NCBI GenBank assembly: GCA_050084515.1
Contig: CM114271.1
Location: 35,030,001 to 35,094,000 of the forward strand
Direction of reading: 5' to 3'
Source: Blasia pusilla
Taxonomy: Eukaryota
DNA: 64,000 nucleotides
Shown: one piece after another, positions 1 to 64,000 of the stretch
Layout: each line of letters begins with the position of its first letter
Numbering within the stretch: the stretch's first letter is position 1
Made by a program: the position numbers and the translations under genes
Notes under the pieces: model-generated
Seen by the model: the letters and a program-made list of their open reading frames with translations, nothing else
Told to the model about the DNA's origin: nothing
Database searches by the model: none

Positions 1-399
1 ATTCTAACCCCTTTCAATCAATTGATTATAAAAGGGCTTAATTGATTGCAACTTACAAGAGCTTTCACTTTGAGAATTTACACCAAATCAAGTTTTTATA
101 GCATTGTCTTTAAGGCAACCTCTTATACTCATCAAGCTTGTTTGCATTTATTGGGAATATGTCTTATTTCAAATCCTCTTATTCTTCCATTAATCTTTTG
201 TGAATTATATTCTAAACTTCACTACAGTTTTTGCCTCGGACTTCCTCATCCTTCTCTTCTAGGTATGCCTAACTATGTATGAAAGGAGCCTATTATTACC
301 AAGGATATCAATATTCTTTGATGTGCACATGGTCGAGAACGAACGATGATCCATGATTTGATTAGAGAGGCAATATCATCACTGGCTCGTACGATTCCA

Positions 400-1075
400 C
401 GAAAACGGACATGTGCATGAAGATGCCCAATGGGTCCCCCTCTTGGGCTCAAGACGCGAGAACGGGTGCAAGCTTAGATTAAGGAAGGAGGGCAAGAATC
501 GGCCGGCACGAAGTCCACACAAGCCCGCGTAGGGCGAGCTTGGGCCCGAGTGAGGCGGGTTGTGGTCTGCGAAGGGTGGGTTGCGGTCCCGAGTCTGCCC
601 TACGCGGGCCTATTGCAAGCCAACGCGACTTAAGGCACGCCGGTACGGACTACAAAATGGGCGACGGGTGCTTAGACTGGGTGCGAGCTCGCCGAGCCAG
701 CCTACAACCAGCCTGTGCTCTGTGTGTGCCCCTCTTGCGTCTAGCCCGCACCCCTCCTATGCGGGCTAGATGCTGGATGCGAGTCCTCACAGCCAATGCA
801 GAACAAACGCGGGCCAAGAAAAAAGAAAAGAAAAAGGGTCTAGCTTGTGCGAGCTAGGATTGCAGGAAGGATGCAATGTAGGATCTAGAGTGGGGAGGGC
901 AGGTTCGAGTGCGAGATGTGAGCGGTTGGGCCCGCACGGACATGTGCGTCCCTAGGACAGACATAAGTCCGCATGCGACCTTGGGATACTCGCGCCTGCA
1001 TAGACATGTCCATCCTAGGGACAAACCTAAGTTTGCGCACATGGACATGTCTAATGGTTGGTCACATGTAAATGG
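400..1075. repeat. Dispersed non-coding repeat rich in GACATGTC/CCCTAGG motifs (MITE-like or TE subterminal); related copies at ~23560-23950 (inverted) and ~38350-38700
   Basis: 931-970 (cccgcacggacatgtgcgtccctaggacagacataagtcc) resembles the reverse complement of 23600-23641 and shares gtccctaggacagaca with 38394-38409; no credible ORF. Confidence 0.45.
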
Positions 1076-3199
1076 ACCAAGAGCAAGGTCATTATCCAAA
1101 ATTCCACTATTTGGATTTGCAGTAATTCTATAAATAAAATATCACGTTCAATTTTCAAGGTATTGCATTTTCATGATACAAAATATCTTATCCCTAATAA
1201 ACCCTTTCATAAAAAAATCCACCATTTTTTAATTTCCATCCCTCTAATTTGAGTGAAAGAAAAGAACTTCCGAACCTGAAATGCACGATTTTGGACGCGT
1301 GGGACCTATCGGCCGCGGTCATTCGCCAGAATGCAGGAAGTCGGGAAAAGACAGGCATCTGGAAAAGTATCTCGGCGGAGATCTTTTCCCGGACAGGGAG
1401 CAGACACAGTCTCGTGACGCGGAAGTAAGCCTAGAACATTCGGTGTACCTGCCCTATGTGTGTGAGCCTTTTGGCGACGTAACGGAAATGACCACTTCTG
1501 AAGTCGCCTTGCGTGCGTCTAACGAGCACGAGGAGGGAAGTGGCGAATAACAGTTTGTGACGTGCGGGAAGGAGGGAAAAAAAAAAAAGAAAAAAAAAAA
1601 GGAAGGAGGGAAACGGATCTAAACGTGTCCTCTCCCTCGGGACTCGCGCGAAGCTCATGCGTGCGGGAAATCGTCGAGAATCGAGTTATGACCAAATCTA
1701 ACGAGGGAGGGAGGGGTGACGATCATGAGGAGTGTCGCACCATTATGACACCGACGGGCAGACAGTAGTACTTCACTTATCCTCTTGTTTTCAAGAATCC
1801 AATTTCTCCCTCGCTCAGATCGGTGGAGTCCGGTGAACGTCAGGAGGAGGAGGAGGAGGAGGAGGAGGGGAAGACAGGAGCTTCTAAGATACCCGCTTCA
1901 GTCTCCAGATGTCCCGAGGGAGCGCATTCGGCAGCCTCGGCGTTGGGGACCGGGTCAGGGCGATCGTGATTCGTGATGTGATACCGTCAACGAAGTGCAT
2001 TGGAATCTGTACTGGCACTTCTTCGTGGGAATGTGACATCCGACGCTGATGCGTCCACCCATCCATCCATTCATCTTCTGTCTTCGGCAGCGATTGATAA
2101 GTAGTTGTTGTTCCTTCGTCAGTAGGTTGGTACTGGCATCCCCATCAATGAGACCGCCAAAACCTGTACATCCTGCACTCTGCGATCATGTAAATCCTTT
2201 CGACACTGGACATATCCAGTGGTTCTGCAGCGGTTCGTTGCTTTTCCTCTCTCTATGATTCTATCTCGCTGTTTCCGTTCCTCTGTCTGCTGAATGGAAT
2301 AGACCGGAAGATGGAGGACGTAATTATGATGAAACAACGTCTCTCTAGTCCGATCGAATCAGCTGATGGTCGGGTAGAGGCGTAGTCTGGCTACTGGGAG
2401 ACATTAAGGCTACCAGAGTGGTCTTCGCGGTCTGTCGGACTGGCTGCCGGTCCGGGTGGGGCAGCAGTTAGCGAGTGCGTTCGTTTATCAAACGAAACCG
2501 TCGAGAGTTTGCAACGCACATCAACGGATCGCGTTCGCTCGTGGGTCGAAGTGAGATCTAAATGCTCAGAGAGTTATCCCCTGGAAAATCGACTGGAAGT
2601 GGCTTCCATGAATGTCAGGTGAAATATCACAAATTCGAGGCCGTGCCTTCTAGATCGCCTTCTACTTGCCTTGTAGTAGCGGTCACTGAGATGGAAAACA
2701 CGGTGAACGCCATTACCCCGGGGATGGATTAGTTTACCCAGCCTGTGGCCTGTTGGCTCGCAGAACATTCTTTCTCTTCAATTGATCCTTAAGTGTGTGG
2801 CAGAGACAAATCCCAGCTCTCATCACTGTCTTAGGATATAACACCGAAAGCGTGGACTGGTTTATCCAACAGACCATCGCTTCAGCTGGACGAGCGGACG
2901 ATGCCCACCCCCACTTTTGTAACATCTAAGTTCTACCAAGAAAAGAAAGATGCACTTCGATAAAAACGAGTGATGGAAAACCCATCGGAAGTACAAAAGA
3001 GGGGGACTCAAAGAGTCAAAACCTGAAGGCCATAACACGACCAGAAAAGGAAGAAGGGGGCATTCCCCCTAACGATTTAAACTCACCAACAGCAGAGACA
3101 ATATCAGCAACAACAAGAGAGCTATGACTACTACTAAGTGGGCCTCTAGCGGCGTCTCCCAGCTGAGCCCGCGCAAAATCCCATTGGCCGGCACGCTGT

Positions 3200-4700
3200 A
3201 ACGCTATGGAGACCGCTGCCTACAATACAGAATCCAGCTAAGGACAACCCTCGAGTGGAGATGATGGGCGCATCCGAAAGAACGATCGAACCTCTCCCCC
3301 ATAGCCCCATACATCTCTGGCCTGGGGATGAAGATGTGTCCCCGTAGTCGTAGAGAGTAGCCGTCTCCTCCTTGTAGCATTCGGGCCTTGGGCCACCACG
3401 CAGCTCGGAACTACGCCCGCCACAACCACCTCAATTCACGTGTCATGTAGAGATCGGCATCAGAGTAGTAGAGCACATGGAAGCCACTCTCCGACCAATA
3501 CTGAACATGATATCCCAGCATCGTGAGTGGCTATCCTCTCACCCCAATCGAGCGTGCCAAATGCACACCAAGTGGATCCAGACACTCGCATGTGTCGAAC
3601 CAACCGGGTGATGGTTGGGGAGGCCCAAGCGGAACCGCATCGCTGTGGTATAGGTAAGTGGTGCGATACGGAAAGCCTGGAGAAGGGGGCGCGCCCCTAC
3701 CAAGAGCGAGCGTATCAGCGGGGTGTACGGATCAGTTTTCACCAGCTGACCGACGCTAGATTCTGTGTCTTTCCTCCAGCCGTAAGAGTAGCGTCTCCTA
3801 CCGCAGCTCGGAACTCTGATCTCGAATTAATGGCTGTAGGGCGCTCCCGGTCTCTCCAGTCAAGATAGATACTTCCGGGTGAAGAGCAGATTAGGGACAT
3901 GGTCCTCCAAGGCTTATGCCGAGTGCGATGCATGAAATGTGGGAGTGAAGGCAATTGAAGGCAGCTTCAGGGCCGGGGACTTAGCCAGGGATTCCGGTTT
4001 CCACGATGAAACTTGGATCGCCGGATCTAGGTTGGACATGAAAGCATATGCAGGGTACGTATCTACAAAGAAAATGTCCAGGCATCTGGATGCAAGAGTG
4101 GGCGTGCCATCTGGAAACGTCCCCGGGCAGTTGTTAGTCCCCGGGAGTCTCATGGCCAAGGTAAAGGCGAAGACTCCATTCGTTACATCTGGTCTCTAGT
4201 TGTCCTACTCTCGAAAATGGAATACGTATATTCTTTCGAGTTACACCATTTAACCTGCCACTCGCAGGAGTAGAGACAAGTTCCTTAATCTTTCGCGCAC
4301 AACGCACTAGGCCAAAGACATTCGCTTCGATGTTGGATCGGTAGCAAGTTTAATTGTCGAAGGGATGCACAATTTTAAAAGAATTCTTAGATTTTTGTTA
4401 ACATGGCAGGTGAATCAGTATCTTGGGAAACTAGGGTGGTCAGGAGAAAACCCTGGCCCTGACTTAACAATCCTCGCTTCTACGGAACCCAAAACGGTAT
4501 TGGAATGTGATTGACGAGCTGGTGAAGAGGAATCGAGGATCAAATAATCAAAAAGTCCAATGAATACAGTCATCTTCCGATGTATGGATCCTACTCCGCC
4601 CCAATGGTTCATCTCAACAGCAACGTCCGGGGAGAACCGGCGTTACGTGTTGAGCTGGCCGGTAGAATTTGAGAATTGCCGAATCAGGTCGTAAGTTACC
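3200..4700 (-). mobile_element. Highly degenerate non-LTR retrotransposon with restriction-like endonuclease (CRE/R2-type), RT and C-terminal region
   Basis: Minus strand reads AMRFRLGLP..., then across frameshifts CEC-LDPLGVHL...G-ERIATHD (CCHC knuckle, ~3530-3650) and FIP..EMYGAMG (~3295-3335, RLE-type motif); weaker RT-like remnants at 4050-4350. Confidence 0.5.
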
Positions 4701-7517
4701 GGCCAAAAACCGAGGGTTCAGGGAGGGTGTCCTTCGTATTCGTATCTGTTTAGCCGGCTGGAATGAAGAAAACTTTGAAAATTGCCGCTCGGGTTTGTAG
4801 AGACCGGAAATGTACCGGTTGTCACGGGAAAACTCCCCGGACCCTGCTCAACAGGTCAAAAGGCCCACCCAAGAACTTCGTCGACTTTCACGAAAGCTGA
4901 TGCAACCAGTGAATTGCGTACGCATATTCTCTTACGAACCTTCCGCCCATGCTCCTAATCTTCTCCACCTTCCATCCAGGCCTAGCAAAGGCTACGATTA
5001 CTACGTACTGCATTGTCTGTTTGACCAGCAGGTGGACTTCAATCCAGCATCAGTTTTACGTACAGACAGCGAGTCTCTGGTCCTGGCCAAACTCTAACGG
5101 AGGAGATGAAACTTTGCAGAGGCTTCGAGATCTCACCACCGCATCATCTCTTGGTCGGAGTGATGGTGACCCAAGTTCTGCCAAAAGTAGGTAGAACAAC
5201 AAAGTCCTGTGGTGTTTTATTCTCTCCTCTCGTTGGTATCTTGCTGGCCTCTTTTGGCGGAAAAAAGTGCCAGCAATACACCAACTATGTCCATAGTAAT
5301 GGGGAAACCACCAGTGACTGCATCGGTCTTTCGAGCTCCATGGAGGCCGACCACCAGTGTCGGACCCGGATGCAACTGTCACCAGTGGTACAAGTTAAAA
5401 GCAGACGTACGGTTCAAAAGCCTTTGTGTGTGTGTGTGTGTACCTGCCTTGGGACTACACAGGTTCTTTAATTCCAGAGTAGCACAAATGGTCTCGCCAT
5501 CCGAACTTCGGGAAAAAAAGGAGCGTACTTCAACTTTCCCTGAAGATGGTCAGACGGTCGTGAACCTGAGAAATCTTTTATCGTCCGAGCCCAGTGCCCG
5601 GGAGAACAGATAGTCAAACTATCGGCGCATCGACCCTCCTTCAGCAGTTCGCTGTGCTGTGCTTCTCTCTCCTTCCTACTACGGCGGCACTTTTGTAGAA
5701 GACCGCATGAAATCCGGAGCAGAAGTGTCGTCGTGCGTCTGCCCCTCAGAATCCTCTCGGACGAGATGAATCTTTGTGGAAGTATCCTACCAACGCATGT
5801 GTCTCCAGTAAAGTTCTAGTCCCCACCAACATTTGCGGAGCCCATCGCTGCGGCACATAACTACCTGAAAATCTAAACGCGGAGGAGATGAAGACTACTG
5901 GCGTGCTTTGCGGGGGAACGTCTTACAACCAGTTGTGGACCTGACAGTCGTCGTCCATGCATTCTCTTCTCTGCATATTTCTTGGGACTGATTGCCATCG
6001 CGCATGCGTCCCGGGTTCAAACGACGAGAAAAATCGTCACCCTGAGCCGCCGGTGGTAAGCCCTGGAGCGATTTCCTCCATGATTGGAAGGCGAACGAGC
6101 GACCAGCTGTGGACCCCTCCCACTCAATCTCTCTTTCCTCCTCTTGACTGAGGCTCTCCACGCGACAGCGGAATGCGAGGCGACTCCCAGAGGTGCGACC
6201 AATACTCCAAGCAACGTACTAGTTGGGGAACGGATGGACCCGAATTACAGTCGGCTGCTGTTTCTAAGAAAGTTCCGGACCTCCGCTACGATTCCACAGC
6301 CTCCGCCAGATTTGGGGGGAATCGACTGATCCAGATTCCAGCAAGGGCATATATGCTATGCTATGCCTTTTAGTCTGTTGTTGAGAGAGGGGCTGAAGTC
6401 ACGAGTCACAAACAAACGGCGGAAGCATTTGTGAAGTCCAATTACTGCTAATCGACCGTCGGACTCCAGAGAACTGTTTTGTTTTCTTACGCCTGTCGCT
6501 CGCAAAACCAACAGAAAGATAGCTGTTGGACGGAGTTGGAGCGCCGCCGTACTGGGGACAGACAGATGTGAGGAGCCCATGTGCCAGTGCCGGTGAACTA
6601 ATCTAATCTGGGCATGCATGATACATCCATCGCTCGCCGGTACGTGGAATTATTAGAAACCGCAACCTCTTCCAGCTCTAATAATCTCTCCCTAATCATG
6701 AATGTCGGCCTCCGTCCGTCCCTCCCGCTCTCTCGCTTCTTTATTTCCCGCTTCCTTTCCCCTCCCATTCTTTCGTTTCTTTCGTTAGTTTCTTTCTGTT
6801 CTCACGCCCTTCTCCCATCCCGCCGCAGCTTTCGCATGCAGTGGACAATGGCATTCTCAGAAATTGACCGTTGGATGCTTCCATCGAACGGTTGCAAAAA
6901 GTGAACAAAAGCGTTGGATTAAGACATATTTATTACTGGAGTCTCTCCCTTAACCAGAGTACGTCCGTGGAGACAGAACTCTGACAGTTGGCGAATCTCA
7001 GGACCTGCCCTGCCCTGCCCTGCCTGCTCGTCCCCCCTATTTATGCCCTGCCCCCCTCCGCTCCCTACACTACAGGCCACGCAAACCTGCGCTGTCCGGT
7101 TATTGCTGAACTGCGTGGGTCAGTTCGTTTCATGGGGCGGAGCTTGTGATCGCAACACTCACAGACACCACGGGGCCGACGTCGGGCGGGGAGAAGTCTG
7201 TCGATTGATGAGGGTGGTGCGGCAAAGGAGGGAAGGAGAGAGAGTGAGTGAAAGAAGGGGGAGGGGGGACGATCCATGCGGGCGGGAAGAGATGACAGGC
7301 GAGGGTGCGAAGGGATTCGAAGTGCATGCGTGAATCACTGCGGGAAATTTGATAGGCGGGTTTCCAAGAGACATCGGGGATTGAGTGGGTGAGGTGTGTG
7401 AGAGAGTCGCGAATTTGAGATTCGCCGAGTCCATGAGTCTGCCCACGGGAATCTAGAGTGCATAGATGTAGCCAGCTGTCTCGTCATCCGCAGCTGAAAG
7501 GCAGGTCACAGAAGAAA

Positions 7518-7529
7518 CCACGTGACGTG
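7518..7529. promoter_or_regulatory. Tandem G-box/ACGT elements (CCACGTGACGTG) upstream of the F-box gene
   Basis: Motif match only, ~125 bp before the ATG. Confidence 0.3.
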
Positions 7530-7652
7530 AGTGATGGAGCATTCCGTAGAGAGTTGAGTCCAGATTTCATTTCCTCTTCCCTCACTCTTCTCGCTGGGCG
7601 CCGGTGACAGCTTTGCGAGGTCTTCCTGGTGCCATCCATTTTTCGTTTCGAT

Positions 7653-8807
7653 ATGGATCATCCGAGAAGCCCTTATCACATGCATGAAGCTGTGTGGAGT
7701 AGATTGCCGGAAGACCTCATGCAGAGAGTCCTTGCATTCTTGCCGATACCCGATCTTCTCAGGTTCCGTTGCGTGTGCAAATCGTGGGACTCGTCACTGT
7801 CTTCCACAAGATCTTTCGACATTTCCAGCGCCGCAGCTGCTTCTCATCTCGAATCTACGCCACAGTCGACGTACCTTCTGTGCTTTATGTCAGTGCTTTC
7901 ATATCCCATCATACACGTTTTTAACGTCTCACTGCGTAAATGGGATGAGCTCTCTTTGAGTTTCTTGCCAAAACTGGATGATGTCTCCATAATCAAGTCC
8001 GCCGGAGGTCTTCTGTACCTCAAAGGTAGAGCGGGACATCGCGGCGACACCGTCTTCCTGACCTGCAACCCGCTGACGAAAACATGGAAAGAACTGCCGT
8101 CCGTTTTCTCAGAGAATGAGAAATATTGGCTGGGAATCTCTAGTCTGACGTCGATGGCTCCGAACTCAGAAGGAGGAGGGTATAGGATTATAGAAGCGGG
8201 ACTCAACGGCTTGACAGACTTGAGGACGAAGATCTATAATTCTGCGACGGAATCGTGGTACTCGTGCGGAAGGTTGCCTTCGACGGTGACGGGATTTGAA
8301 TCTGAGGGAGTCATCGTAAGCAATTGCCTGTATGCTGTCACTTGTTTGCCATACAAAATCCTCAAAATGGAGCTTGATGGGGGCGCGTGGAGTGAATTGT
8401 CTCCTAGCCTCCCCATGTTCGCCGTGTGTCCCCACTTGGTTGAAAGCTTAGGTGACTTGCTCCTGGTGGGAGGATTTGATCCGTGCGGGGAGGAAGGATT
8501 CATCGCAGATTCCACGGAGCTGAAGATTTGGAAGCTGGACTCGTCGAAGATGGAATGGCAGGAGCTTTCTACACTGCCTCAACAACTGCGCGAGAAGTAT
8601 CTGAGCAATCACTGCTTTGATTCGCTGAAATGTGTTTCCCAAGCTTCCTCCATCTACATCGCAAACCTCGATGGATCCCTCGTGCTGGTGTACGACACGC
8701 TGACAAGATCCTGGACTCGGCTTCTCGAATGCCCGTCCCTCACCAATCATCAGTCATGCATAGAGCACATGTTTACCTTTACTCCTTCCCTGCAGTTCGC
8801 GCTCTGA
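7653..8807 (+). CDS. F-box/kelch-repeat (F-box plus beta-propeller) protein, intronless, ~384 aa
   Basis: N-terminal F-box WSRLPEDLMQRVLAFLPIPDLLRFRCVCKSW; plant FBA/kelch motifs SAGGLL, CNPLTKTWKELP, IYNSATESW, LVESLGDLLLVGG, IWKLD..W, VYD....W, C-terminal FTPSL; uninterrupted frame; first ATG at 7653. Confidence 0.93.
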   Translation: MDHPRSPYHMHEAVWSRLPEDLMQRVLAFLPIPDLLRFRCVCKSWDSSLSSTRSFDISSAAAASHLESTPQSTYLLCFMSVLSYPIIHVFNVSLRKWDELSLSFLPKLDDVSIIKSAGGLLYLKGRAGHRGDTVFLTCNPLTKTWKELPSVFSENEKYWLGISSLTSMAPNSEGGGYRIIEAGLNGLTDLRTKIYNSATESWYSCGRLPSTVTGFESEGVIVSNCLYAVTCLPYKILKMELDGGAWSELSPSLPMFAVCPHLVESLGDLLLVGGFDPCGEEGFIADSTELKIWKLDSSKMEWQELSTLPQQLREKYLSNHCFDSLKCVSQASSIYIANLDGSLVLVYDTLTRSWTRLLECPSLTNHQSCIEHMFTFTPSLQFAL

Positions 8808-9803
8808 GCGCTCATTCACCCTTGCCTCCACACGAAAGACTCGCTCCGTCATCGTTACTTCGTCTCCACCAGTGCTTTCAGCTACTCGCTCCAGTCTGTC
8901 CAGAGCTTTTTTTCAGTACAAATTCAATGATTACTTTACTTCAAGTACCGTAATCCAAACTTGTCTTTCGTCGATTTCAATAAGCTGAATTCTAGAGTTG
9001 ATGTTCCAAAACTGTTGACGACATGAAGGTTCGGATGGAAATTGACTTGAGTTGATCGATCGATGAAACTCGTCCCACATTCACGTCCATATACGCAATC
9101 AATCCATCCCTTGACCAGAGTCAAGCATGAGATTAGACAATGCCATATCACTCGAGGTGCTCCAGCACATCAAATGCCATAGCCCAATAGCAGTTGCACA
9201 GTAAGCGTGCTTTGTTTTTCTGTACTCGGTGAATGAATTACTCCAACATTGTACCAATCGAGCAATCAACATACGCCCACCAAACTTCCAAAACATAGTA
9301 CGATATGGGCCATATGGCCGACTACCTTCCGGCCAAACTGACCATCTCGACGAGGATACCTTCTCAGACAAGGAATCTACCGTTGAGGATGAGTGGGAGT
9401 GATGATGAGACCATGAAACCCCCCATCGATTCGATTTCGGTACTGTTGATTCAGAAGGACTGCGGAAATCCTTTGCGAGATATTGGATCATTGAGCACCC
9501 AAATTTGGAACTTTCTCTATCCAATAGCGACTTCATGCAATGTGAATCGACAGGCTGCGAGTGGACCAACCAGATGTTGGAAATCTCATGGATGAGCCAG
9601 ATATCTTTGAGTGGTGACGTTGTCATGCACTCCCACGCATGAAACTGTTCGAAACTAGGAATGTTTGGAAATGGGCCCTTACGTCGTAGTTGACTTCACC
9701 TTTAATTTTATAAAATTTTCTCCTACAATACTCCTATAATCTTTGGTCTCACATGCATTTGTTTTATAAGTGAAATATATTTCCAGGTATTTCCATTTGA
9801 TCT

Positions 9804-9903
9804 TGCTAAAATGCCGTAGCAATGAAAACCATTTGCCACTAAGGTGCCCGTGTTGCTAAAATGGCGTAGCAATGAAAACCATTTGCCACTAAGGTGCCCG
9901 TGC
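9804..9903. repeat. Two-copy ~50-bp tandem duplication
   Basis: tgctaaaatg(c/g)cgtagcaatgaaaaccatttgccactaaggtgcccgtg occurs twice. Confidence 0.85.
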
Positions 9904-10513
9904 GATGCACGGGAGAGATGAAGGGTTTGTTTTTCAACTATAGATGATGAAGTGAGTCGCGAGAAAGAAAGGCTTTTAGAGGATAGAAGATAGAGGCTAC
10001 ATGAGGAATAGGAAGGAACAAAATCAACCCTAAATGAAGAGGAGAAATTAGTAGTAGAATGCAAAATTTTCTTGTTTTTATTGAAAACTAAAGAAAAAAT
10101 TAAAAAGGTTAGAAAAAAGGTTGAAAAAGTTAGAAGAGAATGGTCAAAATTAGGGTGGGAGGAAAATTTGGAGAAAAAATGGTTTAGAGAGGGTTTAGTT
10201 TTATTTTATAAATTTTAAATATAAAAAACCTAAGTTCTGTTGCCCAAACCTAGGCCTAACCTAGTCTACCCAACCCAACCCCTTGTGCCGCAGTTGCCGC
10301 CTCCACACATCCAACAGCGCTCCCCCCTCGACCTAGATCTAACGGCCCAGATTTGGCTCAAAGCTGCCCGCTCAAATCAGCCGCAGCCGCCGCAGATCAT
10401 TCCCTGCTTTCCCCTACCCCCCTCCGCTCACTACAGGCTCCGCCATTCCCCTCACTTCTGCCTTTGTATCTTGGTTCCTAGCTTCTGGCTCCGCCTAGTT
10501 TGTGCTCTTTCGT

Positions 10514-11525
10514 TGTCGCGCCCCTACTCTCCTTGAACGTCAATCTTTAGTGTTGCGGAAGCGTACGTTCAGTAGGTCACGAACTCATTGCCGATCTGCA
10601 CCCAAACACGCACTCTCGTTATCGGGTCTGGGCCAACCAGCGTTCCAACCCACCGAGTCCTCAACTCGACGTCTCATCAAACTCAACCTTCCTTAGTTCC
10701 TAGTTTCCAAAACATGGCAAGTCCTTCAAGACTTGGAACAGACTTCCTGTTTAGTCCAGGGATCTGAAACGGCACTTGCGCGCCTAGCGATCCCACCTGT
10801 TCAACGGTCCTCGGGTGAGTTTCGAACCGAGACCCGAGTAATTGAGTCGCGGGGTGAAATCCAAGAGGAATGTCTAAAATTGCCTCAATGGACTTGGTGC
10901 AGGTTTTCCAACCCAACCCCCAAACTCACATTCCGTTCCATGCCCTTGAGCCGCCACGCGGCGCCCAAAGTGGGGTTTGGGTTCCAAGCACTCTCGGAGA
11001 CCTTCCCCCTTTCCAGTACTTCTGGGGTTCTCCAATAACCCCCCTCCCCCCCCCCCCCTTTGGAAAAAGAGGGTCGGGCCCTTCATTGTGGCCCTCAACC
11101 CGACTCCACTTACAGTCGTTTTCAGATTTTTCTCAGCCGCTGCTTATGCGTTTGCAGCGATCTTTGGTGCGTTTGAACCGGCTCTCCATAAGCTTTCCAA
11201 CTCACCCTTATTTGATCCAAACGCATCTTGGCGCTAAAAGTTATGGCCATAAATACAGTCGGAAACTCTCAAACGCTAGTGGCGTTCCAAATCCGGATCT
11301 TTCCTTTGGCAACCCACTTCCTAGACTCGACTTCTTTCAAGTCTCATTCCGCGTTTGGTCCAGGTTTCTCGGTCGCGACCATAACATCTGAAACGCGACT
11401 CCTCGCTCGCGTCTCGTCTCTTGTCTCCTCTTTGAGACTACTCCAACGCGTAAACCATCTTAGCGTGAGCCCGCTAATGTTCCGATGTTCCGCTTGGCAC
11501 TTGTTTGGTCATGAGGGTCGCGACA
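10514..11525 (-). mobile_element. Solo LTR (1012 bp) related to the chromovirus LTRs at 26128 and 32515
   Basis: TGTCGCG...CGCGACA termini; flanks ttcgt/ctcgt (5-bp TSD with one transition); reverse complement is homologous to the 26128-27157 LTR and nearly identical to 63916-64000. Confidence 0.9.
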
Positions 11526-13339
11526 CTCGTGCTCCTCTCTCCGTGCTCGCTGCGCTCCTCGAGAGCTCATGGCACTCGAGAGCCCAGTGTACTCGAGGGC
11601 TCTTTGCATTGTCTTTTCGCTCTTGGCCCGATCGTGGTCATGCTCTGTGCTCAAGGCGTCTTGAGAAACTGCCCCGAGTGCGCGTGCTTTGTTCGTGTTG
11701 CCCTCATGATGCACTCGAGAAGGAGCTCCGTGTTTGCAGGTGCAATCCTATTGCAATGGCTTCATCAGTAGGGCCCGGATCCAAATCATCACCTTTCTCT
11801 GTGGCCAAGGTGTGGCCAAGCTGGGGCTAATCCGAACGTTTTCGAGCGCCTTCTCTATCCGAGAATGGTAGTCACGTTTCCTTGCTGCCGCAAACATTGA
11901 GAAAGGGTAGATCAGCGCTCTATCATGACCATATGGATTATGTCGTAGAGTATAGTGTGCTAGTAGAGGCCATACCTTATGTAGGGCCGTAGTGTCTAGG
12001 TAGAGATGCGGTTTCATACATGGGGTTGGGGGTTACTCACTTGAGGGTGACTTTTCCAATAGGGCCCGCTCTTAGGTTGGAGGATATAGTATGGAGTGCA
12101 CTCAAAGAACAGCTAGTTCTTTGAGTTGAGCCTGTTGCGTTGGGAGTTAGCCTTGGTAGTGAGTAGAGCTCTTGGCTATGGTGGTTCCCGCAAGCTTCGA
12201 CGTGGATTCTCCCATTATGGAGTGGGTTTGGCTCGATTGTATGGGATTCTATACGTATTTTATGATAGTAGGTCTTTCATGAATTTCACTCAAAGAACTA
12301 GAGTAGATCGATGGTAGCTTCGATTGTGGATCACTAGGATTTGGTTAGGGCTGATTGTGTACTCAGCCGTGGATGTTCGTGGCTTGTGGCCTATGTTGGA
12401 GGCTTCGAGGCAACTCGTGCTAGCTCGGGGCGAGTGGGCGTGAGAGGTGGAGTAAGGAGCAAGGAGCAAGCAAGCTAGCTTGCTTGCTTGGGCGTGAGGC
12501 AGTTTTTGCAGGATTTGTGATTTGAGTGTTGCATAACTGGTCACCTATCTTTGGGCTATTATGCCTGGAAGACGCTTAATTGCTGAGTTCTTAACTATGC
12601 CAATGTACACACCGGTGTAGCTCATTTGGTGATGTTCGGAGATGTGTTAGGCGTTTTATGCATCTCAAGTTTTTGGTTGATGGACTTCTAGCGCGTAGTA
12701 CGGTATAGCCTCTCCATGCAGGTGATATTTTCAGGTGCTGCGAGTCCGACTAGAACGTCATCGACCCGCGGTGGAGTAGCTATTGCGTTAGAATTGTGTG
12801 GTGGGTTCTGTGGATTTAGGGGGTGCCACGTTTGGTGGATTTTGTTACGTTGATTTCCATTTGCGATTGGAGGATTGTCATTGGACTTCCTGTGTTTGGA
12901 TCCCCTCCATCGTTGCTTCTTGCTTGCGCACCCATTATTAGGGTTGACGCTGATTTCCAGAGTAGTGTTACTCCTGTGTGCTAACGGTAGTGAGGCTGGA
13001 GTGATGACCAGTAGACCTTGGGAGGCTTCTTGTGGTGCTGACAGTTTAGGTTGCCTACACCCATAGCTAGTAGAGCTAGAATAGTACAGCGACATTGACG
13101 TCACTTGGTTACTTAGTGGTTGTAATTTGGTGGTGGTGCGGCATCGGCGTTGGTCATCACGGAGCTGTCTGGTGGTCTGGTTGGGGACCGTGGTGCGGAC
13201 AGTGGTGGTTTCACATGGAGTGGATTGAGGTATCGGCTATCTTTTCCACTTCCGACGGTTGATGAAGAGGAGGACGGGGGTGTTCCAAACACCGAGTCTT
13301 CTACGTTGTTATCGAGTGTTGCATCTCCATTGATTTGGG

Positions 13340-14730
13340 ACATGGACGGGATATATGGGGCCATGAAGGCCCCACGACGATACTCGGGTGCAGTGGGCAC
13401 CATTGAGTTGGAGGACTTCATGCAGGAGTTTGATACGTGGTGTGATATGCAGATGTTGCGGAACGCCACGTTGTTTACACCCTTCTTGGCTTGGAAGGGG
13501 TTGTTTTAGCACTTGGCAGGACCACCCATGGATGATTACCATGAGTTTAGGAAGGACCATGTTGCTGAGATTGAGGCGTGGAGACAATATTGGTCTCCAC
13601 GCTATGTGTCTATCATCGAGGTGGTATTGGTAGTAGTGCTCCTACTATGCCAGCCAGCCCGACGTTGATTGTTACGAGTACGATCCGGAGTGGGGGTACC
13701 AGTGGAGGTACCCATGGAGGTACTAGTGGAGGTACTAGTGCCCCACCATCGTTCAGCCCGATTGCAGAGTTCTTAAAGAGGTTGAAGAAGAACTATCAGG
13801 GGGTGAAGACAGAGAAGTTGAGGAGTCTTAAGGAATTTGAGCAAAAGATTGGTGAGAGTCTTCGTGAGGCATACACTCGTATGCGACGCCTGATTTCAAT
13901 TACATATGGAGGTGATCATGTTAGGAAGTTTTTCCCAAGAGGATGGGAGACGGACTTTGGAGGATGGGCCTCATTCGGCCCCAAATTAGTATGATCATTG
14001 CGGGAGACCAGGTCATCCTCGAGAGCCTTGCTTTGATCTTCATCCAGAGTTGAGATCAGGCCGCGGCCGTGGTGGAGCAGCTCCGAGAGGCGGAGGTGGT
14101 AGAGATGGTAGGGAAGGTAGAGGTGGACCAATGGTTGGAGAGCCTACGGTGGCTATCCCTACCACTATGACAGAGTCAGCTATGGCTGCCAGGATTGAGT
14201 AGTTGGAGCAAAAGTTGGCTACTATGGCTGGTATCAAGCATAGATCAGGTTCGGGAGCAGGGGATTCCACCTCTTATGGAGGGGATGATCTCTCTTATAT
14301 GGCGAGTGCAGCACAGGTTGAGGCATCAACTGCAGTTACGAGAGGAGCCACTCGAGCGTTAGAGCCATGTGGTGCTACTGTGGAGTTGGACCCACAGAGG
14401 GGTGAGGCTAGGAGGCAGGCTAGGCTTCCCCAGTCTTTCTTGTTGTGTGAGGTGCTTAGGACTCCATCCATGGTTCCTACGCAGCCTATTGAGCCGACAG
14501 TGGGGACTGATGCATCTACATTGTGTGTAGTAGACACGGATGCAGCATCCAGTGCAGTATTCCGGATGGCAACTTCAGTGTTGGGATCCCCATTGCTTTA
14601 GGAGTTGACTTAGCTCCTGTATTTCAGCTAGCAGCCACATTGTGTGAACGTGGGGGTGTTACTGCTACACGTGTTGAGGTGGATGAGAGTGTTGCGGTGG
14701 AGCGAACCTCTACGTTAGGTGTAGCATTGA
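13340..14730 (+). pseudogene. Gag-like region of copy A
   Basis: FMQEFDTWCDMQ..., LKKNYQGVKTEKLRSLKEFEQKIGESLREAYTRMRRLI (retrotransposon gag-like); degenerate Zn-knuckle near 13990-14050; stops and frameshifts. Confidence 0.65.
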
Positions 14731-14736
14731 GTACTA

Positions 14737-15260
14737 GTGCTACTTGGCAGCAAAGCAAAGGCGAAGATGGATGCATTACGGCCCAAACGACAAACCATTG
14801 ATCGTGAGAGGCTTACACCTGGTGTATGTATGTTGGACAACCAGAGTGGGATATTCCGATTGGTGAGTCCTACAGGACAGGTGTATAGACCAGATAGAGT
14901 CTTGTTAGACTCTGGTGCCCAACCTTTGATGTTGGGAAAGGCGACATGTATTGGTTTGGGTATTTGGAGGTCAAAGCTTGAGCCTTGCCCATTCCAGATT
15001 CAAACATCACTTGGAGGAGCCAATGATAGGTCTCAATTCATGACACGGGAGAATTTCTCTGTACAATTGAGACCAGATCATGCGACTGATAGCTCCCGGT
15101 TGGGAGTACCTACAGTGGTCACATCAGCCGAGTCGTATGATGTACTAGTTGGAGGATCAGTATTGTACCCGATGGGTTTTCAGATGGATTACTAGACTAA
15201 GACATCGTCTTATAGACCTGGTTGGCAGTCCGGGGATGGACGTATGAGCCAAGCTCCTGT
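14737..15260 (+). pseudogene. Retroviral-type aspartic protease of copy A
   Basis: RVLLDSGAQPLMLG active-site motif; YDVLVGG C-terminal motif. Confidence 0.8.
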
Positions 15261-15619
15261 GAGATTTATTTAAAGGGCCCGACGCGGAGGGTCGTCCCCA
15301 ACGGTGTTAGCATCTATGGCTGGTTTTAGTGGAGTAGTCACTTGGCCAGGAGACTTTTTGGAGGGTAATGTTTATGCTATGGATTCTCCTATGCATGAGG
15401 AGGTAGAGGAGGTCCCTAGTTTTGCAGCAGTGGCATCCTCATCGTTGGATGTGCCACTTTGGAGTTCAGGCGGTGCACTACGGTAGGAGGCTGATCGCCT
15501 AGTGCAGAAGGCTTGGTGTGAGGCTATTATACCTCACGAGGAAGAGGAGGCCCCACGGCGGACTCCTACTTCTGGTCCAGTTGGGTTATTCCCTTTGGAT
15601 ACTACACCCATTGTATGGC

Positions 15620-16605
15620 AGTATCCGCCGGAGGACATTTGTGTGTTAGATCTCTTTGGTGGGATTAGCACTGGTTTGGCTGCAGTGTTGCAGGCCGGTA
15701 TTCCTATGCGGAGATACGTGTATGTGGAGCGAGATGAGACGGCCCAGAGAGTCTCATCCCGACATATTGGTCAGTTGATGCGGAGATATCCTGAGTTGTT
15801 GCCGCCATCAGCTATTTGTGGGTACCAGCATGCTTTGCCGTCACACATTGTATTGTTGGGGGCGCAGGACCTTAAGAGGGTTGGTCCTGTGGATTTGGTG
15901 ATTGCTGGATGGCCATGTCAGGGTCATACACATGCTGGTCGTGTTGAGGGATTACACGACCCTAGGTCTCGATTGTTTTGGGAGATGTTACGGGTGTTAC
16001 GACATCTTCAGGTTCACCTGGCACGTGCTCTAGCTTACATTCTGGAGAATGTTCCATTGTTGGATGACACTCAGACCCGGATGAGGGCGAGTGTTCATGA
16101 GGTGCGGTCTTGGATTGGACCAGCGGTGTTGTTGGATGCAGCGCGAGTTGGCTCGCGTGCACATCGTCCACGCTTGTGGTGGACAAACTTGGTACCTAGG
16201 GAGGTTCTACGTTGAGCATATGATGCAGTGCACCGGGATCCTTGCCTTACTGTGGATAGAATCTTGGATACTGGGCGACTTTCTCAGGTAGTGAGGGTTA
16301 TTGATCGGTCACCCATGGCAGTAGTGAACTGTGTGGGCGAGCCTAGGATGGCACTACCCACATTTTTCAGTTTTCCCTCGTCACATGCCTACAGGGAAGG
16401 TGGTCCCGAGCTTGTATGGGATTCTCATGTGCGACAGTTGGTGGAGCCTAACGCTGATGAGAGAGAGCATGCGATGGGATTTGCTACTGGTGTGACAGCG
16501 GTTGCTTCCATTTCTGAGGCTTCACGACGTCATTTTTTGGGTCATACCATGGACCTGAATTGTTTGACTTGGATTTTGAGTCTTGGTATGGCCGAGCAGC
16601 GTTGA
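15620..16605 (+). pseudogene. C5 DNA cytosine methyltransferase domain (DNMT3-like) within pol of copy A
   Basis: Motif I VLDLFGGISTG (~15643), IV AGWPCQG (~15904), VI ILENV (~16040), VIII AHRPRLWWTN (~16160), IX/X EPNADEREHAMGF...LGHTMD; one in-frame TGA at 16213; same frame as the protease. Confidence 0.93.
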
Positions 16606-16869
16606 CTTCAGACTATGTCTGTGGGTCTTCCACCCCTTGTGATGAGCTCGATGGCTACCGAGACGGTAGAGGCATCGGGTGGGGGTGAGGAGAGTAGTAT
16701 TTTGCATCCTTGGAGTAAATGGGATGTAATGGCTGGGCATGTGGAGTTGGTTGCTCATGCTGGGGGAGGAGTTATTTGCTCAGATCTTTGGTGTAGCTAA
16801 GGGTGTATCATCTTGTGAGGGGTTGCGTAGCGACCAATGGCATAAATCCTCTCCCTCTTGTGTGCCAGT

Positions 16870-18310
16870 GGAGGAGACTTGGGAGCCATTACTTGGGCCC
16901 AAGCTTACAGGAGGTGAGAAACAACGCTTGACACAGTTCCTACGTGCTTATAGGATTTTTTTTGCCTTTAGCATGAAGAAGTTGGGTGCTTTGGTTGGAC
17001 CCGGTATACGGATTGATTTGGCTAGTGATACGACAATCTTCCGTCGTCCCTACCGATATAGTGATATGGAGAGGGACCTGATTCAGAGTAGGACGTTGGA
17101 CCTTTTAGAGGCTGGATTAGTCGAGTTTTCGCATGGAGAGTATGCATTAGCCACTGTCATGCCTGCTAAAAAGGATGTGCATGGCAACTACACGGATAAG
17201 AGGATGTGTGGAGATTACCGTCCTATCAATCGGCAGACCAAGGCTGATAGGTATGCCATGCCTACACCTGAGGAGATCTTTGATGTGGTGGGACACGAAA
17301 ATATTTTCAATACTTTGGATCTTTGGGCAGGATACCATCAGTTGCCGATTGGAGAGAATGACAAGGCCAAGACAGCATTTTGAGGTGTCAACTCTCATGG
17401 CAAGGATTGTTTGTACCAGTGGAAATTCTTACCCTTTGGGTTGAAGAATGCACCTGCCGAGTTTCAGAGAGCGATGGACAGGATCCTAGCAGGGTTGGAT
17501 TTTGTTCGATGTTACATTGATGATATCTTGGTGTTCAATAACATGGTGGAGGAGCATCAGATACATTTGCAGATTGTGTTTCAGCGGTTGAAAACTCATG
17601 GTCTACGTTTGCATCCAGGAAAGTGTAAGTTCTTCCATGAGGATGTTGAGTACTTGGGTCATGTGATCTATCCAAGTGATTTGGGAGTTCAGCAAGCAAA
17701 GGTGGAGGCTATTGCACTTATTCCTTGTCCTGTAGATATGAGTAGAGTTTGGGCATTCATGGGATTGGCGAACTACTATCGGAGGTATGTGAAGGGATTT
17801 AGTGCTATGGCAAAGCCTTTGAACCAATTGTTGAAATCAGATCAGTAGTGGCACTGGGGAGATGATAAGGAGAGAGCTTTGGTGGAGCTCAAGGTCCAGT
17901 TGGTGGCGGCGCCTATCTTGAGGAGACCTATCATAGGGCGCCCATTTCAGTTTCACATTGATTGGAGTAGGTTGGGACTTGGAGCGGTGTTGACACAACA
18001 TGATGATGAGCACATGGAGTTTGTGGTGGCCTATGCAAGTCGTTTGAATAATGCAGCGGAGTCGCGCTACAGTTCATATGAGGGAGAGTGCTTGGCAGTA
18101 ATGTGGGTTGTGGCACACTTTAGGTGTTACTTGTTTGGCACACAATTTACCCTTGTTACTGATCACCAACGGCTCAAGTGGTTGATGGAGTGTGACAAGC
18201 TTACAAGGAAGCTTGCACGGTGGGCTCTTATCTTACAGGAGTATGACTTCTAGGTGGTACATAGACCTAGAGTTGCCAACCTTGATGCTGATGGGTTGAG
18301 TAGGAATCCA
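16870..18310 (+). pseudogene. Reverse transcriptase and RNase H of copy A
   Basis: RMCGDYRPIN, LDLWAGYHQ, LPFGLKNAP, CYIDDILV, FMGLANYYRR; RNase H IDWSRLGLGAVL, EGECLAV, TDHQ, ARWAL..QEYDF, ADGLSR; several premature stops. Confidence 0.95.
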
Positions 18311-18699
18311 TGTACTAGCCAAGAGGATGCAATTGGGGCTAGATGGCATGGCGAGGTTGATGAGGAGATGGTGCCAGGTTGGCATGCATCCGCCTTTTTA
18401 TGTTGGTTAGGGGTGGACTCTAGTATGGAGGACCACATGACATCTTACTCTAGTCAGAGGGTAGATGGCCAGCCTTCAGATCCTAAGGTTGGAGATGGTG
18501 ATACGGATCAGTGTGATATTCATGATGATGCGTTGGTGTTGGAGTTCCTACGGACCAGTAGGGTGCCAGACATAGTGAGTGCCAAAGAGCGAGAGCGTGT
18601 TCTTCAACGTGCTAAGAGGTATCGATTGGAGGGAACACATATTCTCCATGTGTGGGAGGATGGTAGAGTACGAGTAGTACCGTATTTGGCTCAGAGAGA

Positions 18700-19790
18700 G
18701 CGCATTGTGCGACATGCCCGTTGGGATATTTTGGGGTAAAGCGTACATATAGCTTACTCCTTGGTTAATATTGGTGGCGTGGCATGCATACTCAGGTGCA
18801 GCAGTTGGTGTCACGTTGTATGGTTTGTGACCGGGTGAGGGCATCATTCAATGCCCCTACACCATAGTTACACCCCTTGCCTATTATGGGATTGGGTTAC
18901 CGTTGGAGTGTGGACTTTGCGGGACCGTTACCGTTGACTATACAACATCATCGATATGTGTTGGTGATGGTGGAGCACTTCTCCAAGTGGATTGAGTTGG
19001 TGGCATTACCTGACAAGGCAAGTGAGGGAACGGCATATGCGTTTCTTGATAGAGTGCTTAGTCATTTTGGTGCACCAACTGAAGTGCTGACCGACCAGGG
19101 TACAGAGTTTCAGGACTTGTGTGACAAGGCGTTGATTGATCATCGGACCACGTCTCGAGATCATCCAGAGGCAGATGGTTTGGCTGAGCGTGTGGTTTAG
19201 ACGGTGAAGAGGGCATTGCGCAAGTATGGCCTACAAAAGGGGCATCTTGGAGACTAGGATATTCAGTCGCCATGGTTAGTCATGGGGTATAGGTTCAGTC
19301 GCCAAGCATCCTTGGCTTCCTTCTCACCTTATTTTCTGCTATACGGCCGAGATTCACACTTGCCAGTAGCAATTTGTTGGGAGTCTAGTGAGGTGGTGAA
19401 CCTTGATGACCCAGAGATGTGGATGAGAGTGTGTTCTTAGCGGGCAGAGCTCTTTCGGAGAGTTATGCCAACAGCCTTTGAGAATCTTGCCATTGCTCAA
19501 CACAAGGATACATTGTGGTATGCAACCATTCGGGATGGAGGTTATCAACCATCGATTCGTAGATTCCATGTGGGGAATATATCTATTTGCAGCAGATTGC
19601 ACCGACAACGTTGGATGTGACGACAGGCCGCACTATTTTACGAGTGCGCGAGGTGTTAACTTCTGGAGTTCTCATGTTGGAGGGTCGTGATGGAGTTGTT
19701 TGGAAGGACCATGTGCGTAATTGTGCGCCATACCATCTTCCAAATGTGGATGGTACTGTTGACCCAAGCTTAGCCATGATACGTGCTAGC
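18700..19790 (+). pseudogene. DDE integrase of copy A
   Basis: Zn-binding H/CxxC remnants; WSVDFAGPLP, VEHFSKW, VLTDQGTEF, HPEADGLAERVV, FSPYFLLYGR. Confidence 0.93.
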
Positions 19791-19796
19791 TTGATG

Positions 19797-19946
19797 TGCA
19801 TGTTGTGTGGGTCTGCTGGTAACGCAACCCGTATGTTGGTGTGTGATCGGTGTTCTAGGGGTTGGCACATGATGTGTTTGACTCCACGTATAGATGTTGT
19901 TCCTCTTGGAAGGTAGGTTTGTCCTCGATGTACTAAGGAGAGGTAG
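19797..19946 (+). pseudogene. PHD finger (C4HC3) at the integrase C-terminus of copy A
   Basis: CMLCGS...MLVCDRCSRGWHMMCLTP...VP.GR*VCPRC, with TAG where PHD fingers have the conserved Trp. Confidence 0.9.
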
Positions 19947-20691
19947 ATGACTTGATCTTTGCATTATATGGATTACAGATAGGCGACTAACGATGGGGCA
20001 ACCTAGCACCCGGCCTTCTGATTCGTGCACCCAAGAAGGTGTATAGCATGTAGTAGATGTATAGGGCTACTTGGGAGTTAGAGGGACCTAACCACCAGTA
20101 AGGGGGGCGAGTTGTGTACACTTGTGTTTGTGGATGCTCTCATCTATGTTATGTATGTATGTGAGTATGGTATGTCAGCGATGTATGCTGTATGACGATG
20201 TGGATTCGCACCACAACTGTCATGACTATACGGATTATGTCGTAGAGTATAGTGTGCTAGTAGAGGCCATACCTTATGTAGGGCCGTAGTGTCTAGGTAG
20301 AGATGCGGTTTCATACATAGGGTTGGGGGTTAATCCGTTGAGGGTGACTTTTCCATTGGGGCCCCTTCTTAGGTTGGAGGATATAGTGTGGAGTGCACTC
20401 AAAGAACAGTTAGTTCTTTGAGTTGAGCCTATTGCGTTGGGAGTTAGCCTTGGTAGTGAGTAGAGCTCTTGGCTATGGTGGTTCCCTGAAGCTTCGACTT
20501 GGATTCTCCCATCGTGGAGTGGGTTTGGCTCGATTGTATGTGATTCTATACGTGTTTTATGATAGTAGGTCTTTCACGGATTTCAATTGTGGTACACTTG
20601 TGTTTGTGGATGCTCTCGTCTATGTTATGTATGTTTGTGAGTATGGTATGTCAGCGATGTATGTTGTATGACGATGTGGATTTGCACGACA

Positions 20692-22966
20692 GCCATCACC
20701 AATCAAATGAGATGGAGGACGAGCACCCAATGCACCACTCCTTACATGCATCGATCAATTGGAGCAAAGGATTGTTTCCATGATGATGATGTAGCTAAAT
20801 GGAGGCCCAGAATCTGAGAGTAGCTAGTGTGGCCCTAGCCTCTACATCTTACCACGATGCTGGTGAGGATTCTGCGAGCATGGGATTTATGTGTAGTGCA
20901 TCTCAGGTGGAGGTTGCTGCGGTGGTAACTCGGATGCTACGAGAGTAATCGAGCCATCGAGAGGTGGGGTTGAGATTGACCCACAAGAGGAGATCGATGG
21001 GCAGCAGGCCAAGGTTCCCAAGTCGTTCATGTTGTTGGAGGCACTTCATACATTGTCGATAAAGCCTTGACGGCCGATTTTGCCCACGGGTCAGAAAAAT
21101 GCATCAATGTCACGAGGAGTTGGAGAGACAACTCCTATGCCGGCTCAAGTGGAGCTAATGTCGACCACATTGTTGGATTTGGCCACTAGGGTGAGCCACA
21201 CTGTTATATTCCGTCGTGGAGTTGGCGACGTTGATAGTTGGATCAGCAGAAGTGTTCTGGTTGGCCGCCATGTTGTATGAGCATGGAGAGGTGACTGCCT
21301 CTCGTTCAGAGGTAGTTGAGGAGGTGGTGGACTTGCCCTTGGAGCAGGTGCTTGAGAAGTCCCCACTAAGTCATAGCATGCGGCGGTGGCGAAGTTGGTA
21401 GATATGCGAGCTAGGCCAACGATAAAGCAATCCATGATCACACAAAATGTGGTATTGTTGGATAACCAAGCTCGAGTGTTTCGCTTGGTTAGTCCCACAT
21501 GTACGGTGTACCACCCGCAGCATGTCCAAGCATTGTCCCTTTCAGATACAGACCTCTATTGGGGGCGTATCACCCATGCATTACATGACTCGACAGGAGT
21601 TGGTGGTTAAACTCCAGCCAGAGGACGAGTCGGATAGTGCAATGGTGTGCACTCGAGTGATTACGACATCGGCGGAGTCGTATGACGTGTTAGTATGGAT
21701 TACGGTATTGTATCCCATTGGGTTCATTCTGGATTTTTGGGAGAAGACGGTTTCTTATCGGCTAGGGTGGCGATCAGGTGAAGGACATGTGAGTTATCTA
21801 CCGGTGTTGTTTGTAGGGGGTAGTGGTGATCGACCACGTGAAGATATCGTGACCACGTTGGCCACATTCATAGGTAGTGTTGGCTGATCAAGAGGGTTTA
21901 AGGAAAGGAGCACACATGCCAAGGACATTCCTGTAGTAGATAGTCCCACGGAGAGACATGCCATAGTGGGTGTCTCTTCCCCTGGTCCGTAGGTTCATTA
22001 TTATTTTTGGGGACAAGCGTTGAGATGCATGGAGTGTAGACGAGCTCGTGAGACATGCGTGGAGCCATGTCTATGTTTGGAGGAGGATACGAGAGTGTTA
22101 GATCTCTTTGGAGGGATCAACAAGATGGATTGCTGCAGTTTGGTAGTGTTGCAAGGATGATGGCACCAATGGTGCTAGATGTGTATATATAGGATAGGAG
22201 ATCATGTCAAGGACATATGTGTGTCCTATCTAGGGTAAGGGGGATCCAACTGCCAGCTAGGGGGGCGGTTGTGGGATCCCTTTGTTTATCTGTGAGTATA
22301 TTTTGTTTATGTGTGGATCTACTCGTATGTTGGGGAAGATCGGTGTTGTGTTGTGTGTAGATGTGACCAGCGATGTGGGTTGTGTAGCGATGTGTATGCG
22401 CACAACAGTTGTCACATCTTAGCTTGACATAGGTAGAGTTCTATCGCGTCCATCGCATAGAGAGTTAGTGGACTGTTCAGGTGTAGCTTAGTCCCGAGAT
22501 GTCGGATGAGGTTGGCGACAGGTCTATTGTGTCGAGAACGTCGTTTAAGGCTATTTCCCTATTTTGGTTTTAGTCTGTCAAGTGACTCGTTGACCGATTC
22601 AATGATCACCCGGTAACATGTGCACACAGGTTACTGTTCGTAGGGCTATTTTTGGGGGAAGAGCCTTTTGGCTCTTTCCAAGGATATAAGAGTGAGGAAG
22701 ATGGCTTTCCCAAGACATCTTTGTCATGTTGAGCCTTGGGAGTGTCTCTCTTGCGTAGACGTGTGTGGGTGTGTAGTAGTTAGGATGCTAGCGTCCGGAG
22801 GGTGGATGTAGTTCAATTTTTTGATGTAGATTCATGAGTGGAGTTGTGGGGTCCCTTTGTATATGCGTGAGTATATTTTGCTTATATATGGATCTACCCG
22901 TATGTTGGAGAAGATTGGTGTTGTGTGGTGTGTAGATGTGACCAGCAATGTGCCTTTCACACGACA
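20692..22966 (+). mobile_element. Internally deleted, divergent member (copy C) of the DNMT-Gypsy family
   Basis: gag/PR homology (VLLDNQARVFRLVSP, CPFQIQTS, SAESYDVLV); DNMT motif I remnant RVLDLFGGIN at ~22092-22121; then PPT, Y' (22269-22407), X' (22410-22843), Y' (22844-22966, ending CACGACA). Confidence 0.8.
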
Positions 22967-23960
22967 CATTGCCTATTCTCCTTGTAGGGAATAAGTACAA
23001 TCCGTTCGTTGGGAGGCCACATGTTTGTCCTCGTCCAAGGTTTGTGTCAATTTTTTGGATGTATCCAAATTTGCATATACAAGACAAGGGTCGATAGATA
23101 GCAATGAACAATCTCTATGAAGAAAGTACACGCATTCCTTCTTGTATTGTTTTAGGAAATTAAAGAAGAAATCTTATGAATGATCGAGGATGAAATTTGA
23201 TTTTTTGGGGAATTAGCTTATGAGATCTAATTTAACTGGAGCTCTTTCATAGGGAATAAAGTATGCCTTGGGAGAAGAAAAAAAAGTTAAATTTCTCCAA
23301 CATCAATAACCGCTAATGATCAATCATGAAAATGCCTCTAATTTATGATGCATTGTGTTTCTTCTCATCTTGTCTAAGCTCACTTCCAAAATTGGCAGAC
23401 CCGTGGGAAAAATTGCTTCATTTAAATCAAACCCAAAGGATCTGGCAAGGAAAAACATTAACAGGTTTGGCGGCTGTGGCCATCTTTCTCACTTTCTTGG
23501 CATGATGGAAAATTGGCGCCAAGGTTTTCCATACGCATAACCTTCTCTTCCCTTCCATGAGGGAAAAGGTCAAGAATGCACATAGACATGTCCATATCTG
23601 AGGACTTATGTCTATCCCTATGACAGATATGTTCGTACGGGGAGTGGGTACTCGCAAACTGCCTCGCCCGTAACATAGACCCGGGCTTGGTAGCCCACCC
23701 TAGGCTCACCCTCTCATAGGCCAATGAAGGCTGGTGCAGGCCATGTGTAGACTACACCAGGATTTATAGCCCGTACACCCGGTCGGTCCTGCCTCGCCAC
23801 GCCCATACCCATTCCCGCACCTTGAGCCCATGCGGGGTAGGAAAGGTCCATGGTTGCATGTGGACAAAGTCCGTGTCCATAGTCATGTCCATGTCCGTGG
23901 ACTTATGACCGTCCTTTGGAAGGACTGGTTCGTATGGGCCCCACCTTTCCCTTCTTTCTC

Positions 23961-26900
23961 ATGAAACAGACCTGGAAAGAAGGATTCGTGAAGGATACAT
24001 GAAGGATGAGCAAGCGAGGGAGTACCTTGGGAAGTTAAAGCGGGGCGAGAAGGTGGCCAATCTGAGTTTGAGACACGGCTTGCTAAGGTTTAAGCAGAGC
24101 AGGATCTATGTAGGCCAAGGCAAGCTACGGACCAAGGTGTTTGTGGAATGTCATGATGGACCTTTGGCGGGACACAAAGGGGAGAAATCCACTCTTGCTG
24201 TTTTGTCTAAGAGGTTCTTCTGGCCCAACATGAAGGAAGATGTTGCTCAATATGTGAAAACATGCGTGACCTGCCAGGCGAACCGCGTGTCTTATGCGAA
24301 GAAACAAGGTTTACTTCATCCTTTGCCAATCCCGGAGGGACCCTTGCAAAGCATTAGCATGGATTTCATTACGAGTCTTCCAGAATCTGAGGGATACAAC
24401 GCTATACTTGTGATAGTTGATCGGTTTAGCAAGTTGGGGAGGTTTGTGCCGACGAGAGAGTTTGCGACGGCCTACGCGACTTCCCGACTATTCCTGGATG
24501 GTTGGTGGCGTGTGCACGGATTGCCTAGGAGCATTGTGTCCGATCGGGATCCGAAGTTTACCAGTGCCTTTTGGAAACATCTATTCATGAGGTTCCGGAC
24601 CAAACTCAGCTTTAGTACGGCCTTCCATCCTCAAACGGATGGGCAAACGGAAAAAGTAAACTCGGTCGTAAACCAATACTTACGGAATTACGTGAGTGCG
24701 GACCAAAAAGATTGGGCCAAGTGGTTAAGTATGGCTGAGTATTGTTACAACTCGACTAAGCATTCTGCAACCGGAGAATCTCCGTTTCTTCTGGCGTATC
24801 AAAGAGAACCAGAAGGGCCTCTTGACTTAGCTCTTTCGAAGGGCAATACATCGACACACACTCGTCAAGCAACGGCGGAATGTTTGTTAGTGGAAATGCA
24901 GGAACGACAAGAGCGAGCGAGAGAAAGTCTCGCCAAAGCTCAACTAAGGTACGTAAAGCATGCTAACAAAAGTCGGCGCCATGTGAGTTTCCAAGTTGGG
25001 GAACAAGTGTGGTTGAGTGTTAAGAATCTCACTCTTCCGAAAGAATTGTCTGCAAAATTGTCAGCCAAGTATGCTGGACCGTATGTGATCAAGGCAAGGC
25101 CGTTTGAGGATGTATACACGTTGGAGCTGCCAAACGAGTTCAAGATTCACCCGACTTTCCATGTGTCATTATTGAAGAAGTATCTTCAAGACAATGTGCG
25201 CCCGGAGCTTAAGGAGGATGTTGAGACCACAACCGGTCATCGAAATGAGGAACCAGAGTTTGAGGTTGAGACTATTGCGCTGCCCAGACGTAGGGCCACC
25301 AAGTACGAGTACTTGGTCAAGTGGAAAGGCTATCATGTGAAAGAGGCGACTTGGATTGCGGAGGCGGATCTAGAACATGGGCAAGAAGCATTGCGTGACT
25401 TCAGATGGATGCAAGAAAGGCACGTGCGTTAGTACATGGTGAAGCAATGGACATAACTTGTGACCGGAAAGCTTGGGCCGATAACCCGTTGTAACTAGAA
25501 AGGTTTAGTTGTTGCAATAAAGAAGACATGGATTTGGAGATTCGATGCTTGTATTATAATTTTGAGTTTGGTTTGTGCAAGGCAATGAGTAGTTCTTCAT
25601 ATGCTTAGGATGTAAGTCAAGGAGACCAAACAATGAGTATTTGAGGTGAGAGCTTGTACTCAGATAAGGCATCTAGATCAGGACCAAGTGTTGAAGTACT
25701 AGCATTTGGGCTCGCCCTAACGTCGGCGGGGCAGATGAGTCTGTCTTGGGGTTTGTGGTGATCTCATTCATGTTTCATGACTGAACTTAGTGACGCGCCT
25801 AGGTGGAATACAGGTGACCCAAAAGTAGTACGAGTTGGCTAGGTAGACAGGCGGTTGTTTACAAATAGTGAGTGAAGTGTTAGGTTGCAGACTTAGTGAG
25901 CTTATTTTGATAGTTAGATTAGTTTGGCAGAACTAGTCTAGGCTCATCAGAAAGCAGAAGCTAATAAGTCTAAGTGCTGCAAGCGACAAACCTAAGACTT
26001 AAGCCAAAAAGAGGAATTGCGGGTTAGCTACCAGAACGCGATTCTGTGTTAAGGGGTCGGCTTCCCTAACTTAACATCAATAAGGTTTTGCGTTGATGAG
26101 GACATCAACCTTCTAAGGAGGGGTGAGTGTCGCGACCCTCATAACCAAACAACACCAAATACGCGCCAAGCTTAAACATCGAACTCAAAGGAACTCACGC
26201 CGCGAGGTTTGCGCTTTGAGAGGCGTTTGGAAGAGTCTCTTGAAAAGTCTAAGAGACGAAACGTGGAACAGAGTTGTGCGTTTCATGCGTTAGTGGTCGC
26301 GACCAGGAAACCTAGACCAAACGCGAACCGAGACTTGAGATGAGTTGAGTCTTGGAGGTTGGTTGCCAAAGAGGTGAGAACCAGTTTGGAACACGGCTAG
26401 CGTTTGGGAGAATCTGACTGTGTTTAGGACCATAACGTTGAGCTCCGAGATGCGTTCGGGACAAGTAAGGACGCGTTGGAAAGCTGATCTTGAGACGCTT
26501 CCAACGCACCAAAGATCTCAGCAAACGCATAAGTACAGACTGAGATATTGGCCGAAAACGATTCAGAGAGCAATCGGGTTGAGGGCCAATTGGAGGGGCC
26601 CGGGTGTCTTTCCCTAAATGTAGGGGGCCCCCGGAGATCCCCAGAAGTACTAGTAAGGGGAGTACCTTCTCTAAGATGTCTCCGGAAACGAAACCCCACT
26701 TTGGGCGCCAAACGGCGTTTGAGGCACGGATGAAACGGGAGTTTGGCGCTGAAACCCAAACCCAAACCTGATCCAAGGGAGTGGACTTTGCACGCCACAC
26801 TTGGATTCCAACCCGAGATTCACTTCGATGCGAGTCTTGGTGAGGAACTCATTGGATGTTCATCGGACAGTTGGAACCGCTAGCGCGAAACGCCGTTGCA

Positions 26901-27157
26901 GGTGTTCCTCGAACCGACTGAGAAGTCTGTCCCAAGTCTTTCGAGACTTGCCCGTGTTGGAAACCGCGAAACTAGGAAGGTTGAGCTTGAAGAGAGAGTC
27001 CGAGACGAGAACTCGGAAAGTAATCCCGCTGATTGATCCAAGACCCGACTAACCGAAGTGCGTGTTTGGATGTAGATCAGCGTTGAGAGCGTGACCTACT
27101 GAACGCACGCTTCCGCAACAAACAAGATTAACGTTCAAGAAGAGTAGGCGCACGACA
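23961..27157 (+). mobile_element. 5'-truncated chromovirus unit (INT-chromodomain, 3' UTR, PPT, LTR) in tandem with the next element
   Basis: 23961-26127 is a near-identical copy of 30354-32514; PPT aaggaggggtgag directly before LTR 26128-27157. Confidence 0.9.
23999..25432 (+). CDS. Gypsy integrase with GPY/F motif and chromodomain (fragment of pol)
   Basis: H-H/CxxC Zn finger, ISMDFITSLP, VDRFSK, IVSDRD, HPQTDGQTE, KYAGPY, IHPTFHVSLLK, YLVKWKGY...TW. Confidence 0.92.
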   Translation: MKDEQAREYLGKLKRGEKVANLSLRHGLLRFKQSRIYVGQGKLRTKVFVECHDGPLAGHKGEKSTLAVLSKRFFWPNMKEDVAQYVKTCVTCQANRVSYAKKQGLLHPLPIPEGPLQSISMDFITSLPESEGYNAILVIVDRFSKLGRFVPTREFATAYATSRLFLDGWWRVHGLPRSIVSDRDPKFTSAFWKHLFMRFRTKLSFSTAFHPQTDGQTEKVNSVVNQYLRNYVSADQKDWAKWLSMAEYCYNSTKHSATGESPFLLAYQREPEGPLDLALSKGNTSTHTRQATAECLLVEMQERQERARESLAKAQLRYVKHANKSRRHVSFQVGEQVWLSVKNLTLPKELSAKLSAKYAGPYVIKARPFEDVYTLELPNEFKIHPTFHVSLLKKYLQDNVRPELKEDVETTTGHRNEEPEFEVETIALPRRRATKYEYLVKWKGYHVKEATWIAEADLEHGQEALRDFRWMQERHVR

Positions 27158-30100
27158 CGTGGTATCAGAGCAATTCCTTGATGAGCGTGAACTTGGGGTC
27201 GTTGAAGATCTGGACGTTTGGGGAGAACTCAAGGTAGCCGGAAGACCGCGACGCCGAGGAGGAACGCAAGAGGCGAGGAGGAGATCTGAGAAAAGGCGAC
27301 GACTCGCAAATGGCGACCAAGGGCGAAGAACCGAGGAAACCGCGAGTCAAAGCAAAGAAGCCAAGAGACAAATCAATGACGGACCGAGAGCCGGAGGTGG
27401 AATTTGTGACTCCCGAAGTGCCGAGTCCCAGACATGAGGATGTTCCAACCGAAAATCTTTCCGCGGGACCTTCGGGTCCAAACTTACACGATCCGGCCTT
27501 TTATACCCAAATGATGGGATTGATGAAGGTGATGGCGACCAGATGGTGAACAGAGCAAGGTGATCTCGAATTCAAGTCAAATGGAGCCTCTAGTTCGGCA
27601 AGAAGCTTTGTAAGACTAATTTGCCAACGCCATTCACAGGAATGGGGCGTTTCGAAAGTGAGCGAGTTTCTAACGGAACTTGAACTCTATTTCAAGCGCA
27701 AAAGGCAGATTTAACAAGACAAGGTGATCAGAGCGGTCACGTTTCTTCAAGGATCACGCTCTCCATTGGTGGACGGCTCACCGGAAAGAACATCTAGGTC
27801 GTGGGAAAACGTTGAATTGGGAAGATTTCAAGGAGTTGATTGGGAACCGATTCACCCGGAATATCGTGAGTACCGCGATGGCATGGAGGTGGTGAGGTTG
27901 CGCCAGAGTGGATCACTTGGCGCTTATGTAAAGTAGAGTTTAGTGCGCTCATGAGTGCACTTTCCACGGATGAACATACTAAAAGGTGATCTTCCTAAGT
28001 GGGCTCAAACCGAGTGCCGAGAAGGCTCTCTTTGTATGCCTCACATCCCGAGCAGACGTCGCGGACCTCTTGAGACTAGCCGAGCGGATTGGGGACGATG
28101 AAGTCCAACACCCAAACCCTTTGAGACAAAAAAAGTTTTTCTAAGTTCTGAGAAGAATAAAGGGACATCCAAGAGGGTTTGGAATGGGGGTGAGCGACCA
28201 CGGAGGGTCTCCCCAGCGGTAAACGAGTGGAACTCAAGGCGAAGCCGAAGGGGCCGCCGTTTACGAAGTCAACGAATGCCAAAGTGATTTGTTATAATTG
28301 TGGCGAACCAGGGCATATGGCTAAGGAATGTGTGAGGCCCAAGGTTAGTAAACCGAGTATGATTGCGTTTGCCGCTAAGCATTTATCGGAGGGAGATCTA
28401 GATACATCTCTACAGGTCACCAAGAGGACGCCCAATTTGGTTTACCTAGGATCCAAGATCGCTAATCGCGATGTGATGTTGCTCGTTGATACAAAGCTTC
28501 GACTCATTCTTGAGTCCGAGAATCGTAAAAACGTTGGGATTTCCAACCACCAAAGCGGATGAACCCATTAGGGTAGGATTCGCGGGAGGAAAATCCCACC
28601 AGACATCAGATCTAGTTTTAGGGCTAGTTGTGAGATGCGGAGTATTTGAGTTGAAGGAGAATTTTACTGATTTAGTAGATGGACGGTATCGACGGAGTCT
28701 TGGGGAACACGTTCTTGGATGCGTATGAGGTGGAACTGAGGCGGAGACCTTTGAGGTTAAGCGTCTTGGTTAACGGCAAACAGACGGACGTCTGATTGGT
28801 TCGTGAGGTGCCTAGAAAGACGGAGTTGGTGAACGCCATCACGAGGACGAGTATGGCCGAGTTAGAGGAAGGATTCCTTTGCTTGATGAGACGAGTAGAG
28901 GATGATGCAAGCGCAAGATGCAGAGATCAGAACTCAGCTTCAAGGGAGATCCCTGAAACACTCAAGAGAGTTGTGAAAGAATTTGAAGATGTGTTGACTA
29001 AGGAGCTTCCGACTGAGTTGCCACCACATAGGGCGGTTGATCATAAGATTGAGGTGATACCAGGATCTCAACCACCTTCAAAGGCACCATATAGGTTGAA
29101 TCAAGAGGAACTTGCTGAGTTGAAGAAACAGTTGGGTGAACTCCTAGAGAGGGGTTACATCCGAACGCAGCAAGTCACCTTATGGGGCGCCTGGCCCCTT
29201 TGTCAAGAAGAAGGATGGGAAGTTGAGACTCGTGTTGATTATCGGGCGCTGAATAAAGTGACGGTAAGGAATAACTATCCTCTACCGAGGATGGATGACC
29301 TCTTTGATCGATTGTCGGGTGCCAAGTATTTCAGCCGGATTGACCTGAAATCAGGATATTATCAGATTCGGATTGCCGAGCGGATGTAGAGAAGACCGCC
29401 TGTAGGACGAGATACGGTTCGTTCGAGTTTGTAGTAATGCCTTTCGGTCTTTGTAATGCGCCTCCGACGTTTACCACTTTGATGAACTCCATCTTTCACA
29501 AGGAGACGGATGAGTTTGTGATCATCTATATAGATGACATACTCATCTATTCGAAAACACTAGAGGAGCACGCTCGACATTTGAAGACGGTGTTTGAGAA
29601 ACTTAGGGCGAACAAGCTGTATGCGAATGCGGATAAGAGTGAGTTCGGTTTGACGAAGATCAAGTTCTTGGGACATGTGGTCAGTGCGGATGGAGTGAGT
29701 CCAGACATGGAAAAGGTGAGCGCGATTGCCGAATGGGAACCGCCTTCCACGGTGAAGGGGATGAGAAGGTTCATCGGAGCTGTCCAGTTTTACCGGACAT
29801 ACGTGAAGAATTTTTCGGGCATAGTGAAACCTCTCACGGATTGGACCGCAAAGTTTGCCAATACTGCATGGACCGAGGAAGTGGATAAAGCGCTCAATCG
29901 AAGTCAAAGAGATCCTCTCAGAGAACCGATTGAAATCGCCGGAGTTTGAACAACGTTCGAGGTGCACACGGATGCTAGTGATTTCGCGATTGCAGGAATG
30001 TTGGTGCAAAAAGGGAGACCTGTAGCATACGAAAGCAAGAAGCTGACCGACACCAAAAGGAGATGGCCTACTCATGAGAAAGAGTTGTTTGCGGTGGTTC

Positions 30101-33100
30101 ATTGCTTGAGGAAGTGGCGTCACTATTTGGGACTTCACAGGACTCGAGTATTCACCGATAACATATCGCTCAAGTATTTTGAGACCCAGGATCGCGTGAC
30201 GCCAAAACAACTTCGGTGGCATGATACCTTGGCGTTGATGAATGTGGAGCTAATCCACAAGCCGGGGAAAGACAATGTCATTCCAGATGCGTTAAGTCGC
30301 AGGGATGAACACATGCCATCGATTTACACAAGTGTTGAGAGCAATGTTCCCTAATGAAACAGACCTGGAAAGAAGGATTCGTGAAGGATACATGAAGGAT
30401 GAGCAAGCGAGGGAGTACCTTGGGAAGTTAAAGCGGGGCGAGAAGGTGGCCAATCTGAGTTTGAGACACGGCTTGCTAAGGTTTAAGCAGAGCAGGATCT
30501 ATGTAGGCCAAGGCAAGCTACGGACCAAGGTGTTTGTGGAATGTCATGATGGACCTTTGGCGGGACACAAAGGGGAGAAATCCACTTTTTGTTTTGTCTA
30601 AGAGGTTCTTCTGGCCCAACATGAAGGAAGATGTTGCTCAATATGTGAAAACATGCGTGACCTGCCAGGCGAACCGCGTGTCTTATGCGAAGAAACAAGG
30701 TTTACTTCATCCTTTGCCAATCCCGGAGGGACCCTTGCAAAGCATTAGCATGGATTTCATTACGAGTCTTCCAACTGAGGGATACAACGCTATACTTGTG
30801 ATAGTTGATCGGTTTAGCAAGTTGGGGAGGTTTGTGCCGACGAGAGAGTTTGCGACGGCCTACGCGACTTCCCGACTATTCCTGGATGGTTGGTGGCGTT
30901 GCACGGATTGCCTAGGAGCATTGTGTCCGATCGGGATCCGAAGTTTACCCAAGTGCCTTTGGAAACATCTATTCATGAGGTTCCGGACCAAACTCAGCTT
31001 TAGTACGGCCTTCCATCCTCAAACGGATGGGCAAACGGAAAAAAGTAAACTCGGGTCGTGAAACCAATACTTACGGAATTACGTGAGTGCGGACCAAAAA
31101 GATTGGGCCAAGTGGTTAAGTATGGCTGAGTATTGTTACAACTCGACTAAGCATCTCGCAACCGAGAATCTCCGTTTCTTCTGGGGCGTATCAAAGAGAA
31201 CCAGAAAGGGCCTCTTGACTTAGCTCTTTCGAAGGGCAATACATCGACACACACTCGTCAAGCAACGGCGGAATGTTTGTTAGTGGAAATGCAGAACGAC
31301 AAGAGCGAAGCGAGAGAAAGTCTCGCCAAAGCTCAACTAAGGTACGTAAAGCATGCTAACAAAAGTCGGCGCCATGTGAGTTTCCAAGTTGGGGAACAAG
31401 TGTGGTTGAGTGTTAAGAATCTCACTCTTCCGAAAGAATTGTCTCGCAAAATTGTCACCAAGTATGTTGGACCGTATGTGATCAAGGCAAGGCCGTTTGA
31501 GGATGTATACACGTTGAGCCGCTAAACGAGTTCAAGATTCACCCGACTTTCCATGTGTCATTATTGAAGAAGTATCTTCAAGACAATGTGCGTCCGGAGC
31601 GAAGGAGGATGTTGAGACCACAACCGGTCATCGAAATGAGGAACCAGAGTTTGAGGTTGAGACTATTCTGCGTTCCAGACGTAGGGGCCACCAAGCACGC
31701 AGTACTTGGTCAAGTGGAAAGGCTATCATGTGAAAGAGGCGACTTGGATTATGGAGGCGGATCTAGAACATGGGCAAGAAGCATTGCGTGACTTCAGATG
31801 GATGCAAGAAAGGCACGGCGTTAGTACATGGTGAAGCAATGGACATAACTTGTGACCGGAAAGCTTGGGCCGATAACCCGTTGTAACTAGAAAGTTTTAG
31901 TTGTTGCAATAAAGAAGACATGGATTTGGAGATTCGATGCTTGTATTATAATTTTGAGTTTGGTTTGTGCAAGGCAATGAGTAGTTCTTCATATGCTTAG
32001 GATGTAAGTCAAGGAGACCAAACAATGAGTATTTGAGGTGAGAGCTTGTACTCGAGATAAGGCATCTAGATCGGGACCAAGTGTTGAAGTACTAGCATTT
32101 GGGCTCGCCCTAACGTCGGCGGGGCAGATGAGTCATCTTGGGGTTTGTGGTGATCTCATTCATGTTTCATGACTGAACTTAGTGACGCGCCTAGGTGGAA
32201 TACAGGTGACCCAAAAGTAGAACGAGTTGGCTAGGTAGACAGGCGGTTGTTTACAAATAGTGAGTGAAGTGTTAGGTTGCAGACTTAGTGAGCTTATTTT
32301 GATAGTTAGATTAGTTTGGCAGAACTAGTCTAGGCTCATCGTAAAGCGAAGCTAATAAGTCTAAAGTCGCAAGCGACAAACCTAAGACTTAAGCCAAAAA
32401 GAGGAATTGCGGGTTAGCTACGTAACGCGATTCGTGTTAAGGGTCGGCTTCCCTAACTTAACATCAATAAGGTTTTGCGTTGATGAGGACATCAACCTTC
32501 TAAGGAGGGGTGAGTGTCGCGACCCTCATAACCAAACAACACCAAATACGCGCTAAGCGAAACATCGAACTCAAAGGAACTCACGCCGCGAGGTTTGCGC
32601 TTTGAGAGGCGTTTGGAAGAGTCTCTTGAAAAGTCTAAGAGACTAAACGTGGAACAGAGAGTTGTGCGTTTCATGCGTTAGTGGTCGCGACCAGAAACCT
32701 AGACCAAACGCGAACCGAGACTTGAGATGAGTTGAGTCTTGGAGGTTGGTTGCCAAAGAGGTGAGAACCGATTTGGAACACGGCTAGCGTTTGGGAGAAT
32801 CTGACTGTGTTTAGGACCATAACGTTGAGCCCGAGATGCGTTCGGGACAAGTAAGGACGCGTTGGAAAGCTGATCTTGAGACGCTTCCAACGCACCAAAG
32901 ATCTCAGCAAACGCATAAGTACAGACTGAGATATTGGCCGAAAACGATTCAGAGAGCAATCGGGTTGAGGGCCAATTGGAGGGGCCCGGGTGTCTTTCCC
33001 TAAATGTAGGGGGCCCCCGGAGATCCCCAGAAGTACTAGTAAGGGGAGTACCTTCTCTAAGATGTCTCCGGAAACGAAACCCCACTTTGGGCGCCAAACG

Positions 33101-33546
33101 GCGTTTGAGGCACGGATGAAACGGGAGTTTGGCGCTGAAACCCAAACCCAAACCCGATCCAAGGGAGTGGACTTTGTACGCCACACTTGGATTCCAACCG
33201 AGATTCACCGTCAAGTGCGAGTCTTGGTGAGGAACTCATTGGATGTTCATCGGACGATTGGAACCGCTAGGCGCGAAACGCCACAGTGCAGTTGTTCCTG
33301 AACCGACCAGAAAGTCTGTCCCAAGTCTTTCGAGACTTGCCCGTGTTGGAAACCGCGAAACTAGGAAGGTTGAGCTTGAAGAGAGAGTCCGAGACGAGAA
33401 CTCGGAAAGTAATCCCGCTGATTGATCCAAGACCCGACTAACCGAAGTGCGTGTTTGGATGTAGATCAGCGTTGAGAGCGTGACCTACTGAACGCACGCT
33501 TCCGCAACAAACAAGATTAACGTTCAAGAAGAGTAGGCGCACGACA
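26128..33546 (+). mobile_element. Full-length Ty3/Gypsy chromovirus, LTRs 26128-27157 and 32515-33546
   Basis: TGTCGCG...CACGACA LTRs; PBS TGGTATCAGAGC; gag CCHC CYNCGEPGHMAKEC (~28290); protease remnant LLVDT; RT YIDD; RNase H TDASD; INT-chromodomain; many 1-nt indels. Confidence 0.95.
27160..27171 (+). promoter_or_regulatory. Primer-binding site complementary to the tRNA-iMet 3' end
   Basis: TGGTATCAGAGC begins 2 nt after the LTR end. Confidence 0.9.
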
Positions 33547-35299
33547 CCCATTGCCCTTGCGTTTGTCAACCAATTGACTTGTTGTCTTGGCCCACGCCGC
33601 CTTATGGAGAGAATTGGATTGTTATATGGTGGAAATTTAGTGTGTTCGAGTGGTATTTTCCTCTCATCAATCCATAGTACACTTTAGTATTCGTGTGGAG
33701 CCAATTGTGATTATATTGTGATGTCTGCAACCACAACATACCTCTAAATTGTTGTGTCAGGCTGCTCATTGCCTCACGGCACTACCCATGATTGCAAAGT
33801 CGTGCCAAGATCATGGAGTTTAAGTTTGCGATGAGAGGAGTTATATTTTTCTTCGCACCACATCTCCGAGAATTGTGTCATATTGCCTATAGCCACGCAA
33901 TATTGTCAGAAAGGTTGCAATTACGTTGTGGATCTAAAATGTCTTTTTATTACACTTGCACCACAATTGTATAATCATTGAAGCTAGCCATAGCATAATC
34001 GCAAATCAATCACTTGACAACTGTCAAATACTCACAACATGGTCACAAATTTGCAACTAATTTACAATTGTCATGTGCATAGCATTGTCACTTGCAAACT
34101 ATTTATTTTTAATACTAGAATTTTTTCAAATTTTTTCAAATTTCCTAATTTTGAAATGTACATTTCAAATTTCATATCCACATTTGAAAATTTGAAAAGT
34201 TTCCAAATTTACATTTGGAAAATATTTCCAAAATATGCAATAATTTATGACAGAAATTGTCCTACTATCCATGACCTTAATAGTGACTTTAGTAGTGAGA
34301 TATTCTCCATACTTTGTGAACTACAAAATACACCCACATAGTTAGTTGAACATGCTGAAATATCACTAACTCATACATTCGAAGATTATTAGGTCGAAAA
34401 TGAATGATTTATATACAAAATGACTCAAATTATAAATTGGTTGGTTAAATTTCATTTTTATGACTTACCAATTTGAGACCAATATAGTCATATCCATATC
34501 ATTTATATATTAGTTATTGTCATGCAAATGAAAATGAATTTTAAATATTATAAATATCATCACGTTTTGTATGGGAACCATGATTTAATTAAATTGGTTC
34601 AAAATTCATACTAGATTTCAAAATTTACCAAAAAGTATAGGGTCCAAACTTTAATAAGAAAGAAATGTACTTTGAGTATAATTTTAATTGAGCTCACATT
34701 ATTGATGGAATGAAAGATCCATTTGCTTTCATAGTTTTCATATTTCTAGATTCTTTTCTTAGATTTCAATTTTTTTATTCTTAAGAATAAATGCACATAC
34801 TTTTTATCCATTTATGAAGGATTTGGTGTATTTTTATAAAAAAATTTAAGGAGATTAAATTAAATTTCATCAAGAATAATATCATAGAGTTTACTTTTAA
34901 TTTTTAGCTAAATGAATTTATTTAAATAATTTTGACAAAGAATATGTTTATTCACTAGTAGATAACTTAAAATTTCTTACAAACCATAATTCCTTTTTCT
35001 AATTTGAAAGGATTAGGTCTCCTATAATTTTCAATATTACTTAAAAAAAATTCATGTAGTTCTCTTTTAATTGTGGATTTCTCATCTTCATCGACTCCTT
35101 GTTCGCCCTGTTACATAACAAATTGATGTATGAGGGGAGCACTTCCACCAACTCCAAGTAAGTTGCATGAGTACAATTGAGACACATGGGACTAGACTAC
35201 GAGAGCATATATACATTTCTGTGCAACCAATTCTTAGATTGTGGGCATGTGTCATCCTTGAGGATTTTCCCACATTGTTGAACAACAGGATATCAAGAT

Positions 35300-36300
35300 G
35301 ACATGAAAGGAGATGTGACTGCAAAGGTTATTCATCCCATGATTTTTGTGCTTGTACAATATTCCATCCTTGGTAGAGTTGATGGTATGGCATGCTCGCC
35401 ATCGATCCATTGATGGTGTGATATGGTTGATAGTGGACTCTCCAATCCATTCCTATGTAGAGAGCACCTACTCAATTTGGCAACCAGAGCCAAGGAATGT
35501 AGAATTGGATCTAGGTACCACTCGGATGTGACTCTACAGTCTTACAAAACGATGCTACTGAGTGTGGCTAATTATGTTGGTGAATTATGACATCCATCTT
35601 GGTTGGCTATGGAGAAGGGTTTCTTGATTATGGGATTGATCATCATGAGTCCATATTATGACATTTCCTTAAGTAAGTAGCATGAATACACATATTCATT
35701 TCATGGAATATAATTCCATAAATAATATGTTGTGTATGTTAATGAGCTCTCCATGATGCACGCCTAAGATGGCTTGCCATGTAGACATGTAACTTGAGCC
35801 CTTGGGGAGGAGTTATCCACCCTATTTGGGGGGAGTTCATATGCCAAATCTTGCCGTGGATAGGAGAATTCAATGTCATGAGAAGACAAGGGTTTTCAGA
35901 CCTTGGGCCATGGTGTTATGCACTAGGCATTATGCACTTAGTAATTATTTTGGATCGCCCCTTGTTCTTATGACGCATCATGCTTATCAATGGTAATACG
36001 ATAGCATAGTAAGTGGATCATAACTATGCAATTAATATCATTTAACTCTTACTTTGGATTGTAAAGATTGTGGATACATATCCGTTTTGCAAGTTTCAAG
36101 TAAGGTAGCATATCCTAGGTGTAGACTTGGGTCGGAGGCTGCATATTGCGGGAGAGTTGAGGACCACCATATACCCAAGTGCGGCCAAGTATTTTCCTCG
36201 TGGGCATTCCATAAGGGTGGACTAGCTAGGAAGGACACTTGATAGATGACATTGAAGTATCATCTCCTATGTTGCATGTGGATTGATTGGTGTAGGAAGA
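35300..36300 (+). pseudogene. Degenerate CACTA (En/Spm) Tnp2-like transposase remnant
   Basis: LMVWHARHRSIDG...VDSP...EPRNVELDLGT resembles the Transposase_21 pattern M.WH...DG...DSP.W...EPRN.RLGL.TDG; boundaries uncertain. Confidence 0.65.
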
Positions 36301-38849
36301 TCAAGAGCGTATGGGTGATATTCCTTGGTCGAATAATATAATCATGGGTGAGTCATGCCTCAATAGAATCCCTTATTGAAGTGTGAGTGCATGCACTTAC
36401 TATAAAATCCTTCCATGACCTGCAATTTTGTCTTAGAATATTACTAAGGTTGAGTTCTGAATTTTCAATTTATTATGCAAGATCCATGGTAAATGATGCT
36501 AAAGTTTCACCGAGTTGCTTATATTGCCATTTTTTTCATATGCTAGGCTAGGGGATAGAGATCATTGTAAAGTCTTACATCACCATGCTAGCGCTACTTG
36601 TTAATGTGTAATACATATCTTGTCATATTGTAGGAGGGAGTAGATTTGAGTGTCGTATGCTTAATTTGCCATTTATTTAGAGTTGACATGTTGAGAGTGA
36701 GAGTGGTTTTGCAAGAGGGGCACAAGGGCCACAATGATATCCTTTCGAGATTTTGAAAGGCAAGGTAGTGAACCAAAGAGTAGTACATGAGGGTTTACAT
36801 GTAAGGGAACCCCTCGATCGACCTTTCTCTATGACATCCTCAAACAAAGAAGAGACCCTAGGGAAGGAATTTCCTATAGCATCACCAAGGATGTTAAGTG
36901 GTCTTACCCTTGTGGGCATATGAGATGGATGACATGAGTAGAGGACCATGCAAATTTTTATGTGCTGTGGGGACAATAAGTTACATGACTTTATAGCATA
37001 GTTTAAGAGTTTTTTTTTAACTCATATACGGTGAAGAACTCTTGAGAGTCCTAGCCTTTCACAACATGGAAAGGGATATTAATGTTCTAGTATCTAGAGG
37101 GGGAGTCTAATGGAGGATTACCGCAAGGTTTCCCTTAAGTTCACCATATATGTCAAGGTTCAAAGACTCTACTAGGATGCTTATTTAATTTACATGTCAT
37201 AGACTCGTAGACGACAAGGAGCTAGGTAAGGCTACCAACCACGTGTGATATCTATGGATAGATGATTCACCCAAGAGTCCGAAAGTTGGAGAGCATCCAT
37301 TATTTCCATAGGCAGATAGGAGAGTGTGTGAAAGGGGTTTCCTTGCCTACTCATATTCATTGGCAATACTCAATAAGTTACAGAGGTAAAGGTTGTTCAT
37401 GCATGGTATGGGATGTTGGAGCATGACCTTTGGAGATGGGTGACTTAGTGAGAGATCCAATAGTCTTACATCTGACTTCATTTACATTGAAGGAGGTCTT
37501 TCATTTGTTTGAGAGCATTGATTGTTGTTGAAAATATTATATTGATAGACATGTTTCTCTATTCAACACCTACAAATCCATCTTTGAATTCCATTCAACC
37601 TGTCATTGGGCCAACAATTTAAGAAATAGGCTTTTATTGCATGATATTATTCTATGGCATGATCTTCTTGATTTCAAAGTATCTTGGAATATGGGGACCT
37701 ATATACAAACCAATGCAATGGGCCAAAATTTTACGAGAGATGTAGGACTTTTGATACCACATGCTATAAAACCATTTCTAGAAAATTTGGGGATGATACA
37801 ACAATGGGTCAAGATAGTCATTCATTTCATCTCACCATGCCTTTCCTTATTCTAAATTACATGTCACTTATTTGAGCTCACCAAGCCATTCTTGATAAAT
37901 CATTGAGTAGGTAAGTGCTACCCTTATCAATACTCACATATAGTCTAGGTAAGTGTGGCACATTATAAAAAATACTCTAACCTAGTCTATATCTCTGATA
38001 TATCCTACCTCTAACGCATTGCACATGGGTGTAAACATACAAAAAAACTCCATAATAAATCTATACTCATTTATTGCAAATTATGTACCCAACAGCATGG
38101 AAATTCTTCACAAGTGAAGGACTAGAAATGGAATCAATAGCTTGGATCATTTTCACTTCTCAATAACCAACAAGTAAAGAAGCAATCATCAACACTCCTT
38201 GTATGATTTGGAAGTCGCACTTTGAATTCATACAAATTTAATTTGACAAAGCTTAATAATAATTCCCATTTTAGTGTAGCCACAAAAAATATAACACAAC
38301 AAAATTATGATCCTTATGGGCATCACACAATTGGCCTAGAAAATATGGTCAAGGTTGCACACAGACAAGGTCTTTTTCCGCAAACTTATGTGTGTCCCTA
38401 GGACAGACAGGTTGGTGCAGATTGAAGTTCCCGTAGCCCACACAAAAGCCCACCTTGCCCGCAATGTAGACTTAAGCTCGACCAACCCACATCAAGATCG
38501 TGCAGGCCACGCGTGGGCTCAATGCGGGCCAGGCGAGGGCTCACAACCCTCGCACCTATTGGATTTATGCTCGCCTCCCTTAATCTGAGCCTCCACTTTT
38601 TCTTGCATCCCAACCTTGCGTTGGCGATTGGGATATCGAAGATACCAAGGCAGGAGATCCATTGGGCATGTCTGTCCCATGGAAGGACAAGCCCATTTCC
38701 ATGAAACCTTGAATGATGCAATAATATCCAACTTCTCTTTTCATGAGTAATTTTCTCCTTCCTCATAAATTTAGTATTTTAAAAATTATATGAGAGAGGG
38801 ATTAGGGTTGTAGGAGGGCATGGGGAAAATAGAGGAGGGACACAGAGAG

Positions 38850-41800
38850 GCATGAAGACATGGATATTCTTATGGGTCAAGAAGAATTTCTTATGGATCA
38901 AGAACTATGGGAGGTTGTTATAGATAATGAGGCCAAGCCAAAGAGTAATTCAAAAAACTTGAATTTTCACGCTTGGAACAAACGTGCAAGAAAAACAATC
39001 CACTATATCTCATAAAAACCATAAGTTCACCAATAATTGGTCACATTCAAGATGTTGATATCCCAAGGGCGGTCTCATTATGCATTCAAAAGCTATTCCA
39101 AACATCTACAAAGACTAGAAAGCTTCAATTGAACAAAATCAGGAAACGATCACAAAACATCAATGATTATATTTTGAGTATCAGAAAAAATATGGATTAG
39201 TTGAATAGCATTGGAGTGATTACATAAGATTACGATTCGATTTTCTTACTCTTCAAGGCCTTCCAAAATATTACAAATCTCTTGAGACCTCTATTTCTAT
39301 GGGAGAAAAGTATCTAACCTTTCAAGAGTTAGTCTCATTGTTAATTAGGAATCACATGCACCTAGTTGACAATAGTAGCTCGTTTAGTATACAACATAGT
39401 ATTCTATTTATAGATAATGGATGAAATAGAAGAAAAGGTCGTGGTAGAAGCTTCCATGATCATCTGGAATATCAAGCCTATGGAGGAAGAGGCACTGAAC
39501 ATAATTTCACTCAATCAACTTTGAACCAACACTAAACACTATCATGAGGTGATGATAATAGAAACTATTGGATCAAGGTTAGCAACAAAAGGTCCTTGGA
39601 TCTTACAATTATTATGGAATGAAGGATCAATATGCAAAATTTTGCTTCAAAAAGAAGGTACATATGAGAATAGGAATCTTATAACAACAAAACTATATGG
39701 AGCAAGAACATCAAATACAATATCAAGATATAATAATACTTATAAAGTGAGCATATTTTGCTATAACTCTCAGTCATCATATAAGAGTAATGTTCAAGAA
39801 AGACTCTACTATAGATTAGTAAATCAAATTTGGTAAGTCAAATTAGTCACACAACCTTATAAGCTAAATGGTTTAGTAGTATGGAGCATATGAAAGAAGA
39901 TCCTACAATATTGCTCACAAGAGATTATATGCAATATTATATCACATATATCAAGAAAATTCAAATAAAATCAAATGATCTCTATGTTCTTGGAAATATT
40001 TTCTACATTCTTACCATTGCAAAAAAATATTGATGTCTGAAAAATTGATAGTATAAGAGGATTATCAGATGAAGTTTAACATATATAAATGGTTGCTTTA
40101 TTGAAACAATGGATGATCATACTTTGATAGTCAAAGGAAAAAGATTTGGAGAAATGTTCAAATTAGCTATTTTTATGCCCGATATTCTAATAATAATGTA
40201 TGGTCAAACTAGGCAATAAGGACTAGATCTCAATGTATGGCATAAGAGAATTGGTCATATGAACCTTAAAAGACAAAAAAAAGTCTTTTTCACCATCTAA
40301 TCTATTACTAGGATTGCCTAAATTATTGATTTCTACTATGTCAGAGATATGCCTCACTTGCCAATCTAGAGAACAAACTAGATTTCCATTTCCTAAGCAA
40401 GGCAGAAGAACATCTTAAATATTGGATTTGATTCACTTTGATGTGTTGAGAATATCACAACATACTCTTTGTGGTTGCCATCACTTTGTTTCATTTACTG
40501 ATAACTTCCCTAGATATATATGGGTATACTTTTGGAAAGCCAAGTTAGAAGTATTCTCAATATTTGAAATATTTGGAATTCTAGTAGAGAAGTAAATTGG
40601 ACATCACATTCTTAAATTGCGTTGTGATGGAGGAGGAAATTATCACTCAATATAATTTGATGACTACTTAGTACATCAAGATGGCATCTAACAACAAGTC
40701 ACTCGCAGTTTTAATCCACAAAAAATAGAGTGATTCAGTGGAGGAGTTGACATATTGTTGAGGTAGTACGAGCTATATTAAATGAGAAGAATATGCCTAA
40801 GAAGCATGGGGTACAGGTTGTAGCGTGTACGATCTTCTTAATCAACCAACCTTCAATAATAGGAGTTCATGCTAAGAATCCATTCTAAGTCTTCACAATT
40901 AGTGAACATGATTTCTCATTTTTTAAAGTCTTTGGTTGTGTTTTTATGCTTATTTTCCTTTCGGAAGACGTAAAAAATAAGATCCCAAATCTTAGAGATA
41001 TATATTCTTTGGCTATCTTGATGAAACTAAATAATATCAATATTACTTTCCATCATCTATGCAACTTATTATTAGCGGAGATATCTATTCTTTTGAGTTG
41101 AAGTCATGGTAAGCTCCATGTTAACCTATTCCACCTCTACGTATGTTTGTTGAGGGAAAGAATATGAGCATAAATAAATAGAATTTCATATAATTCTCCA
41201 AGTTCGAGTGTAAGGTTAGAAAGGGTCATAGACTCTCCACTTAAATATGTCAATCCATAATTGATAAGACTATATATTGAGTGTGTTGATACTAGTTAGA
41301 GCTCAAATTAGATGCTATAGACGTCCATCTCTAAACAAAAAATTCATAAGTAAAATAGAATCACACATCTTGTTCATAAATTCATAAATGAAGTATTTCT
41401 TGCAACATATCAATGATATGTATATATAATGACTATCCTTCAAGAACATAAACCGAGTTGTTTTGAAGTTGCATGTAAGATTTAATGGATTGAAGTTATA
41501 GATGATTCGAAGAGCTTGTTATATTAAGGCATCAATAGACTTAGTAAGGAAGCTATTGGTTGCAAACTGGTTTATAATATCAAGCGCAATCAAGATGGTA
41601 TAATGAACATATAGAAAGCCATGTTGGTAGTCAATGGCTATGCACAACAATATGGTATCGACTATGATGAGATATTTAACCATGTTGCAAAGACGACGAT
41701 TACGAGAACAATGGTCGTAGTTGTAATGAGTAAGAAGCGGAGACTACATCACATAAACAAGAAGAATTACTTCTTGAATAGAGATTTGCATGAGGAAGTA

Positions 41801-41851
41801 TACATAGATCAAACCCTTGGATATCACTCATATGAGCATCTAAAGTTTTGA
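38850..41851 (+). mobile_element. Heavily decayed Ty1/Copia internal region (gag, pre-integrase, integrase, start of RT), 3'-truncated
   Basis: QELWEVV (gag start), VWHKRIGHMN (~40235), LDLIHFDV, LRCDGGG, AIGCKLVY..K...G, LVVNGYAQQYGIDYDEIF; INT-before-RT order. Confidence 0.88.
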
Positions 41852-41865
41852 TACCGCATATACAT

Positions 41866-42800
41866 TGTCACGTCTTTTAGGATAGATCGGTGAGATCTAG
41901 TAGAGCGCCTTTGTGAGTAGTAGAGAATAGGCTCACTAGGTCGAGGGAAACCTGTTGAGGCCCAAGGAAACCTGAGAGAGCAGATTTCCCCTTCGTTCCG
42001 GCTCGTTTGGAGCCATATTGAGGAACTTACTATTTTAGGTAAGTACCATTTTGAGTATATGATCGACTTTATATTTTTGGTAAGTGATCCTTGACCTCCT
42101 ACATCAAGGACAAGAGCCAAGAAGTGACTTGGGAGCATAGGTTACCATTGAGAGACCTTGGGAGAGATGAGGGATATACCTCAAGGAGAGAGAGTTTGAG
42201 AGCTCATTCTCTCTTTGTTGAACCTCATGGCATGAGGCGGCGGAGCTATGGTCTTGCTTGCCTTGTGTGTGTAACCCAAGCCTCTCATTAGGAAAGTGGA
42301 TTTGGTTTGACATTGAGAGACACATGTGAGACTGCACATATGTGAGAACTATGGTGTTGTGAGAGAGATTGGATCTTATTTTACAAAGAGAGAATTGAGT
42401 GAGTGAGAGAGTTTCATGGGGGAGCTTGGTGGTTGTTCGATGTTTGAAGTAGGTAAGGGGAACGTGTTCCCCACTTCATGGCTCATGGGAGTGCTCGCCA
42501 GAGCAAGAGCCGTGCGAGTTTGCTGTTTTGCTTTGCTAATTTTTTGTACGGGAGAGTGGCACGCGGAAGCGCTGCCCAATTTTTGATAGGAATTGAATAT
42601 GGAGGCGGATTGCTACATGCTGGTGCTCTCACGATCACCATGTAGCTTGCTGATTTGTGTTCTCAAAGGTTTTACATTTTCGTTGGGAGAAATCAGCGCG
42701 GAAGCGCTGCCAAATTTTGTGTAGGAGAAAGAGACATTGGGTTTTACGTCAATCCCTGTCAGTTTGTACTGGAATTTTTGATTTCAAATAATTTTTGACA
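41866..42800. mobile_element. Possible LTR-like segment interrupting the Copia RT
   Basis: TGTCA...TGACA termini and an abrupt composition change; no matching TSD. Confidence 0.3.
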
Positions 42801-43271
42801 TTATTTTTGATAGTGAAGTTGTGCACGATGTACAATAAACGGCATGTAATTTGGAGTTGCGAGCAAAAAGTTATAGTCATACAAAATTGCCACTACTAGG
42901 CAATTTTTAGGGTTAAATTGTTCAAACCCTAAACTAGCCGCCGCGCCGGCGGCAGCCGTCGCCGTCATAGTAACCATCAATGGTCCACTATCAATGATCA
43001 ACCATCACCGTTGTCGTGTCGAGAGTCTTTCTTTGAGCAAGGGCGGGCCTTCTAGCTGCGGTAGATGCGGTCGATGCAAGGTGAACTCTCTAATAAGTTC
43101 TCCTTTTTCAATACAAAATTATGATGTACACTCTCCATTCTCTCACGACAGGTATCACAAATGGAAGTGCCGAGGCGATCACTTCTTCGTAACATCGGAC
43201 CCCAAAATTCCTAACTTTAAAATCCCTATAAACTATTTTACGCTTGTACACGAGGAAGATAGCACAACTAG

Positions 43272-44237
43272 TGTTAAACCCTACTTGAGCAGGCCTATTG
43301 ACATCCATGGATCGCTATATAAGGACATACAAAGTACAATCCCATGTCCTTCCATATGTGACAATAGGAAGAATCACCGGAGTTGGAGATTGCATGACCT
43401 GGTTCATGAACGCCTCCCCAAAGTGATAAACTAAATAGCGAGTGAACTAGTGCCTATCTACAAAGAGTACCTTGACATGATAAGGATTGAGGAAAGGAAA
43501 GTCGGGCACAGATCGTGCTCCACCCCTATCCATGCTTGACAAACATTCTCTACTCTCCTCAAGAATGGGTTTTGGCGGAGTTATTCTCCCAAGAGGGGTA
43601 ATCCACTCTCATTGGGGAAGTAACAAGCCAAAACATCCGCTATTTTAGTACGACTATACTCCTCTATGGTGACAAACCTCTCATCCCCACACACACACAC
43701 CACACTCTAGAAATCTCTCGAAGAATAGACCATGGTCAGATAACTCTCCCAAGAGGGATGATCCACTCTCATTGGAAGAGCAAGCAATCCCAAAGCCATA
43801 CACTCAAGAGAGACACGAGAGACTCAAGATGTGGAATAGAAGGTGATGAACCCTTGAAGGTCCCTCCTCTTTATATACTCACAAGGGATCCACAAGAGTA
43901 CGAAATAGAGCTTATCTTATCTTGTGCCACATGGCTTCCTCTCAAGGCTTAGCCAATCACATTTTGACACAAGTAGATTTCCTCTTATCTCTTCCAAAAT
44001 ATCCTCTTTTACCCACATGATATTTTCCAAATTACCCCAACTAACCTAGCCACCAACCAAGACTACTTTTGCTTTTCATTAAAGCAACTTCTTTACTTTT
44101 ATAAAGTCATATTTTATTTATTACCTCTTTTTCCTAAAGTTGGGCCCGCATAAAAGAGGCACCATAAAGAGGTTTAAACATAAGAATCTCCTTTTTCTAA
44201 GCCAATTTACTTAATACTAATGAAACTCTATCTAACA
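43272..44237 (-). mobile_element. Probable solo LTR truncating the 3' end of DNMT-Gypsy copy B
   Basis: TGTTA...TAACA termini; minus-strand TATATAAAG at ~43870; TSD not matched, so the left boundary is tentative. Confidence 0.4.
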
Positions 44238-47200
44238 CTTAACGACACAGCATACATCGCTGTCACCGAACACACACACAAACATGCACGATCCCATGTT
44301 AACTCATGGCATCCAAAGAATGAGACAAGAAGTACCAAAATATCTCCAATCGCCCCCCTATTTGGTGGTTAGGTCCCTCTAACTCTAGATACCCATCTAT
44401 CCCTAACTACCATGATATACATCTCTCGGACGCTAAGACCAAGAAGGCCGGGTGCTCATGTGGCCCCATTGTTTGTTGCCTTCTTGTCATCCATGTCACA
44501 AACACAAGTCGGGATGTAGAACTACCTACTCTATGTACATCTGGGACACATCCATCGTCCCTAAGGAACCCTAATGAGAGGTGGCGTCAAACCTACCATA
44601 TGCCATCATGTCGAACATCCATCTCAGACTAGCATAGTGGCTGCACCACGGGCGGAACCACACAACATACACCGCAAGCTTGCAGGAACTATTGCTAAGC
44701 TCGGATCAACTGTACCGTCAATGTTCGGAAGATGACATGGCGCACAGTGACGCACACGGTCCTTCTAAGCCTTACCATCGCGTCCCTCTAATAAGAGAAC
44801 ACCGGATGGCAAAACCTCACGTAGTCTCAAGATGGTGCGCCCAATAGTCACATCCAACATCATGGATACCGTCTGCTACAAGTAGACATAGTCTCCGTGA
44901 TGAAACCTCCGGATAGTAGGTCGATAACCACCTCTCTAAATAGTCGCATACCTCAATGTATCCTGATGTTGCGCAATCGCCAAGTTCTCAAACATCATGG
45001 GCATCATTCTCTGTAACAACTCAGCCCTCTCACAACATGCTCCCATCCAGACATCAGGGTTATCAAGGTTCAACACCTCAATTGTATCTCGATGAATGGC
45101 CGCTGGTAAATTTGGCTCTGGGCCATAGAGCAACAAGTACGGTGAGAAAGACGCTAAGGATGCTTGCCTGCTAAATCTGTATCCCATCGCCAACCATGGA
45201 AATTGTAGGTCCCAATCTCTTAGGTGATCTCTCTGCAAGCTATACTTGCGTAGTCCTCTCTTCACCGTCTGCACAACCCGCTCCGCTAGTCCATCTGCCT
45301 TAGGATGATCTCGCGAAGTAGTGCGGTGGTCGATCAGTGTCTAATCACACAAGGCCTAAAACTCCCCGCAGAACTCTGTACCCTGGTCTGTCAACACCTC
45401 AGCTGGTGTGCCATAATGACTCAACAGTCAATCTAGGAAGGCAAACGCTACTCCCTCACTCGCTTTTTCAAGCAATGCTACCAACTCTATTCACTTCGAG
45501 AAGTGATCGACCATCACCAACACATAATGACTATGGCGCTCCGTCAAAGGCAAAGGTCTTGCAAAATCCAAACTCCATCTATAACTTAAACCCATGATGG
45601 GAAGTGGATGCAACTGTGGAGTTGGAGCATAGAATGATGCTCGGACTTGATCACACACCATGCATCTGGCAACAAACTGCTAAACGTCAATTTGCATGCC
45701 TCGCCACCAATATTGAATCTAGAGCAAGGTGTACGTCCGCTTCTCTCCAAAATGACCCAACTCCTCGTGGGCATGACCCACCAAACCTGCTCTCTGCAAA
45801 GGAGGAGGCACTACACGCACTCTACCATCCTCCCACACTTGCAACACATGTATGCCTTCCCACGGGAATCGTCTAGCTCGTTGTAGGATCCGATCCCGCT
45901 CTCTAGCACCCACTCTGCTCGCGACGCTGCCAGTACACAAGTACTCCTAGACCAATCCATCGTCGTGAATGTCTCAGCCACCTGTCATCTCCTCATCGGC
46001 CTCTGGATCTTAGGACTCTCCATCAAACCTCGCCATCAAAGTCTCAGCAATCTGGCTCTCCAGAGCCAACAAGCCCAAATAGGCTGAAGCATGCCATCCT
46101 GGCACCAACTCCTCATCACTCTCACCATGCCCACGAGCTATAGTTGCATCTCGCTGACTCGAGCATGGGTTACGGCTCAAACCATTTGCATCCTGGTTGA
46201 GCATCCCAGGTCTATGCACTACTTGGAAGTCATACTCCTGCAACAAAAGAGCCCACCTCGTAAGCTTCCCTGTAAGCTTGTCAGAATCTATCAACCACTT
46301 AAGTGGCTAATGATCAGTAATGATGGTAAAGGGATTGTCAAATAGATAACATCTGAAATGTGCGACAGCCCATATTGCAGCCAAGCACTCACCCTCATAC
46401 GAGCTATACTTTGCCTCTGCAGCATTGTTCGAGCGAGTAGCATAAGCCACCAAAAACTCTCTACCATCATTGTCATGTTGGGTGAGCATGGCTCCAAGCC
46501 CCAACATGCTCCAATCGGTATGCAACTTGAAAGGACGGCCCCTAATCAGTCTCCTCAATATGGGCGTGGACGTCAATCTGTCCTTGAGCATCTGAAATGC
46601 TCTCTCTTGCTCATCCCCCCAATGCCACTCTTGATCCACCTTGGTCATCAAGGTTAGCGGCTTTGCAATCGAACTAAAACCCTTGATGTATCGTCAATAG
46701 AAGTTTGCCAATCCCATGAATGTACGAATTCGACTCACATCAGTAGGGCATGGAATGCGTGAAATAGCCTCTACCTTTGTCTATTGCACACCAAGGCCCC
46801 CAGGGTATATTGTATGACCCAAGTACTCAATCTGGTTGTAGAAGAACTTGCACTTGCTTGGATGTAGCTTTAGCCCATGTAATTGCAATCGTCGAAACAC
46901 CTCCTCTAGATGTCGCTCATACTCCTCAACCGTGGCGCTAAAGACTACAATGTCATCAATATAACACCTAACAAAATCCAGACCTGCCAAGATCCTATCC
47001 ATAACCCTCTGAAACTCAGTTGGGGTGTTCTTTAACCTGAATGGTAAGAACCGCCACAGTACAAACAATCCTTCCCTTCTAGATCAATGCCCCAAAATGC
47101 CGTCTTCGCTTGTCCTCCAATCTGATAGGCAGTTGATGGTATCCGGCTCGCAAATCCAATGAATTGAAGACCTCTGCATGCCAAATTGCATCAAAGATCT

Positions 47201-50200
47201 CCTCACGGGTGGGCATGGCATACCTATCAGCCTTTGTCTGCCGATTGATAGGTCAGTAATCTCCACACATCCGCCTATCCGTCCAATTGCCATGCACATC
47301 CTTCTTGGTGGGCATGACAGTGGCAGATGCATACTCTCCATGCAACATTTCCACTAGTCCTGCTCCAACCAAGTCTTGGCCCCTACTCTGAATTAGAGCC
47401 CTCTCCATGTCACTATACCTATAGGGTCGTTGGAAGGTCGGCGTATCACTCGACAACTCAATGCGGATCCCTGGACCCTTCAGCGTACCCAAATCATGCA
47501 TACTAAATGCAAAACAACTCCTATAACTCTTAAGAACTGGTGTATCTGACGCCGCTCTCCTCTTGTCAACTTAGGACCCATATCTGGCTCCCAAGTCTCC
47601 ATCGTGACTACGATAGGACTCTTCGGCGCGGATGTTGGTGGTCGCTATGGTGCAACCCCATCTTGGACAATAGAACTCAGAACCACTTCCGATGCTGTGG
47701 CTATCATCTCCAAGCGTACATGCAAAACATCCCAAGAAGTCCAAGGGTGTCTCTCTCGATCACCCCTAGTGTGTCGACCTCCTTGGGTCTGGCCCCCAAC
47801 CACTGCCTCAACTGTCTCGGTAGGCATGGGGCTCACCAACGCAACAAATGTGATCTGTTGCATCCTCAAACAACGTTGCTCAGTTACTCCCAAGCTGAAA
47901 ATCCATGTCAAGCAGTTCAGGTCCATCGCCTGACCCAAGACATGACGTCGTGATGCCTCCGATAGTGACGGTACTTCCGTCACTCCTGTGGGGAATCCCA
48001 TTGCTCGCTCTCGCTCATCGGCGTTGGGCTCCAACAACCTCTATACCTAGTCATCCCAAACCAAGCTAGGTCCGGCCTCCTTGAATGCATAGGAAGCAGG
48101 AAACTTAGCAATGTGGGATAGGCGGATCGTGGCATGCCAATCCTGTTGACCATAGTCAACGGCGGTCGATCATCATGCCTCACTGCCTGTGATCGACCGC
48201 TCGGATCCAATATAGAATCCACCAACAAATCGGAGGGACGCTCCACTCTTGCATAAGCCCTCCGTAATACCTCATTAGGTACCAAGTTGGTCCACCAAAG
48301 ACGCGAGCGATGTGCTTGTGAACCCACACTCACTGCATCTAACAACACTGCCGGGCCGATCCATGCGCGCACCTGATGTGCACTCGTCACCACGCGGGAC
48401 CTCAAATCGCCCAGAATTGGAACATTCTCCAAAATGTATGTTGGAGAACGAGATTGATGCTCATGTAAACGTTGCAAGATCCGCATCATCTCCCAAAACA
48501 ACCTGGACCGAGTGTCAGCTAACCCACTACCTTGTTCAGCACTGGATTGGCCCTGACACAGCCAACGAGCAGTGACCAAGTCTATGGTCCCTACCCGCTC
48601 CAAGTCCTGCGCCCCCAACAATGAAATCTCCCTCGGTAGGGAACTCTGGAAACCTTGAATGGCGGACACAGACAACAAGCCGGGAAAACGGAGGAGTAAC
48701 AGCGCCACATGGTGAAGTGAAGCGCGCCTCACAACATCATCAATCTCCACATATAGATACTGCTGCATGTGCACTCCAGCCTGCAAAATAGCAGCTAACC
48801 CAGTGCTGATCCTTCCAAAGAGATCCAACATCCAAATACCCTCCTATGGGATGCACAACACAATCAGGGTGGTGTCCAAATGGGTCATAGCAGCACTCCT
48901 ACCTACGTGGGGTTCCTCTGACCCGTCACACTCTAGTGCAAATGTCTCGCTCCACGCGGTCTGCATATGCTCAGTGGCTAAGCGTTGAAGCTCCTCAGTC
49001 AATCCCCAAAACGACACCTCTCCTCCACGAACTGATGCGGTAGTAATCTAGGGAAAACCCCATCGGGTATATCAGTGCTCCACCAGCCAAGACATCGTAG
49101 GACTCTGCATCAGTCTCTATCGCCTTGGCTCGCACCACGGACTCATCTGTAGGATGTCCCACGCGAATCCTCACCATGACCTCTTGTCGGGTGATATACT
49201 GTGTGATACTCGCTCCACCCAAGGATGTATGTATCGGAAATGGACAACGCTCCACATCGGCTCTCGTCAAGCCCCCATTCCTCTGAATGACGCTTTTCCC
49301 AACATCAGGGGTTGCACTCCTGAATCCAACAAGACGCGCTATGGATTGAAAGCTCTACCTCTAGGACTCACCAACTGGAAGACCTCTCCATGATTATCTA
49401 GCAACACAACACCAAGAGAAAACATGGCACGCTCTATCGCGGGTCTAGCGGGCTTCTCCGCCATCCTAGCAGCCGCAGTCTGCCATGAATCTGACGTGGA
49501 CGGCCCCAGCGTCCGCTCCAAGGGCAAGTCCATCACCTCCTCTGCAATCACCTCTGAACCTGATGTAAGAACTCCAACTCCACGCTCACATAGCATAGCG
49601 GCCAGCCAAAAAACCTCGGCGGGCGTACCTCCCAACATCATAACATCGGAAGCAGAAAATAAAGGAGCGGGGTACACAACGGTGGCCGCCCCCAACAACG
49701 TGCTCGACACATGCCCCTCTTGAGCATCAACAATATAAGAGTTGTTGCACTTGCTTCTCTCATCGCCCTCCATGCCTGCACACCAACAACATCACCAACT
49801 CTCCAAGAACTTTGATGAGGACCCATCGATGGGGTCCTCATCGCTTCGGACAACGTGAAAGACTTAGGAAGCCTAGTCTATTTTCTGGCTTCCCCTCATT
49901 GTGGATCCAACTCTCCGGTTGCTCCACGCGTCACAACTGTGGTGGCCTCCATCTGGGCAACCCCGCACATCCAACCAAGATCCTCCATATCTCTGGCTGC
50001 TCCATATGATGTCGATGCCATGGATCCGGCATCGGGTAACCTCAATGCCATAGCGGCAATCTGCTCTTGTAGCTACTGTATCTGAGCAGCCATCCTAGCC
50101 TCACATCCGGCATCTCCCTCGGCACGTCTAGGTGGTGGTACTCTACCTCCTCCACAAGCAGCTCCACCACCCTGTCGGGCAACTCCAACTTCTCGTTCCC

Positions 50201-50260
50201 CAACATGACCATCTGGTGCACATCTCTAGGCCCACCAAGACTGGCTACTCGCTCGAGGTG
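44238..50260 (-). mobile_element. DNMT-Gypsy copy B (gag end - PR - DNMT - RT - RH - INT - PHD - PPT - Y), pseudogenised and truncated at both ends
   Basis: PR RVLLDSGVQP (~49305-49337); DNMT 47880-48840; RT CYIDD (~46960); RH TDWS; INT; PHD ~44540-44675; PPT taggggggcga at 44350-44360. Confidence 0.93.
47880..48840 (-). pseudogene. DNMT3-like C5 methyltransferase domain of copy B
   Basis: LDLFGRISTG, RWLCQG (PC changed to LC), ILENV, AHRSRLWWTN, EPNADERERAMGF, LGQAMD. Confidence 0.92.
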
Positions 50261-50685
50261 CGGTAAGAGGAGAGGAAGAGAGGAAGAGAGGAAGAGAGGA
50301 GAGAGGGAGAGAGGAAACTACCTTCAACCGAAATAGATGCCTTTTTTTAAGAGAGTTTGCTATGATTTGAAGAGAGTTTTCGTTGGGTTGAAGAAAGGAA
50401 ACTTTTTGTGTGAATTTTTTTGCACGTTTTTGCTCAGTTATTAAGCAGTCCCATAGTTTTTTTTTCTCTTCCATATTTTGGCAACCCATCTGAGTCCCAC
50501 CAGTTGCAAATTGCACAAAATTTACAAAATTGAAAAATCAGTGGAATCATAAGAGTGGAACCAATCACATTTTCCATCCAAGGTCTAGAAACAATCTATC
50601 ATTTGTCTTGGGCTAAATAGAGTTCAAGCTCAAAGTGAAGGTTCTGGAAAAATGAAAGTACAATCTAAAACCTCATTTTGCATCC

Positions 50686-53600
50686 TCAAAGTGGTTTGTT
50701 TAAAATACTTCGCACTTCTTTGGGGGAGAGAACTAGTTGGTGGATTCCTACTCCTACCTCCGACTCTCTTAAAACTACCAGCAACACATAGTACATGTGC
50801 TCATAAGGGAAAAACCTTTTGCCAATTGTCTCTCTTTGGACAAAGTCATCACATGAACATGTGGGAAAGCAACAAATGTGCACCACATACACCCCTATGA
50901 CACTTGAATTTACAGTGTTGTTCCTGACTCAATACATCCTTCCTATTCCATTGCCACGCAGGACATCTTTCGTGGCGATGATCTCCATTTTTGCCTCCCG
51001 AGCTTATGCAATTCGCTTTGCTCTCTCCACCGTTGGCCTACACATTATGTTTCTCTTCACCCCATTTCTAGACTCAAATAGAAATAGTGGATTGAGATCA
51101 TCCACCTTCTCCGGGTACATGTTGACATCAATCTTGGGTTGAATACGAAATGCAAAGGTCTCTGTAATGCGAACATGCTCCGAACTTCCCCCGTCTACAA
51201 GTCTGAAACCGGCACTTGTAAGATTGTCCACTTCGTCTTGAGTGCAGATCGTACCTACATCGATGGGCCAAATCGTGGGGGTATTCCCCGAGCTCCAATG
51301 GCAGCCGGATAAGACTTCCGGAAAGCGCAAGATTCATTTGGGCAGAAGAAGTACTTCAATTGATCCCGAGTCCTCCTGAAACGATCAAAGGTTTTGAGTC
51401 CCCAAAACCAGCAAAGTGGTCGCCCGATCCTTGTCTGATTCTTATTTAGGAAAGTGCCGCATGCTCTCCTAATGCCATCAGATCCTGCCCTGCAGGTGGG
51501 TCCACATCAAGGGTTGCTCCGAGATATATACCACCATTTTAGGTTGCAATCCACCTCCATTACCGGAATCCCATATTGTTGAACCACCCTAGTGACCGGA
51601 TGTTGCGAACTTCCAGCAACGGAGGGCTTTTGAAATAAAACATTCAGTGATTTTGGAAAAGGGTCTCCATCACGGATTTGGGAGCGGTCCGGGGTTCCCG
51701 AAAACCAAGGCGGCGTAATTTTCTCATCCAAATCAATCACCGGATTCGTTCCTCGATGCTGCCTCTTCACCTCCCTGAAGTCAAGATACTTATCTGGTCT
51801 CCACGAGTCTCGCTCGGACTGCTCTACCACCATCTGTATGGGATGTCTTGAAACCCACCCACGAATATCCCCACCAATGTGTACGTCTTGCTTGAGGGGA
51901 GTTCCAGCTATGCACCGGTTGAAGGCTTCCACATACAGTTTTTCATCACCCGATCTCACAACCGCCCTCACATAGAGCTCGTAGATCGATGGCCCCCTTC
52001 CTTTTGTTATGCCTTTTATGAGGAAGAGATGGGATGCTGCAGACTGTAGCATTGCTCTTGCCTGGTCTTGTTGGCATGCCTCTACAAGTGAAATTTGTTG
52101 GCATGCTTGTGACGACCTCCAGGAGGAATGAACACTTTCTGCTCCACTTGTGTTGGGGCAGAGGGCATTTTCATGAATGTTCAATCCCTGCAACGATGGC
52201 AATGTTGGAAGGGAACGAAAATAGCTCAGGAGTCAAAGAAATAAGCTACCTATCGGAACCAAATAGGTTGCAAGGCCGAGGCATCCCATGAACGACTCTA
52301 CGATCCGTCGGGTTCCGACGTGTTGCAACCCTAAACCCACCTACTGCAACCCGTCAGATTCAGACGGGTTGCAAGAACGTGTGGCCAATCTTGAAGATCC
52401 AAGTGCAAGTCATCCGAAACCCATCTGGGTCAAACTATTTGCAGGCCTTGTATACAGGTTGCACCAAAATTCTGGATGCAACCCGTCGATTTCCGTTGGG
52501 TTGCACACTCGGGCAACCCGTTGCATCCGACAGCTTGCTTGGTTTCTTCGGTTTGAAATCCCTATAGTTCCCACGCTTCTCAACTTTACCTGCAACTTTA
52601 CAAACAATTCTCAGCATGAGCTTGACAAGACAAAATAGTGAACTCACCTACCGTATGAAGTTTCCCCATTGTCTCATACGTACAGTCCACCAACTCAACC
52701 AAGAGCACAAATCTTTGTACTTCCTCTCAATCGCATGCTTCCTCCACCACTCATGAAGTTCTTCTTGGCATTCCATGGCCTGTTTCAAGGTTTTGCTGTC
52801 CTTGCAGCGTTGGAGTAGAGTGACATGCTATATCCTCTTATTCTCCTTGATGCAAGATTTGGTGTTCCAGGTCACAGACTGTTGCCAATGGAAAGCATCC
52901 GACCTGTCCCTCTCCGGTTGAACCTCTCCACCCCAGAACACTTCCCAGATAGCAATCCACCCAGGTTGTGCATTTTCTGCCATGAACCCATAAATTTTTG
53001 GAGGTGGCCTTTTCTTTTCCTTCACCACCTCCAATAAGAATAACCAGCACATCTTCAAACTGCCAACGTCTTCTGCTTTTACTTCACAGAAAAATATAGT
53101 TTTGAGTCCCTTCTCCACATGGTCATAAAGGTGAGCACCCATTGTCAACCATTCGTTTAGCACTCTGTAGCAAATATCAAAGCTTACCCATCTGCCCTAA
53201 AGATCTTCCCCTTCCCTCATTCGATCTATAAGATCGAGGCCACTCGACGGACGTGTGGTTGACATTTTGAAGACATAGGCCCTGGATCCCTCGCCTCCTT
53301 GGCCCATGAACTGCCATCTCTGAATGAATGGAAATCTGGAGTTTGCCTTGATTTTGGCGATGGCATCCATTTCGGATGTCTTTCCATCCAGAACCCGTAC
53401 TTGATGCAGCAAATTCCGGAAGCATTCAGGATCAGCGAGAAATGCGAGATTTTCCCATAGTTGTTTCTCCTCAGCCGCCGTGATCTTACCCTCTCCAGGG
53501 ATTCCAAAAATTGTTCAAAAATTTGTGATGCTGTTGTGAGCTTGATCACTCCGGGATTTGAGACCGGAGAGTTTCTGTAGACCTCGGCAACTTTCTTCGC

Positions 53601-54657
53601 CACATCCTCCTTGATGTGTCTCTGAATTGCATCGGTCACAAGATGAGTGGGAGCCAACATGAACTGCGAGCCTTCTGTACTCTGACGTGGAGCCCAAGTC
53701 GTGGACAATGAAAAATATGTATGTAGGACATGCTCCAACGCAGAAGGGCGATGCCTGACGATGAGGACATCGATGGCCTCCCGGCGGTATGGTGGCACCG
53801 ACCTCGTATGGAGTTTCTGCATTCTTGGGGGGGAATTGCGACGTATTGACTCGCCCATTGCGCTCTAGATACAGGCATGCTGGACTTCTACACAACAAGG
53901 CTCCAACGCATTGGCGGTAGGAGAAAATCCAAGGACCATCTGGAATTGAAGCACTAGTGCGTTGAAGCCTGCACCATCGATGACAATCAGACTTTCTGTC
54001 CATACCCTTCAGGCGTCCTCCATCTTTCTTTTGAGCAGGAGCAGCAAGTGGAGGCAACTCAAAAATGCAATTACCATCGTACAAGGGCAGCAGCTCGTCG
54101 ACAAGAATGTGCTTGAACATTTTTAAGGCCAGAGACGATAGCAAACTATTGCCTGATACTTGCAAGAGGAACGAGTAGGCGGACAGAGGGCCCGGTTGGT
54201 GTCCGACAGATCCACTGAGGTTGATAACATCCGGAATCTCTTCAGGAAGAACAACATTGTTATGAGCGTGTGAAGTTGGAGTCGAAGCCCGATCTAATGA
54301 GCTAGGAGTTGCAAACGTAGAGCTCGGTGCACTAGGAAATTCTCGACCGTCTACTTGGGAAACAGAGGAATTCAGAGGCAAGACGTAAACTCTGTATTGA
54401 CCATTTGCTAGAGGTAGGAGATTCCATACTTAATGGTATGCAATCACTGGCTGGACTATCTCACCTATAATGTCCTCCGTAGCGTCCACCCTAACATCCT
54501 TGGATACAAAGATGGTTCCAATTTGGAGAAGAAATCGAACAGAGAGAAAATTTTCATCCACTGCTATGAAAGACTCACGAGCTTGCGGTCGAACGATTTC
54601 TGATTGAGGAAGGGCCACTAGATGACTGCCACAAGTGAGCTTCTCATAATTATCCAT
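50686..54657 (-). pseudogene. MULE-type DDE transposase with N-terminal Cys-rich domain and C-terminal SWIM finger
   Basis: CHRWC..RQCVGALLCRSPAC (Zn-binding); WVSFD..RV..W.T.GAHLYD; GFMAENAQ..W...DRSDAFHWQQS; after GT-AG intron 52647-52188, PNTSGAESVHSSW (third acidic residue); SWIM-like PTCSCDDF...FFPYEHMYYV at ~50790-50865; stops and frameshifts. Confidence 0.78.
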
Positions 54658-55109
54658 TCCCTGAAGATTCCACCAGGAGGAGACTGAGAATGAGAATGAG
54701 AATTTTTAATTTATAGTGAATAGGAACTCAGATTCTCCTGACAGAATTTGACTGACAAGATGAAGTTTGGTAGGTGAAAATTTCTGACACAATGGATTCA
54801 ATTTTGTTGCAACCTGTCGGAGTCATGTGGGTTACAGAATTTGGGAATCAGAGACGTGGGTTGCGAAGCACACTTCATTTTGTTGGAACCCGTCGAAGTC
54901 CGTTGGGTTGGTACCCCCTTCTTGCCGACCAAAGATCTTTTGAGGCAATTTTGCTATCATCAAACACAAGATATCGCTTGCTTATGCTAGGGAAACTAAT
55001 CGTTGGGGACTTTTGCAGGATTGTCCAACTCAGGGTACATCTTGTGACCCGTCGGATTGCAATGGGTTGCCTCGGAAAATACGTTGTTGCATTGTTTCCC
55101 GAGGGATAG

Positions 55110-55810
55110 GAAAGCGTGCAACCTGTCGATAACCGACGGGTTGCCTTGGTACCTTGCCTATTAACCCAAAATAAGCGAAGCATGCAACTCATCGGCTTCA
55201 GACGGGTTGCACGCTTCTGCCTCACCTTGTAACGCAAACATGAACGAAGCGTGCAACCCGTCGCTCTCCGACGAGTTGCGTGGGTACCGCGCCTTCTTGC
55301 TCAAAGAAGGCGGAGGCGCGCAACCTGTCGGCCTCAGACGGGTTGCACAATTATCTCACGGTGTAACACTTACATTAAGGAAGCGTGCAACCTGTCTATT
55401 TCCGACGAGTTGCGCGGGTGCCGTACCTTCTTGCCCAGAGACGGCGAGGCGTGCAACCCGTCGACCCCAGACGGGTTGCCCAAGGGCCTCGCCTTGTTTC
55501 GCTTACATGAAGGAAGCGTGCAGCCTGTCGGACTCCGACGAGTTGCACGGGAAGCCCGCATTGTTATCCCTTGACGAGGGAAGCGTGCAACCCAACGGTC
55601 TCCGACGGGTTGCGTGGGTACCTCGAGTTCTTGTCCGAAGACGGCGGAGGCGCGCAACCTATCGGTCTCCGACGGGTTTCTCGGGCACCTCGCATTCTCG
55701 TCCCAGGACGGCGGAGGCGGGAAACCTATCGGTCTCGGACAGGCTGCCACGAGGACGGATGCCTTGAACCCTCGGGAAGTGTGCAACCCGTCGAAGCCGT
55801 CGGGTTGGTG
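55110..55810. repeat. ~67-bp-period tandem array, each unit carrying the 27-bp palindrome, in the divergent promoter region
   Basis: Palindrome starts at ~55118, 55184, 55253, 55320, 55387, 55453, 55520, 55587, 55654, 55721, 55783. Confidence 0.9.
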
Positions 55811-55896
55811 TTTTTCATGTCCAGACTTCCGTAACGGCCGGCACGTCGCCATCGGAAGGACGATGCGACCCAACGGTCAGCCCAACGGCTCGAAAA

Positions 55897-55906
55897 GTAT
55901 ATATAG
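55897..55906. promoter_or_regulatory. TATA-like element between the palindrome array and the ParB-MTase gene
   Basis: gtatatatag, ~280 bp upstream of the ATG at 56185. Confidence 0.5.
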
Positions 55907-56006
55907 GGGAGAAATCGCTCATTTTCGGTTTTCCATTTCGCGATTTGAATTGCTCTCCCGCGCAGCAGCTGACCAGATACCCAAGGGCGCTTTACACGGC
56001 GACTCA

Positions 56007-56096
56007 TCGCGAGACGATTGGAGCAAACGATTGCGAGACGATACGAGCAAACGATCGCGAGACGATTCGAGCAAACGATCGCGAGACGATTCGAGC
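56007..56096 (+). repeat. 24-bp tandem repeat, ~3.7 copies (TCGCGAGACGATTCGAGCAAACGA), in the putative 5' UTR
   Basis: Units start at 56007, 56031, 56055, 56079. Confidence 0.9.
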
Positions 56097-56184
56097 TATC
56101 CATCAAGGCGACTCATCTTGATATCACCAAGGCGAGTCATCAAGCAATTCATCGTGTACATAGGAAGAGGCATTTCCGGGAAAA

Positions 56185-59100
56185 ATGACGAGGAAAAAAT
56201 CTCAAGTGAACAAGGCTGGGAGCTTCACTCCCAAGCCCATGAGGACTCCTGCATCACCATCTCCAGGGCCTCGTTCGGCCAATGAGATAAGGCAGCAAGA
56301 AATCGAGGAGCGGGAAAGGGAAGCGGAGATGCACAAGCAGGAGCTTCTTGGAAAACGTGTACAGGAGGCGCTCAAAAAAAAGAACGTAGAGGCTGAGGCG
56401 TCGCAGGCCTAGAAGAAAAGGGTCGTCGAAGAAAAGCGAGAAAAGAAACGTCTGGACGCGTCGGTGAGGAGATTAGAATTGGCTAAAGCGAGGAGGGAAA
56501 AAACAATAGCCATTGACGAAAGCCCTGCCCGTCCAACCGAAAGTGTTGAGATGCAAGAAATGTCCCCGATGAAGTCTTGGGACACAATCAATATAGCGGA
56601 AATGGCCCAAGTTCAAGTCACGGACGATGAGGTCATGAGGACCACCAGCGTGGAGATTGTGGACATCGCTGAAGAAGCAAGAGAGCGGTCATCCTCGTCT
56701 CTAAGCCCGGCGGAAGAAATTGACCTCTATCGGACTGAAAATTTTCTAGTGGACTTGCCAGCTGCTGTCCTAGAGCAAGTGGTTGGCCAAGACACCGAAC
56801 CAATCTTCGAGCGGGTAAGAGAGGATCTGTGTTCTTTGAATTATGTGAAGGCCCATGTTGCAATTCATTTGCAATTCAGTGTAGCTTATTGATCTTGTCC
56901 CCGTTGTGACAAGTGATAAAGCAGATGGCACTGATGGAGGGCCACAATGCCCCGAGAATTCCACTTTGCCAATTGCGGACAATGGAGTACGTCCGCGAAA
57001 TTCAGTCTAACAAGGATATTGCGAAGCTCAAACAATCGGCGGCAACACCATCCTACGTCGACAGCTTCCCTCCGTTCTATGTTCAGCCTTGCGATGACCA
57101 TGGAACCCAAGCGCTGGTTACGGAGGAGGACTTGGAATCGCTCGACACATTCTGGAGGATGAGAGATCAGGAATTCAGAAGGGCGATAGAGGGGATGGTA
57201 TTCAGCTGGATGAGGAACCTGTATTTCTTCATATGGGATGGAAATCAGAGATTCATGGCGTGGACCCAGTTTGCAGAGGCGCGCCCAAACTCATTGGAGG
57301 CACATTTTTGTGTGAAGGCAGTGGTGCTACATCCATACCCTCATCACATGGCGATGGTGGAGATGGCCATGCATGCCATGAACACGTAAGTTTCCTCTTG
57401 CTGCAAACCGTCGGACTCCGACAAGTTGTTTGAGTCGCCACTATTTTTGGGATGTTTTAACCGAAAGCAACTTGTCGGACTCCGACGAGTTCGACGACAG
57501 ACCACAGGTTTAGGATGTTTTTGGGCCAAAGCAACTCGTCGGAGTCCGACGAGTTGCTTGACTGGCCGCATTCTTTGGATGTATTTTGAAGAAAGCAACT
57601 TGTCGGAGTCCGACGAGTTGCTCGACTCGCCGCATTTTTTGGATGTTTTTGCCCCAAAGCAACTCGTCAGAGTCCGACGAGTTGCTCGACTGGCCGCATT
57701 CTTTGGATGTATTTTGAAGAAAGAAACTCGTCGGAGTCCGACGAGTTGCTCGACTTGCCGCATTTTTTGGATGTTTTTTGAAGAAAGCAACTCGTCAGAG
57801 TCCGACGGGTTGCTTGACTCAAAGCTGTTTTTGGATGTTTTTTGATGTTTTTGGCCGAAAGCAACTCGTCGGAGTTCGACAGGTTGCATTCGAAAGTTGG
57901 GAGCTACATTTTTGGCGTCAAATTGCAACTTTCAATGAAATTGCGCAACCTGTTGGACTCCGACGGGTTGATATGTTCACTTTTTTCGCGGTAACCACTA
58001 TGTAAATACAGACTATCTAACAACCGTCGGAGTCCGACGGGTTGAAACTAGGCAATCACAAATCTGAATGCAATCCGTCGGACTCCGATGGGTTGCAAAA
58101 TTTAGCTCGTTGCTACAATCCAACCATGAGCTGTGACGACCTGTCGGAGTCCGACGGGTTGCAGGAACCCAGGTACCTTACAAAATTTCTTATATTGAGT
58201 TTGGATGTGCAGGATTGTATCGGAGGGGAATGTCACCCACCACTGGATCCAGGATTGCGATCGGGTGAAGAAAGTGCTAACGACGCACCCGGCATAGTAC
58301 AAGGGGTTCTTGGGCGACGCCCTTGTAAATGAGATGCTGGCAAAGGGTGCACAAATCAAAAAGAAGACTTGGGCAAATAAATTTATTTCCCAAGATGCAG
58401 CCGTCACAATCCTTTGCTCGTCAAAGATACAGGCCGCCAAGAAGAGCAAAGCATTGGAGCTGGAGCGGAGGGAGAAAGTGTCTATGTTTGAGCGTGCAAA
58501 ATTCATCCAAGCTGCAATATCTGCAGCTACGAAGTACACTGCAAGCAAGATGCAGCGCTACATCGCCATTCTCAACCCCGAACTTGGTCCCGATTTCTAC
58601 AAGGAGCTGAAGGCGATAATCAAGCGCCAGCGAAAAGGGATGAAGATCCGCAAGGTCGGATTGGGGAGAAAGTGTCTCTCGATCGCGTGAATCGATTTGC
58701 CTTGTCTGGAATAAGAAAATTTAGGAGAATACGACTGATGAAAATCAGTCTCGAGGGCACAAAGGCCATAAAGAGGGCGGCACACCATCCTCCGGGTGTC
58801 TCTGATCCAGTGATCTCCCATTGGCTCCGTGAATGGTCATTCTAGGACGCGTTGCGGCTTCTTGGGAAGTTCACGCTTGTGGGTCTCCAAGCGGAGCTGA
58901 AAAGAATAGAGCCACTTCCGGAGGAAAAAAACCTAGAGAGTGCTGATGATTTTGAACTTTGGCTGGATGACATCCGGGACAAGCCCATAAAAAACCCAGG
59001 ATTAAGGACGATGTTCAAGGAACGCATCCTCCCTCAGGCAGACTTTGACGAAAAAATGAGGCGAAAAAAAGGGATTTCGCAAAGAAGAAGTGAGATCTTC

Positions 59101-61027
59101 AGGAGCAGGAGGCCGATGCATCTCGACTAAGAGTTGCCCAACGCATGGTGTTCAGATACCTCATCCATTGTCAGAATGCAGGTACATGGCGAAAAATACC
59201 TGCAGCCTGCAAATTGTGGGCTTCTCCGCTTGATGGAGAGACATTTTCCATGTACGACACGGAGATGGCTCAAAGCATGTCCGATTGGGAGGTGGAGAAT
59301 TGCCCTATTTGGCTGGACTTCAATGACCCTAAGGACATAACCGAGAAAGATCTACGTCTGCTTTATGATGCACTGGCCGCAAGTAGGAACGACATCCCCA
59401 ATTTTGTGCAGCCTGCAGACTTTTTCGGAGGAGATGCGGAAGAGCAAGCCCTCGAGACAGCGGAGTTGGCGTCCAAGGTCCACACAGCCAAAGACAAATC
59501 TACAGCGGGTCTCAAAGGCAAGGCAAGGGGATCGAAGAATTCCGAGGCCGAGTCTTCCCAAAGAGAGGCTGAAGATTGAAGGCGAGAGCCGGAATCGTCC
59601 GGGCGAGTGGGGAGAGAGGGTCAGACCAGGTCCTCCGCAAAAAAAACTCCACCTGACTTATAGAGACCCCAACAAGCCGACCGCAGACTCGGGAGAAGCA
59701 GAAGCGAGAGGCGCCAGGGTTGTCCCAAGGAGCAGACTAGGATGTGGAATACAGTCCATCATCCTTGGGAAGATATAGAGAAACAATGACCCAGAAAAGC
59801 GTCATCCTTCACTTCACGAATCTACTTGATGAGATGAAAAGTTTCAATTCCCAAGCGTCAACACACGCCATCGAGAAATTGACAACGCTGGGACGAAAGC
59901 TTCAACGAAATGGGCACGCTCCCTGGACGGTCCATGGGATGGTCGAAGAGGTGGCGGTGGATCTCTTGGTCGCTAATTTGCCCTCGGGGTTGCGCTTGTG
60001 GGACGAGAATCCGTCCGACGGGGTCCCAGACTGGAATGTCGCCCTTTCTTATGACCCGATCGCGCTGCTGTTTTCCTTTGCAGACGCTTATCTCAATGAC
60101 AGGGGTTGTTTCTTAGTTTTGACTGGAGGAAGCAAGGACAAGCTTTTCAACCTCCAATGCGTCAAGAGGTTGCTGAAGTGGAGGACGGTGCAATCGTGGA
60201 TCATCAAGAACGAGTACCCATTCCGATCCGCGACGAGTCAAATTCGGGTAAGGCTCTATTCCTGTCTCCAGATTGTATTTCTTTGACGGATTGTTTTTGT
60301 CCATGAGCAACCCGTCGCATTCCGACGGGTTGCTCATGGACAAAAATAACCCGTCGGACTCCAATACGTTGCTCCAATGTTAGGATTATAGCGAAGTTCT
60401 CTGGGGTTAAGAAAAGTTCTTTGGGGACGTGTTGCACATTATGTCACTATACTGAAAGTAGACCAGTGGTCAAGTAGCTCTTTCTTGGTGCTGACATTGT
60501 TTCCAACGTGCATCTTTACAGATGGACCACTCCTATGTTTAGTGCTTTGTTCGGCCGGAGCACAACTTCCAGGTGTTTAAGATCGTGGATCCATGCTCCA
60601 ATGCGTACAACTAAGATAATTTATACAATCCCTCCCCCCGGGAATTTACATGCAAGACGGTACCCCCTTACTTGGAGGAAGGGAAAAGTCGCCAGCCCTG
60701 ATGCAAACGCTCGTCGAGCTCTGCTCAAGGCCGGGTGACCTGGCGTTCGACTTAGTGGGGCTTTGAGGGGCGAGTATCAGAGGCGTCTGGCATAGTGGCA
60801 GGAACATTCTCTGCCTTGAGGGAAGGCAGCAATTGTTTGACCTTTGCAAGGAGGTAAGGGCAGATTACGACAGGCTAGTTGGGGCGTATAACTCTCCTCC
60901 AAAGCCGAGAGCTCCGGTTCCAAACCCACCATTGGTAGTGACACCATCGTCACTTCCCACGATTCCAAAAATCGGGAGGGCAAGGCCGACAATAATTTTA
61001 CAAGAGCTATCGGACGATGACGAGTGA
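56185..61027 (+). pseudogene. Multi-exon gene: coiled-coil N-terminus, ParB/Srx-like domain, C-terminal beta-class N4C/N6A DNA methyltransferase-like domain
   Basis: Introns 56815-~56912, 57386-58212 (GTAAG...TGCAG, splices in frame as AMNT/IVSEG) and 60248-60521; ParB-like FFIWDGNQRFMAW (~57225-57263); VDLLVANLPSGL (~59957); REKSPALMQTLVELCSRPGDLAFDLVGL*GASIRGVWHSGRNILCLE (60680-60820, outside the listed ORFs). Confidence 0.75.
57403..58162. repeat. Intronic array of ~12 palindromes; 64-bp period over 57403-57813 with a 128-bp higher-order unit
   Basis: GCAACTCGTCGGAGTCCGACGAGTTGC and variants at 57403, 57467, 57531, 57595, 57659, 57723, 57787, 57861, 57945, ~58018, 58070, ~58136. Confidence 0.93.
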
Positions 61028-61069
61028 GTTCAAAGAACTCAAGGACCCAGCTTGACTACAGCGTTTGGA

Positions 61070-62200
61070 GTAGGGATTTATTTGATGAGGAGGGCAAAAG
61101 AATTCATAGAGTAGATCAAATGAATAGTTCCGAGCTTCTTTCGGATGTAATAAAGGACAAGATTTTTTGAACGATGGTGGTGTTTCTAAAAGTTTGCTGA
61201 ATATCTTTTATGTCTTTTCGAATGTGATCGTCTATGCACTCCGTGGACTTCTATTTTGCAACCCGTCGGATTTCCACGGCTTGCAACTTTTCACTTTTTG
61301 ACCACTGCACCTTTTTAACCACTTCCAGGAAACCTGTCGGATTCCGACAGGTTGGTTGCGTGAGTGATCGGACTCTTTCCCTGTTGGTCCAACTTAAGAG
61401 GCAGTCTGGCGGGCTTCTTCACTTTGGCACCTTTCCCTAGTATCATCAAACAAGGCGTAGGCTTCTTCTCTTCTCTCAGACGTGTTGGATTCCTACTACC
61501 TGTGGGATTGCCATCACGGTATTACTAAGGACGGAGCACATATTGATATAGGATGGGTGTCACATTGCAAAGCGTACAAGATATACTGCCGAGGAAGGCG
61601 GTGGGACTCAAATTAGGTTACATGGGACCATTATGGTGTACCTAGGGGGGGCCAAGGCTCTCGAATTCGCCAACATTTTTGATCCCTGTCTACAATCGGC
61701 CAGAGGAGCCACTTGTATCCCAGGACATTCTTTTTGTACAGGAACCTAGGAGAGTTAGGAGTAAATTTGTAGATGACGAGGCTGAAGAAATCATAGACTA
61801 GATCAAATGTATATTTTCGAGGTTCCTTCGGAGGTAATAAAGGACGAGATTTTTTCAACCGATAATGGTGTTTGTAAAAGTTTGTTGGAAATTTTTTGGA
61901 CTTGTGGATTGTGTTCTTTTAGCTACTCAGAATTACAATTTTGCAACCCGTATGATTCCGACGGGTTGCAACTTTTCGCTTTTTGCCCACTGCAACTTTT
62001 TAACCATTTCTAGGCAAGCTGTCCGATTCCGACAAGTTGGCTGCTTAAGTGATCGGACTCTTTCCCTGTGAGACCAACTTCTGACGCATTGTGGCGGGCT
62101 TCTTAACTTTTGGCTCGTTCCCCTACATTCGTCAAACCAGTTGTAGGCTTCTTTTCTTGTCTAAGATGTGCAAGATTCCTACTACCTGTCGGATTGCCAT
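61070..62200 (+). repeat. Diverged ~450-bp direct duplication (about 61070-61520 and 61755-62200) carrying palindrome copies
   Basis: Shared blocks tcataga(g/c)tagatcaaatg, taataaaggac, ttttgcaacccgt, gtgatcggactctttccctgt at ~685-bp offset. Confidence 0.8.
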
Positions 62201-62966
62201 TTCGGATTCCCAACCTGTTGGATTTTTGTGGGTGTAGGGTGGAAGGGAATCACTTATCAAAATCTTTCCTTTCTTATGGTGAGCTTGCTTGCAAGGGGTG
62301 CAAGTCATCTGATTCCGATGGGTTGCAAGAGTTGCAACCTGTAAAATTCCGATGGATTGCAAGAGTTGCAACCTGTAAAATTCCGACGGGTTGGGAGGGG
62401 TGCAGCTTCTCGGTTTCTCAAATTTAGGATCTGAATGAAGGGACATCAGTTCCTCTTTACTCCAGACAGCTAACAATCTTTCACAAAGTTGGTCTTGAGC
62501 AGACATCATTCATAACCAACACAAAGTTGGTTATGAGGCAATTCAGGGGAGGCCATGATGCAGGCAAAAATCCCTGCAAAAAGAGAGGTTGGCATCGTAC
62601 CGATGCGCATCCGGGTGGTCCTCCAACAAAAATACCCATGGGCATTGCTTATTGTAGACCGAGAGAGGCAATGTTAAGAAACTTAGGCTCACATGGAGAG
62701 TGATGGAAAAATATTTGTAGTGGTCTTATGATGTCTACTTTTTTTTCGCCCCCTGGAAAAAGGAGGTTTCTTTAGGCCCGAGTGTGGACCACTACCTACT
62801 CTCTTCTAAAGATTTCATGAATTTGAAAGCAAAAAAAAATTTCAAATATGTCAAAAAGTTTTGAAGAGAGGAGGCGGATTTGGCCCTTTTTTTTTTGAAG
62901 AGAGACTCTCCTCTCTTCCTCTTTTCCTCTCCTCTCTTACTCTCTCTTGCCAGAATACCAGCCCCC

Positions 62967-63915
62967 ATGGTCGAGCACTTCTCAAAGTGAATAGAGTTTA
63001 TTGCATTGCTGGAAAAAGCGAGTGAGGGAGTAGCGTTTGGCTTCCTAGATTGAATGCTGAGTCAATACGGCGCACTAGTTGAGGTGTTGAGAGACCAGGG
63101 TACAGAGTTCCGTGGGGAGTTTCAGGCCTTGTATGATCAGGAACTGATCGACCACCGCACTACTTTGTGAGATCATCCTGAGGAAGATGGACTAGCGGAG
63201 CGGGTTGTGTAGATGGTAAAGAGAGGACTACACAAGTATGGCTTGCAAAGAGGTCACCTAGAAGATTGGGACCTTCAGTTGCCGTGGTTGGCGATCGGAT
63301 ATAGATTCAGCAGGCAGATATCCTTAGCATCTTTCTCACCGTATTTGTTGCTTTATGGCCGAGAGCCAAATTTACCTGCGGCCATTGGTCAAGATGTTGA
63401 TGAGGTGTTGAACCTTGATGACCGTGATGTATGGATGCAAGCATGTTCTCAGAGGGCTGAGTTGTTTCGGAGAGTGATGCCCATGGCGTTTGAGAACTTG
63501 GCGATTGCGCAACATCAGGATACGTAGAGGTATGCAACTATTTGGTGAGGTGGTTATTGACCTACTATCCGGAGGTTTCATCACGGAGACTATGTCTACT
63601 TGCAGCAATCGGCATCCACGACATGGGATATGATCACAGGGCGCATCATCTTGAGAGTGCGTGAGGTTTTGCCATCCGTGTTCTCTTATTGGAGAGACGC
63701 GATGGTATGGTTTGGAAGGACCATGTGCATAACTGTGGGCCATGTCATCTTCCAAACATTGACGGTACAATTGATCCGAGCTTAGCAATAGTTCCTGCAG
63801 GCTTGCGGTGTATGTTGTGTGGTTCCACCCGTGGTGCAATCACTATGCTAGTTTGTGATGGATGTTCGAGAGGATTACATATGGCATGTTTGACCCCACC
63901 TCTCACTAGGGTTCA
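62967..63915 (+). mobile_element. DNMT-Gypsy fragment D: integrase core to PHD finger, inverted relative to copy B and closely similar to it
   Basis: MVEHFSK*IE, DQGTEF, DGLAERVV, FSPYLLLYGREP, CMLCGSTRG...VCDGCSRGLHMACLTPP; matches the reverse complement of ~44570-45515. Confidence 0.9.
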
Positions 63916-64000
63916 TGTCGCGACCCTCATGACCAAACAAGTGCCAAGCGGAACATCGAACATTAGCGGGCTCACGCTAAGATGGTTTGCGCGTTGGAGT
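63916..64000 (+). mobile_element. Start of an LTR (same subfamily as the solo LTR at 10514-11525) inserted into the PHD finger of fragment D
   Basis: TGTCGCGACCCTCATGACCAAACAAGTGCC... matches the reverse complement of ~11440-11525. Confidence 0.9.

Follow-up and report, generated by a model that had tools for sequence, protein, structure and literature searches.

How can an element with the coding domains of a Ty3/Gypsy retrotransposon be bounded by repeats that do not form two ordinary LTRs? The question is raised by element 1, which occupies positions 11921-20691 of the window (the whole 64 kb stretch of DNA analysed) and carries a repeat X at its 5′ end and the series Y-X-Y at its 3′ end. 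The initial annotation had proposed coordinates, end motifs and an internal junction for these repeats, all of which are present in the sequence, and its observation that the polypurine tract (PPT) precedes Y and not X2 was borne out. The repeats are arranged as follows:

11921-12288, + strand: X1 (= A1), the 5′ terminal repeat; starts TATCATG (TGTCATG in X2), ends ...ATTTCA
20100-20111, + strand: PPT AAGGGGGGCGAG, directly 5′ of Y1; kept in both relatives in the window
20112-20215, + strand: Y1 (= B1); starts TTGTG, ends CACCACA
20216-20217, + strand: spacer AC, separating the end of Y1 from the start of X2; the downstream relative has GT here
20218-20585, + strand: X2 (= A2)
20586, + strand: extra single A between the end of X2 (..TTTCA) and the start of Y2 (TTGTGG..), giving the joint CAATTG
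20587-20691, + strand: Y2 (= B2), the 3′ terminal repeat; ends CACGACA, a terminus common to metagenome copy L001

X1 and X2 are 93.99% identical over 366 nt in BLAST and 93.8% over 368 nt in a global alignment without gaps (K2P 0.066). The corresponding values for Y1 and Y2 are 94.3% over 105 alignment columns and 95.2% over 104 aligned bases with 1 gap column (K2P 0.050). The two pairs are thus equally old, as a common origin of the four pieces in a single event would predict. No further X or Y copies were found in the window by BLAST. X starts with T(A/G)TCATG and Y ends with CAC(C/G)ACA; the chromosomal ends of element 1 are therefore those of X and Y (TGTC...GACA), which form an inverted repeat in 6 of 7 positions (TGTCATG versus CACGACA), and the same ends meet at the internal Y1/X2 junction as CACCACA-AC-TGTCATG. 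Element 1 is the single copy (n = 1) with both ends available for examination. Its flanks (...GCGCTC on the left, GCCATC... on the right) gave no clean match for a target-site duplication and belong to different, mutually unrelated repeats, so that an integrase-type insertion of element 1 is no more than presumed. The mismatch of the flanks would be explicable if later exchange between copies is assumed.

The coding content places the element in a known family. The following regions were recognised:

13126-14202, + strand: gag region with stops and frame changes (Retrotrans_gag E 0.0057, below the Pfam cut-off)
14731-15195, + strand: aspartic protease region, a decayed piece with an LLDSGA motif in translation and no Pfam family
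15487-16605, + strand: Dnmt3-type C5 cytosine DNA methyltransferase domain (PF00145, E 4.5e-10)
16730-18253, + strand: reverse transcriptase and RNase H (RVT_1 E 3.5e-24; RT_RNaseH E 3.4e-34)
18254-19200, + strand: integrase, with the DDE core at 18868-19200 (Pfam rve E 8.7e-14)
19563-19916, + strand: C-terminal PHD finger (PF00628, E 1.2e-07)

The methyltransferase domain, which is broken by an in-frame stop at 16213-16215, has DNMT3A/3B/3C as its best solved relatives (E about 3e-10), and the nearest solved chain to the integrase is Ty3 Gag-Pol 7q5b (E 4.7e-05). Since the order gag-PR-DNMT3-RT-RNaseH-DDE integrase-PHD matches the family named ‘streptophytes (Gypsy-DNMT3)’ in a preprint (10.64898/2026.05.21.726589), element 1 is very probably an old, inactive copy of this Ty3/Gypsy LTR retrotransposon family. 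The anatomy given by the initial annotation stood, but the DNMT3 domain and the PHD finger, which identify the family, were unmentioned there. A member from Klebsormidium nitens, KnitGypsy-Dnmt3, is described with the repeats A-coding-B-A-B ‘as in a DIRS retrotransposon’ and with domains ‘typical of Gypsy’ (de Mendoza et al. 2018, PMC5890265, Fig. 4c legend). Among named proteins, those closest to element 1 belong to liverworts and mosses (Marchantia about 70%, Calypogeia, Sphagnum), and Closterium proteins match at 39-40%. Because the family and its repeat oddity have already been published, element 1 is best regarded as a new bryophyte-like member.

The presence of a DDE integrase without a tyrosine recombinase, also proposed earlier, is confirmed by the rve match and by the Pfam scan, which revealed no tyrosine recombinase in 20 stop-to-stop ORF pieces. 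Among 62 longer relatives, none lists PF00589, and 3 list PF00665 together with PF00628, 1 of these also with reverse transcriptase and RNase H. A tyrosine recombinase supplied in trans, e.g. by resident DIRS-like elements, would make the element's own integrase irrelevant to its end structure. Such a route is highly improbable. In its favour stands only the likeness of the repeats to those of tyrosine-recombinase elements, whereas inverted ends of the form TGTC...GACA typify the substrates of DDE enzymes, the integrase domains of family members remain joined to a PHD finger, and the scanned stretches of the window hold no tyrosine recombinase.

The layout recurs outside element 1. Two relatives lie in the same window:

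20805-22139, + strand: downstream relative, a third and far more diverged Gypsy-DNMT element; internal part with the end of gag, the protease and DNMT motif I; internally deleted and without the 5′ part
22260-22966, + strand: downstream relative, 3′ end, PPT-B1-GT-A2-B2, followed by an unrelated flank
22260-22268, + strand: its PPT, AGGGGGGCGG
22269-22407, + strand: its B1, followed by the GT spacer at 22408-22409
22410-22843, + strand: its A2, ends ...GTGGAG
22844-22966, + strand: its B2, ends CACGACA
44230-49985, − strand: second relative, 71% nucleotide identity to element 1; 3′ repeats broken off and no 5′ parts detectable
44358-44347, − strand: PPT and B-type start of the second relative, GGGGGGCGA followed by TTGGAGAT

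The downstream relative shares 44-50% amino-acid identity with element 1 (14347-15270, tblastx), and its positions 22082-22139 match 15630-15686 at 78% over 59 nt (blastn). Its B1 and B2 are 89% identical over 110 nt, or 86% over 123 aligned nt. The PPT-to-B boundary reads GGGGGGCG(A/G) and then TTG in all three elements of the window, and the B-type start of the second relative occurs in RNA reads. TGTCA opens A in element 1 and the downstream relative, and CAC(N)ACA closes B in Y1, Y2, L001 and both B copies of the downstream relative. Between element 1 and the downstream relative the stretch across the B end and A start is ~75% identical (hand count on the alignment), and the remainder of A aligns poorly. 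Metagenome copy L001 stops at ...GCACGACA (...CACGACA), beyond which lies unrelated AT-rich DNA. The DNA depth steps of two sequencing runs fall in the bins holding the X1 start and the Y2 end. In sequencing run X1, word depth rises from 767 (bin 11500-11820) to 26790 (bin 11821-12141) on the left and drops from 85333 (bin 20488-20808) to 2967 (bin 20809-21100) on the right; in sequencing run X2 the same bins give 39.6 to 3147 and 5817 to 407. Moreover, contigs from other runs contain the X-to-Y and X-to-primer-site junctions. Thus, the A1...B1-A2-B2 layout is in all likelihood a family trait and not an accident of one copy.

If element 1 were an ordinary LTR element that had been rearranged once or misassembled, its unrelated flanks and the lack of a visible target duplication would be accounted for. 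This explanation is hardly credible, as it is already contradicted by the 3′ layout repeated in a relative of such low amino-acid identity, the identical terminus of L001, the same published layout (PMC5890265), the equal divergence of the X and Y pairs and the junctions in contigs from other runs. The material that could be tested likewise gave no sign that most copies carry ordinary X+Y LTRs: the 3′ layout of the downstream relative, the Y terminus of L001 and the published A-coding-B-A-B order all argue against it.

The position of the reverse-transcription signals gives a different picture of the LTR than the chromosomal ends. The relevant features of X1 are:

12083-12090, + strand: TATA-like motif GATATAGT inside X, about 30 nt 5′ of 12116; predicted promoter
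12100-12126, + strand: hairpin ACTCAAAGAAC-AGCTA-GTTCTTTGAGT; copy in X2 at 20397-20423
12288-12298, + strand: primer-binding-site candidate ACTCAAAGAAC, abutting the X1 end and complementary to 12116-12126

The PPT abuts Y1 and the complementary site abuts X1, and the predicted LTR is therefore Y-X; the signals for reverse transcription would then be out of register with the chromosomal ends by one Y. The right arm of the hairpin (12116-12126) is a candidate self-primer of the Tf1 type; self-priming has also been predicted for Tcn1 chromoviruses of mosses and club-mosses (PMC6317226). At no more than 1 mismatch, CACTCAAAGAAC has 5 matches, each of them inside X1 or X2 or immediately behind X1, versus 0.37 expected (0 of 100 shuffles reach 5). 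The hairpin is more stable than shuffled sequences (z -3.2 and -4.2; none of 200 shuffles is as stable). In the minimum-energy fold, 12115-12126 is paired with 12288-12299, and this long-range fold beats shuffles only modestly (z about -2; 8 of 200 and 5 of 200 fold as well). A matching TATA-like motif occurs in the downstream relative at 22683-22689; its hairpin is not significant alone (z -0.34) and the primer site is missing there. The window contains no tRNA genes. RNA reads of another subfamily depart from element 1 exactly behind 20107/20110 (28+43 loose-end reads in X22, 50+110 in X23), a point which should correspond to the predicted U3 start. The sole cluster of RNA 5′ ends, at 12082 (28 molecules, in one of two RNA runs), lies 34 nt upstream of the predicted self-primer and may be a clipping artefact, because most of these reads derive from other subfamilies (alike 90-95%).

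A replication route that reconciles both registers can be proposed tentatively; it is the best model available, although its probability stays somewhat below one half. According to it, integration proceeds from an end-joined, 2-LTR-type intermediate which the integrase cuts at the internal Y/X junction. Reverse transcription would yield a linear cDNA with ordinary Y-X LTRs, YX-internal-YX, of which the chromosomal copy would be a circular permutation. The cDNA ends would be joined, X end to Y start, to give a CA-A-TTG joint as at X2/Y2, the product being a 2-LTR circle or the result of an end-to-end template jump. The integrase would then ignore the cDNA tips, cut within the former 5′ LTR, where the inverted ends abut as ...GACA-NN-TGTC..., and insert the resulting X-internal-Y-X-Y molecule. 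A 2-LTR circle would hold two identical Y/X sites, and the outcome at the 5′-LTR site may be explained by progeny viability: in X-internal-Y-X-Y alone would the promoter, the primer site, the PPT and an intact Y-X further downstream follow one another as another cycle requires, and only this permutation would then leave descendants. The joint X2/Y2, which reads CA-A-TTG, looks like the end-to-end joint of a Y-X LTR, and Y/X looks like a cleavage site. At the X/Y joint, one short contig of sequencing run X1 (depth 27.4) reads AG where element 1 has A, which hints that the joint is remade at each cycle. Moreover, the A end of the downstream relative, ...GTGGAG and not TG...CA, fits reverse-transcription tips that are not integrase substrates. 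The circular intermediate opened at Y/X that had been suggested initially would fit this route, which is sharpened by the register of the PPT and primer site.

The same anatomy could also arise from a process without a closed circle, in which the reverse transcriptase jumps from the right-LTR end onto the left-LTR start or onto a second cDNA. The resulting linear molecule would extend past X by at least one additional Y, and the integrase would trim it endonucleolytically on both sides at the internal TGTC/GACA sites. Non-templated addition before such a jump would be expected to leave a single additional A at the joint, or the AG of one contig, and the choice between two equivalent circle sites does not arise. 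However, more than 100 nt would have to be removed from the left end by the integrase, a step for which we know of no precedent. This version is considered unlikely, while the data do not separate the linear from the circular one. Slightly less probable still is a DIRS/PAT/Ngaro scheme, in which the transcript lacks the outer X1 and Y2 parts, and Y1/X2 serves as template or splint to rebuild and join the ends; Y/X would be a copy of the circle junction and X2/Y2 would have no special origin. The repeat layout is indeed of DIRS type, as the published legend states (PMC5890265), and no non-coding stretch is better conserved between element 1 and the downstream relative than that around Y1/X2. 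Nevertheless, the scanned ORF pieces contain no tyrosine recombinase, a conserved PPT directly before Y and a primer-site candidate directly after X1 are signals of ordinary two-jump LTR synthesis that predict a Y-X LTR, and the likeness of X2/Y2 to a blunt joint of the predicted tips is left unexplained.

Compared with known systems, element 1 shares with DIRS, Ngaro and PAT elements the split direct repeats A1...B1-A2-B2 and an internal junction repeating the joined ends, but it has a protease and a DDE integrase instead of a tyrosine recombinase, together with a Gypsy-type RT-RNase H, a PPT and TGTC...GACA inverted ends. With the self-primed Tf1/Sushi and plant Tcn1 elements, element 1 shares a candidate site directly after the 5′ repeat, 11-12 nt long and complementary to an in-repeat segment that lies about 30 nt downstream of the TATA-like motif; their LTRs, however, are ordinary, and element 1 has a PHD finger in place of the chromodomain. 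In IS3/IS911-type circles, abutted inverted repeats with a short spacer are the substrate of a DDE enzyme, although these are bacterial DNA transposons without reverse transcription and serve as an analogy only. An older circle-precursor model is reportedly due to Panganiban and Temin. Retroviral integrases (PFV, HIV-1) cut the LTR-LTR junction of 2-LTR circles (PMC1905944, PMC1180852, PMC4372172), and the abutted LTR ends of a joined molecule become integration-competent, as proposed here for element 1. In the retroviral case the cut site is the end-to-end joint, whereas the cut proposed for element 1 falls 104-139 bp within the LTR, and the integrated copy would retain the end-to-end joint. 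Among the closest systems is KnitGypsy-Dnmt3, compared here by its published description, with a Dnmt3-type methyltransferase inside a Gypsy pol and the same layout, but a Klebsormidium host instead of the liverwort- and moss-like proteins found here. The X...Y-X-Y layout is therefore not new, being already in print for that element, in a description that gives neither the PPT/primer-site register, nor end motifs, nor a mechanism (PMC5890265). The present analysis adds the PPT at Y, the 11-12 nt self-complementary primer-site candidate at X1, the predicted Y-X LTR register and the X2/Y2 joint.

Element 1, the Gypsy-DNMT3 copy at 11921-20691 (+), is not bounded by two full identical LTRs: its left outermost sequence is the repeat X alone and its right one is Y-X-Y. 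The initial annotation had described these split repeats, their ends and junctions and a polypurine tract (PPT) placed before Y, and all of the coordinates and motifs were re-found by BLAST and alignment. X1 (11921-12288) and X2 (20218-20585) are 93.99% identical over 366 nt in BLAST and 93.8% identical over 368 nt without gaps in a global alignment (K2P 0.066). The corresponding values for Y1 (20112-20215) and Y2 (20587-20691) are 94.3% over 105 columns and 95.2% over 104 bases (K2P 0.050). The like divergence of both pairs fits the formation of all four repeats in one event. BLAST revealed no additional copies of X or Y in the 64 kb window. In this element X starts with T(A/G)TCATG and Y ends with CAC(C/G)ACA, and the internal Y1/X2 junction reads CACCACA-AC-TGTCATG. 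The PPT, AAGGGGGGCGAG (20100-20111), lies immediately 5' of Y1. The X2|Y2 joint reads CAATTG, as the X2 end ...TTTCA is followed by an extra A (20586) and the Y2 start TTGTGG.... A pattern search of the window for other Y|X junctions gave two real ones and three 1-mismatch matches, which were judged to be due to chance, one having been checked in context. LTR finders pairing X1 with X2 would place the 3' end 106 bp upstream of its real position and report no PPT, and pairing of Y1 with Y2 would produce a false 476-bp element. Leaving this layout unmodelled would lead to wrong insertion ages and target-site statistics for the family.

The domain order of element 1 was established from stop-to-stop ORFs and Pfam, with the following result:

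13126-14202 (+): gag, weak, under the Pfam cut-off
14731-15195 (+): protease, DSG motif only
15487-16605 (+): C5 DNA methyltransferase (PF00145, E 4.5e-10)
16730-17848 (+): reverse transcriptase, RT (RVT_1, E 3.5e-24)
17849-18253 (+): RNase H (RT_RNaseH, E 3.4e-34)
18254-19200 (+): integrase (rve on 18868-19200, E 8.7e-14)
19563-19916 (+): PHD finger (PF00628, E 1.2e-07)

The pol order protease - RT - RNase H - integrase is that of Ty3/Gypsy elements (Metaviridae), with the methyltransferase placed between protease and RT. The solved structures nearest to the methyltransferase piece are DNMT3A/3B/3C (E about 3e-10), and its Protein Atlas label is 'DNA methylase', with nothing further. The chain nearest to the integrase core is Ty3 Gag-Pol 7q5b. 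The presence of a DDE integrase and the lack of a tyrosine recombinase, both proposed earlier, held up in the domain search, since rve was matched at the E value listed and the tyrosine recombinase family PF00589 had no match in the 20 ORF pieces of element 1. The second ten of these pieces, taken from both strands, had no Pfam match with E of 0.1 or less, and the unassigned coding stretches of the element are all too short for a tyrosine recombinase. This copy is dead. Several of its adjacent ORF pieces are divided by in-frame stops alone, at many positions it has T or A where contigs of other copies have C or G, and its CpG observed/expected ratio is 0.59, versus 0.75 in the window. Its base composition is asymmetric (G 2686 vs C 1613; T 2540 vs A 1932). 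Strong strand asymmetry follows retroelement orientation across the window (11921-34000, +; 44000-52000, -), the GC skew being about +0.2 from 12 to 34 kb and, in the part from 44 to 50 kb that holds a second relative of element 1 on the opposite strand, about -0.2.

Element 1 is the one complete copy that was inspected for both ends, and its flanks are different repeats. The left one, 10514-11528, is inverted relative to the LTR-like sequences 26125-27157 and 32512-33546, which it resembles; the right one is a far more diverged Gypsy-DNMT copy (20805-22966, +; the third relative). No match indicating a target-site duplication was present around element 1 (left ...GCGCTC vs right GCCATC...). 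The left flank was considered as a decayed Y and rejected, as its local alignment score was matched by 86 and 78 per 1000 shuffles and its semi-global score by 614-984 per 1000 shuffles. The right flank as a decayed X was likewise discarded (local score matched by 149 and 111 per 1000 shuffles, semi-global score by 473-687 per 1000 real segments), as was the left flank as the 5' part of the third relative, to which it bears no similarity. The unlike flanks could be explained if an exchange between two copies is assumed.

The surrounding sequence contains further repeats. Chromovirus integrase with zinc-binding, rve, Tf2-type SH3 and chromodomain matches occurs at 23909-25432 and 30351-32886. 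The segments 23958-26500 and 30351-32886 are 97% identical, and thus represent two young copies or a duplicated block beside the Gypsy-DNMT elements. The repeats of about 1 kb at 10514-11528, 26125-27157 and 32512-33546 share about 70% identity, the first, left of element 1, being in the opposite orientation. The latter two, 6.4 kb apart, are probably the LTRs of the chromovirus. An 86-nt piece (11440-11525) recurs at the window end (63916-64000, 97.7%). A 399-aa frame at 7608-8807 (+) runs without interruption, contains F-box and Kelch repeats and has a CpG observed/expected ratio of 0.91. It probably represents a host gene, and it lies about 3 kb away from the transposon cluster. An AT-rich block (34000-42000, GC 0.32-0.38) separates two transposon clusters, and a degenerate tandem array occupies 55108-55748, its copies being about 67-135 nt apart and 67-73% alike.

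The A...B-A-B end layout, in which A corresponds to X and B to Y, is a family trait, as seen on four independent lines: in the third relative, in a metagenome locus (L001), in DNA depth and in PMC5890265. The third relative matches element 1 with 47-50% amino-acid identity in tblastx (20936-21815 vs 14347-15270) and in blastn at 22082-22139 (element 1 15630-15686), and it carries an internal deletion. Its right end consists of:

22260-22268 (+): PPT, AGGGGGGCGG
22269-22407 (+): B1, TTGTGGG...GCGCACAACA, then GT
22410-22843 (+): A2, starting TGTCACATC
22844-22966 (+): B2, ending ...CACACGACA, then unrelated flank

B1 and B2 of this copy are 89% identical over 110 nt, and 86% over 123 nt in another alignment. 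L001 is 74-79% identical to the internal region of element 1, and its Y-type segment (82% identity to Y2) ends ...GCACGACA and is followed by unrelated AT-rich DNA. The stretch matching window 19814-20585 is missing from L001, so it displays the right terminus alone and not the full layout. A 46-nt tandem array lies at 7299-8030 of this locus, about 1.4 kb downstream of the element end. In the second relative (44230-49985, -; 71% nucleotide identity), similarity to element 1 ends near 49985, and a search for a terminal repeat at its 5' end found none. A family fragment at 62967-63899 (+) shares 71% identity with the integrase region of element 1 and is cut off by the window end. DNA read depth was as follows:

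DNA sequencing run X1: 767 in 11500-11820; 26790 in 11821-12141; 85333 in 20488-20808; 2967 in 20809-21100
DNA sequencing run X2: 39.6 in 11500-11820; 3147 in 11821-12141; 5817 in 20488-20808; 407 in 20809-21100

The steps in both runs mark the limits of the family near the ends of element 1, coarsely, because the bins are 321 nt wide.

Relatives of the methyltransferase piece were numerous. At E 0.001 they made up 296 of 1834 candidates of similar length, and 62 of 4559 longer candidates also passed. The matches listed include Marchantia polymorpha (about 58-71% identity), Calypogeia fissa, Sphagnum species and Closterium (39-40%), and no Klebsormidium sequences were among them (120 of the 296 of similar length and all 62 longer ones). 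One longer match (P0177) combines RT, RNase H, methylase, integrase and PHD domains, two others (P0174 and P0182) combine methylase, integrase and PHD, and PF00589 was found in 0 of the 62. These named relatives make a bryophyte the probable host of the window. A metagenome scan with the same piece returned 12 loci, five of which (L001-L005) belong to the family; L001 alone reaches an element end, and none reaches the 5' end. The remaining loci (L006-L012), with methyltransferase matches of 33-45%, were set aside, L008 looking bacterial. Viral contigs contained no relatives with a single-protein query and, with an alignment query, two 31% matches taken for unrelated methylases. Prokaryote genome contigs contained none.

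The signals for reverse transcription are set in a different register from the chromosomal ends. In all three elements of the window the PPT has the form GGGGGGCG(A/G) and is followed directly by TTG. RNA reads of another subfamily match element 1 as far as 20107/20110 and then continue as the B-type start of the second relative (28+43 reads breaking there in RNA run X22 and 50+110 in X23); such an abrupt sequence change just past the PPT looks like the start of U3. On the other side, ACTCAAAGAAC (12288-12298), directly 3' of X1, and GTTCTTTGAGT (12116-12126), a segment of X, are exactly complementary. The 12-mer of this candidate primer site occurs five times with at most one mismatch, always at these places of X1 and X2 (expected 0.37), and 0 of 100 shuffles reached five. 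In minimum-energy folds of 12082-12330 and 12116-12330, positions 12115-12126 are paired with 12288-12299, with a modest z of about -2. Position 12116 is preceded, at a distance of about 30 nt, by a TATA-like motif, and a TATA-like motif with a weak hairpin is found at the matching place of the third relative. No tRNA genes were detected in the window and no Rfam matches over 11500-23100. A candidate primer site adjoining X1 and complementary to a segment inside X resembles self-priming of the Tf1/Sushi type. Self-priming has been predicted for Tcn1 chromoviruses of moss and club-moss (Neumann et al., 2019; PMC6317226). With the PPT abutting Y1 and the self-complementary site abutting X1, reverse transcription should yield a Y-X LTR, so that both predicted signals of element 1 fit this LTR and not the chromosomal ends. 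The latter are the start of X and the end of Y, and the inverted motif TGTC...GACA is kept there in element 1, the third relative and L001. About 50 nt spanning the B-end|A-start are about 75% identical between element 1 and the third relative, by our own count on the alignment, and the remaining A hardly aligns. Moreover, the A of the third relative ends ...GTGGAG, without CA, and therefore the tips made by reverse transcription would be unlike integrase substrates.

Family RNA was present in both RNA runs, X22 and X23, chosen by species label, in sense orientation and across the whole element. Most reads are 90-95% alike to element 1, which means that they come from other copies. The sole cluster of RNA 5' ends lies at 12082 and not at the predicted 12116 (28 molecules, in X22 alone of the two runs). 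This cluster could be a clipping artefact; just as well, transcription could truly begin there, and the first 11 nt would then not be the primer. RNA depth is 8.6 and 12.8 in bin 20488-20808, vs 68 and 89 one bin earlier, which fits transcripts ending before or in Y2, with subfamily divergence as a confounding factor. Joints were also observed between 18476 and 19466 (989 nt skipped, 9 other letters between; 16 and 31 reads in the two runs), between 13428 and 19548 (6119 nt skipped; 6 and 6 reads) and between 19999 and 20074, just 5' of the PPT (about 74 nt skipped; 23 and 17 reads). The skipped stretches have no GT..AG ends and thus look like expressed deletion derivatives, not introns.

Integration from an end-joined intermediate cut at the internal Y|X site is tentatively proposed as the likeliest origin of this arrangement, and element 1 is a good candidate for it. 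The order X-internal-Y-X-Y corresponds to YX-internal-YX after circular permutation. Joining of the X end of the cDNA to its own Y start would create a CA-A-TTG joint, as at X2|Y2. In the former 5' LTR, the abutted ...GACA-NN-TGTC... would then be cut 3' of CA on both strands, yielding linear DNA in the observed order, its CA-OH ends recessed. If the alternative site were cut, the product X-Y-X-internal-Y would have no repeat downstream to serve the first strand transfer and, by argument and not from data, should leave no progeny. The X|Y joint would be untranscribed and remade in every cycle, and the Y|X spacer would be inherited. One contig of DNA run X1 (depth 27.4) has AG in place of A at the X|Y joint, a single weak hint that the joint is made anew. 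Integrase cleavage of 2-LTR junctions has been described for PFV and HIV-1 (PMC1180852, PMC1905944, PMC4372172). It is somewhat less likely than this proposal that the whole Gypsy-DNMT3 lineage of streptophyte algae and bryophytes integrates obligatorily from end-joined, 2-LTR-circle-like cDNA, its integrase cutting ...GACA-NN-TGTC... 104-139 bp inside the LTR. The mechanism is testable, as host RNA runs contain transcripts of the family and Marchantia, a model liverwort, carries it in abundance. If the permuted register is a real replication mode, it would be a second genome-entry route for integrase-bearing retroelements, and would link LTR elements, 2-LTR circles and DIRS-type split repeats. 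If the lineage-wide reading is true, the family would moreover offer a natural example of the circle-junction route to retroviral integration, long since abandoned.

Both the family and the DIRS-like arrangement of its repeats have been published before, and element 1 is a further member. In KnitGypsy-Dnmt3 of Klebsormidium nitens, the pol of a Gypsy element includes a Dnmt3 domain; the legend of Fig. 4c describes its repeats as arranged like those of a DIRS retrotransposon and its domains as typical of Gypsy, and the legend of Fig. 1e gives the DIRS-type layout as A-coding region-B-A-B (de Mendoza et al., 2018; PMC5890265). Element 1 resembles it in its Dnmt3-type methyltransferase in pol, its A-coding-B-A-B repeats and its Gypsy domains. 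The family is named 'streptophytes (Gypsy-DNMT3)' in a 2026 preprint (10.64898/2026.05.21.726589). Within the text available to the search of open-access papers and preprints, Gypsy elements with such repeats appear in none besides PMC5890265; that searched text contains no mechanism, nor the register of PPT and primer site relative to the chromosomal termini, the conservation of TGTC...GACA at the ends or the joint-like nature of X|Y. With DIRS, Ngaro and PAT elements, element 1 shares the split direct repeats A1...B1-A2-B2. However, those elements possess a tyrosine recombinase, whose family PF00589 is absent from the ORF pieces of element 1 that were scanned, and, should integration from end-joined cDNA apply to the whole lineage, split direct repeats would be a convergent solution common to it and to the tyrosine-recombinase elements.

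What the first reader, a model, noticed from the sequence alone, without database searches (positions are those of the whole stretch)
14737..17850. DNMT3-like cytosine methyltransferase embedded between protease and RT in a Gypsy polyprotein
Seen: the main C5-MTase motifs in standard order, with catalytic PC and ENV intact in copy A and in the protease frame. DLFGGISTG and AHRPRLWWTN resemble DNMT3 (SLFDGIATG, AHRARYFWGN) more than MET1/CMT, and the order is not permuted as in DRM. Known: retrotransposon-borne DNMTs were reported in dinoflagellates and charophyte algae (de Mendoza et al. 2018). A multi-subfamily lineage in an apparent land plant would extend that. Inference: the enzyme is packaged with pol and methylates new cDNA or the insertion site.
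Basis: partly seen in the sequence, partly recalled or inferred. Interest (0 to 1): 0.85.

Follow-up and report, generated by a model that had tools for sequence, protein, structure and literature searches.

The report
Liverwort Gypsy retrotransposon carrying a DNMT3-like methyltransferase
Two dead copies of a plant jumping gene that carries its own DNA-methylating enzyme lie in this liverwort DNA, extending to land plants a kind of element so far described only in an alga.

Summary
Window 15487-16602 (+) encodes a complete, non-permuted C5 cytosine methyltransferase domain (PF00145). It lies between an aspartic-protease region and RT-RNaseH-integrase-PHD of a Ty3/Gypsy element. By sequence, profile and predicted fold its closest solved relatives are DNMT3A/B/C.

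The host is a marchantiopsid liverwort, judged from a flanking F-box gene. Relatives are annotated as hypothetical proteins in Marchantia, Calypogeia, Sphagnum and Closterium.

Both window copies are pseudogenes, and copy B has lost motifs I and IV. The family itself is under purifying selection on the DNMT. It has several hundred copies in the host and is transcribed in sense.

New anatomy:
- The DNMT ends a gag-protease-DNMT reading frame that stops at a conserved in-frame UAG, directly ahead of RT.
- The terminal repeats are arranged A-coding-B-A-B, as published for KnitGypsy-Dnmt3 of Klebsormidium.
- A sister lineage in chlorophytes places the DNMT between RNase H and integrase.

Verdict: a new, land-plant member of the known Gypsy-DNMT3 kind. 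That the enzyme methylates the element's own cDNA is inferred, not shown.

The parts
11920..12288 (+). Copy A, terminal repeat A1 (LTR-like; start TA, from TG in A2, end CA)
   Evidence: 93.8% identical over 369 nt to 20217-20585
13342..14601 (+). Copy A, decayed gag region (Met of MDGIYGAM at 13342)
   Evidence: Aligns to the N-terminus of Marchantia P0003. Retrotrans_gag match is weak, E 0.0057, below cut-off.
14731..15195 (+). Copy A, aspartic-protease-like region (LLDSGA 14902-14919)
   Evidence: No Pfam hit of its own. 40% identity, E 1e-27, to the Asp_protease_2 stretch of P0036.
15487..16602 (+). Copy A, DNMT3-like C5-MTase domain, motifs I, IV, VI, VIII, IX, X in standard order; pseudogenised
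   Evidence: PF00145 E 4.5e-10; DNMT3A best in PDB; motif coordinates
16213..16215 (+). In-domain TGA stop of copy A (copy B has Arg here)
16828..16830 (+). Conserved in-frame TAG that closes the gag-PR-DNMT frame in copy A; a 1-nt insertion just after it shifts the RT frame in this copy
16870..17848 (+). Copy A, reverse transcriptase (YIDDIL 17513-17530)
   Evidence: PF00078 E 3.6e-24
17849..18253 (+). Copy A, RNase H
   Evidence: PF17917 E 3.3e-34
18254..19200 (+). Copy A, integrase region (core 18868-19200)
   Evidence: PF00665 E 8.7e-14
19563..19916 (+). Copy A, C-terminal PHD finger
   Evidence: PF00628 E 1.2e-7; PHD relatives in PDB
20112..20215 (+). Copy A, repeat B1, preceded by a purine run AAGGGGGG
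   Evidence: 94.3% identical to 20587-20691; sequence
20217..20585 (+). Copy A, repeat A2 (TG...CA)
20587..20691 (+). Copy A, repeat B2. The element ends here: 311 DNA reads run on into unlike sequence at 20691.
44555..49791 (-). Copy B, a divergent dead copy without detectable terminal repeats. DNMT at 47873-48966, motif I G to R, PC to LC.
47645..47647 (-). Conserved in-frame TAG of copy B, in frame with the start of its RT
21383..21737 (+). Protease-only fragment of a third copy
   Evidence: 49% identity to copy A protease
62967..63898 (+). Integrase plus PHD fragment of another copy, at the window edge
   Evidence: 68-71% identity to copy A

Best explanation
Window 11920-20691 (copy A) and about 44555-49791 (copy B) are two decayed copies of a Ty3/Gypsy-type retrotransposon family of a marchantiopsid liverwort.

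The family's coding plan is gag(CCHC)-protease-DNMT3-like methyltransferase | UAG | RT-RNaseH-integrase-PHD. Its terminal repeats are arranged A-coding-B-A-B. It belongs to the streptophyte 'Gypsy-DNMT3' kind first described as KnitGypsy-Dnmt3 in Klebsormidium nitens.

Shown here:
- the domain identity and order;
- DNMT3 as the nearest solved family;
- purifying selection on the DNMT on deep branches;
- the conserved in-frame stop;
- high copy number and sense transcription of the family in the host;
- the death of the two window copies.

Inferred:
- About 0.6: RT-RH-IN-PHD is made by read-through of the UAG. Gag-PR-DNMT would then be the abundant product and the DNMT would enter the particle fused to Gag.
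- About 0.35: the enzyme is an active C5-MTase that methylates the element's own new cDNA or integration site.
- The PHD finger on the integrase steers integration by reading histone H3 tails.
For: Domain identity. PF00145, RVT_1, RNase H, rve and PHD all match in copy A. PDB phmmer gives DNMT3A at 2.9e-10, then DNMT3B/3C, DRM at 7e-6 with permuted coordinates, and HaeIII/HhaI; no DNMT1 or CMT among 47 hits. A family profile gives DNMT3A 8.6e-27, DRM 3.3e-15 and HhaI 8e-10. The AF2 model has pLDDT 91.6 and pTM 0.90. All listed Foldseek top hits are DNMT3A/B/C, best E 5.9e-18, TM to target 0.80-0.83.

Host and relatives. The F-box gene is 68% identical to Marchantia and 62% to Riccia. Of 62 longer homologues, 19 are named Marchantia, 2 Calypogeia, 2 Sphagnum and 3 Closterium.

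Selection.
- In 148 full-length family domains, C144 is kept in 99%, E187 in 100%, N188 in 95%, R227/R229 in 98/97%, N234 in 100% and ERE 325-327 in 95-99%.
- NG86 dN/dS of the DNMT is 0.80 for pairs with dS below 0.1, 0.26 at dS 0.5-1 and 0.20 at dS above 1. RT-RH gives 0.78, 0.24 and 0.16.
- Copy A against copy B: DNMT dN 0.295, dS 1.67.

Conserved stop. The homologous codon is TAG in 36, TAA in 11 and GAG in 1 of 48 metagenome loci, followed by CAA CCC. Both window copies have TAG. Marchantia P0003 (1278 aa, gag-CCHC-PR-DNMT) ends within two codons of that site. RNA reads of the host read TAG CAG CCA there.

Repeats. The A1...B1-A2-B2 arrangement is seen in copy A and L055; B1-A2-B2 is seen in L015 and L046. 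This matches the A-coding-B-A-B arrangement stated for KnitGypsy-Dnmt3.

Abundance and RNA. DNA depth is about 306 on the element against about 0.36 on the unique flank. The DNMT bins are as deep as the RT and IN bins. Three RNA runs give depth 2-79 across A1 to A2, more than 20-fold biased to the sense strand.
Against: - Both window copies are dead.
- Only 2 of 80 metagenome loci have a full DNMT without stops, so no intact full element was seen as DNA.
- RNA reads are 95-99% alike, so they come from other copies. Roughly half of the RNA at 18476-19466 carries an internal deletion with a 9-nt filler that is absent from the DNA reads. Much of the RNA may therefore come from a defective copy.
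- The paper reports detectable methylation in yeast only for the SymbioDIRS-Dnmt3 domains and discusses a 'lack of activity' of the other tested DNMTs; a K. nitens insert is listed among the constructs (passages).
- dS above 1 is saturated.
- The 80 loci come from a few related metagenome records, perhaps one host, so the 47 of 48 stops are not independent.
- No covariation supports an RNA structure after the stop.
- No K. nitens or host DNMT3/DRM sequence was in hand, so no tree places the domain among them.
- Neither a target-site duplication nor a primer-binding site was identified.
Confidence: 0.8

Rival explanations
1. The DNMT stretch is a passenger: a captured host gene fragment or nested insertion that decays neutrally and does nothing for the element.
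For: Both window copies are broken. Copy B has lost motif I and the PC dipeptide. Close pairs have dN/dS near 0.8.
Against: - The domain holds the same position in two window copies, 80 loci and the Marchantia, Calypogeia and Closterium proteins.
- Deep-branch dN/dS is 0.20-0.26, like RT-RH. The near-neutral value for close pairs is seen in gag, PR and RT too, so it reflects decay after insertion.
- Catalytic residues are 95-100% conserved in 148 domains.
- DNMT read depth equals RT and IN depth.
Confidence: 0.04
2. The domain is selected but does not methylate DNA. It might methylate the element's RNA, or act as a DNA- or chromatin-binding tether without catalysis.
For: The paper reports detectable methylation in yeast only for the SymbioDIRS-Dnmt3 domains and discusses a 'lack of activity' of the other tested DNMTs, with a K. 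nitens insert among the constructs; its authors raise RNA methylation for the LINE-borne DNMTs (passages). The domain is fused to Gag, an RNA-binding protein.
Against: - The nucleophile Cys, ENV, RxR and the ERE/G motifs are kept at 95-100%, which argues for catalysis.
- The nearest solved relatives are DNA enzymes, DNMT3A/B/C. The RNA enzyme DNMT2 scores only E 2e-5.
Confidence: 0.2
3. The annotated liverwort proteins are domesticated host genes (a host DNMT3 paralogue fused to retroelement remains), not parts of mobile elements.
For: 19 Marchantia gene models carry the domain. P0003 is an open 1278-aa frame with 18 member sequences.
Against: - The family has several hundred copies by read depth, with diverse flanks at the element's end.
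- It has terminal repeats.
- It is full of stops in most copies.
- RT-RH-IN-PHD follows in frame.
Confidence: 0.03

Closest known systems
KnitGypsy-Dnmt3 of Klebsormidium nitens (de Mendoza et al. 2018, PMC5890265; abstract and passages read, one supplementary table searched)
   Same: - Ty3/Gypsy domain set with a non-permuted DNMT3-like domain inside the coding region.
- Repeats arranged A-coding-B-A-B.
- DNMT under purifying selection (paper: Ka/Ks below 0.2; here 0.20-0.26 on deep pairs).
- Streptophyte host.
   Different: - The host is a land plant (liverwort), with relatives in other liverworts and in mosses.
- I could not see Fig. 4c. So I cannot say whether the K. nitens element also has the DNMT before RT, a stop codon after it, or a PHD finger; the main text has no 'PHD'.
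- No K. nitens sequence was available for direct comparison.
Chlorophyte and metagenome Gypsy elements with RT-RNaseH-DNMT-integrase-PHD (for example pol of Scenedesmus sp. PABB004; Haematococcus, Monoraphidium, Chromochloris proteins)
   Same: Related DNMT3-like domain (31-42% identity, E 1e-130 and below with the profile). Same RT, RNase H, integrase and C-terminal PHD.
   Different: The DNMT lies between RNase H and integrase, not between protease and RT. 22 of 25 long representatives have this order. The DNMT tree splits the two orders cleanly with SH-like support 99.
Animal DNMT3A/3B/3C catalytic domain
   Same: Best sequence, profile and fold match; same motif order.
   Different: About 20% identity. 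The domain is about 90 residues longer. It has no PWWP or ADD domain. It is fused to Gag-protease of a retroelement.
Plant DRM2 / NtDRM
   Same: Belongs to the wider DNMT3 group; second-best solved family.
   Different: DRM is circularly permuted. Query residues 48-185 align to chain residues 227-353, whereas in DNMT3A they align to the N-terminal part. The window domain is not permuted.
DIRS / SymbioDIRS-Dnmt3 elements
   Same: A-coding-B-A-B repeat arrangement and a DNMT3-like domain.
   Different: DIRS elements use a tyrosine recombinase. This family has a DDE integrase (rve) and an H2C2 zinc domain.
Chromoviruses (Ty3/Gypsy with a chromodomain on the integrase); one lies at window 23909-33547
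   Same: A chromatin-reader module at the integrase C-terminus.

Membership tests
C5 cytosine DNA methyltransferase (PF00145) | Profile match above the curated cut-off | tested here: met
   Copy A scores 39.9 bits against a cut-off of 22, E 4.5e-10
C5 cytosine DNA methyltransferase (PF00145) | Catalytic motifs I (FxGxG), IV (PCQ), VI (ENV), VIII (RxR), IX and X present in that order | tested here: met
   All are present in copy A at the coordinates, but with a TGA at 16213 and Gly308 changed to Glu. Copy B fails motif I (G to R) and motif IV (PC to LC). The motif numbering is recalled.
DNMT3 subfamily | Closer to DNMT3 than to DNMT1/MET1, CMT, DNMT2 or bacterial enzymes | tested here: met
   Profile against PDB: DNMT3A 8.6e-27, DRM 3.3e-15, HhaI 8e-10, DNMT2 2e-5; no DNMT1 or CMT below 1e-3. 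All listed Foldseek top hits are DNMT3.
DNMT3 subfamily | Groups with host DNMT3 in a phylogeny that includes DRM and algal retrotransposon DNMTs | not testable with these tools
   No host DNMT3, DRM or K. nitens sequence could be obtained. The tree holds only retroelement-type relatives.
Ty3/Gypsy LTR retrotransposon | Order protease-RT-RNaseH-integrase (DDE) | tested here: met
Ty3/Gypsy LTR retrotransposon | Two identical-at-birth LTRs (TG...CA), PBS, PPT, target-site duplication | tested here: inconclusive
   A1 and A2 are 93.8% identical with TG/CA ends, and a purine run lies before B1. An extra B repeat follows A2. No TSD or PBS was recognised.
Streptophyte Gypsy-DNMT3 (KnitGypsy-Dnmt3) | Gypsy domains plus DNMT3-like domain in the coding region | tested here: met
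Streptophyte Gypsy-DNMT3 (KnitGypsy-Dnmt3) | Repeats arranged A-coding-B-A-B | tested here: met
   Copy A and L055 show the whole arrangement; L015 and L046 show B-A-B.
Streptophyte Gypsy-DNMT3 (KnitGypsy-Dnmt3) | Purifying selection on the DNMT across copies | tested here: met
   dN/dS is 0.20-0.26 for pairs with dS above 0.5
Streptophyte Gypsy-DNMT3 (KnitGypsy-Dnmt3) | Sequence relatedness to the K. nitens copies themselves | not testable with these tools
   No protein named Klebsormidium appeared. The charophyte Closterium falls in the same DNMT clade.
DIRS retrotransposons | Tyrosine recombinase instead of DDE integrase | tested here: not met
   rve and Integrase_H2C2 are present; no recombinase match was seen
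Chromovirus | Chromodomain at the integrase C-terminus | tested here: not met
   A PHD finger stands there instead

The most novel reading that the evidence does not exclude
A Viridiplantae-wide Gypsy lineage has carried a DNMT3-like enzyme and a PHD reader since before chlorophytes and streptophytes split. In the streptophyte branch the enzyme moved into the gag-protease frame, ahead of a leaky UAG. It is therefore made in Gag amounts and packaged. This branch is still abundant and transcribed in liverworts, including the model Marchantia polymorpha, where it methylates its own cDNA and contributes to the host methylome.
Probability: 0.25. Interest if true: 0.75.

Novelty: new member of a known kind. 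Interest (0 to 1): 0.5.

Why it matters
What retrotransposon-borne DNMTs are for is still open. The paper that described them calls their specific role unclear (passages).

This finding shows that the streptophyte Gypsy-DNMT3 kind did not stop at charophyte algae. It is a high-copy, transcribed family in a liverwort. It is also present, unrecognised, as 19 'hypothetical protein' gene models in Marchantia polymorpha, which I recall as a transformable model plant.

That makes the question directly testable:
- activity of an intact domain;
- read-through of the UAG;
- methylation of new insertions.

It also warns annotators that DNMT counts in bryophyte genomes are inflated by retroelement copies.

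Tried and rejected
- Whole-genome search: no genome is held for this window.
- Earlier notes of the scan: none.
- Expression of the flanking host gene: the look-up of sequencing runs on window 7000-9500 gave 'no RNA holder listed'. On laying reads, the F-box gene had almost no RNA reads. I draw nothing from either.
- RNA structure after the UAG: RNAalifold on 12 sequences gave a covariation term of -0.48 and only 2 of 19 pairs with double changes. The one conserved hairpin overlaps the conserved ETWEP...GPKL coding, so there is no support.
- The stop in more divergent loci (L056-L079, 33-48% identity): too decayed and frame-shifted to read.
- Names of distant relatives: only Scenedesmus came back among 10 clusters.
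It was repeated with FastTree after randomly dropping about 70% of the unnamed RT-RH-DNMT rows (171 down to 57).
- DNA joints 20693 to 11923 (5 reads) and 20111 to 20587 (23 reads) could mean circles, tandems or B-only copies. Because B1 resembles B2 and A1 resembles A2, they can equally be reads of other copies' B-A junction laid on the wrong repeat. I use neither.
- Strand-biased deamination as the cause of the G+T-rich sense strand: rejected. C>T (0.108) and G>A (0.093) are nearly equal, and the skew is already present in the majority states.
- Terminal repeats for copy B: none found.
- Literature: searches for Marchantia or liverwort or bryophyte with retrotransposon and DNMT found no description of these elements in land plants. 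Passages of PMC12344493, PMC11982613, PMC6453930, PMC5784723 and the 2026 preprint were read. PDF supplements and figures could not be read, so Fig. 4c and the supplementary trees of de Mendoza 2018 may bear on this.
Full report
WHAT IS THERE

Copy A lies on the plus strand. The stop-to-stop frame 15487-16215 (242 aa) matches Pfam DNA_methylase at E 4.5e-10, above the curated cut-off. Read through one TGA (16213-16215), the domain runs to 16602. It carries these motifs in the standard order:
- DLFGGIS
- GWPCQG
- ILENVP
- AHRPRLWWTN
- NADEREHAMGF
- FLGHTMD

Upstream, in the same frame, is a protease-like stretch (14731-15195, LLDSGA). It has no Pfam hit of its own, even at E up to 10. It aligns at 40% identity (E 1e-27) with the part of relative P0036 that matches Asp_protease_2. 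Downstream come RT, RNase H, integrase core and a PHD finger.

A second copy, B, lies on the minus strand at about 44555-49791 with the same order. It is 55-70% identical in the DNMT. Its motif I reads FGR and its motif IV reads LC. A protease fragment (21383-21737) and an integrase-PHD fragment (62967-63898) belong to further copies.

Both full copies are pseudogenes. Copy A has 12 in-frame stops in gag-PR-DNMT, and both copies have frameshifts.

WHICH KIND OF METHYLTRANSFERASE

- Sequence against all PDB chains: DNMT3A is best (2.9e-10), then DNMT3B/3C. DRM follows at 7e-6, with the query's N-terminal motifs aligned to the C-terminal part of the chain, as expected for a permuted enzyme. Then come HaeIII and HhaI. 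No DNMT1 or chromomethylase appears.
- Profile of 35 family members: the gap widens. DNMT3A 8.6e-27, DRM 3.3e-15, HhaI 8e-10, DNMT2 2e-5.
- Fold: an AlphaFold2 model of an uninterrupted relative (L001) is confident (pLDDT 91.6, pTM 0.90). Every listed Foldseek top hit is a DNMT3A/B/C catalytic domain, best E 5.9e-18, TM to target 0.80-0.83.

I could not build the requested tree with host DNMT3 and DRM, because no such sequences could be obtained.

HOST AND RELATIVES

No genome is held for this window, and the organism label of the sequencing runs is coded.

An intronless F-box/kelch gene at 7608-8804 is 68% identical to a Marchantia polymorpha protein and 62% to one of Riccia fluitans. The host is therefore a marchantiopsid liverwort other than those two.

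The DNMT query found 62 longer proteins. Of these, 19 are named Marchantia polymorpha, 2 Calypogeia fissa, 2 Sphagnum and 3 Closterium. The best are 71-72% identical.

An exhaustive HMMER search found 3312 cluster representatives at E up to 1e-3 and 223 at E up to 1e-30. Many of these are proteins of 1000-3400 aa.

TWO ARCHITECTURES

- Of 25 long representatives, 22 have RT-RNaseH-DNMT-integrase-PHD. Two have the DNMT ahead of RT, as here.
- Among 312 session proteins with the domain, the commonest forms are RT-RH-DNMT-INT-PHD (110), DNMT alone (72) and PR-DNMT (44).
- A FastTree of 137 DNMT domains splits with SH-like support 99. One side has 60 rows: all 37 PR-DNMT type rows, 22 unassigned and 1 Marchantia gene model scored as the other type. 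The other side has 77 rows: 56 RT-RH-DNMT type and 21 unassigned. About 70% of the unnamed RT-RH-DNMT rows had been dropped at random before the tree was built.
- Named chlorophytes fall on the second side: Scenedesmus, Haematococcus, Monoraphidium, Chromochloris.
- Marchantia, Calypogeia, Closterium and the window fall on the first side. Copy A sits in a 13-row clade (support 100) with the liverwort proteins.

A CONSERVED STOP AFTER THE DNMT

In the 80 metagenome loci fetched with the domain, gag-PR-DNMT and RT are usually in one frame, separated by a single stop at the same place. Across 48 loci that codon is TAG in 36, TAA in 11 and GAG in 1. It is followed by CAA CCC ATG G.

- Copy A has TAG at 16828-16830. 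A private 1-nt insertion then shifts RT into another frame.
- Copy B has TAG at 47647-47645, in frame with the start of its RT.
- Marchantia P0003 is an open 1278-aa gag-CCHC-PR-DNMT protein that ends within two codons of this site.
- RNA reads from the host read TAG CAG CCA at this place.

As I recall it, UAG CAR YYA is the tobamovirus-type read-through context. That is a recollection, not a test. No downstream RNA structure is supported.

The stops are not independent. The loci come from a few related records, and some more distant relatives (the P0078 cluster) have DNMT and RT in one continuous protein.

My reading is that the family makes mostly Gag-PR-DNMT and, by read-through, a smaller amount of the full fusion.

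TERMINAL REPEATS

Copy A has:
- A1 at 11920-12288;
- B1 at 20112-20215;
- A2 at 20217-20585;
- B2 at 20587-20691.

A1 and A2 are 93.8% identical. B1 and B2 are 94.3% identical.

L055 shows the same four repeats, and L015 and L046 show B-A-B. In the DNA reads, 311 reads run on into unlike sequence at 20691, so the element ends with B2.

This is the 'A-coding region-B-A-B' arrangement that de Mendoza et al. describe for DIRS elements and state also holds for KnitGypsy-Dnmt3 (passages). A purine run precedes B1. I found no target-site duplication and no primer-binding site.

SELECTION AND DECAY

Catalytic residues are kept in 95-100% of 148 full-length family domains.

Pairwise NG86 dN/dS, medians:

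| Region | dS below 0.1 | dS 0.5-1 | dS above 1 |
|---|---|---|---|
| gag | 0.93 | 0.20 | 0.14 |
| PR | 1.19 | 0.21 | 0.39 |
| DNMT | 0.80 | 0.26 | 0.20 |
| RT-RH | 0.78 | 0.24 | 0.16 |

The near-neutral values at dS below 0.1 reflect decay after insertion.

Copy A against copy B gives 0.18 for the DNMT and 0.12 for RT-RH, with saturated dS. So the domain was held by selection about as strongly as RT while the family diversified.

Decay is driven by deamination:
- 763 of 1057 in-frame stops sit at Gln, Arg or Trp codons of the reference.
- C>T and G>A run at 0.108 and 0.093 per site-copy, against 0.027-0.030 for the reverse transitions.
- CG and CHG contexts run at 0.17-0.19, against 0.072 for CHH.
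- CpG observed/expected is 0.58 in copy A and 0.66 in copy B, against 0.89-0.95 in the flank, the host gene and a young chromovirus.

Only 2 of 80 loci keep a full DNMT without stops.

IN THE HOST

A whole-genome DNA run gives a mean depth of about 306 over the element against about 0.36 over the unique flank. This points to several hundred copies within 95% identity. The flank figure rests on few reads.

The DNMT bins are as deep as the RT and IN bins, so the domain is not missing from most copies.

Three RNA-seq runs cover A1 through A2 at depth 2-79, more than 20-fold biased to the sense strand, and fall to about 1 outside.

Two cautions apply. The reads are 95-99% alike, so they come from other copies. 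A junction 18476 to 19466 with a 9-nt filler appears in 14, 26 and 39 RNA reads and in no DNA read. A defective copy may therefore supply much of the RNA.

COMPARISON AND NOVELTY

The closest known thing is KnitGypsy-Dnmt3. It shares the domain set, the DNMT3 type, the repeat plan and the selection.

The new point is the host range: land plants, in liverworts and mosses. The 2018 survey table contains no Marchantia or Sphagnum, and the held table of the 2025 re-survey contains no Marchantia. Six literature searches found no description in bryophytes. A 2026 preprint still cites only 'streptophytes (Gypsy-DNMT3)' from the 2018 paper.

I cannot tell whether the stop codon, the PR-DNMT-RT order and the PHD finger are new, because the figure is not held.

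The mechanism remains inference. In yeast the paper detected induced methylation only for the SymbioDIRS-Dnmt3 domains and discusses a 'lack of activity' of the other tested DNMTs; a K. nitens insert is listed among the constructs.

VERDICT

It is a new land-plant member of a known kind. The two copies in this window are dead. Interest is moderate, mainly because Marchantia makes the function testable.

Noticed in passing
window 23909-33547: A young chromovirus-type Ty3/Gypsy element is present as two near-identical units 6.39 kb apart (95-100% identity). Its integrase is open and ends in a chromodomain (PF00385 E 5.6e-11). CpG observed/expected is 0.95.
   Followed up: partly
window 7608-8804: An intronless F-box/kelch host gene (399 aa), 68% identical to Marchantia polymorpha MPTK1_8g04630. 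It had almost no RNA reads in the three runs laid.
   Followed up: partly
window 18476-19466: An RNA-only junction skips 989 nt (the integrase core) with a 9-nt filler. It appears in 14, 26 and 39 reads of the three RNA runs and in none of the DNA reads. The ends are CA..TA, so it is not a canonical intron. A transcribed deletion derivative is likely.
   Followed up: no
window 12001-24000 (+) and 44001-52000 (-): The sense strand of the DNMT-Gypsy copies is G+T-rich (GC skew +0.22 to +0.27, AT skew -0.10 to -0.18). The skew is already present in the majority states of the family (G 1364, C 816, T 1386, A 1071). It is therefore not due to strand-biased decay, and its cause is unknown.
   Followed up: partly
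window 10269-11525: Another high-copy repeat (DNA depth 68-206 per orientation) with sharp ends at 10513 and 11525, where hundreds of reads run on into unlike sequence. It was not classified.
   Followed up: no
window 55219-55747 and 57403-57850: Two tandem arrays with periods of 66-67 nt (7 copies) and 64 nt (5 overlapping 192-nt copies), 62-82% identity.
   Followed up: no
window 34000-42000: A low-GC block (GC 0.32-0.38, CpG observed/expected 0.36) without long ORFs or Pfam hits in the two frames tested.
   Followed up: no
proteins P0146, P0240, P0267, P0282, P0168 (not in the window): Chlorophyte green algae (Scenedesmus, Monoraphidium, Haematococcus, Chromochloris) carry a sister Gypsy lineage with RT-RNaseH-DNMT3-like-integrase-PHD. 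I did not find it described in the papers searched.
   Followed up: partly
L055:14108-14443 and window 19563-19916: The PHD finger on the integrase is nearest, by sequence, to PHD fingers of KMT2C/D, DPF3, UHRF1/2, ATXR5, KDM5 and PHF21A (E 1e-7 to 1e-4). As I recall, several of these read unmodified H3 tails. This is a lead for targeting, not a test.
   Followed up: partly

Follow-up and report, generated by a model that had tools for sequence, protein, structure and literature searches.

A CpG-rich palindrome repeated in the non-coding parts of a decayed two-gene DNA transposon, with a possible role as a docking site

The element and its two genes

We analyzed a window of 64,000 nucleotides, meaning the whole stretch of DNA at its full length. 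It contains a DNA transposon with two genes (Table 1). The transposase pseudogene and an accessory gene, gene 2, diverge from a spacer at about 54.7 to 56.2 kb. A CpG-rich palindrome is repeated in this spacer, in introns of both genes and in the 3' regions.

Table 1. Coordinates of the two genes and of the palindrome clusters in the window
Feature	Position	Strand	Basis or location
Transposase pseudogene	50689..54705	-	DDE-like core and SWIM-like C-terminal Cys/His cluster
Transposase exons	54429-52651, 52232-51510, 51333-51007, 50928-50689	-	Homology; collinear with metagenome loci
Gene 2, transposon accessory gene	56164..61024	+	Open frames; divergent from transposase
ParB N-terminal-like exon of gene 2	56955..57329	+	Motif ...FFIWDGNQRFMAW...; language-model features
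Single degenerate palindrome	50481..50507		3' to the transposase, about 180 bp beyond its last conserved, SWIM-like exon
5-6 palindromes	52245..52540		Within transposase intron
14 palindromes	54809..55810		Spacer of about 1.5 kb between the divergent transposase and gene 2
12 palindromes	57403..58162		Gene 2 intron, 17 bp after the ParB-like exon
2 palindromes	60291..60372 (copies at 60307, 60346)		Further gene 2 intron
7 palindromes	61258..62394		3' of gene 2

The transposase was translated by reading through stops as X. It contains the motif order of a DDE-like enzyme (W.MFD, then GFMADNA..W.AVR, ER..FH and AESVH). It has at least three in-frame stops, and a conserved D is replaced by E (FMAEN). 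Relatives numbered 277 at an E value of ≤1e-3 and 92 at ≤1e-10. Those with names were from the liverworts Riccia sorocarpa and Calypogeia fissa, and one was labelled "SWIM-type domain-containing." Pfam, with its MULE and SWIM models included, gave no family for the protein in the window (E ≤ 10) or for 10 relatives (E ≤ 0.01). The sequence-only reading had called this gene a transposase. The relatives and the collinear exons indicate that the label is correct in kind, although no Pfam model recognizes the protein.

The palindrome-bearing intron of the transposase has the donor GTGAGT at about 52647 on the minus strand, and the next exon starts by 52232. It is 3 to 5 times longer than in most relatives. 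The homologous gap measures about 80 to 120 bp in five metagenome loci (L002, L004, L012, L014, and L057) and 315 bp in L001. No terminal inverted repeats or element ends were definable; the only inverted matches were GA-rich and of low complexity, at about 50.27 and 62.92 kb. Neither long terminal inverted repeats nor 9-bp duplications were found for the element in the window.

The open frames of gene 2 sum to about 1,100 codons. The gene has in-frame stops at 56410 and 60764 and looks decayed. Toward its C terminus, residues 315 to 367 of the read-through translation gave a weak match to the PHROG "DNA methyltransferase" (E 0.15). Gene 2 had no match in Pfam, NCBIfam or PDB. One of its exons looks like a ParB N-terminal domain, judging by language-model features and a motif. 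The best named clusters by ESM Atlas features were PF02195 ParB_N or DUF6551 (score 0.94, recognition 2956), and 9 of the 10 best family-bearing matches share a family or clan. The DGN[QH]..AW motif of this exon is kept in four distinct relatives. Sequence searches of Pfam, NCBIfam, PHROGs and PDB returned nothing for the exon, and its AlphaFold models were unusable (pLDDT 34 and 36). With stops in both genes and palindromes eroding through C>T and G>A transitions, the copy in the window is dead.

Sequence and distribution of the palindrome

The palindrome was first described as 27 bp long. Its consensus extends to about 29 bp (wGCAACCCGTCGGAnTCCGACGGGTTGCw). A motif scan of the window gave 17 matches at ≤3 mismatches, versus none in 100 dinucleotide-preserving shuffles. 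At ≤7 mismatches it gave 38 nonoverlapping copies, where about 0.02 per window are expected by chance (binomial, equal base frequencies). All 38 lie within 50481-62394. A profile built from these copies (nhmmer) added weak ones at 52248, 52513, 55783 and perhaps 52416, for a total of about 42. The scan agrees with the roughly 35 to 40 copies reported in the sequence-only reading, and the counts per cluster obtained here (1, 5-6, 14, 12, 2 and 7) agree with the hand counts given there.

That reading had also placed the palindrome only in noncoding DNA of this region and nowhere else in the window, and both statements hold, the first for the exons that homology defines. The other 50 kb of the window contains other transposons and genes, and the profile gave only three partial rows there, at E values of at least 3.2. 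Copies are absent from every exon defined by homology (the four transposase exons and the ParB-like exon); the remaining exons of gene 2 are defined by open frames and splice-like sites only. The exact palindrome core was absent from the metagenome and viral collections searched.

Gene 2 contains or adjoins 35 of the approximately 42 copies (14 in the shared spacer, 12 and 2 in introns and 7 in the 3' region); for six or seven copies the transposase is the nearer gene. The palindrome occurs in about 10 clusters with mutually unrelated flanks and spacers. Two of these are tandem arrays: 55112-55747 has a 67-bp unit with a 133-bp higher-order unit, and 57409-57845 has a 64-bp unit. A 34-bp tandem array at 62312-62393 contains three palindrome units. 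A duplicated segment (61084-61514 and 61772-62200, 80% identical) holds two palindrome pairs. The copy at 60307-60333 sits inside a 59-bp extended palindrome (60291-60349), and 60301-60339 folds at -32.7 kcal/mol. The degenerate copy 3' of the transposase has 5 mismatches to the consensus and an nhmmer E value of 0.0017. Counts for the central base are 14 T and 1 A, and nearly all copies have the same orientation.

Decay, conservation and palindromes in relatives

Matching changes in the two arms had been taken as a sign that the dyad symmetry is maintained. The covariation statistics do not bear this out. The 494 arm-pair cells comprise 359 consensus pairs, 122 one-sided changes, 10 compensated changes and 3 that are doubly changed without pairing. 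In shuffles the compensated cells numbered 8.2±2.3, with at least 10 in 143 of the 500. Paired cells made up 82.2% of those observed and 81.9±0.7% in shuffles. One tandem array (57467-57723) contributed 5 of the 10 compensated cells, and two more came from the duplicated segment.

Changes of C>T or G>A account for 83 of the 148 palindrome substitutions. The variants CTCGTC/GACGAG and CCTGTC/GACAGG, which had suggested covariation, differ from the consensus by C>T and G>A transitions at CpG/CCG sites that mirror each other, so independent decay of the deamination type yields them near the observed rate. In a CpG-rich palindrome, apparent covariation of the arms can come from methylation-type decay alone. 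The lack of constraint on pairing beyond chance is more in line with a site whose sequence is recognized by a protein dimer than with a hairpin.

In two arrays the palindromes are better conserved than their spacers. They are 87% identical versus 72% for spacers in 57409-57845 and 80% versus 60% in 55112-55747, with the palindromes ahead in all but one of 21 unit pairs of the first array and in all 20 of the second. CpG density is higher in the palindromes than in the spacers, yet it is the palindromes that are better conserved within these arrays. In the duplicated segment they were no better conserved than the flanks (81 to 85% versus 80%).

Among relatives on metagenome contigs, four distinct loci (L025/26, L044, L035/37/49, and L050/51) carry the ParB-like exon, which is upstream of the transposase and opposite to it in strand. 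Palindrome arrays of other sequences recur in relatives. There are nine 51-bp units in L044, 9 to 10 copies in L025 and 4 to 5 in L035, and the palindromes of these three loci have the common core CAACTTTTG-N4-CAAAAGTTG, which is present in 0 of 74 other loci. A different palindrome of 26 bp, rich in GC, occurs three times in L001, within the transposase intron that is homologous to the one in the window.

Among loci of at least 7 kb, strict palindrome clusters (at least three copies) were found in 3 of the 4 distinct loci with the exon versus 1 of 12 without it (Fisher p of about 0.03), the three positive loci being mutually related. L050, which bears the exon, holds just two strict copies. 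Of the 33 loci with at least 150 bp of sequence downstream of the transposase match, only 3 have any palindrome in the 700 bp that follow the match. The relatives are also rich in tandem arrays of many kinds. Because related elements share all of their sequence by descent, a match between palindrome type and exon type is not by itself proof of coevolution.

Possible roles of the palindrome and known systems

We tentatively read the palindromes as parS-like sites at which a dimeric protein of the element itself would dock; in the dead copy in the window they are decaying. We hold this to be a good possibility rather than a probability. The palindrome belongs to one two-gene DNA transposon, on which it would act in cis. 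By analogy with parS and ParB, the likeliest candidate binder would be the ParB-like product of gene 2, with the transposase as the second candidate. Amplification of the docking sites would have produced arrays in the promoter region that both genes share, in the introns and in the 3' region, and such arrays would let many protein dimers load on the element's own DNA. The original suggestion had been a dimeric protein site or a hairpin. Its first half is favored by the context, the relatives, the conservation above spacers and a published parallel; its second half is not, as pairing is not in excess and no Rfam family matches the palindromes.

A fuller version appears improbable to us. It posits a working self-recognition module of the ParB/parS kind in a land-plant DNA transposon, in which ParB-like dimers would load and then spread or bridge. 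A fused DNA-modifying domain would mark the DNA of the element, or excised copies would be tethered, and each lineage would evolve its own matching palindrome.

The repeats may instead be a functionless internal satellite, that is, the cores of tandem or segmental repeats that grew by slippage and unequal exchange from a founding unit with an accidental dyad. Two of the clusters are plain tandem arrays, and the varied arrays of the relatives are in keeping with this. Near-uniform orientation fits local duplication, and the dominance of C>T and G>A changes is as expected in unselected methylated repeats. The arms do not covary, and the element copy is dead. Against this, the palindrome recurs amid unrelated flanks and spacers in some 10 clusters, and it is better conserved than the spacers that were duplicated with it. 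Unrelated palindromes also occupy similar places in relatives, a recurrence that an accident in a founding unit cannot account for. We regard a satellite origin as unlikely but far from negligible. Tiny mobile palindromic elements (micro-MITEs) that inserted repeatedly near their source would explain the many unrelated flanks and the long transposase intron. They would not explain the uniform orientation, the lack of copies outside the element in 50 kb or the absence of the exact core from the metagenome and viral collections. No target-site duplications were found: exact flank matches of 3 to 10 bp were limited to one 7-mer in 1 of 38 copies, and matches of 9 to 10 bp were absent from the 38 copies even with one mismatch. 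Such insertions seem to us hardly credible.

A source of hairpin or double-stranded RNA is also conceivable, in which transcribed palindromes would fold or pair with their neighbors (27-bp stems), supplying small RNAs that would silence the element. A single copy has a folding energy of -20 kcal/mol. Neighbors within 57403-58162 can form stems of 27 bp. Two neighbors and their spacer form one long stem, with energies of -56 to -58 kcal/mol and z scores between -6.5 and -10.7, which they do because the palindromes are self-complementary by construction. Pairing at the chance level, one-sided changes that far outnumber compensated ones and the null Rfam result make this role very unlikely. The repeats may also be subterminal or internal sites that are bound by the zinc-finger-rich N terminus of the DDE/SWIM transposase rather than by the gene 2 product. 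Copies do lie within and after the transposase gene, and L001 has its three palindromes in the homologous intron. Other cut-and-paste elements of plants have repeated motifs of this sort: TnpA of En/Spm recognizes a 12-bp sequence with CCGAC in it, present several times in the subterminal regions. In the window, element ends are not definable and the sites are spread across the whole element rather than subterminal. The majority of copies surround gene 2, and palindrome arrays accompany loci with the ParB-like exon. We find binding by the transposase distinctly improbable.

The preferred reading, docking sites for an element-encoded dimer, has its closest bacterial analogy in the ParB family. 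These proteins bind, as dimers, short palindromes that are often in tandem units (sopC for SopB of F, chromosomal parS and the KorB operators of RK2). The sites adjoin the gene of the binder or are scattered in promoter regions. The palindromes in the window are likewise short, often tandem and beside a ParB-like gene, gene 2, whose homology to ParB is putative. The bacterial sites are 13 to 16 bp long, whereas the site in the window is 27 to 29 bp and lies in a eukaryotic nuclear transposon. The element also has no visible ParA-like partner and no identified helix-turn-helix domain.

The element resembles the Mutator-like transposons (MULEs) of plants in that its DDE-like motif order and C-terminal SWIM-like cluster, as read from the alignment, are similar to those of MURA-type transposases, and in its two genes. 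It differs from them in that its transposase has no match to the Pfam MULE or SWIM models. The search for long terminal inverted repeats and 9-bp duplications, made without definable element ends, found none. The genes of MuDR are convergent, whereas those of the element in the window are divergent.

Closer parallels come from algae. The Ectocarpus transposon Sola1-1_Ec32 has a gene for a 1104-aa protein with ParB-like and N4/N6 DNA-methyltransferase parts on the strand opposite the transposase, and its proposed role is to bind and modify the element's own DNA (PMC12477816). As described there, it is similar to the element in the window in having a large accessory gene opposite the transposase (1104 aa versus about 1,100 summed codons). 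The transposon superfamily and the host are different, and the putative methyltransferase match in the window is weak. The passages on Sola1-1_Ec32 (PMC12477816) do not mention palindrome arrays, whereas the element in the window contains them.

In the giant Plavaka transposons of red algae, "tandem arrays of inverted repeats" adjoin accessory genes of a ParB-like type (PAG3), for which self-binding was proposed (Petroll et al. 2025, bioRxiv 10.1101/2025.02.11.637652). The ParB-like part of PAG3 has no InterPro domain and an HHpred E value of 0.29 (Petroll et al. 2025, bioRxiv 10.1101/2025.02.11.637652). As far as the passages on PAG3 go, both systems have a DDE transposase, an accessory gene with a ParB-like N terminus and inverted-repeat arrays that adjoin it. 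In both, the ParB-like part is without a detected domain, and self-binding is a proposal. The element in the window differs in its host, a land plant and apparently a liverwort, and in its transposase, which belongs elsewhere, to an unclassified DDE/SWIM family. PAG3 is described as having a 2OG-oxygenase-like partner domain, whereas that of gene 2 looks weakly methyltransferase-like. The repeats in the window also occupy introns and the 3' region, unlike those in the PAG3 passages.

If the docking reading is true, a bacterial-style module of a protein and a repeated palindrome would be at work in eukaryotic transposons, those of land plants as well as those of red and brown algae. The element could then recognize, mark or organize its own DNA. 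Bryophyte relatives of the element would offer a defined 27-bp site and a candidate protein. The idea was already raised for algae in 2025, and no land-plant case was found in open-access papers and preprints. We place the element in the window beside the algal transposons as a new member of a recently described kind.

Palindrome copies and their arrangement

The palindromic repeat is confirmed, and it is part of a single decayed DNA transposon. Its consensus, GCAACCCGTCGGAnTCCGACGGGTTGC, had 17 matches in the window at up to three mismatches, compared with none in 100 shuffles. A scan of the window at up to seven mismatches retrieved 38 non-overlapping copies, every one within 50481-62394; binomial arithmetic gives a chance expectation of about 0.02 copies per window at this threshold. 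The profile built from these 38 copies added weak copies at 52248, 52513, 55783, and perhaps 52416. In the rest of the window it returned only three partial rows (E of at least 3.2). The sequence-only reading had described a repeated palindrome confined to this interval, and both points are upheld. Its counts per cluster also agree with the scan (1, 5-6, 14, 12, 2, and 7).

Part of the copies lie in two tandem arrays, which are listed with the other features of the transposon in the table. The remainder fall into about 10 clusters with unrelated flanks and spacers. Neighboring copies are often 64-84 bp apart. In 21 of 38 copies, the two bases flanking the palindrome are also complementary, which brings the dyad closer to 29 bp than to the 27 bp first described. 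A 24-bp tandem repeat (56006-56096; 3.8 copies, 92% matches) lies shortly before gene 2, the accessory gene that is divergent from the transposase, in the spacer between the two. It is unrelated to the palindrome.

Features of the palindrome-bearing transposon (window coordinates)
Feature	Position	Strand	Remarks
Transposase pseudogene	54705-50689	minus	one long frame interrupted by in-frame stops
Palindrome tandem array	55112-55747		67-bp units, 133-bp higher order
Gene 2	~56164-61024	plus	divergent from transposase; in-frame stops
ParB-like exon of gene 2	56955-57329	plus	motif ...WDGNQRFMAW...
Palindrome tandem array	57409-57845		64-bp units
59-bp palindrome enclosing one copy	60291-60349

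Neither the metagenome collections nor the viral collections contained a match to the core pattern of the window palindrome. The palindrome is also absent from all 80 loci that carry relatives of the transposase (554,984 bases). A literature search with the letters of the motif returned, among the matches listed, just primer coincidences, and no Rfam family matches the window. A CRISPR-like layout (27-bp repeats with 37-44-bp spacers) was rejected, given that each array has spacers duplicated from one another and that the locus is a transposon in plant nuclear DNA.

Arm pairing and sequence constraint

The sequence-only reading had also stated that the arms covary and that the dyad symmetry appears to be maintained. 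Neither point is confirmed. The copies contained 494 arm-pair cells, with 359 consensus pairs, 122 one-sided changes, 10 compensated changes, and 3 double changes left unpaired. Five of the 10 compensated cells lie in one tandem array and two in a duplicated segment, so they amount to about five independent events. Shuffles contained 8.2±2.3 compensated cells, and 143 of 500 reached 10. Paired cells made up 82.2%, compared with 81.9±0.7% in the shuffles. The copies contained 148 differences from the consensus; 83 were C>T or G>A, and 43 were CpG transitions. The arm variants that had suggested covariation are mirror-image changes of the deamination type that coincide by chance. The symmetry was inherited from the ancestral unit and is not upheld by compensation.

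The sequence itself is constrained. In one window array, the palindromes are 87% identical and the spacers copied with them 72%, with the palindrome higher in 20 of 21 unit pairs. In the other, the values are 80% and 60%, with the palindrome higher in all 20 unit pairs. The palindromes of the arrays are better kept than the spacers although their CpG density is higher. In a duplicated 430-bp segment, the palindromes are no better conserved than their surroundings. Constraint on sequence and not on pairing is predicted for a site that a protein dimer reads, not for a hairpin. Of the earlier suggestion of a dimeric site or a hairpin, the first half is supported and the second is not.

Genes of the transposon, related loci, and surroundings

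A search of 1.84 billion representatives with the transposase read-through, in which X marks three stops, returned 277 relatives at E≤1e-3, of which 92 reached E≤1e-10. Ten relatives were looked up, and the eight with names are all liverwort proteins: seven come from Riccia sorocarpa, a number that suggests many paralogues in this species, and one comes from Calypogeia fissa. One of the named relatives is annotated as "SWIM-type domain-containing." Pfam contained no family for the window transposase or the ten relatives. The word-indexed protein search returned no match for a transposase exon, and the ESM Atlas returned matches at 0.80 only, which were uninformative. The alignment of relatives contains the conserved blocks W.MFD, GFMADNA..W.AVR, and ER..FH, and a later exon contains AESVH and a Cys/His cluster. 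These blocks and the cluster are similar to the DDE core and SWIM finger found in Mutator-like transposases. The window copy encodes E where the conserved D is expected; with its in-frame stops, this makes it a pseudogene. Relatives on metagenome contigs are collinear with it exon by exon. The predicted intron that contains 5-6 palindromes (about 52647-52233) corresponds to a gap of just ~80-120 bp in five relatives. The equivalent gap is 315 bp in the best-matching locus (L001), where the homologous intron contains three copies of a GC-rich 26-mer.

Gene 2 has predicted introns at about 57387-58212 and 60248-60521. It had no significant match in sequence searches of Pfam, NCBIfam, PHROGs, or the PDB. 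By language-model features (ESM Atlas), the nearest clusters to its ParB-like exon are ParB_N (PF02195) and DUF6551. The match had a score of 0.94 and a recognition value of 2956, and 9 of the 10 best family-bearing hits have a family or clan in common. On these features, we treat a ParB_N-like identity as a lead. The word-indexed protein search returned no match for this exon or for the ORF across the palindrome array. AlphaFold models of the exon were too poor to use (pLDDT of 33.8 from the single sequence and 35.9 from a 5-row alignment). The C-terminal part of gene 2 has a weak match to a PHROG "DNA methyltransferase" (E of 0.15). A profile of the exon retrieved it from four distinct metagenome loci (L025/26, L044, L035/37/49, and L050/51). 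In all four it lies upstream of the transposase on the opposite strand, so gene 2 regularly accompanies the transposons of this group.

The related loci (80 in number, 555 kb in total) contain palindromes of their own. L044 has nine units of 51 bp, every one of which includes a ~24-bp palindrome; they lie downstream of the ParB-like exon at a distance of about 2.1 kb. The same core occurs 9-10 times in L025, both in the spacer toward the transposase and on the downstream side of the exon. L035 contains 4-5 copies of the core common to both. This core is limited to loci with ParB-like exons that share 66-79% identity and was found in none of the 74 other loci. Among loci of at least 7 kb, 3 of the 4 distinct exon-bearing loci have strict clusters (at least three like palindromes), compared with 1 of the 12 that lack the exon; the three positive exon-bearing loci are mutually related. 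The fourth exon-bearing locus (L050) contains just two strict copies. The first 50 kb of the window contains no strict cluster. Of the 33 loci whose sequence continues for at least 150 bp past the transposase match, only 3 have any palindrome in the 700 bp that follow the match.

The one locus with a strict cluster but no exon is L078-L080. It contains three like palindromes (CTAGGCTAAGCAACCTAGCTTAACCTAG) within 700 bp (~7250-7960), and no ParB-like exon was detected there. A 35-bp palindrome (GGTCGGGAGTCAAACTGCCAGTTTGACTCCCGACC), often with a second, 26-bp palindrome ~190 bp upstream, is present in metagenome contigs with transposase relatives. The pair occurs once or twice per locus in L032, L033, L035, L037, L049, L052-L055, L070, L071, and L076-L080. 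Both palindromes have a GGAGTC/GACTCC core in common with the center of the window palindrome. Either a dispersed module or the end of an element could explain the pair.

The rest of the window resembles plant nuclear DNA, with an F-box/Kelch gene, Ty3/gypsy elements, and methylase/PHD units. An uninterrupted frame of 399 codons (7608-8807) encodes F-box, Kelch, and KIB1-4 beta-propeller domains. It is an ordinary plant-type gene and gives the strongest indication of a land-plant origin for the window. Chromodomain Ty3/gypsy sequence at 23909-33547 encodes integrase, chromo, and RT domains. It contains a 3.2-kb repeat with 97% identity (23958-27158 and 30351-33547). This repeat contains integrase coding sequence, so the region is a tandem or nested gypsy pair and not simple LTRs. 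An AT-rich block (34001-42000; GC 32-38%) lies between regions of 45-53% GC. GC skew is strong, at +0.12 to +0.27 over 12001-34000 and -0.11 to -0.24 over 44001-52000, and it tracks the orientation of the methylase-bearing units and gypsy elements.

A unit of a C5-cytosine DNA-methylase fragment and a PHD finger is present in three copies (A, 11920-20585; B, 44347-50410; C, 62850-63914). Copy A is flanked by 369-bp direct repeats (11920-12288 and 20217-20585) that are 94% identical. Copies B and C are mutually inverted on either side of the palindrome-bearing transposon, with 87.6% identity between 44566-45514 and 63914-62967. Copy C looks like B minus ~4.7 kb. An 86-bp inverted match (63916-64000 and 11440-11525, 97.7% identity) adjoins gypsy-LTR-like pieces at 10.5-11.4 kb, and a young retrotransposon insertion probably truncates copy C at the window end. 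A methylase ORF relative adjoins a transposase relative in L028. The unit may represent a DNA-methyltransferase-bearing mobile element. CACTA-type ends or terminal inverted repeats of the transposon were sought near 50.3 and 62.9 kb, and only GA-rich low-complexity matches were retrieved.

Interpretation and parallels in algae

The best reading of the palindromes is as putative parS-like docking sites for a protein encoded by the element. The likeliest candidate binder is the ParB-like product of gene 2, and the transposase is second. The docking sites would have been amplified into arrays that are now decaying. The ParB homology of the gene 2 product, its methyltransferase domain, and any protein binding to the palindromes are putative.

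The most likely rival is that the repeats are a functionless internal satellite. Repeats bound by the transposase come second. A source of double-stranded RNA is less likely again; a hairpin predicts constrained pairing, and pairing is at the shuffle level. Micro-MITEs come last and are rejected. No target duplications flank the copies, and orientation is near uniform (central base T 14 times and A once). Both argue for local duplication, and against insertion, as the mode of spread.

The docking-site reading has parallels in algae. A literature search on ParB, transposons, bryophytes, and accessory genes returned no land-plant report among the matches listed. Red-algal Plavaka transposons carry an accessory gene, PAG3, with an N-terminal ParB-like domain, for which the preprint gives an HHpred E value of 0.29 and no InterPro domain (Petroll et al., bioRxiv 10.1101/2025.02.11.637652). 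The preprint also describes tandem inverted-repeat arrays next to the ParB-like accessory genes and proposes self-binding. According to the same source, these accessory genes accompany Mutator, Zisupton, and Fanzor-encoding elements. An Ectocarpus transposon is described as carrying a gene for a 1104-aa protein with ParB-like and N4/N6 DNA-methyltransferase parts, on the strand opposite the transposase (PMC12477816). The Blasia pusilla transposon would be a land-plant member of the kind described in algae in 2025.

What the first reader, a model, noticed from the sequence alone, without database searches (positions are those of the whole stretch)
59900..60860. Cryptic beta-class N4C/N6A methyltransferase domain split by an intron and a frameshift
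Seen: VDLLVANLPSGL at the position of catalytic motif IV (normally DLxxxDPPY or SPPY), then LFSFADAYLNDRGCFLVL (the helix-LKxxG-strand pattern). After intron 60248-60521 and a 1-nt shift near 60655 comes DGTP..GGREKSPALMQTLVELCSRPGDLAFDL...GAS......GRNILCLE, matching the K-P-x-L...PGD-V-D-F-G-G-T...GR...E SAM-binding end. Motif IV before motif I is the beta permutation. NLPS is not a canonical catalytic motif, so this could be a decayed enzyme or an inactive reader. 4mC writers are rare in eukaryotes; bdelloid rotifers and Marchantia are known cases.
Basis: partly seen in the sequence, partly recalled or inferred. Interest (0 to 1): 0.8.

Follow-up and report, generated by a model that had tools for sequence, protein, structure and literature searches.

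The report
Decayed permuted methyltransferase-like repeat gene
This stretch is a broken copy of a gene that occurs about a hundred times in a liverwort-like genome and carries a rearranged, bacterial-type DNA-methyltransferase-like domain whose catalytic motif is unusual in every relative found, so this copy is dead but the family is worth a look.

Summary
Both halves resemble beta-class (circularly permuted) amino-methyltransferases more than chance allows. The N half as a 4-sequence profile scores 40.9 in hhalign (0 of 200 shuffles reach it). The C half scores 36.8 (0 of 200). They lie in beta order, motif IV before motifs X-I-II, on one strand. Pfam's own N6_N4_Mtase model does not detect either half.

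This is not a lone cryptic gene. DNA reads show a repeat family (12,742 reads laid, 69 of them at least 99% alike), and the window copy is a decayed member. It has in-frame stops at 58295, 60540, 60612 and 60764 and indels near 58631, 59057, 59656 and 60632. Most family reads carry a sense codon at 60764-60766, and related copies are transcribed.

The odd motif IV (NLPS here; DLPT, DLPK and DVPE in 3 relatives, two from Riccia) is a family trait. The coding region extends 3.5 kb upstream to a possibly ParB-like exon across an RNA-supported intron (57386-58212). That domain order recalls phage ParB-methylase fusions.

The proposed intron 60248-60521 is plausible but not shown. The frameshift is a 2-nt indel at about 60632, not 1 nt at 60655.

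The parts
56910..57385 (+). Upstream exon with IWDGNQRFMAW (57231-57263). Possibly a ParB/Srx-like domain. This is a lead only.
   Evidence: ESM Atlas features: best hits 0.92-0.94 to clusters carrying ParB_N (11% and 32% of members), DUF6551 (96%) and DUF3723 (31%). Not confirmed elsewhere: no Pfam hit at E<=10, no PDB hit, AF2 pLDDT 33.
57386..58212 (+). Intron (GTAAGT...CAG) that holds a 64-nt tandem array of palindromic hairpin units.
   Evidence: The loose ends of 6 RNA reads of run X16 at 58213 match 29 of the last 30 nt before 57386. The frame runs on from mod3=0 to mod3=2 through a split codon (my reading). The array is seen.
58213..59740 (+). Middle coding region of the same gene. It is broken by a stop at 58295-58297 and by frame changes near 58631, 59057 and 59656-59659.
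   Evidence: tblastn of Riccia protein P0001 residues 30-325 is colinear across three frames. Most DNA reads carry extra bases at exactly these places: +G in 572 of 824 reads, +A or +C in 177 of 238, and several insertions at 59656-59659.
59786..60247 (+). N half of the methyltransferase-like domain (motifs IV to VIII). The motif IV equivalent is N-L-P-S at 59975-59986 within VDLLVANLPSGL (59957-59992).
   Evidence: phmmer finds P0001 at 6.4e-13, P0002 at 6.9e-13 and P0004 at 9.9e-5. hhalign of the profile against beta-MTases gives score 40.9 and P 1.4e-5, aligning N-L-P-S to D-P-P-Y.
60248..60521 (+). Variable, apparently non-coding spacer. It may be an intron (GTAAGG...CAG) and holds a 33-nt-arm hairpin at 60285-60355.
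   Evidence: RNA depth is 0 to 0.7 here against 1.5 to 20 downstream. 233 DNA reads leave the window sequence after 60265 and 194 enter at 60306. No RNA joint is listed.
60522..60634 (+). Linker coding piece in frame mod3=0 with stops TAG at 60540 and TAA at 60612. A 2-nt indel site lies in the C run at about 60632.
   Evidence: 60613 is T in 97 of 101 DNA reads, which makes the codon sense. 2 nt are missing in 58 of 114 DNA reads and in 6 of 11 RNA reads, which joins frame 0 to the C-half frame.
60656..60820 (+). C half of the domain: motif X-like KSP, then GD..FD, a motif I-like V-G-L-(TGA)-G-A-S, and a motif II-like GRNILCLE. The in-frame TGA is at 60764-60766.
   Evidence: hhalign scores 36.8 with P 1.2e-5 over 58 columns, template columns 211-268. 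Other hits: M.RsrI at E 0.45, PHROG DNA methyltransferase families at E 0.023 and 0.33, PADLOC MTase_II at E 0.066. 60765 is C in 919 of 983 DNA reads and in 33 of 35 RNA reads.
60821..61027 (+). Proline-rich and acidic C-terminal tail, with the stop codon at 61025-61027.
   Evidence: RNA depth is highest here, up to 19.5, almost all with the first mate on the minus strand.

Best explanation
The finding is the 3' part of a pseudogene. It is one diverged copy of a transcribed repeat family of roughly 100 or more copies in a liverwort-like genome.

The family's long gene spans window 56.4-61.0 kb on the + strand. It ends in a circularly permuted (beta-class, N6_N4-type) amino-methyltransferase-like domain. 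The motif IV half lies at 59786-60247 and the cofactor-binding half (motifs X, I, II) at 60656-60820. They are separated by a variable spacer that is probably an intron. Upstream, across an RNA-supported intron, lies an exon that may be ParB-like. If so, the domain order would match phage and prophage ParB-methylase fusions.

Shown:
- likeness of both halves to beta-class methyltransferases, and their order
- the repeat status of the family
- the breaks in this copy
- transcription of related copies
- the upstream intron

Inferred:
- This copy makes no functional protein.
- In intact members the C half can still bind S-adenosylmethionine, since G-x-S-G, the GD/FD acidic residues and the E of motif II are kept.
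- Motif IV (D-[L/V]-P-x, with no aromatic residue and only one proline) is unlikely to catalyse ordinary N6-adenine or N4-cytosine methylation. The domain more likely acts as a cofactor- or DNA-binding module of a mobile element than as a writer.
For: Relatives. A phmmer search of 1.84 billion representatives with the N exon gave 5 hits at E<=0.001. I kept 3: Riccia sorocarpa KAL3687003.1, R. fluitans KAL2653794.1 and a 176-aa Logan fragment. I dropped 2, P0003 and P0005, because they are repeat proteins matched only in short repeated stretches.

N half. hhalign of the 4-sequence alignment A2 against 45 YhdJ-type beta-MTases gives score 40.9, probability 80% and P 1.4e-5, with N-L-P-S aligned on D-P-P-Y. 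The reversed profile scores 16.5, and 0 of 200 column shuffles reach the real score (best 28.1).

C half. The read-through with X at the stop scores 36.8, probability 81% and P 1.2e-5 over motifs X-I-II. The reversed sequence scores 14.9, and 0 of 200 shuffles reach the real score (best 23.9).

Natural-sequence control. Of 260 window ORFs of at least 75 aa, the best is a true C5 methylase at 28.7, the N-exon ORF alone is second at 23.3, and the next is 22.9.

hmmsearch --max with the custom model over 2,022 window ORFs plus the 3 relatives. The top three hits are P0001 (E 0.026), the C-half ORF 60620-60763 (E 0.93) and P0002 (E 3.1). Only 16 of the 2,022 ORFs start within 1 kb downstream of the N half on the + strand.

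Other libraries, C half only. 2 of 2 PHROG hits are 'DNA methyltransferase' (E 0.023 and 0.33). The single PADLOC hit is MTase_II (E 0.066). M.RsrI in PDB scores E 0.45 and is aligned on motif I.

Reads. 12,742 DNA reads were laid: 69 at >=99% identity, 810 at 95-99%, 7,245 at 90-95% and 4,618 below 90%. Most reads carry other letters or indels at the window's stops and frame breaks. RNA reads numbered 73, 92 and 88 in the three runs, none at >=99% identity, and were strand-biased.

Colinearity with P0001 runs across three frames. The passage read in PMC12704722 says ParB-fold plus N6_N4 methylase fusions are frequent in phages.
Against: Pfam's curated N6_N4_Mtase model gives no hit at E<=10 for either half, for the single-frame read-through, or for the Riccia proteins. 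NCBIfam gives none. A profile of A2 finds nothing in PDB sequences at E<=10.

The M.RsrI hit (E 0.45) is not significant by itself and ranks below an unrelated immunoglobulin chain.

The C half has no relative in two searches of the 5.8-billion protein set, so its case rests on one broken sequence plus read variants.

Both Riccia gene models end at the N half, and P0002's similarity runs 7 codons past 60247. The two halves may therefore not always be one protein.

No spliced read joins 60247 to 60522. Five RNA reads that cross 60515 continue into other sequence.

The AF2 models are unusable, with pLDDT 42.7 and 33.4, so the fold is untested.

The ParB-like reading rests on language-model features and on a motif that I recall.

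The hhalign P-values come from shallow profiles.
Confidence: 0.78

Rival explanations
1. Chance resemblance. The region codes for a lineage-specific repeat protein that has no evolutionary link to methyltransferases.
For: There are no Pfam or NCBIfam hits. The PDB profile search is empty. Single-sequence E-values are all above 0.01. The structure models are poor.
Against: Two separate segments each beat 200 of 200 shuffles and all 260 natural ORFs. They lie in the right order on one strand. The only or best library hits for the C half are DNA methylases in three separate libraries. The read majority turns the stop into the Ser of a G-x-S-G loop.
Confidence: 0.1
2. The N exon is an unpermuted (gamma-like, UPF0020/MTS-type) methyltransferase remnant with a lost motif I. 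The C half belongs to a different unit, such as a short derivative element, that merely lies next to it.
For: The Atlas feature hits for the N exon (0.81-0.88, below the 0.9 lead level) are MTS and UPF0020 clusters. The low-confidence AF2 secondary structure shows a strand-helix-helix-strand pattern before motif IV. DNA and RNA depth over 60625-61100 is 3 to 5 times that over 59655-60139. RNA reads entering at 60515 come from other upstream sequence. The Riccia models end at the N half.
Against: No glycine-rich loop precedes motif IV in any of the 4 sequences. Taken alone, the C half is only motifs X-I-II and ends the ORF 68 codons after motif II, as beta-class enzymes do. Motif X (K-P type) directly before motif I is typical of the beta class; that is my recollection of the family and also the consensus of the custom alignment. 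Frame 0, which the read majority leaves open at two of its three breaks in this copy, continues from a phase-0 splice at 60247/60522.
Confidence: 0.09
3. This very locus is a working split gene that makes an active 4mC or 6mA writer, through an intron plus recoding of the stop and frameshift.
For: Related copies are transcribed from the + strand. A GT..AG intron that keeps the frame is possible.
Against: The coding region has at least 4 in-frame stops and 4 indel sites. 0 of 253 RNA reads are >=99% identical to this copy. The motif IV position has N where the 3 relatives have D, and no aromatic residue.
Confidence: 0.02

Closest known systems
Beta-class DNA amino-methyltransferases (Pfam N6_N4_Mtase PF01555; M.RsrI, E. 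coli YhdJ, CcrM)
   Same: The motif order is IV...VIII then X-I-II at the C terminus. Aligned features are: the hydrophobic strand plus D/N-x-P; a G-rich strand 'GCFLVL'; K-(S)-P, GD, FD and G-x-(S)-G; and GR..I/L-x-x-E.
   Different: Pfam does not detect it. Motif IV is N-L-P-S here and D-L/V-P-x in relatives, not D/S-P-P-Y. The setting is eukaryotic, intron-bearing and high-copy.
Phage and prophage ParB-fold plus N6_N4 methylase fusion proteins
   Same: The possible domain order is a ParB-like N terminus and a beta-class methylase C terminus. Such fusions are described as frequent in phages in PMC12704722 (passages read).
   Different: The ParB-like part here is only a lead. About 500 residues of unknown sequence lie between the domains. 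None of the 4 long phage methylases I checked had ParB_N, so I made no direct comparison.
Marchantia MpDN4MT1a/b and rotifer N4CMT (eukaryotic 4mC writers of bacterial origin)
   Same: These are beta-class, prokaryote-type methylases in a eukaryote. MpDN4MT1 is from a liverwort.
   Different: They carry TSPPY/SPPY catalytic motifs and are one or two host genes with shown activity (passages in 10.1101/2021.02.12.428880; abstracts of PMC8885841 and PMC10406627). This family has no PPY motif and is a repeat.
Methyltransferase domains carried by eukaryotic mobile elements (Gypsy-DNMT3 of streptophytes, DAM-LTRs, the inactive MTase of DIRS1)
   Same: A prokaryote-like methylase domain rides on a repeated element. 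Like the DIRS1 domain, it has substitutions at catalytic positions (PMC4738411, passages and section 8 read; 10.64898/2026.05.21.726589, abstract and passages).
   Different: Those are retrotransposon polyprotein domains of other classes (C5, Dam, PCIF1-like). No reverse transcriptase or transposase was found in this unit. The preprint states that DAM-TEs are absent from Streptophyta.

Membership tests
Beta-class amino-methyltransferase (Pfam N6_N4_Mtase, PF01555) | Match to the curated family model above its cut-off | tested here: not met
   No PF01555 hit at E<=10 for the two halves, the read-through or the 3 relatives. In the same sessions the model scores 94-218 bits on true members.
Beta-class amino-methyltransferase (Pfam N6_N4_Mtase, PF01555) | Circular permutation: the motif IV block lies N-terminal to motifs X-I-II, which end the protein | tested here: met
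   The N half aligns to template columns 37-93 and the C half to columns 211-268 of the same 308-column profile. Both are on the same strand, and the ORF stops 68 codons after motif II.
Beta-class amino-methyltransferase (Pfam N6_N4_Mtase, PF01555) | Catalytic motif IV (D/N/S)-P-P-(Y/F/W) | tested here: not met
   The motif is NLPS in the window and DLPT, DLPK and DVPE in the 3 relatives. The aromatic residue and the first proline are absent in 4 of 4 sequences.
Beta-class amino-methyltransferase (Pfam N6_N4_Mtase, PF01555) | Cofactor-binding signature: motif X K-P, GD, D-x-F, G-x-G loop, and an acidic residue ending strand 2 | tested here: met
   K-S-P, PGD, FD, V-G-L-(stop)-G-A-S and LCLE are aligned to the consensus. 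The stop is a Ser codon in 919 of 983 DNA reads. This rests on one sequence only.
Beta-class amino-methyltransferase (Pfam N6_N4_Mtase, PF01555) | Seven-stranded Rossmann-like methyltransferase fold | tested here: inconclusive
   AF2 on the 4-sequence alignment of the N half gave mean pLDDT 42.7. No fold search was run on it.
Beta-class amino-methyltransferase (Pfam N6_N4_Mtase, PF01555) | SAM-dependent methylation of adenine N6 or cytosine N4 | not testable with these tools
   This needs protein from an intact copy and an LC-MS assay.
ParB/Srx fold (Pfam ParB_N, PF02195) | Match to the family model or fold | tested here: inconclusive
   Atlas features score 0.92-0.94 to ParB_N, DUF6551 and DUF3723 clusters. 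There is no Pfam hit at E<=10, no PHROG, NCBIfam or PADLOC hit and no PDB hit. AF2 gave pLDDT 33.4.
Eukaryotic 4mC writers (MpDN4MT1, N4CMT) | (T)SPPY motif IV | tested here: not met
   No SPPY is present in the reading frame. A VPPY at 60660-60671 lies in a frame the family does not read there.
Transposable element | Many diverged copies in the genome | tested here: met
   12,742 DNA reads were laid at >=88% identity, against 69 at >=99%. There is only one copy inside the window.
Transposable element | Transposase or reverse transcriptase of its own, terminal repeats, target-site duplication | tested here: inconclusive
   No such domain was found in the ORFs scanned between 55.5 and 61.0 kb. 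The ends were not defined. The flanks are retrotransposon pieces in opposite orientations.

The most novel reading that the evidence does not exclude
Intact members of this family belong to an undescribed class of liverwort mobile element. That element carries a phage-style ParB-plus-permuted-methylase gene. Its product still binds SAM and marks or reads the element's own DNA (4mC or 6mA, or a new specificity given the D-L-P motif), in a lineage where 4mC is already known to matter for sperm.
Probability: 0.12. Interest if true: 0.8.

Novelty: new variant of a known kind. Interest (0 to 1): 0.5.

Why it matters
Prokaryote-type DNA methylases on eukaryotic mobile elements are a growing theme (Gypsy-DNMT3, DAM-LTRs). 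Liverworts are one of only two eukaryotic groups with a proven 4mC system.

A transcribed, high-copy family with a beta-class methylase-like domain has not turned up in my literature searches. A possible ParB-like partner adds to the interest. The family would be a further, independent import of a phage-like module into a plant lineage.

Its altered catalytic motif makes it a test case for what a permuted methylase fold does once the PPY motif is gone. The copy in this window has no function.

Tried and rejected
Whole-genome search: no genome is held for this window.

Protein-database searches with the C half: no relatives among longer proteins or proteins of similar length. A search with P0001 found only itself.

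The single-protein query gave 205 pattern matches and 0 relatives.

Structure: AF2 of the N half (pLDDT 42.7) and of the ParB-like exon (pLDDT 33.4) were both too poor for a fold search, so none was run.

ParB check through phage records:
- tblastn of the ParB-like exon against phages gave only E=8 hits.
- PF02195 was absent from 4 viral records searched; a fifth was not held.
- None of the 4 long phage methylases had ParB_N.
- I therefore built no ParB profile.

P0001 against PDB gave only an unrelated E 0.71 hit.

Sequencing runs: no RNA holder was listed by the index. The RNA evidence comes from laying raw reads.

A VPPY in frame 0 at 60660-60671 was considered as a hidden motif IV and rejected. 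It lies between the halves, and downstream of the 60632 indel the family reads another frame.

A direct relationship to MpDN4MT1 was rejected because the TSPPY motif is lacking.

Earlier-findings look-ups returned nothing relevant.
Full report
WHAT IS THERE

The window looks like a plant genome crowded with retrotransposons. The only protein relatives of the finding come from the liverworts Riccia sorocarpa and R. fluitans, plus one unnamed 176-aa fragment.

- VDLLVANLPSGL at 59957-59992
- LFSFADAYLNDRGCFLVL at 60068-60121
- DGTP...FDLVGL at 60656-60763
- GAS...GRNILCLE at 60767-60820

IS THE METHYLASE LIKENESS MORE THAN CHANCE?

Curated libraries are silent or weak:
- Pfam shows no N6_N4_Mtase hit at E<=10 for either half, for a single-frame read-through with X at stops, or for the Riccia proteins.
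- NCBIfam shows nothing.
- For the C half, the only hits in three other libraries are DNA methylases: M.RsrI in PDB (E 0.45, aligned on motif I, ranked below an unrelated chain at E 0.32), two PHROG 'DNA methyltransferase' families (E 0.023 and 0.33, 2 of 2 hits) and PADLOC MTase_II (E 0.066, 1 of 1 hit).

I therefore built my own test. Starting from E. coli YhdJ, I fetched 74 viral-contig relatives. I aligned 45 sequences, 44 of them non-redundant viral ones without stops plus YhdJ itself, and made a profile.
- hmmsearch without filters over all 2,022 window ORFs of at least 20 aa plus the 3 relatives put P0001 (E 0.026, on its last 100 residues), the C-half ORF 60620-60763 (E 0.93) and P0002 (E 3.1) in the first three places. 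Only 16 of the 2,022 ORFs start within 1 kb downstream of the N half on that strand.
- The N half as alignment A2 (window plus 3 relatives) scores 40.9 in profile-profile comparison (probability 80%, P 1.4e-5). The reversed profile scores 16.5, and the best of 200 column shuffles scores 28.1.
- The C half, a single sequence with X at the stop, scores 36.8 (probability 81%, P 1.2e-5) over 58 columns covering motifs X, I and II. The reversed sequence scores 14.9, and the best of 200 shuffles scores 23.9.
- As a natural-sequence control, the best of 260 window ORFs of at least 75 aa is a genuine C5 methylase (28.7). The N-exon ORF alone is second (23.3) and the next is 22.9.

The N half aligns to template columns 37-93 and the C half to columns 211-268, so the order is that of the beta permutation. 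The ORF ends 68 codons after motif II, as beta-class enzymes do. I take homology to the beta class as likely (about 0.8) but not proven. The profiles are shallow and the fold is untested, since the AF2 model of the N half had pLDDT 42.7.

THE CATALYTIC MOTIF

The alignment puts N-L-P-S on D-P-P-Y. The three relatives have D-L-P-T, D-L-P-K and D-V-P-E. The missing aromatic residue and first proline are therefore a family trait. The N in place of D is special to this copy among the four sequences.

The cofactor half keeps K-(S)-P, GD, FD, the glycine loop, GR and the E of motif II.

NOT A LONE GENE BUT A DECAYED REPEAT COPY

I laid about 1% of a WGS run of the same species label on 58200-61100 at >=88% identity. 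This gave 12,742 reads: 69 at >=99% identity, 810 at 95-99%, 7,245 at 90-95% and 4,618 below 90%. The ratio suggests on the order of 100 or more copies, which is a rough inference. The window holds only one copy.

At this copy's defects, most reads differ from the window:

| Place | Window | Reads |
|---|---|---|
| 60765 | G (TGA stop) | C in 919 of 983 DNA reads and 33 of 35 RNA reads, giving a Ser codon inside the glycine loop |
| 60613 | A (frame-0 TAA) | T in 97 of 101 DNA reads, removing the stop |
| about 60632 | C run | 2 nt missing in 58 of 114 DNA reads and 6 of 11 RNA reads |
| 58631 | – | extra G in 572 of 824 DNA reads |
| 59057 | – | extra A or C in 177 of 238 DNA reads |
| 59656-59659 | – | several insertions |

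The 2-nt deletion at 60632 joins frame 0 upstream to the C-half frame. The frame-0 stops at 58295 and 60540 were not among the 40 differences shown (506 were not shown).

These indel sites coincide with the frame changes seen when Riccia protein P0001 is laid on the window. It is colinear over 58544-60250 across three frames.

TRANSCRIPTION AND INTRONS

Three RNA runs gave 73, 92 and 88 reads, none >=99% identical to this copy. Nearly all over 60528-61100 have the first mate on the minus strand, which in the usual stranded libraries means + strand RNA; the library type is not known to me. Depth is highest at 60916-61012 (19.5, 11.3 and 16.6 in the three runs) and zero at 60334-60430. Related copies are therefore expressed. 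Expression of this copy is not shown.

Six RNA reads ending at 58213 carry a loose end that matches 29 of the 30 nt before 57386. This defines a GTAAGT...CAG intron at 57386-58212 that removes a hairpin array and keeps the frame.

- For it: the ends are GT..AG, a phase-0 splice continues into frame 0 (the frame that expressed copies keep open), and RNA depth rises near 60520.
- Against it: no joint was listed (15 shown, 16 not shown), and five reads crossing 60515 continue into other sequence. P0002's similarity also runs 7 codons beyond 60247, and most DNA reads leave the window sequence at 60265 (233 reads).
- I cannot tell.

THE LARGER GENE

The exon upstream of the confirmed intron (56910-57385) contains IWDGNQRFMAW. 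Its Atlas feature hits are ParB_N, DUF6551 and DUF3723 clusters at 0.92-0.94.

No profile library, PDB search or AF2 model confirms this, so it stays a lead. If it is right, the domain order matches the ParB-fold plus N6_N4 methylase fusions described as frequent in phages (PMC12704722, passages read).

I found no transposase or reverse transcriptase in the unit. Its flanks are retrotransposon pieces in opposite orientations.

COMPARISON AND NOVELTY

The Marchantia 4mC writers carry TSPPY and are two tandem host genes (10.1101/2021.02.12.428880, passages read). This family is different.

Methylase domains on eukaryotic mobile elements are known:
- an inactive domain in DIRS1 (PMC4738411, section 8 and passages)
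- Gypsy-DNMT3 in streptophytes and DAM-LTRs, the latter stated to be absent from Streptophyta (10.64898/2026.05.21.726589, abstract and passages)

My three searches listed no paper whose title or abstract describes a beta-class-like, possibly ParB-linked repeat gene in liverworts. This is no proof of absence, and the supplements were closed.

VERDICT

The beta-class reading is probably right. The copy is dead. The interesting object is the family, not this locus.

Noticed in passing
window 15487-16215 (+) and 47980-48843 (-): C5 cytosine methylase domains (Pfam DNA_methylase, E 4.5e-10 and 1.5e-5) sit inside retrotransposon-like ORF series next to protease- and RT-like ORFs. The two elements are about 70% alike in opposite orientation. 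They look like the Gypsy-DNMT3 elements of streptophytes mentioned in 10.64898/2026.05.21.726589.
   Followed up: partly
window 54808-55750, 57402-58170, 60306-60380, 61257-62400: There are 29 copies of a palindromic unit of about 27-35 nt (GCAACCCGTCGGA.TCCGACGGGTTGC type). Some form tandem arrays of 64-67 nt period inside the confirmed intron and around the gene. Read depth is highest at the array edge. Their role is unknown.
   Followed up: partly
window 61060-61514 and 61751-62200: These two direct repeats, 79% alike, lie just downstream of the gene's stop codon. RNA reads run into this region.
   Followed up: no
window 62967-63914 and 63665-64000: An integrase-like fragment begins abruptly at 62967. 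It is 88% alike to the reverse of 44566-45514 and 71% alike to 18967-19887. It is followed by a PHD-finger ORF (Pfam PHD, E 9.5e-8).
   Followed up: no
window 23958-27158 and 30351-33547: This 3.2-kb direct repeat is 97% identical. It covers an integrase ORF with a chromodomain-like end. It is either a recent duplication or two young element copies.
   Followed up: no
window 7608-8807 (+): An intact-looking F-box/Kelch gene (Pfam F-box E 3.8e-10, Kelch_2 E 1.1e-8). It is probably an ordinary host gene.
   Followed up: no
window 34001-42000: An AT-rich block (GC 0.32-0.38, against about 0.48 elsewhere).
   Followed up: no
window 60660-60671: V-P-P-Y is encoded in frame 0 between the two halves. 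I judged it coincidental, because the family reads another frame there after the 60632 indel.
   Followed up: yes
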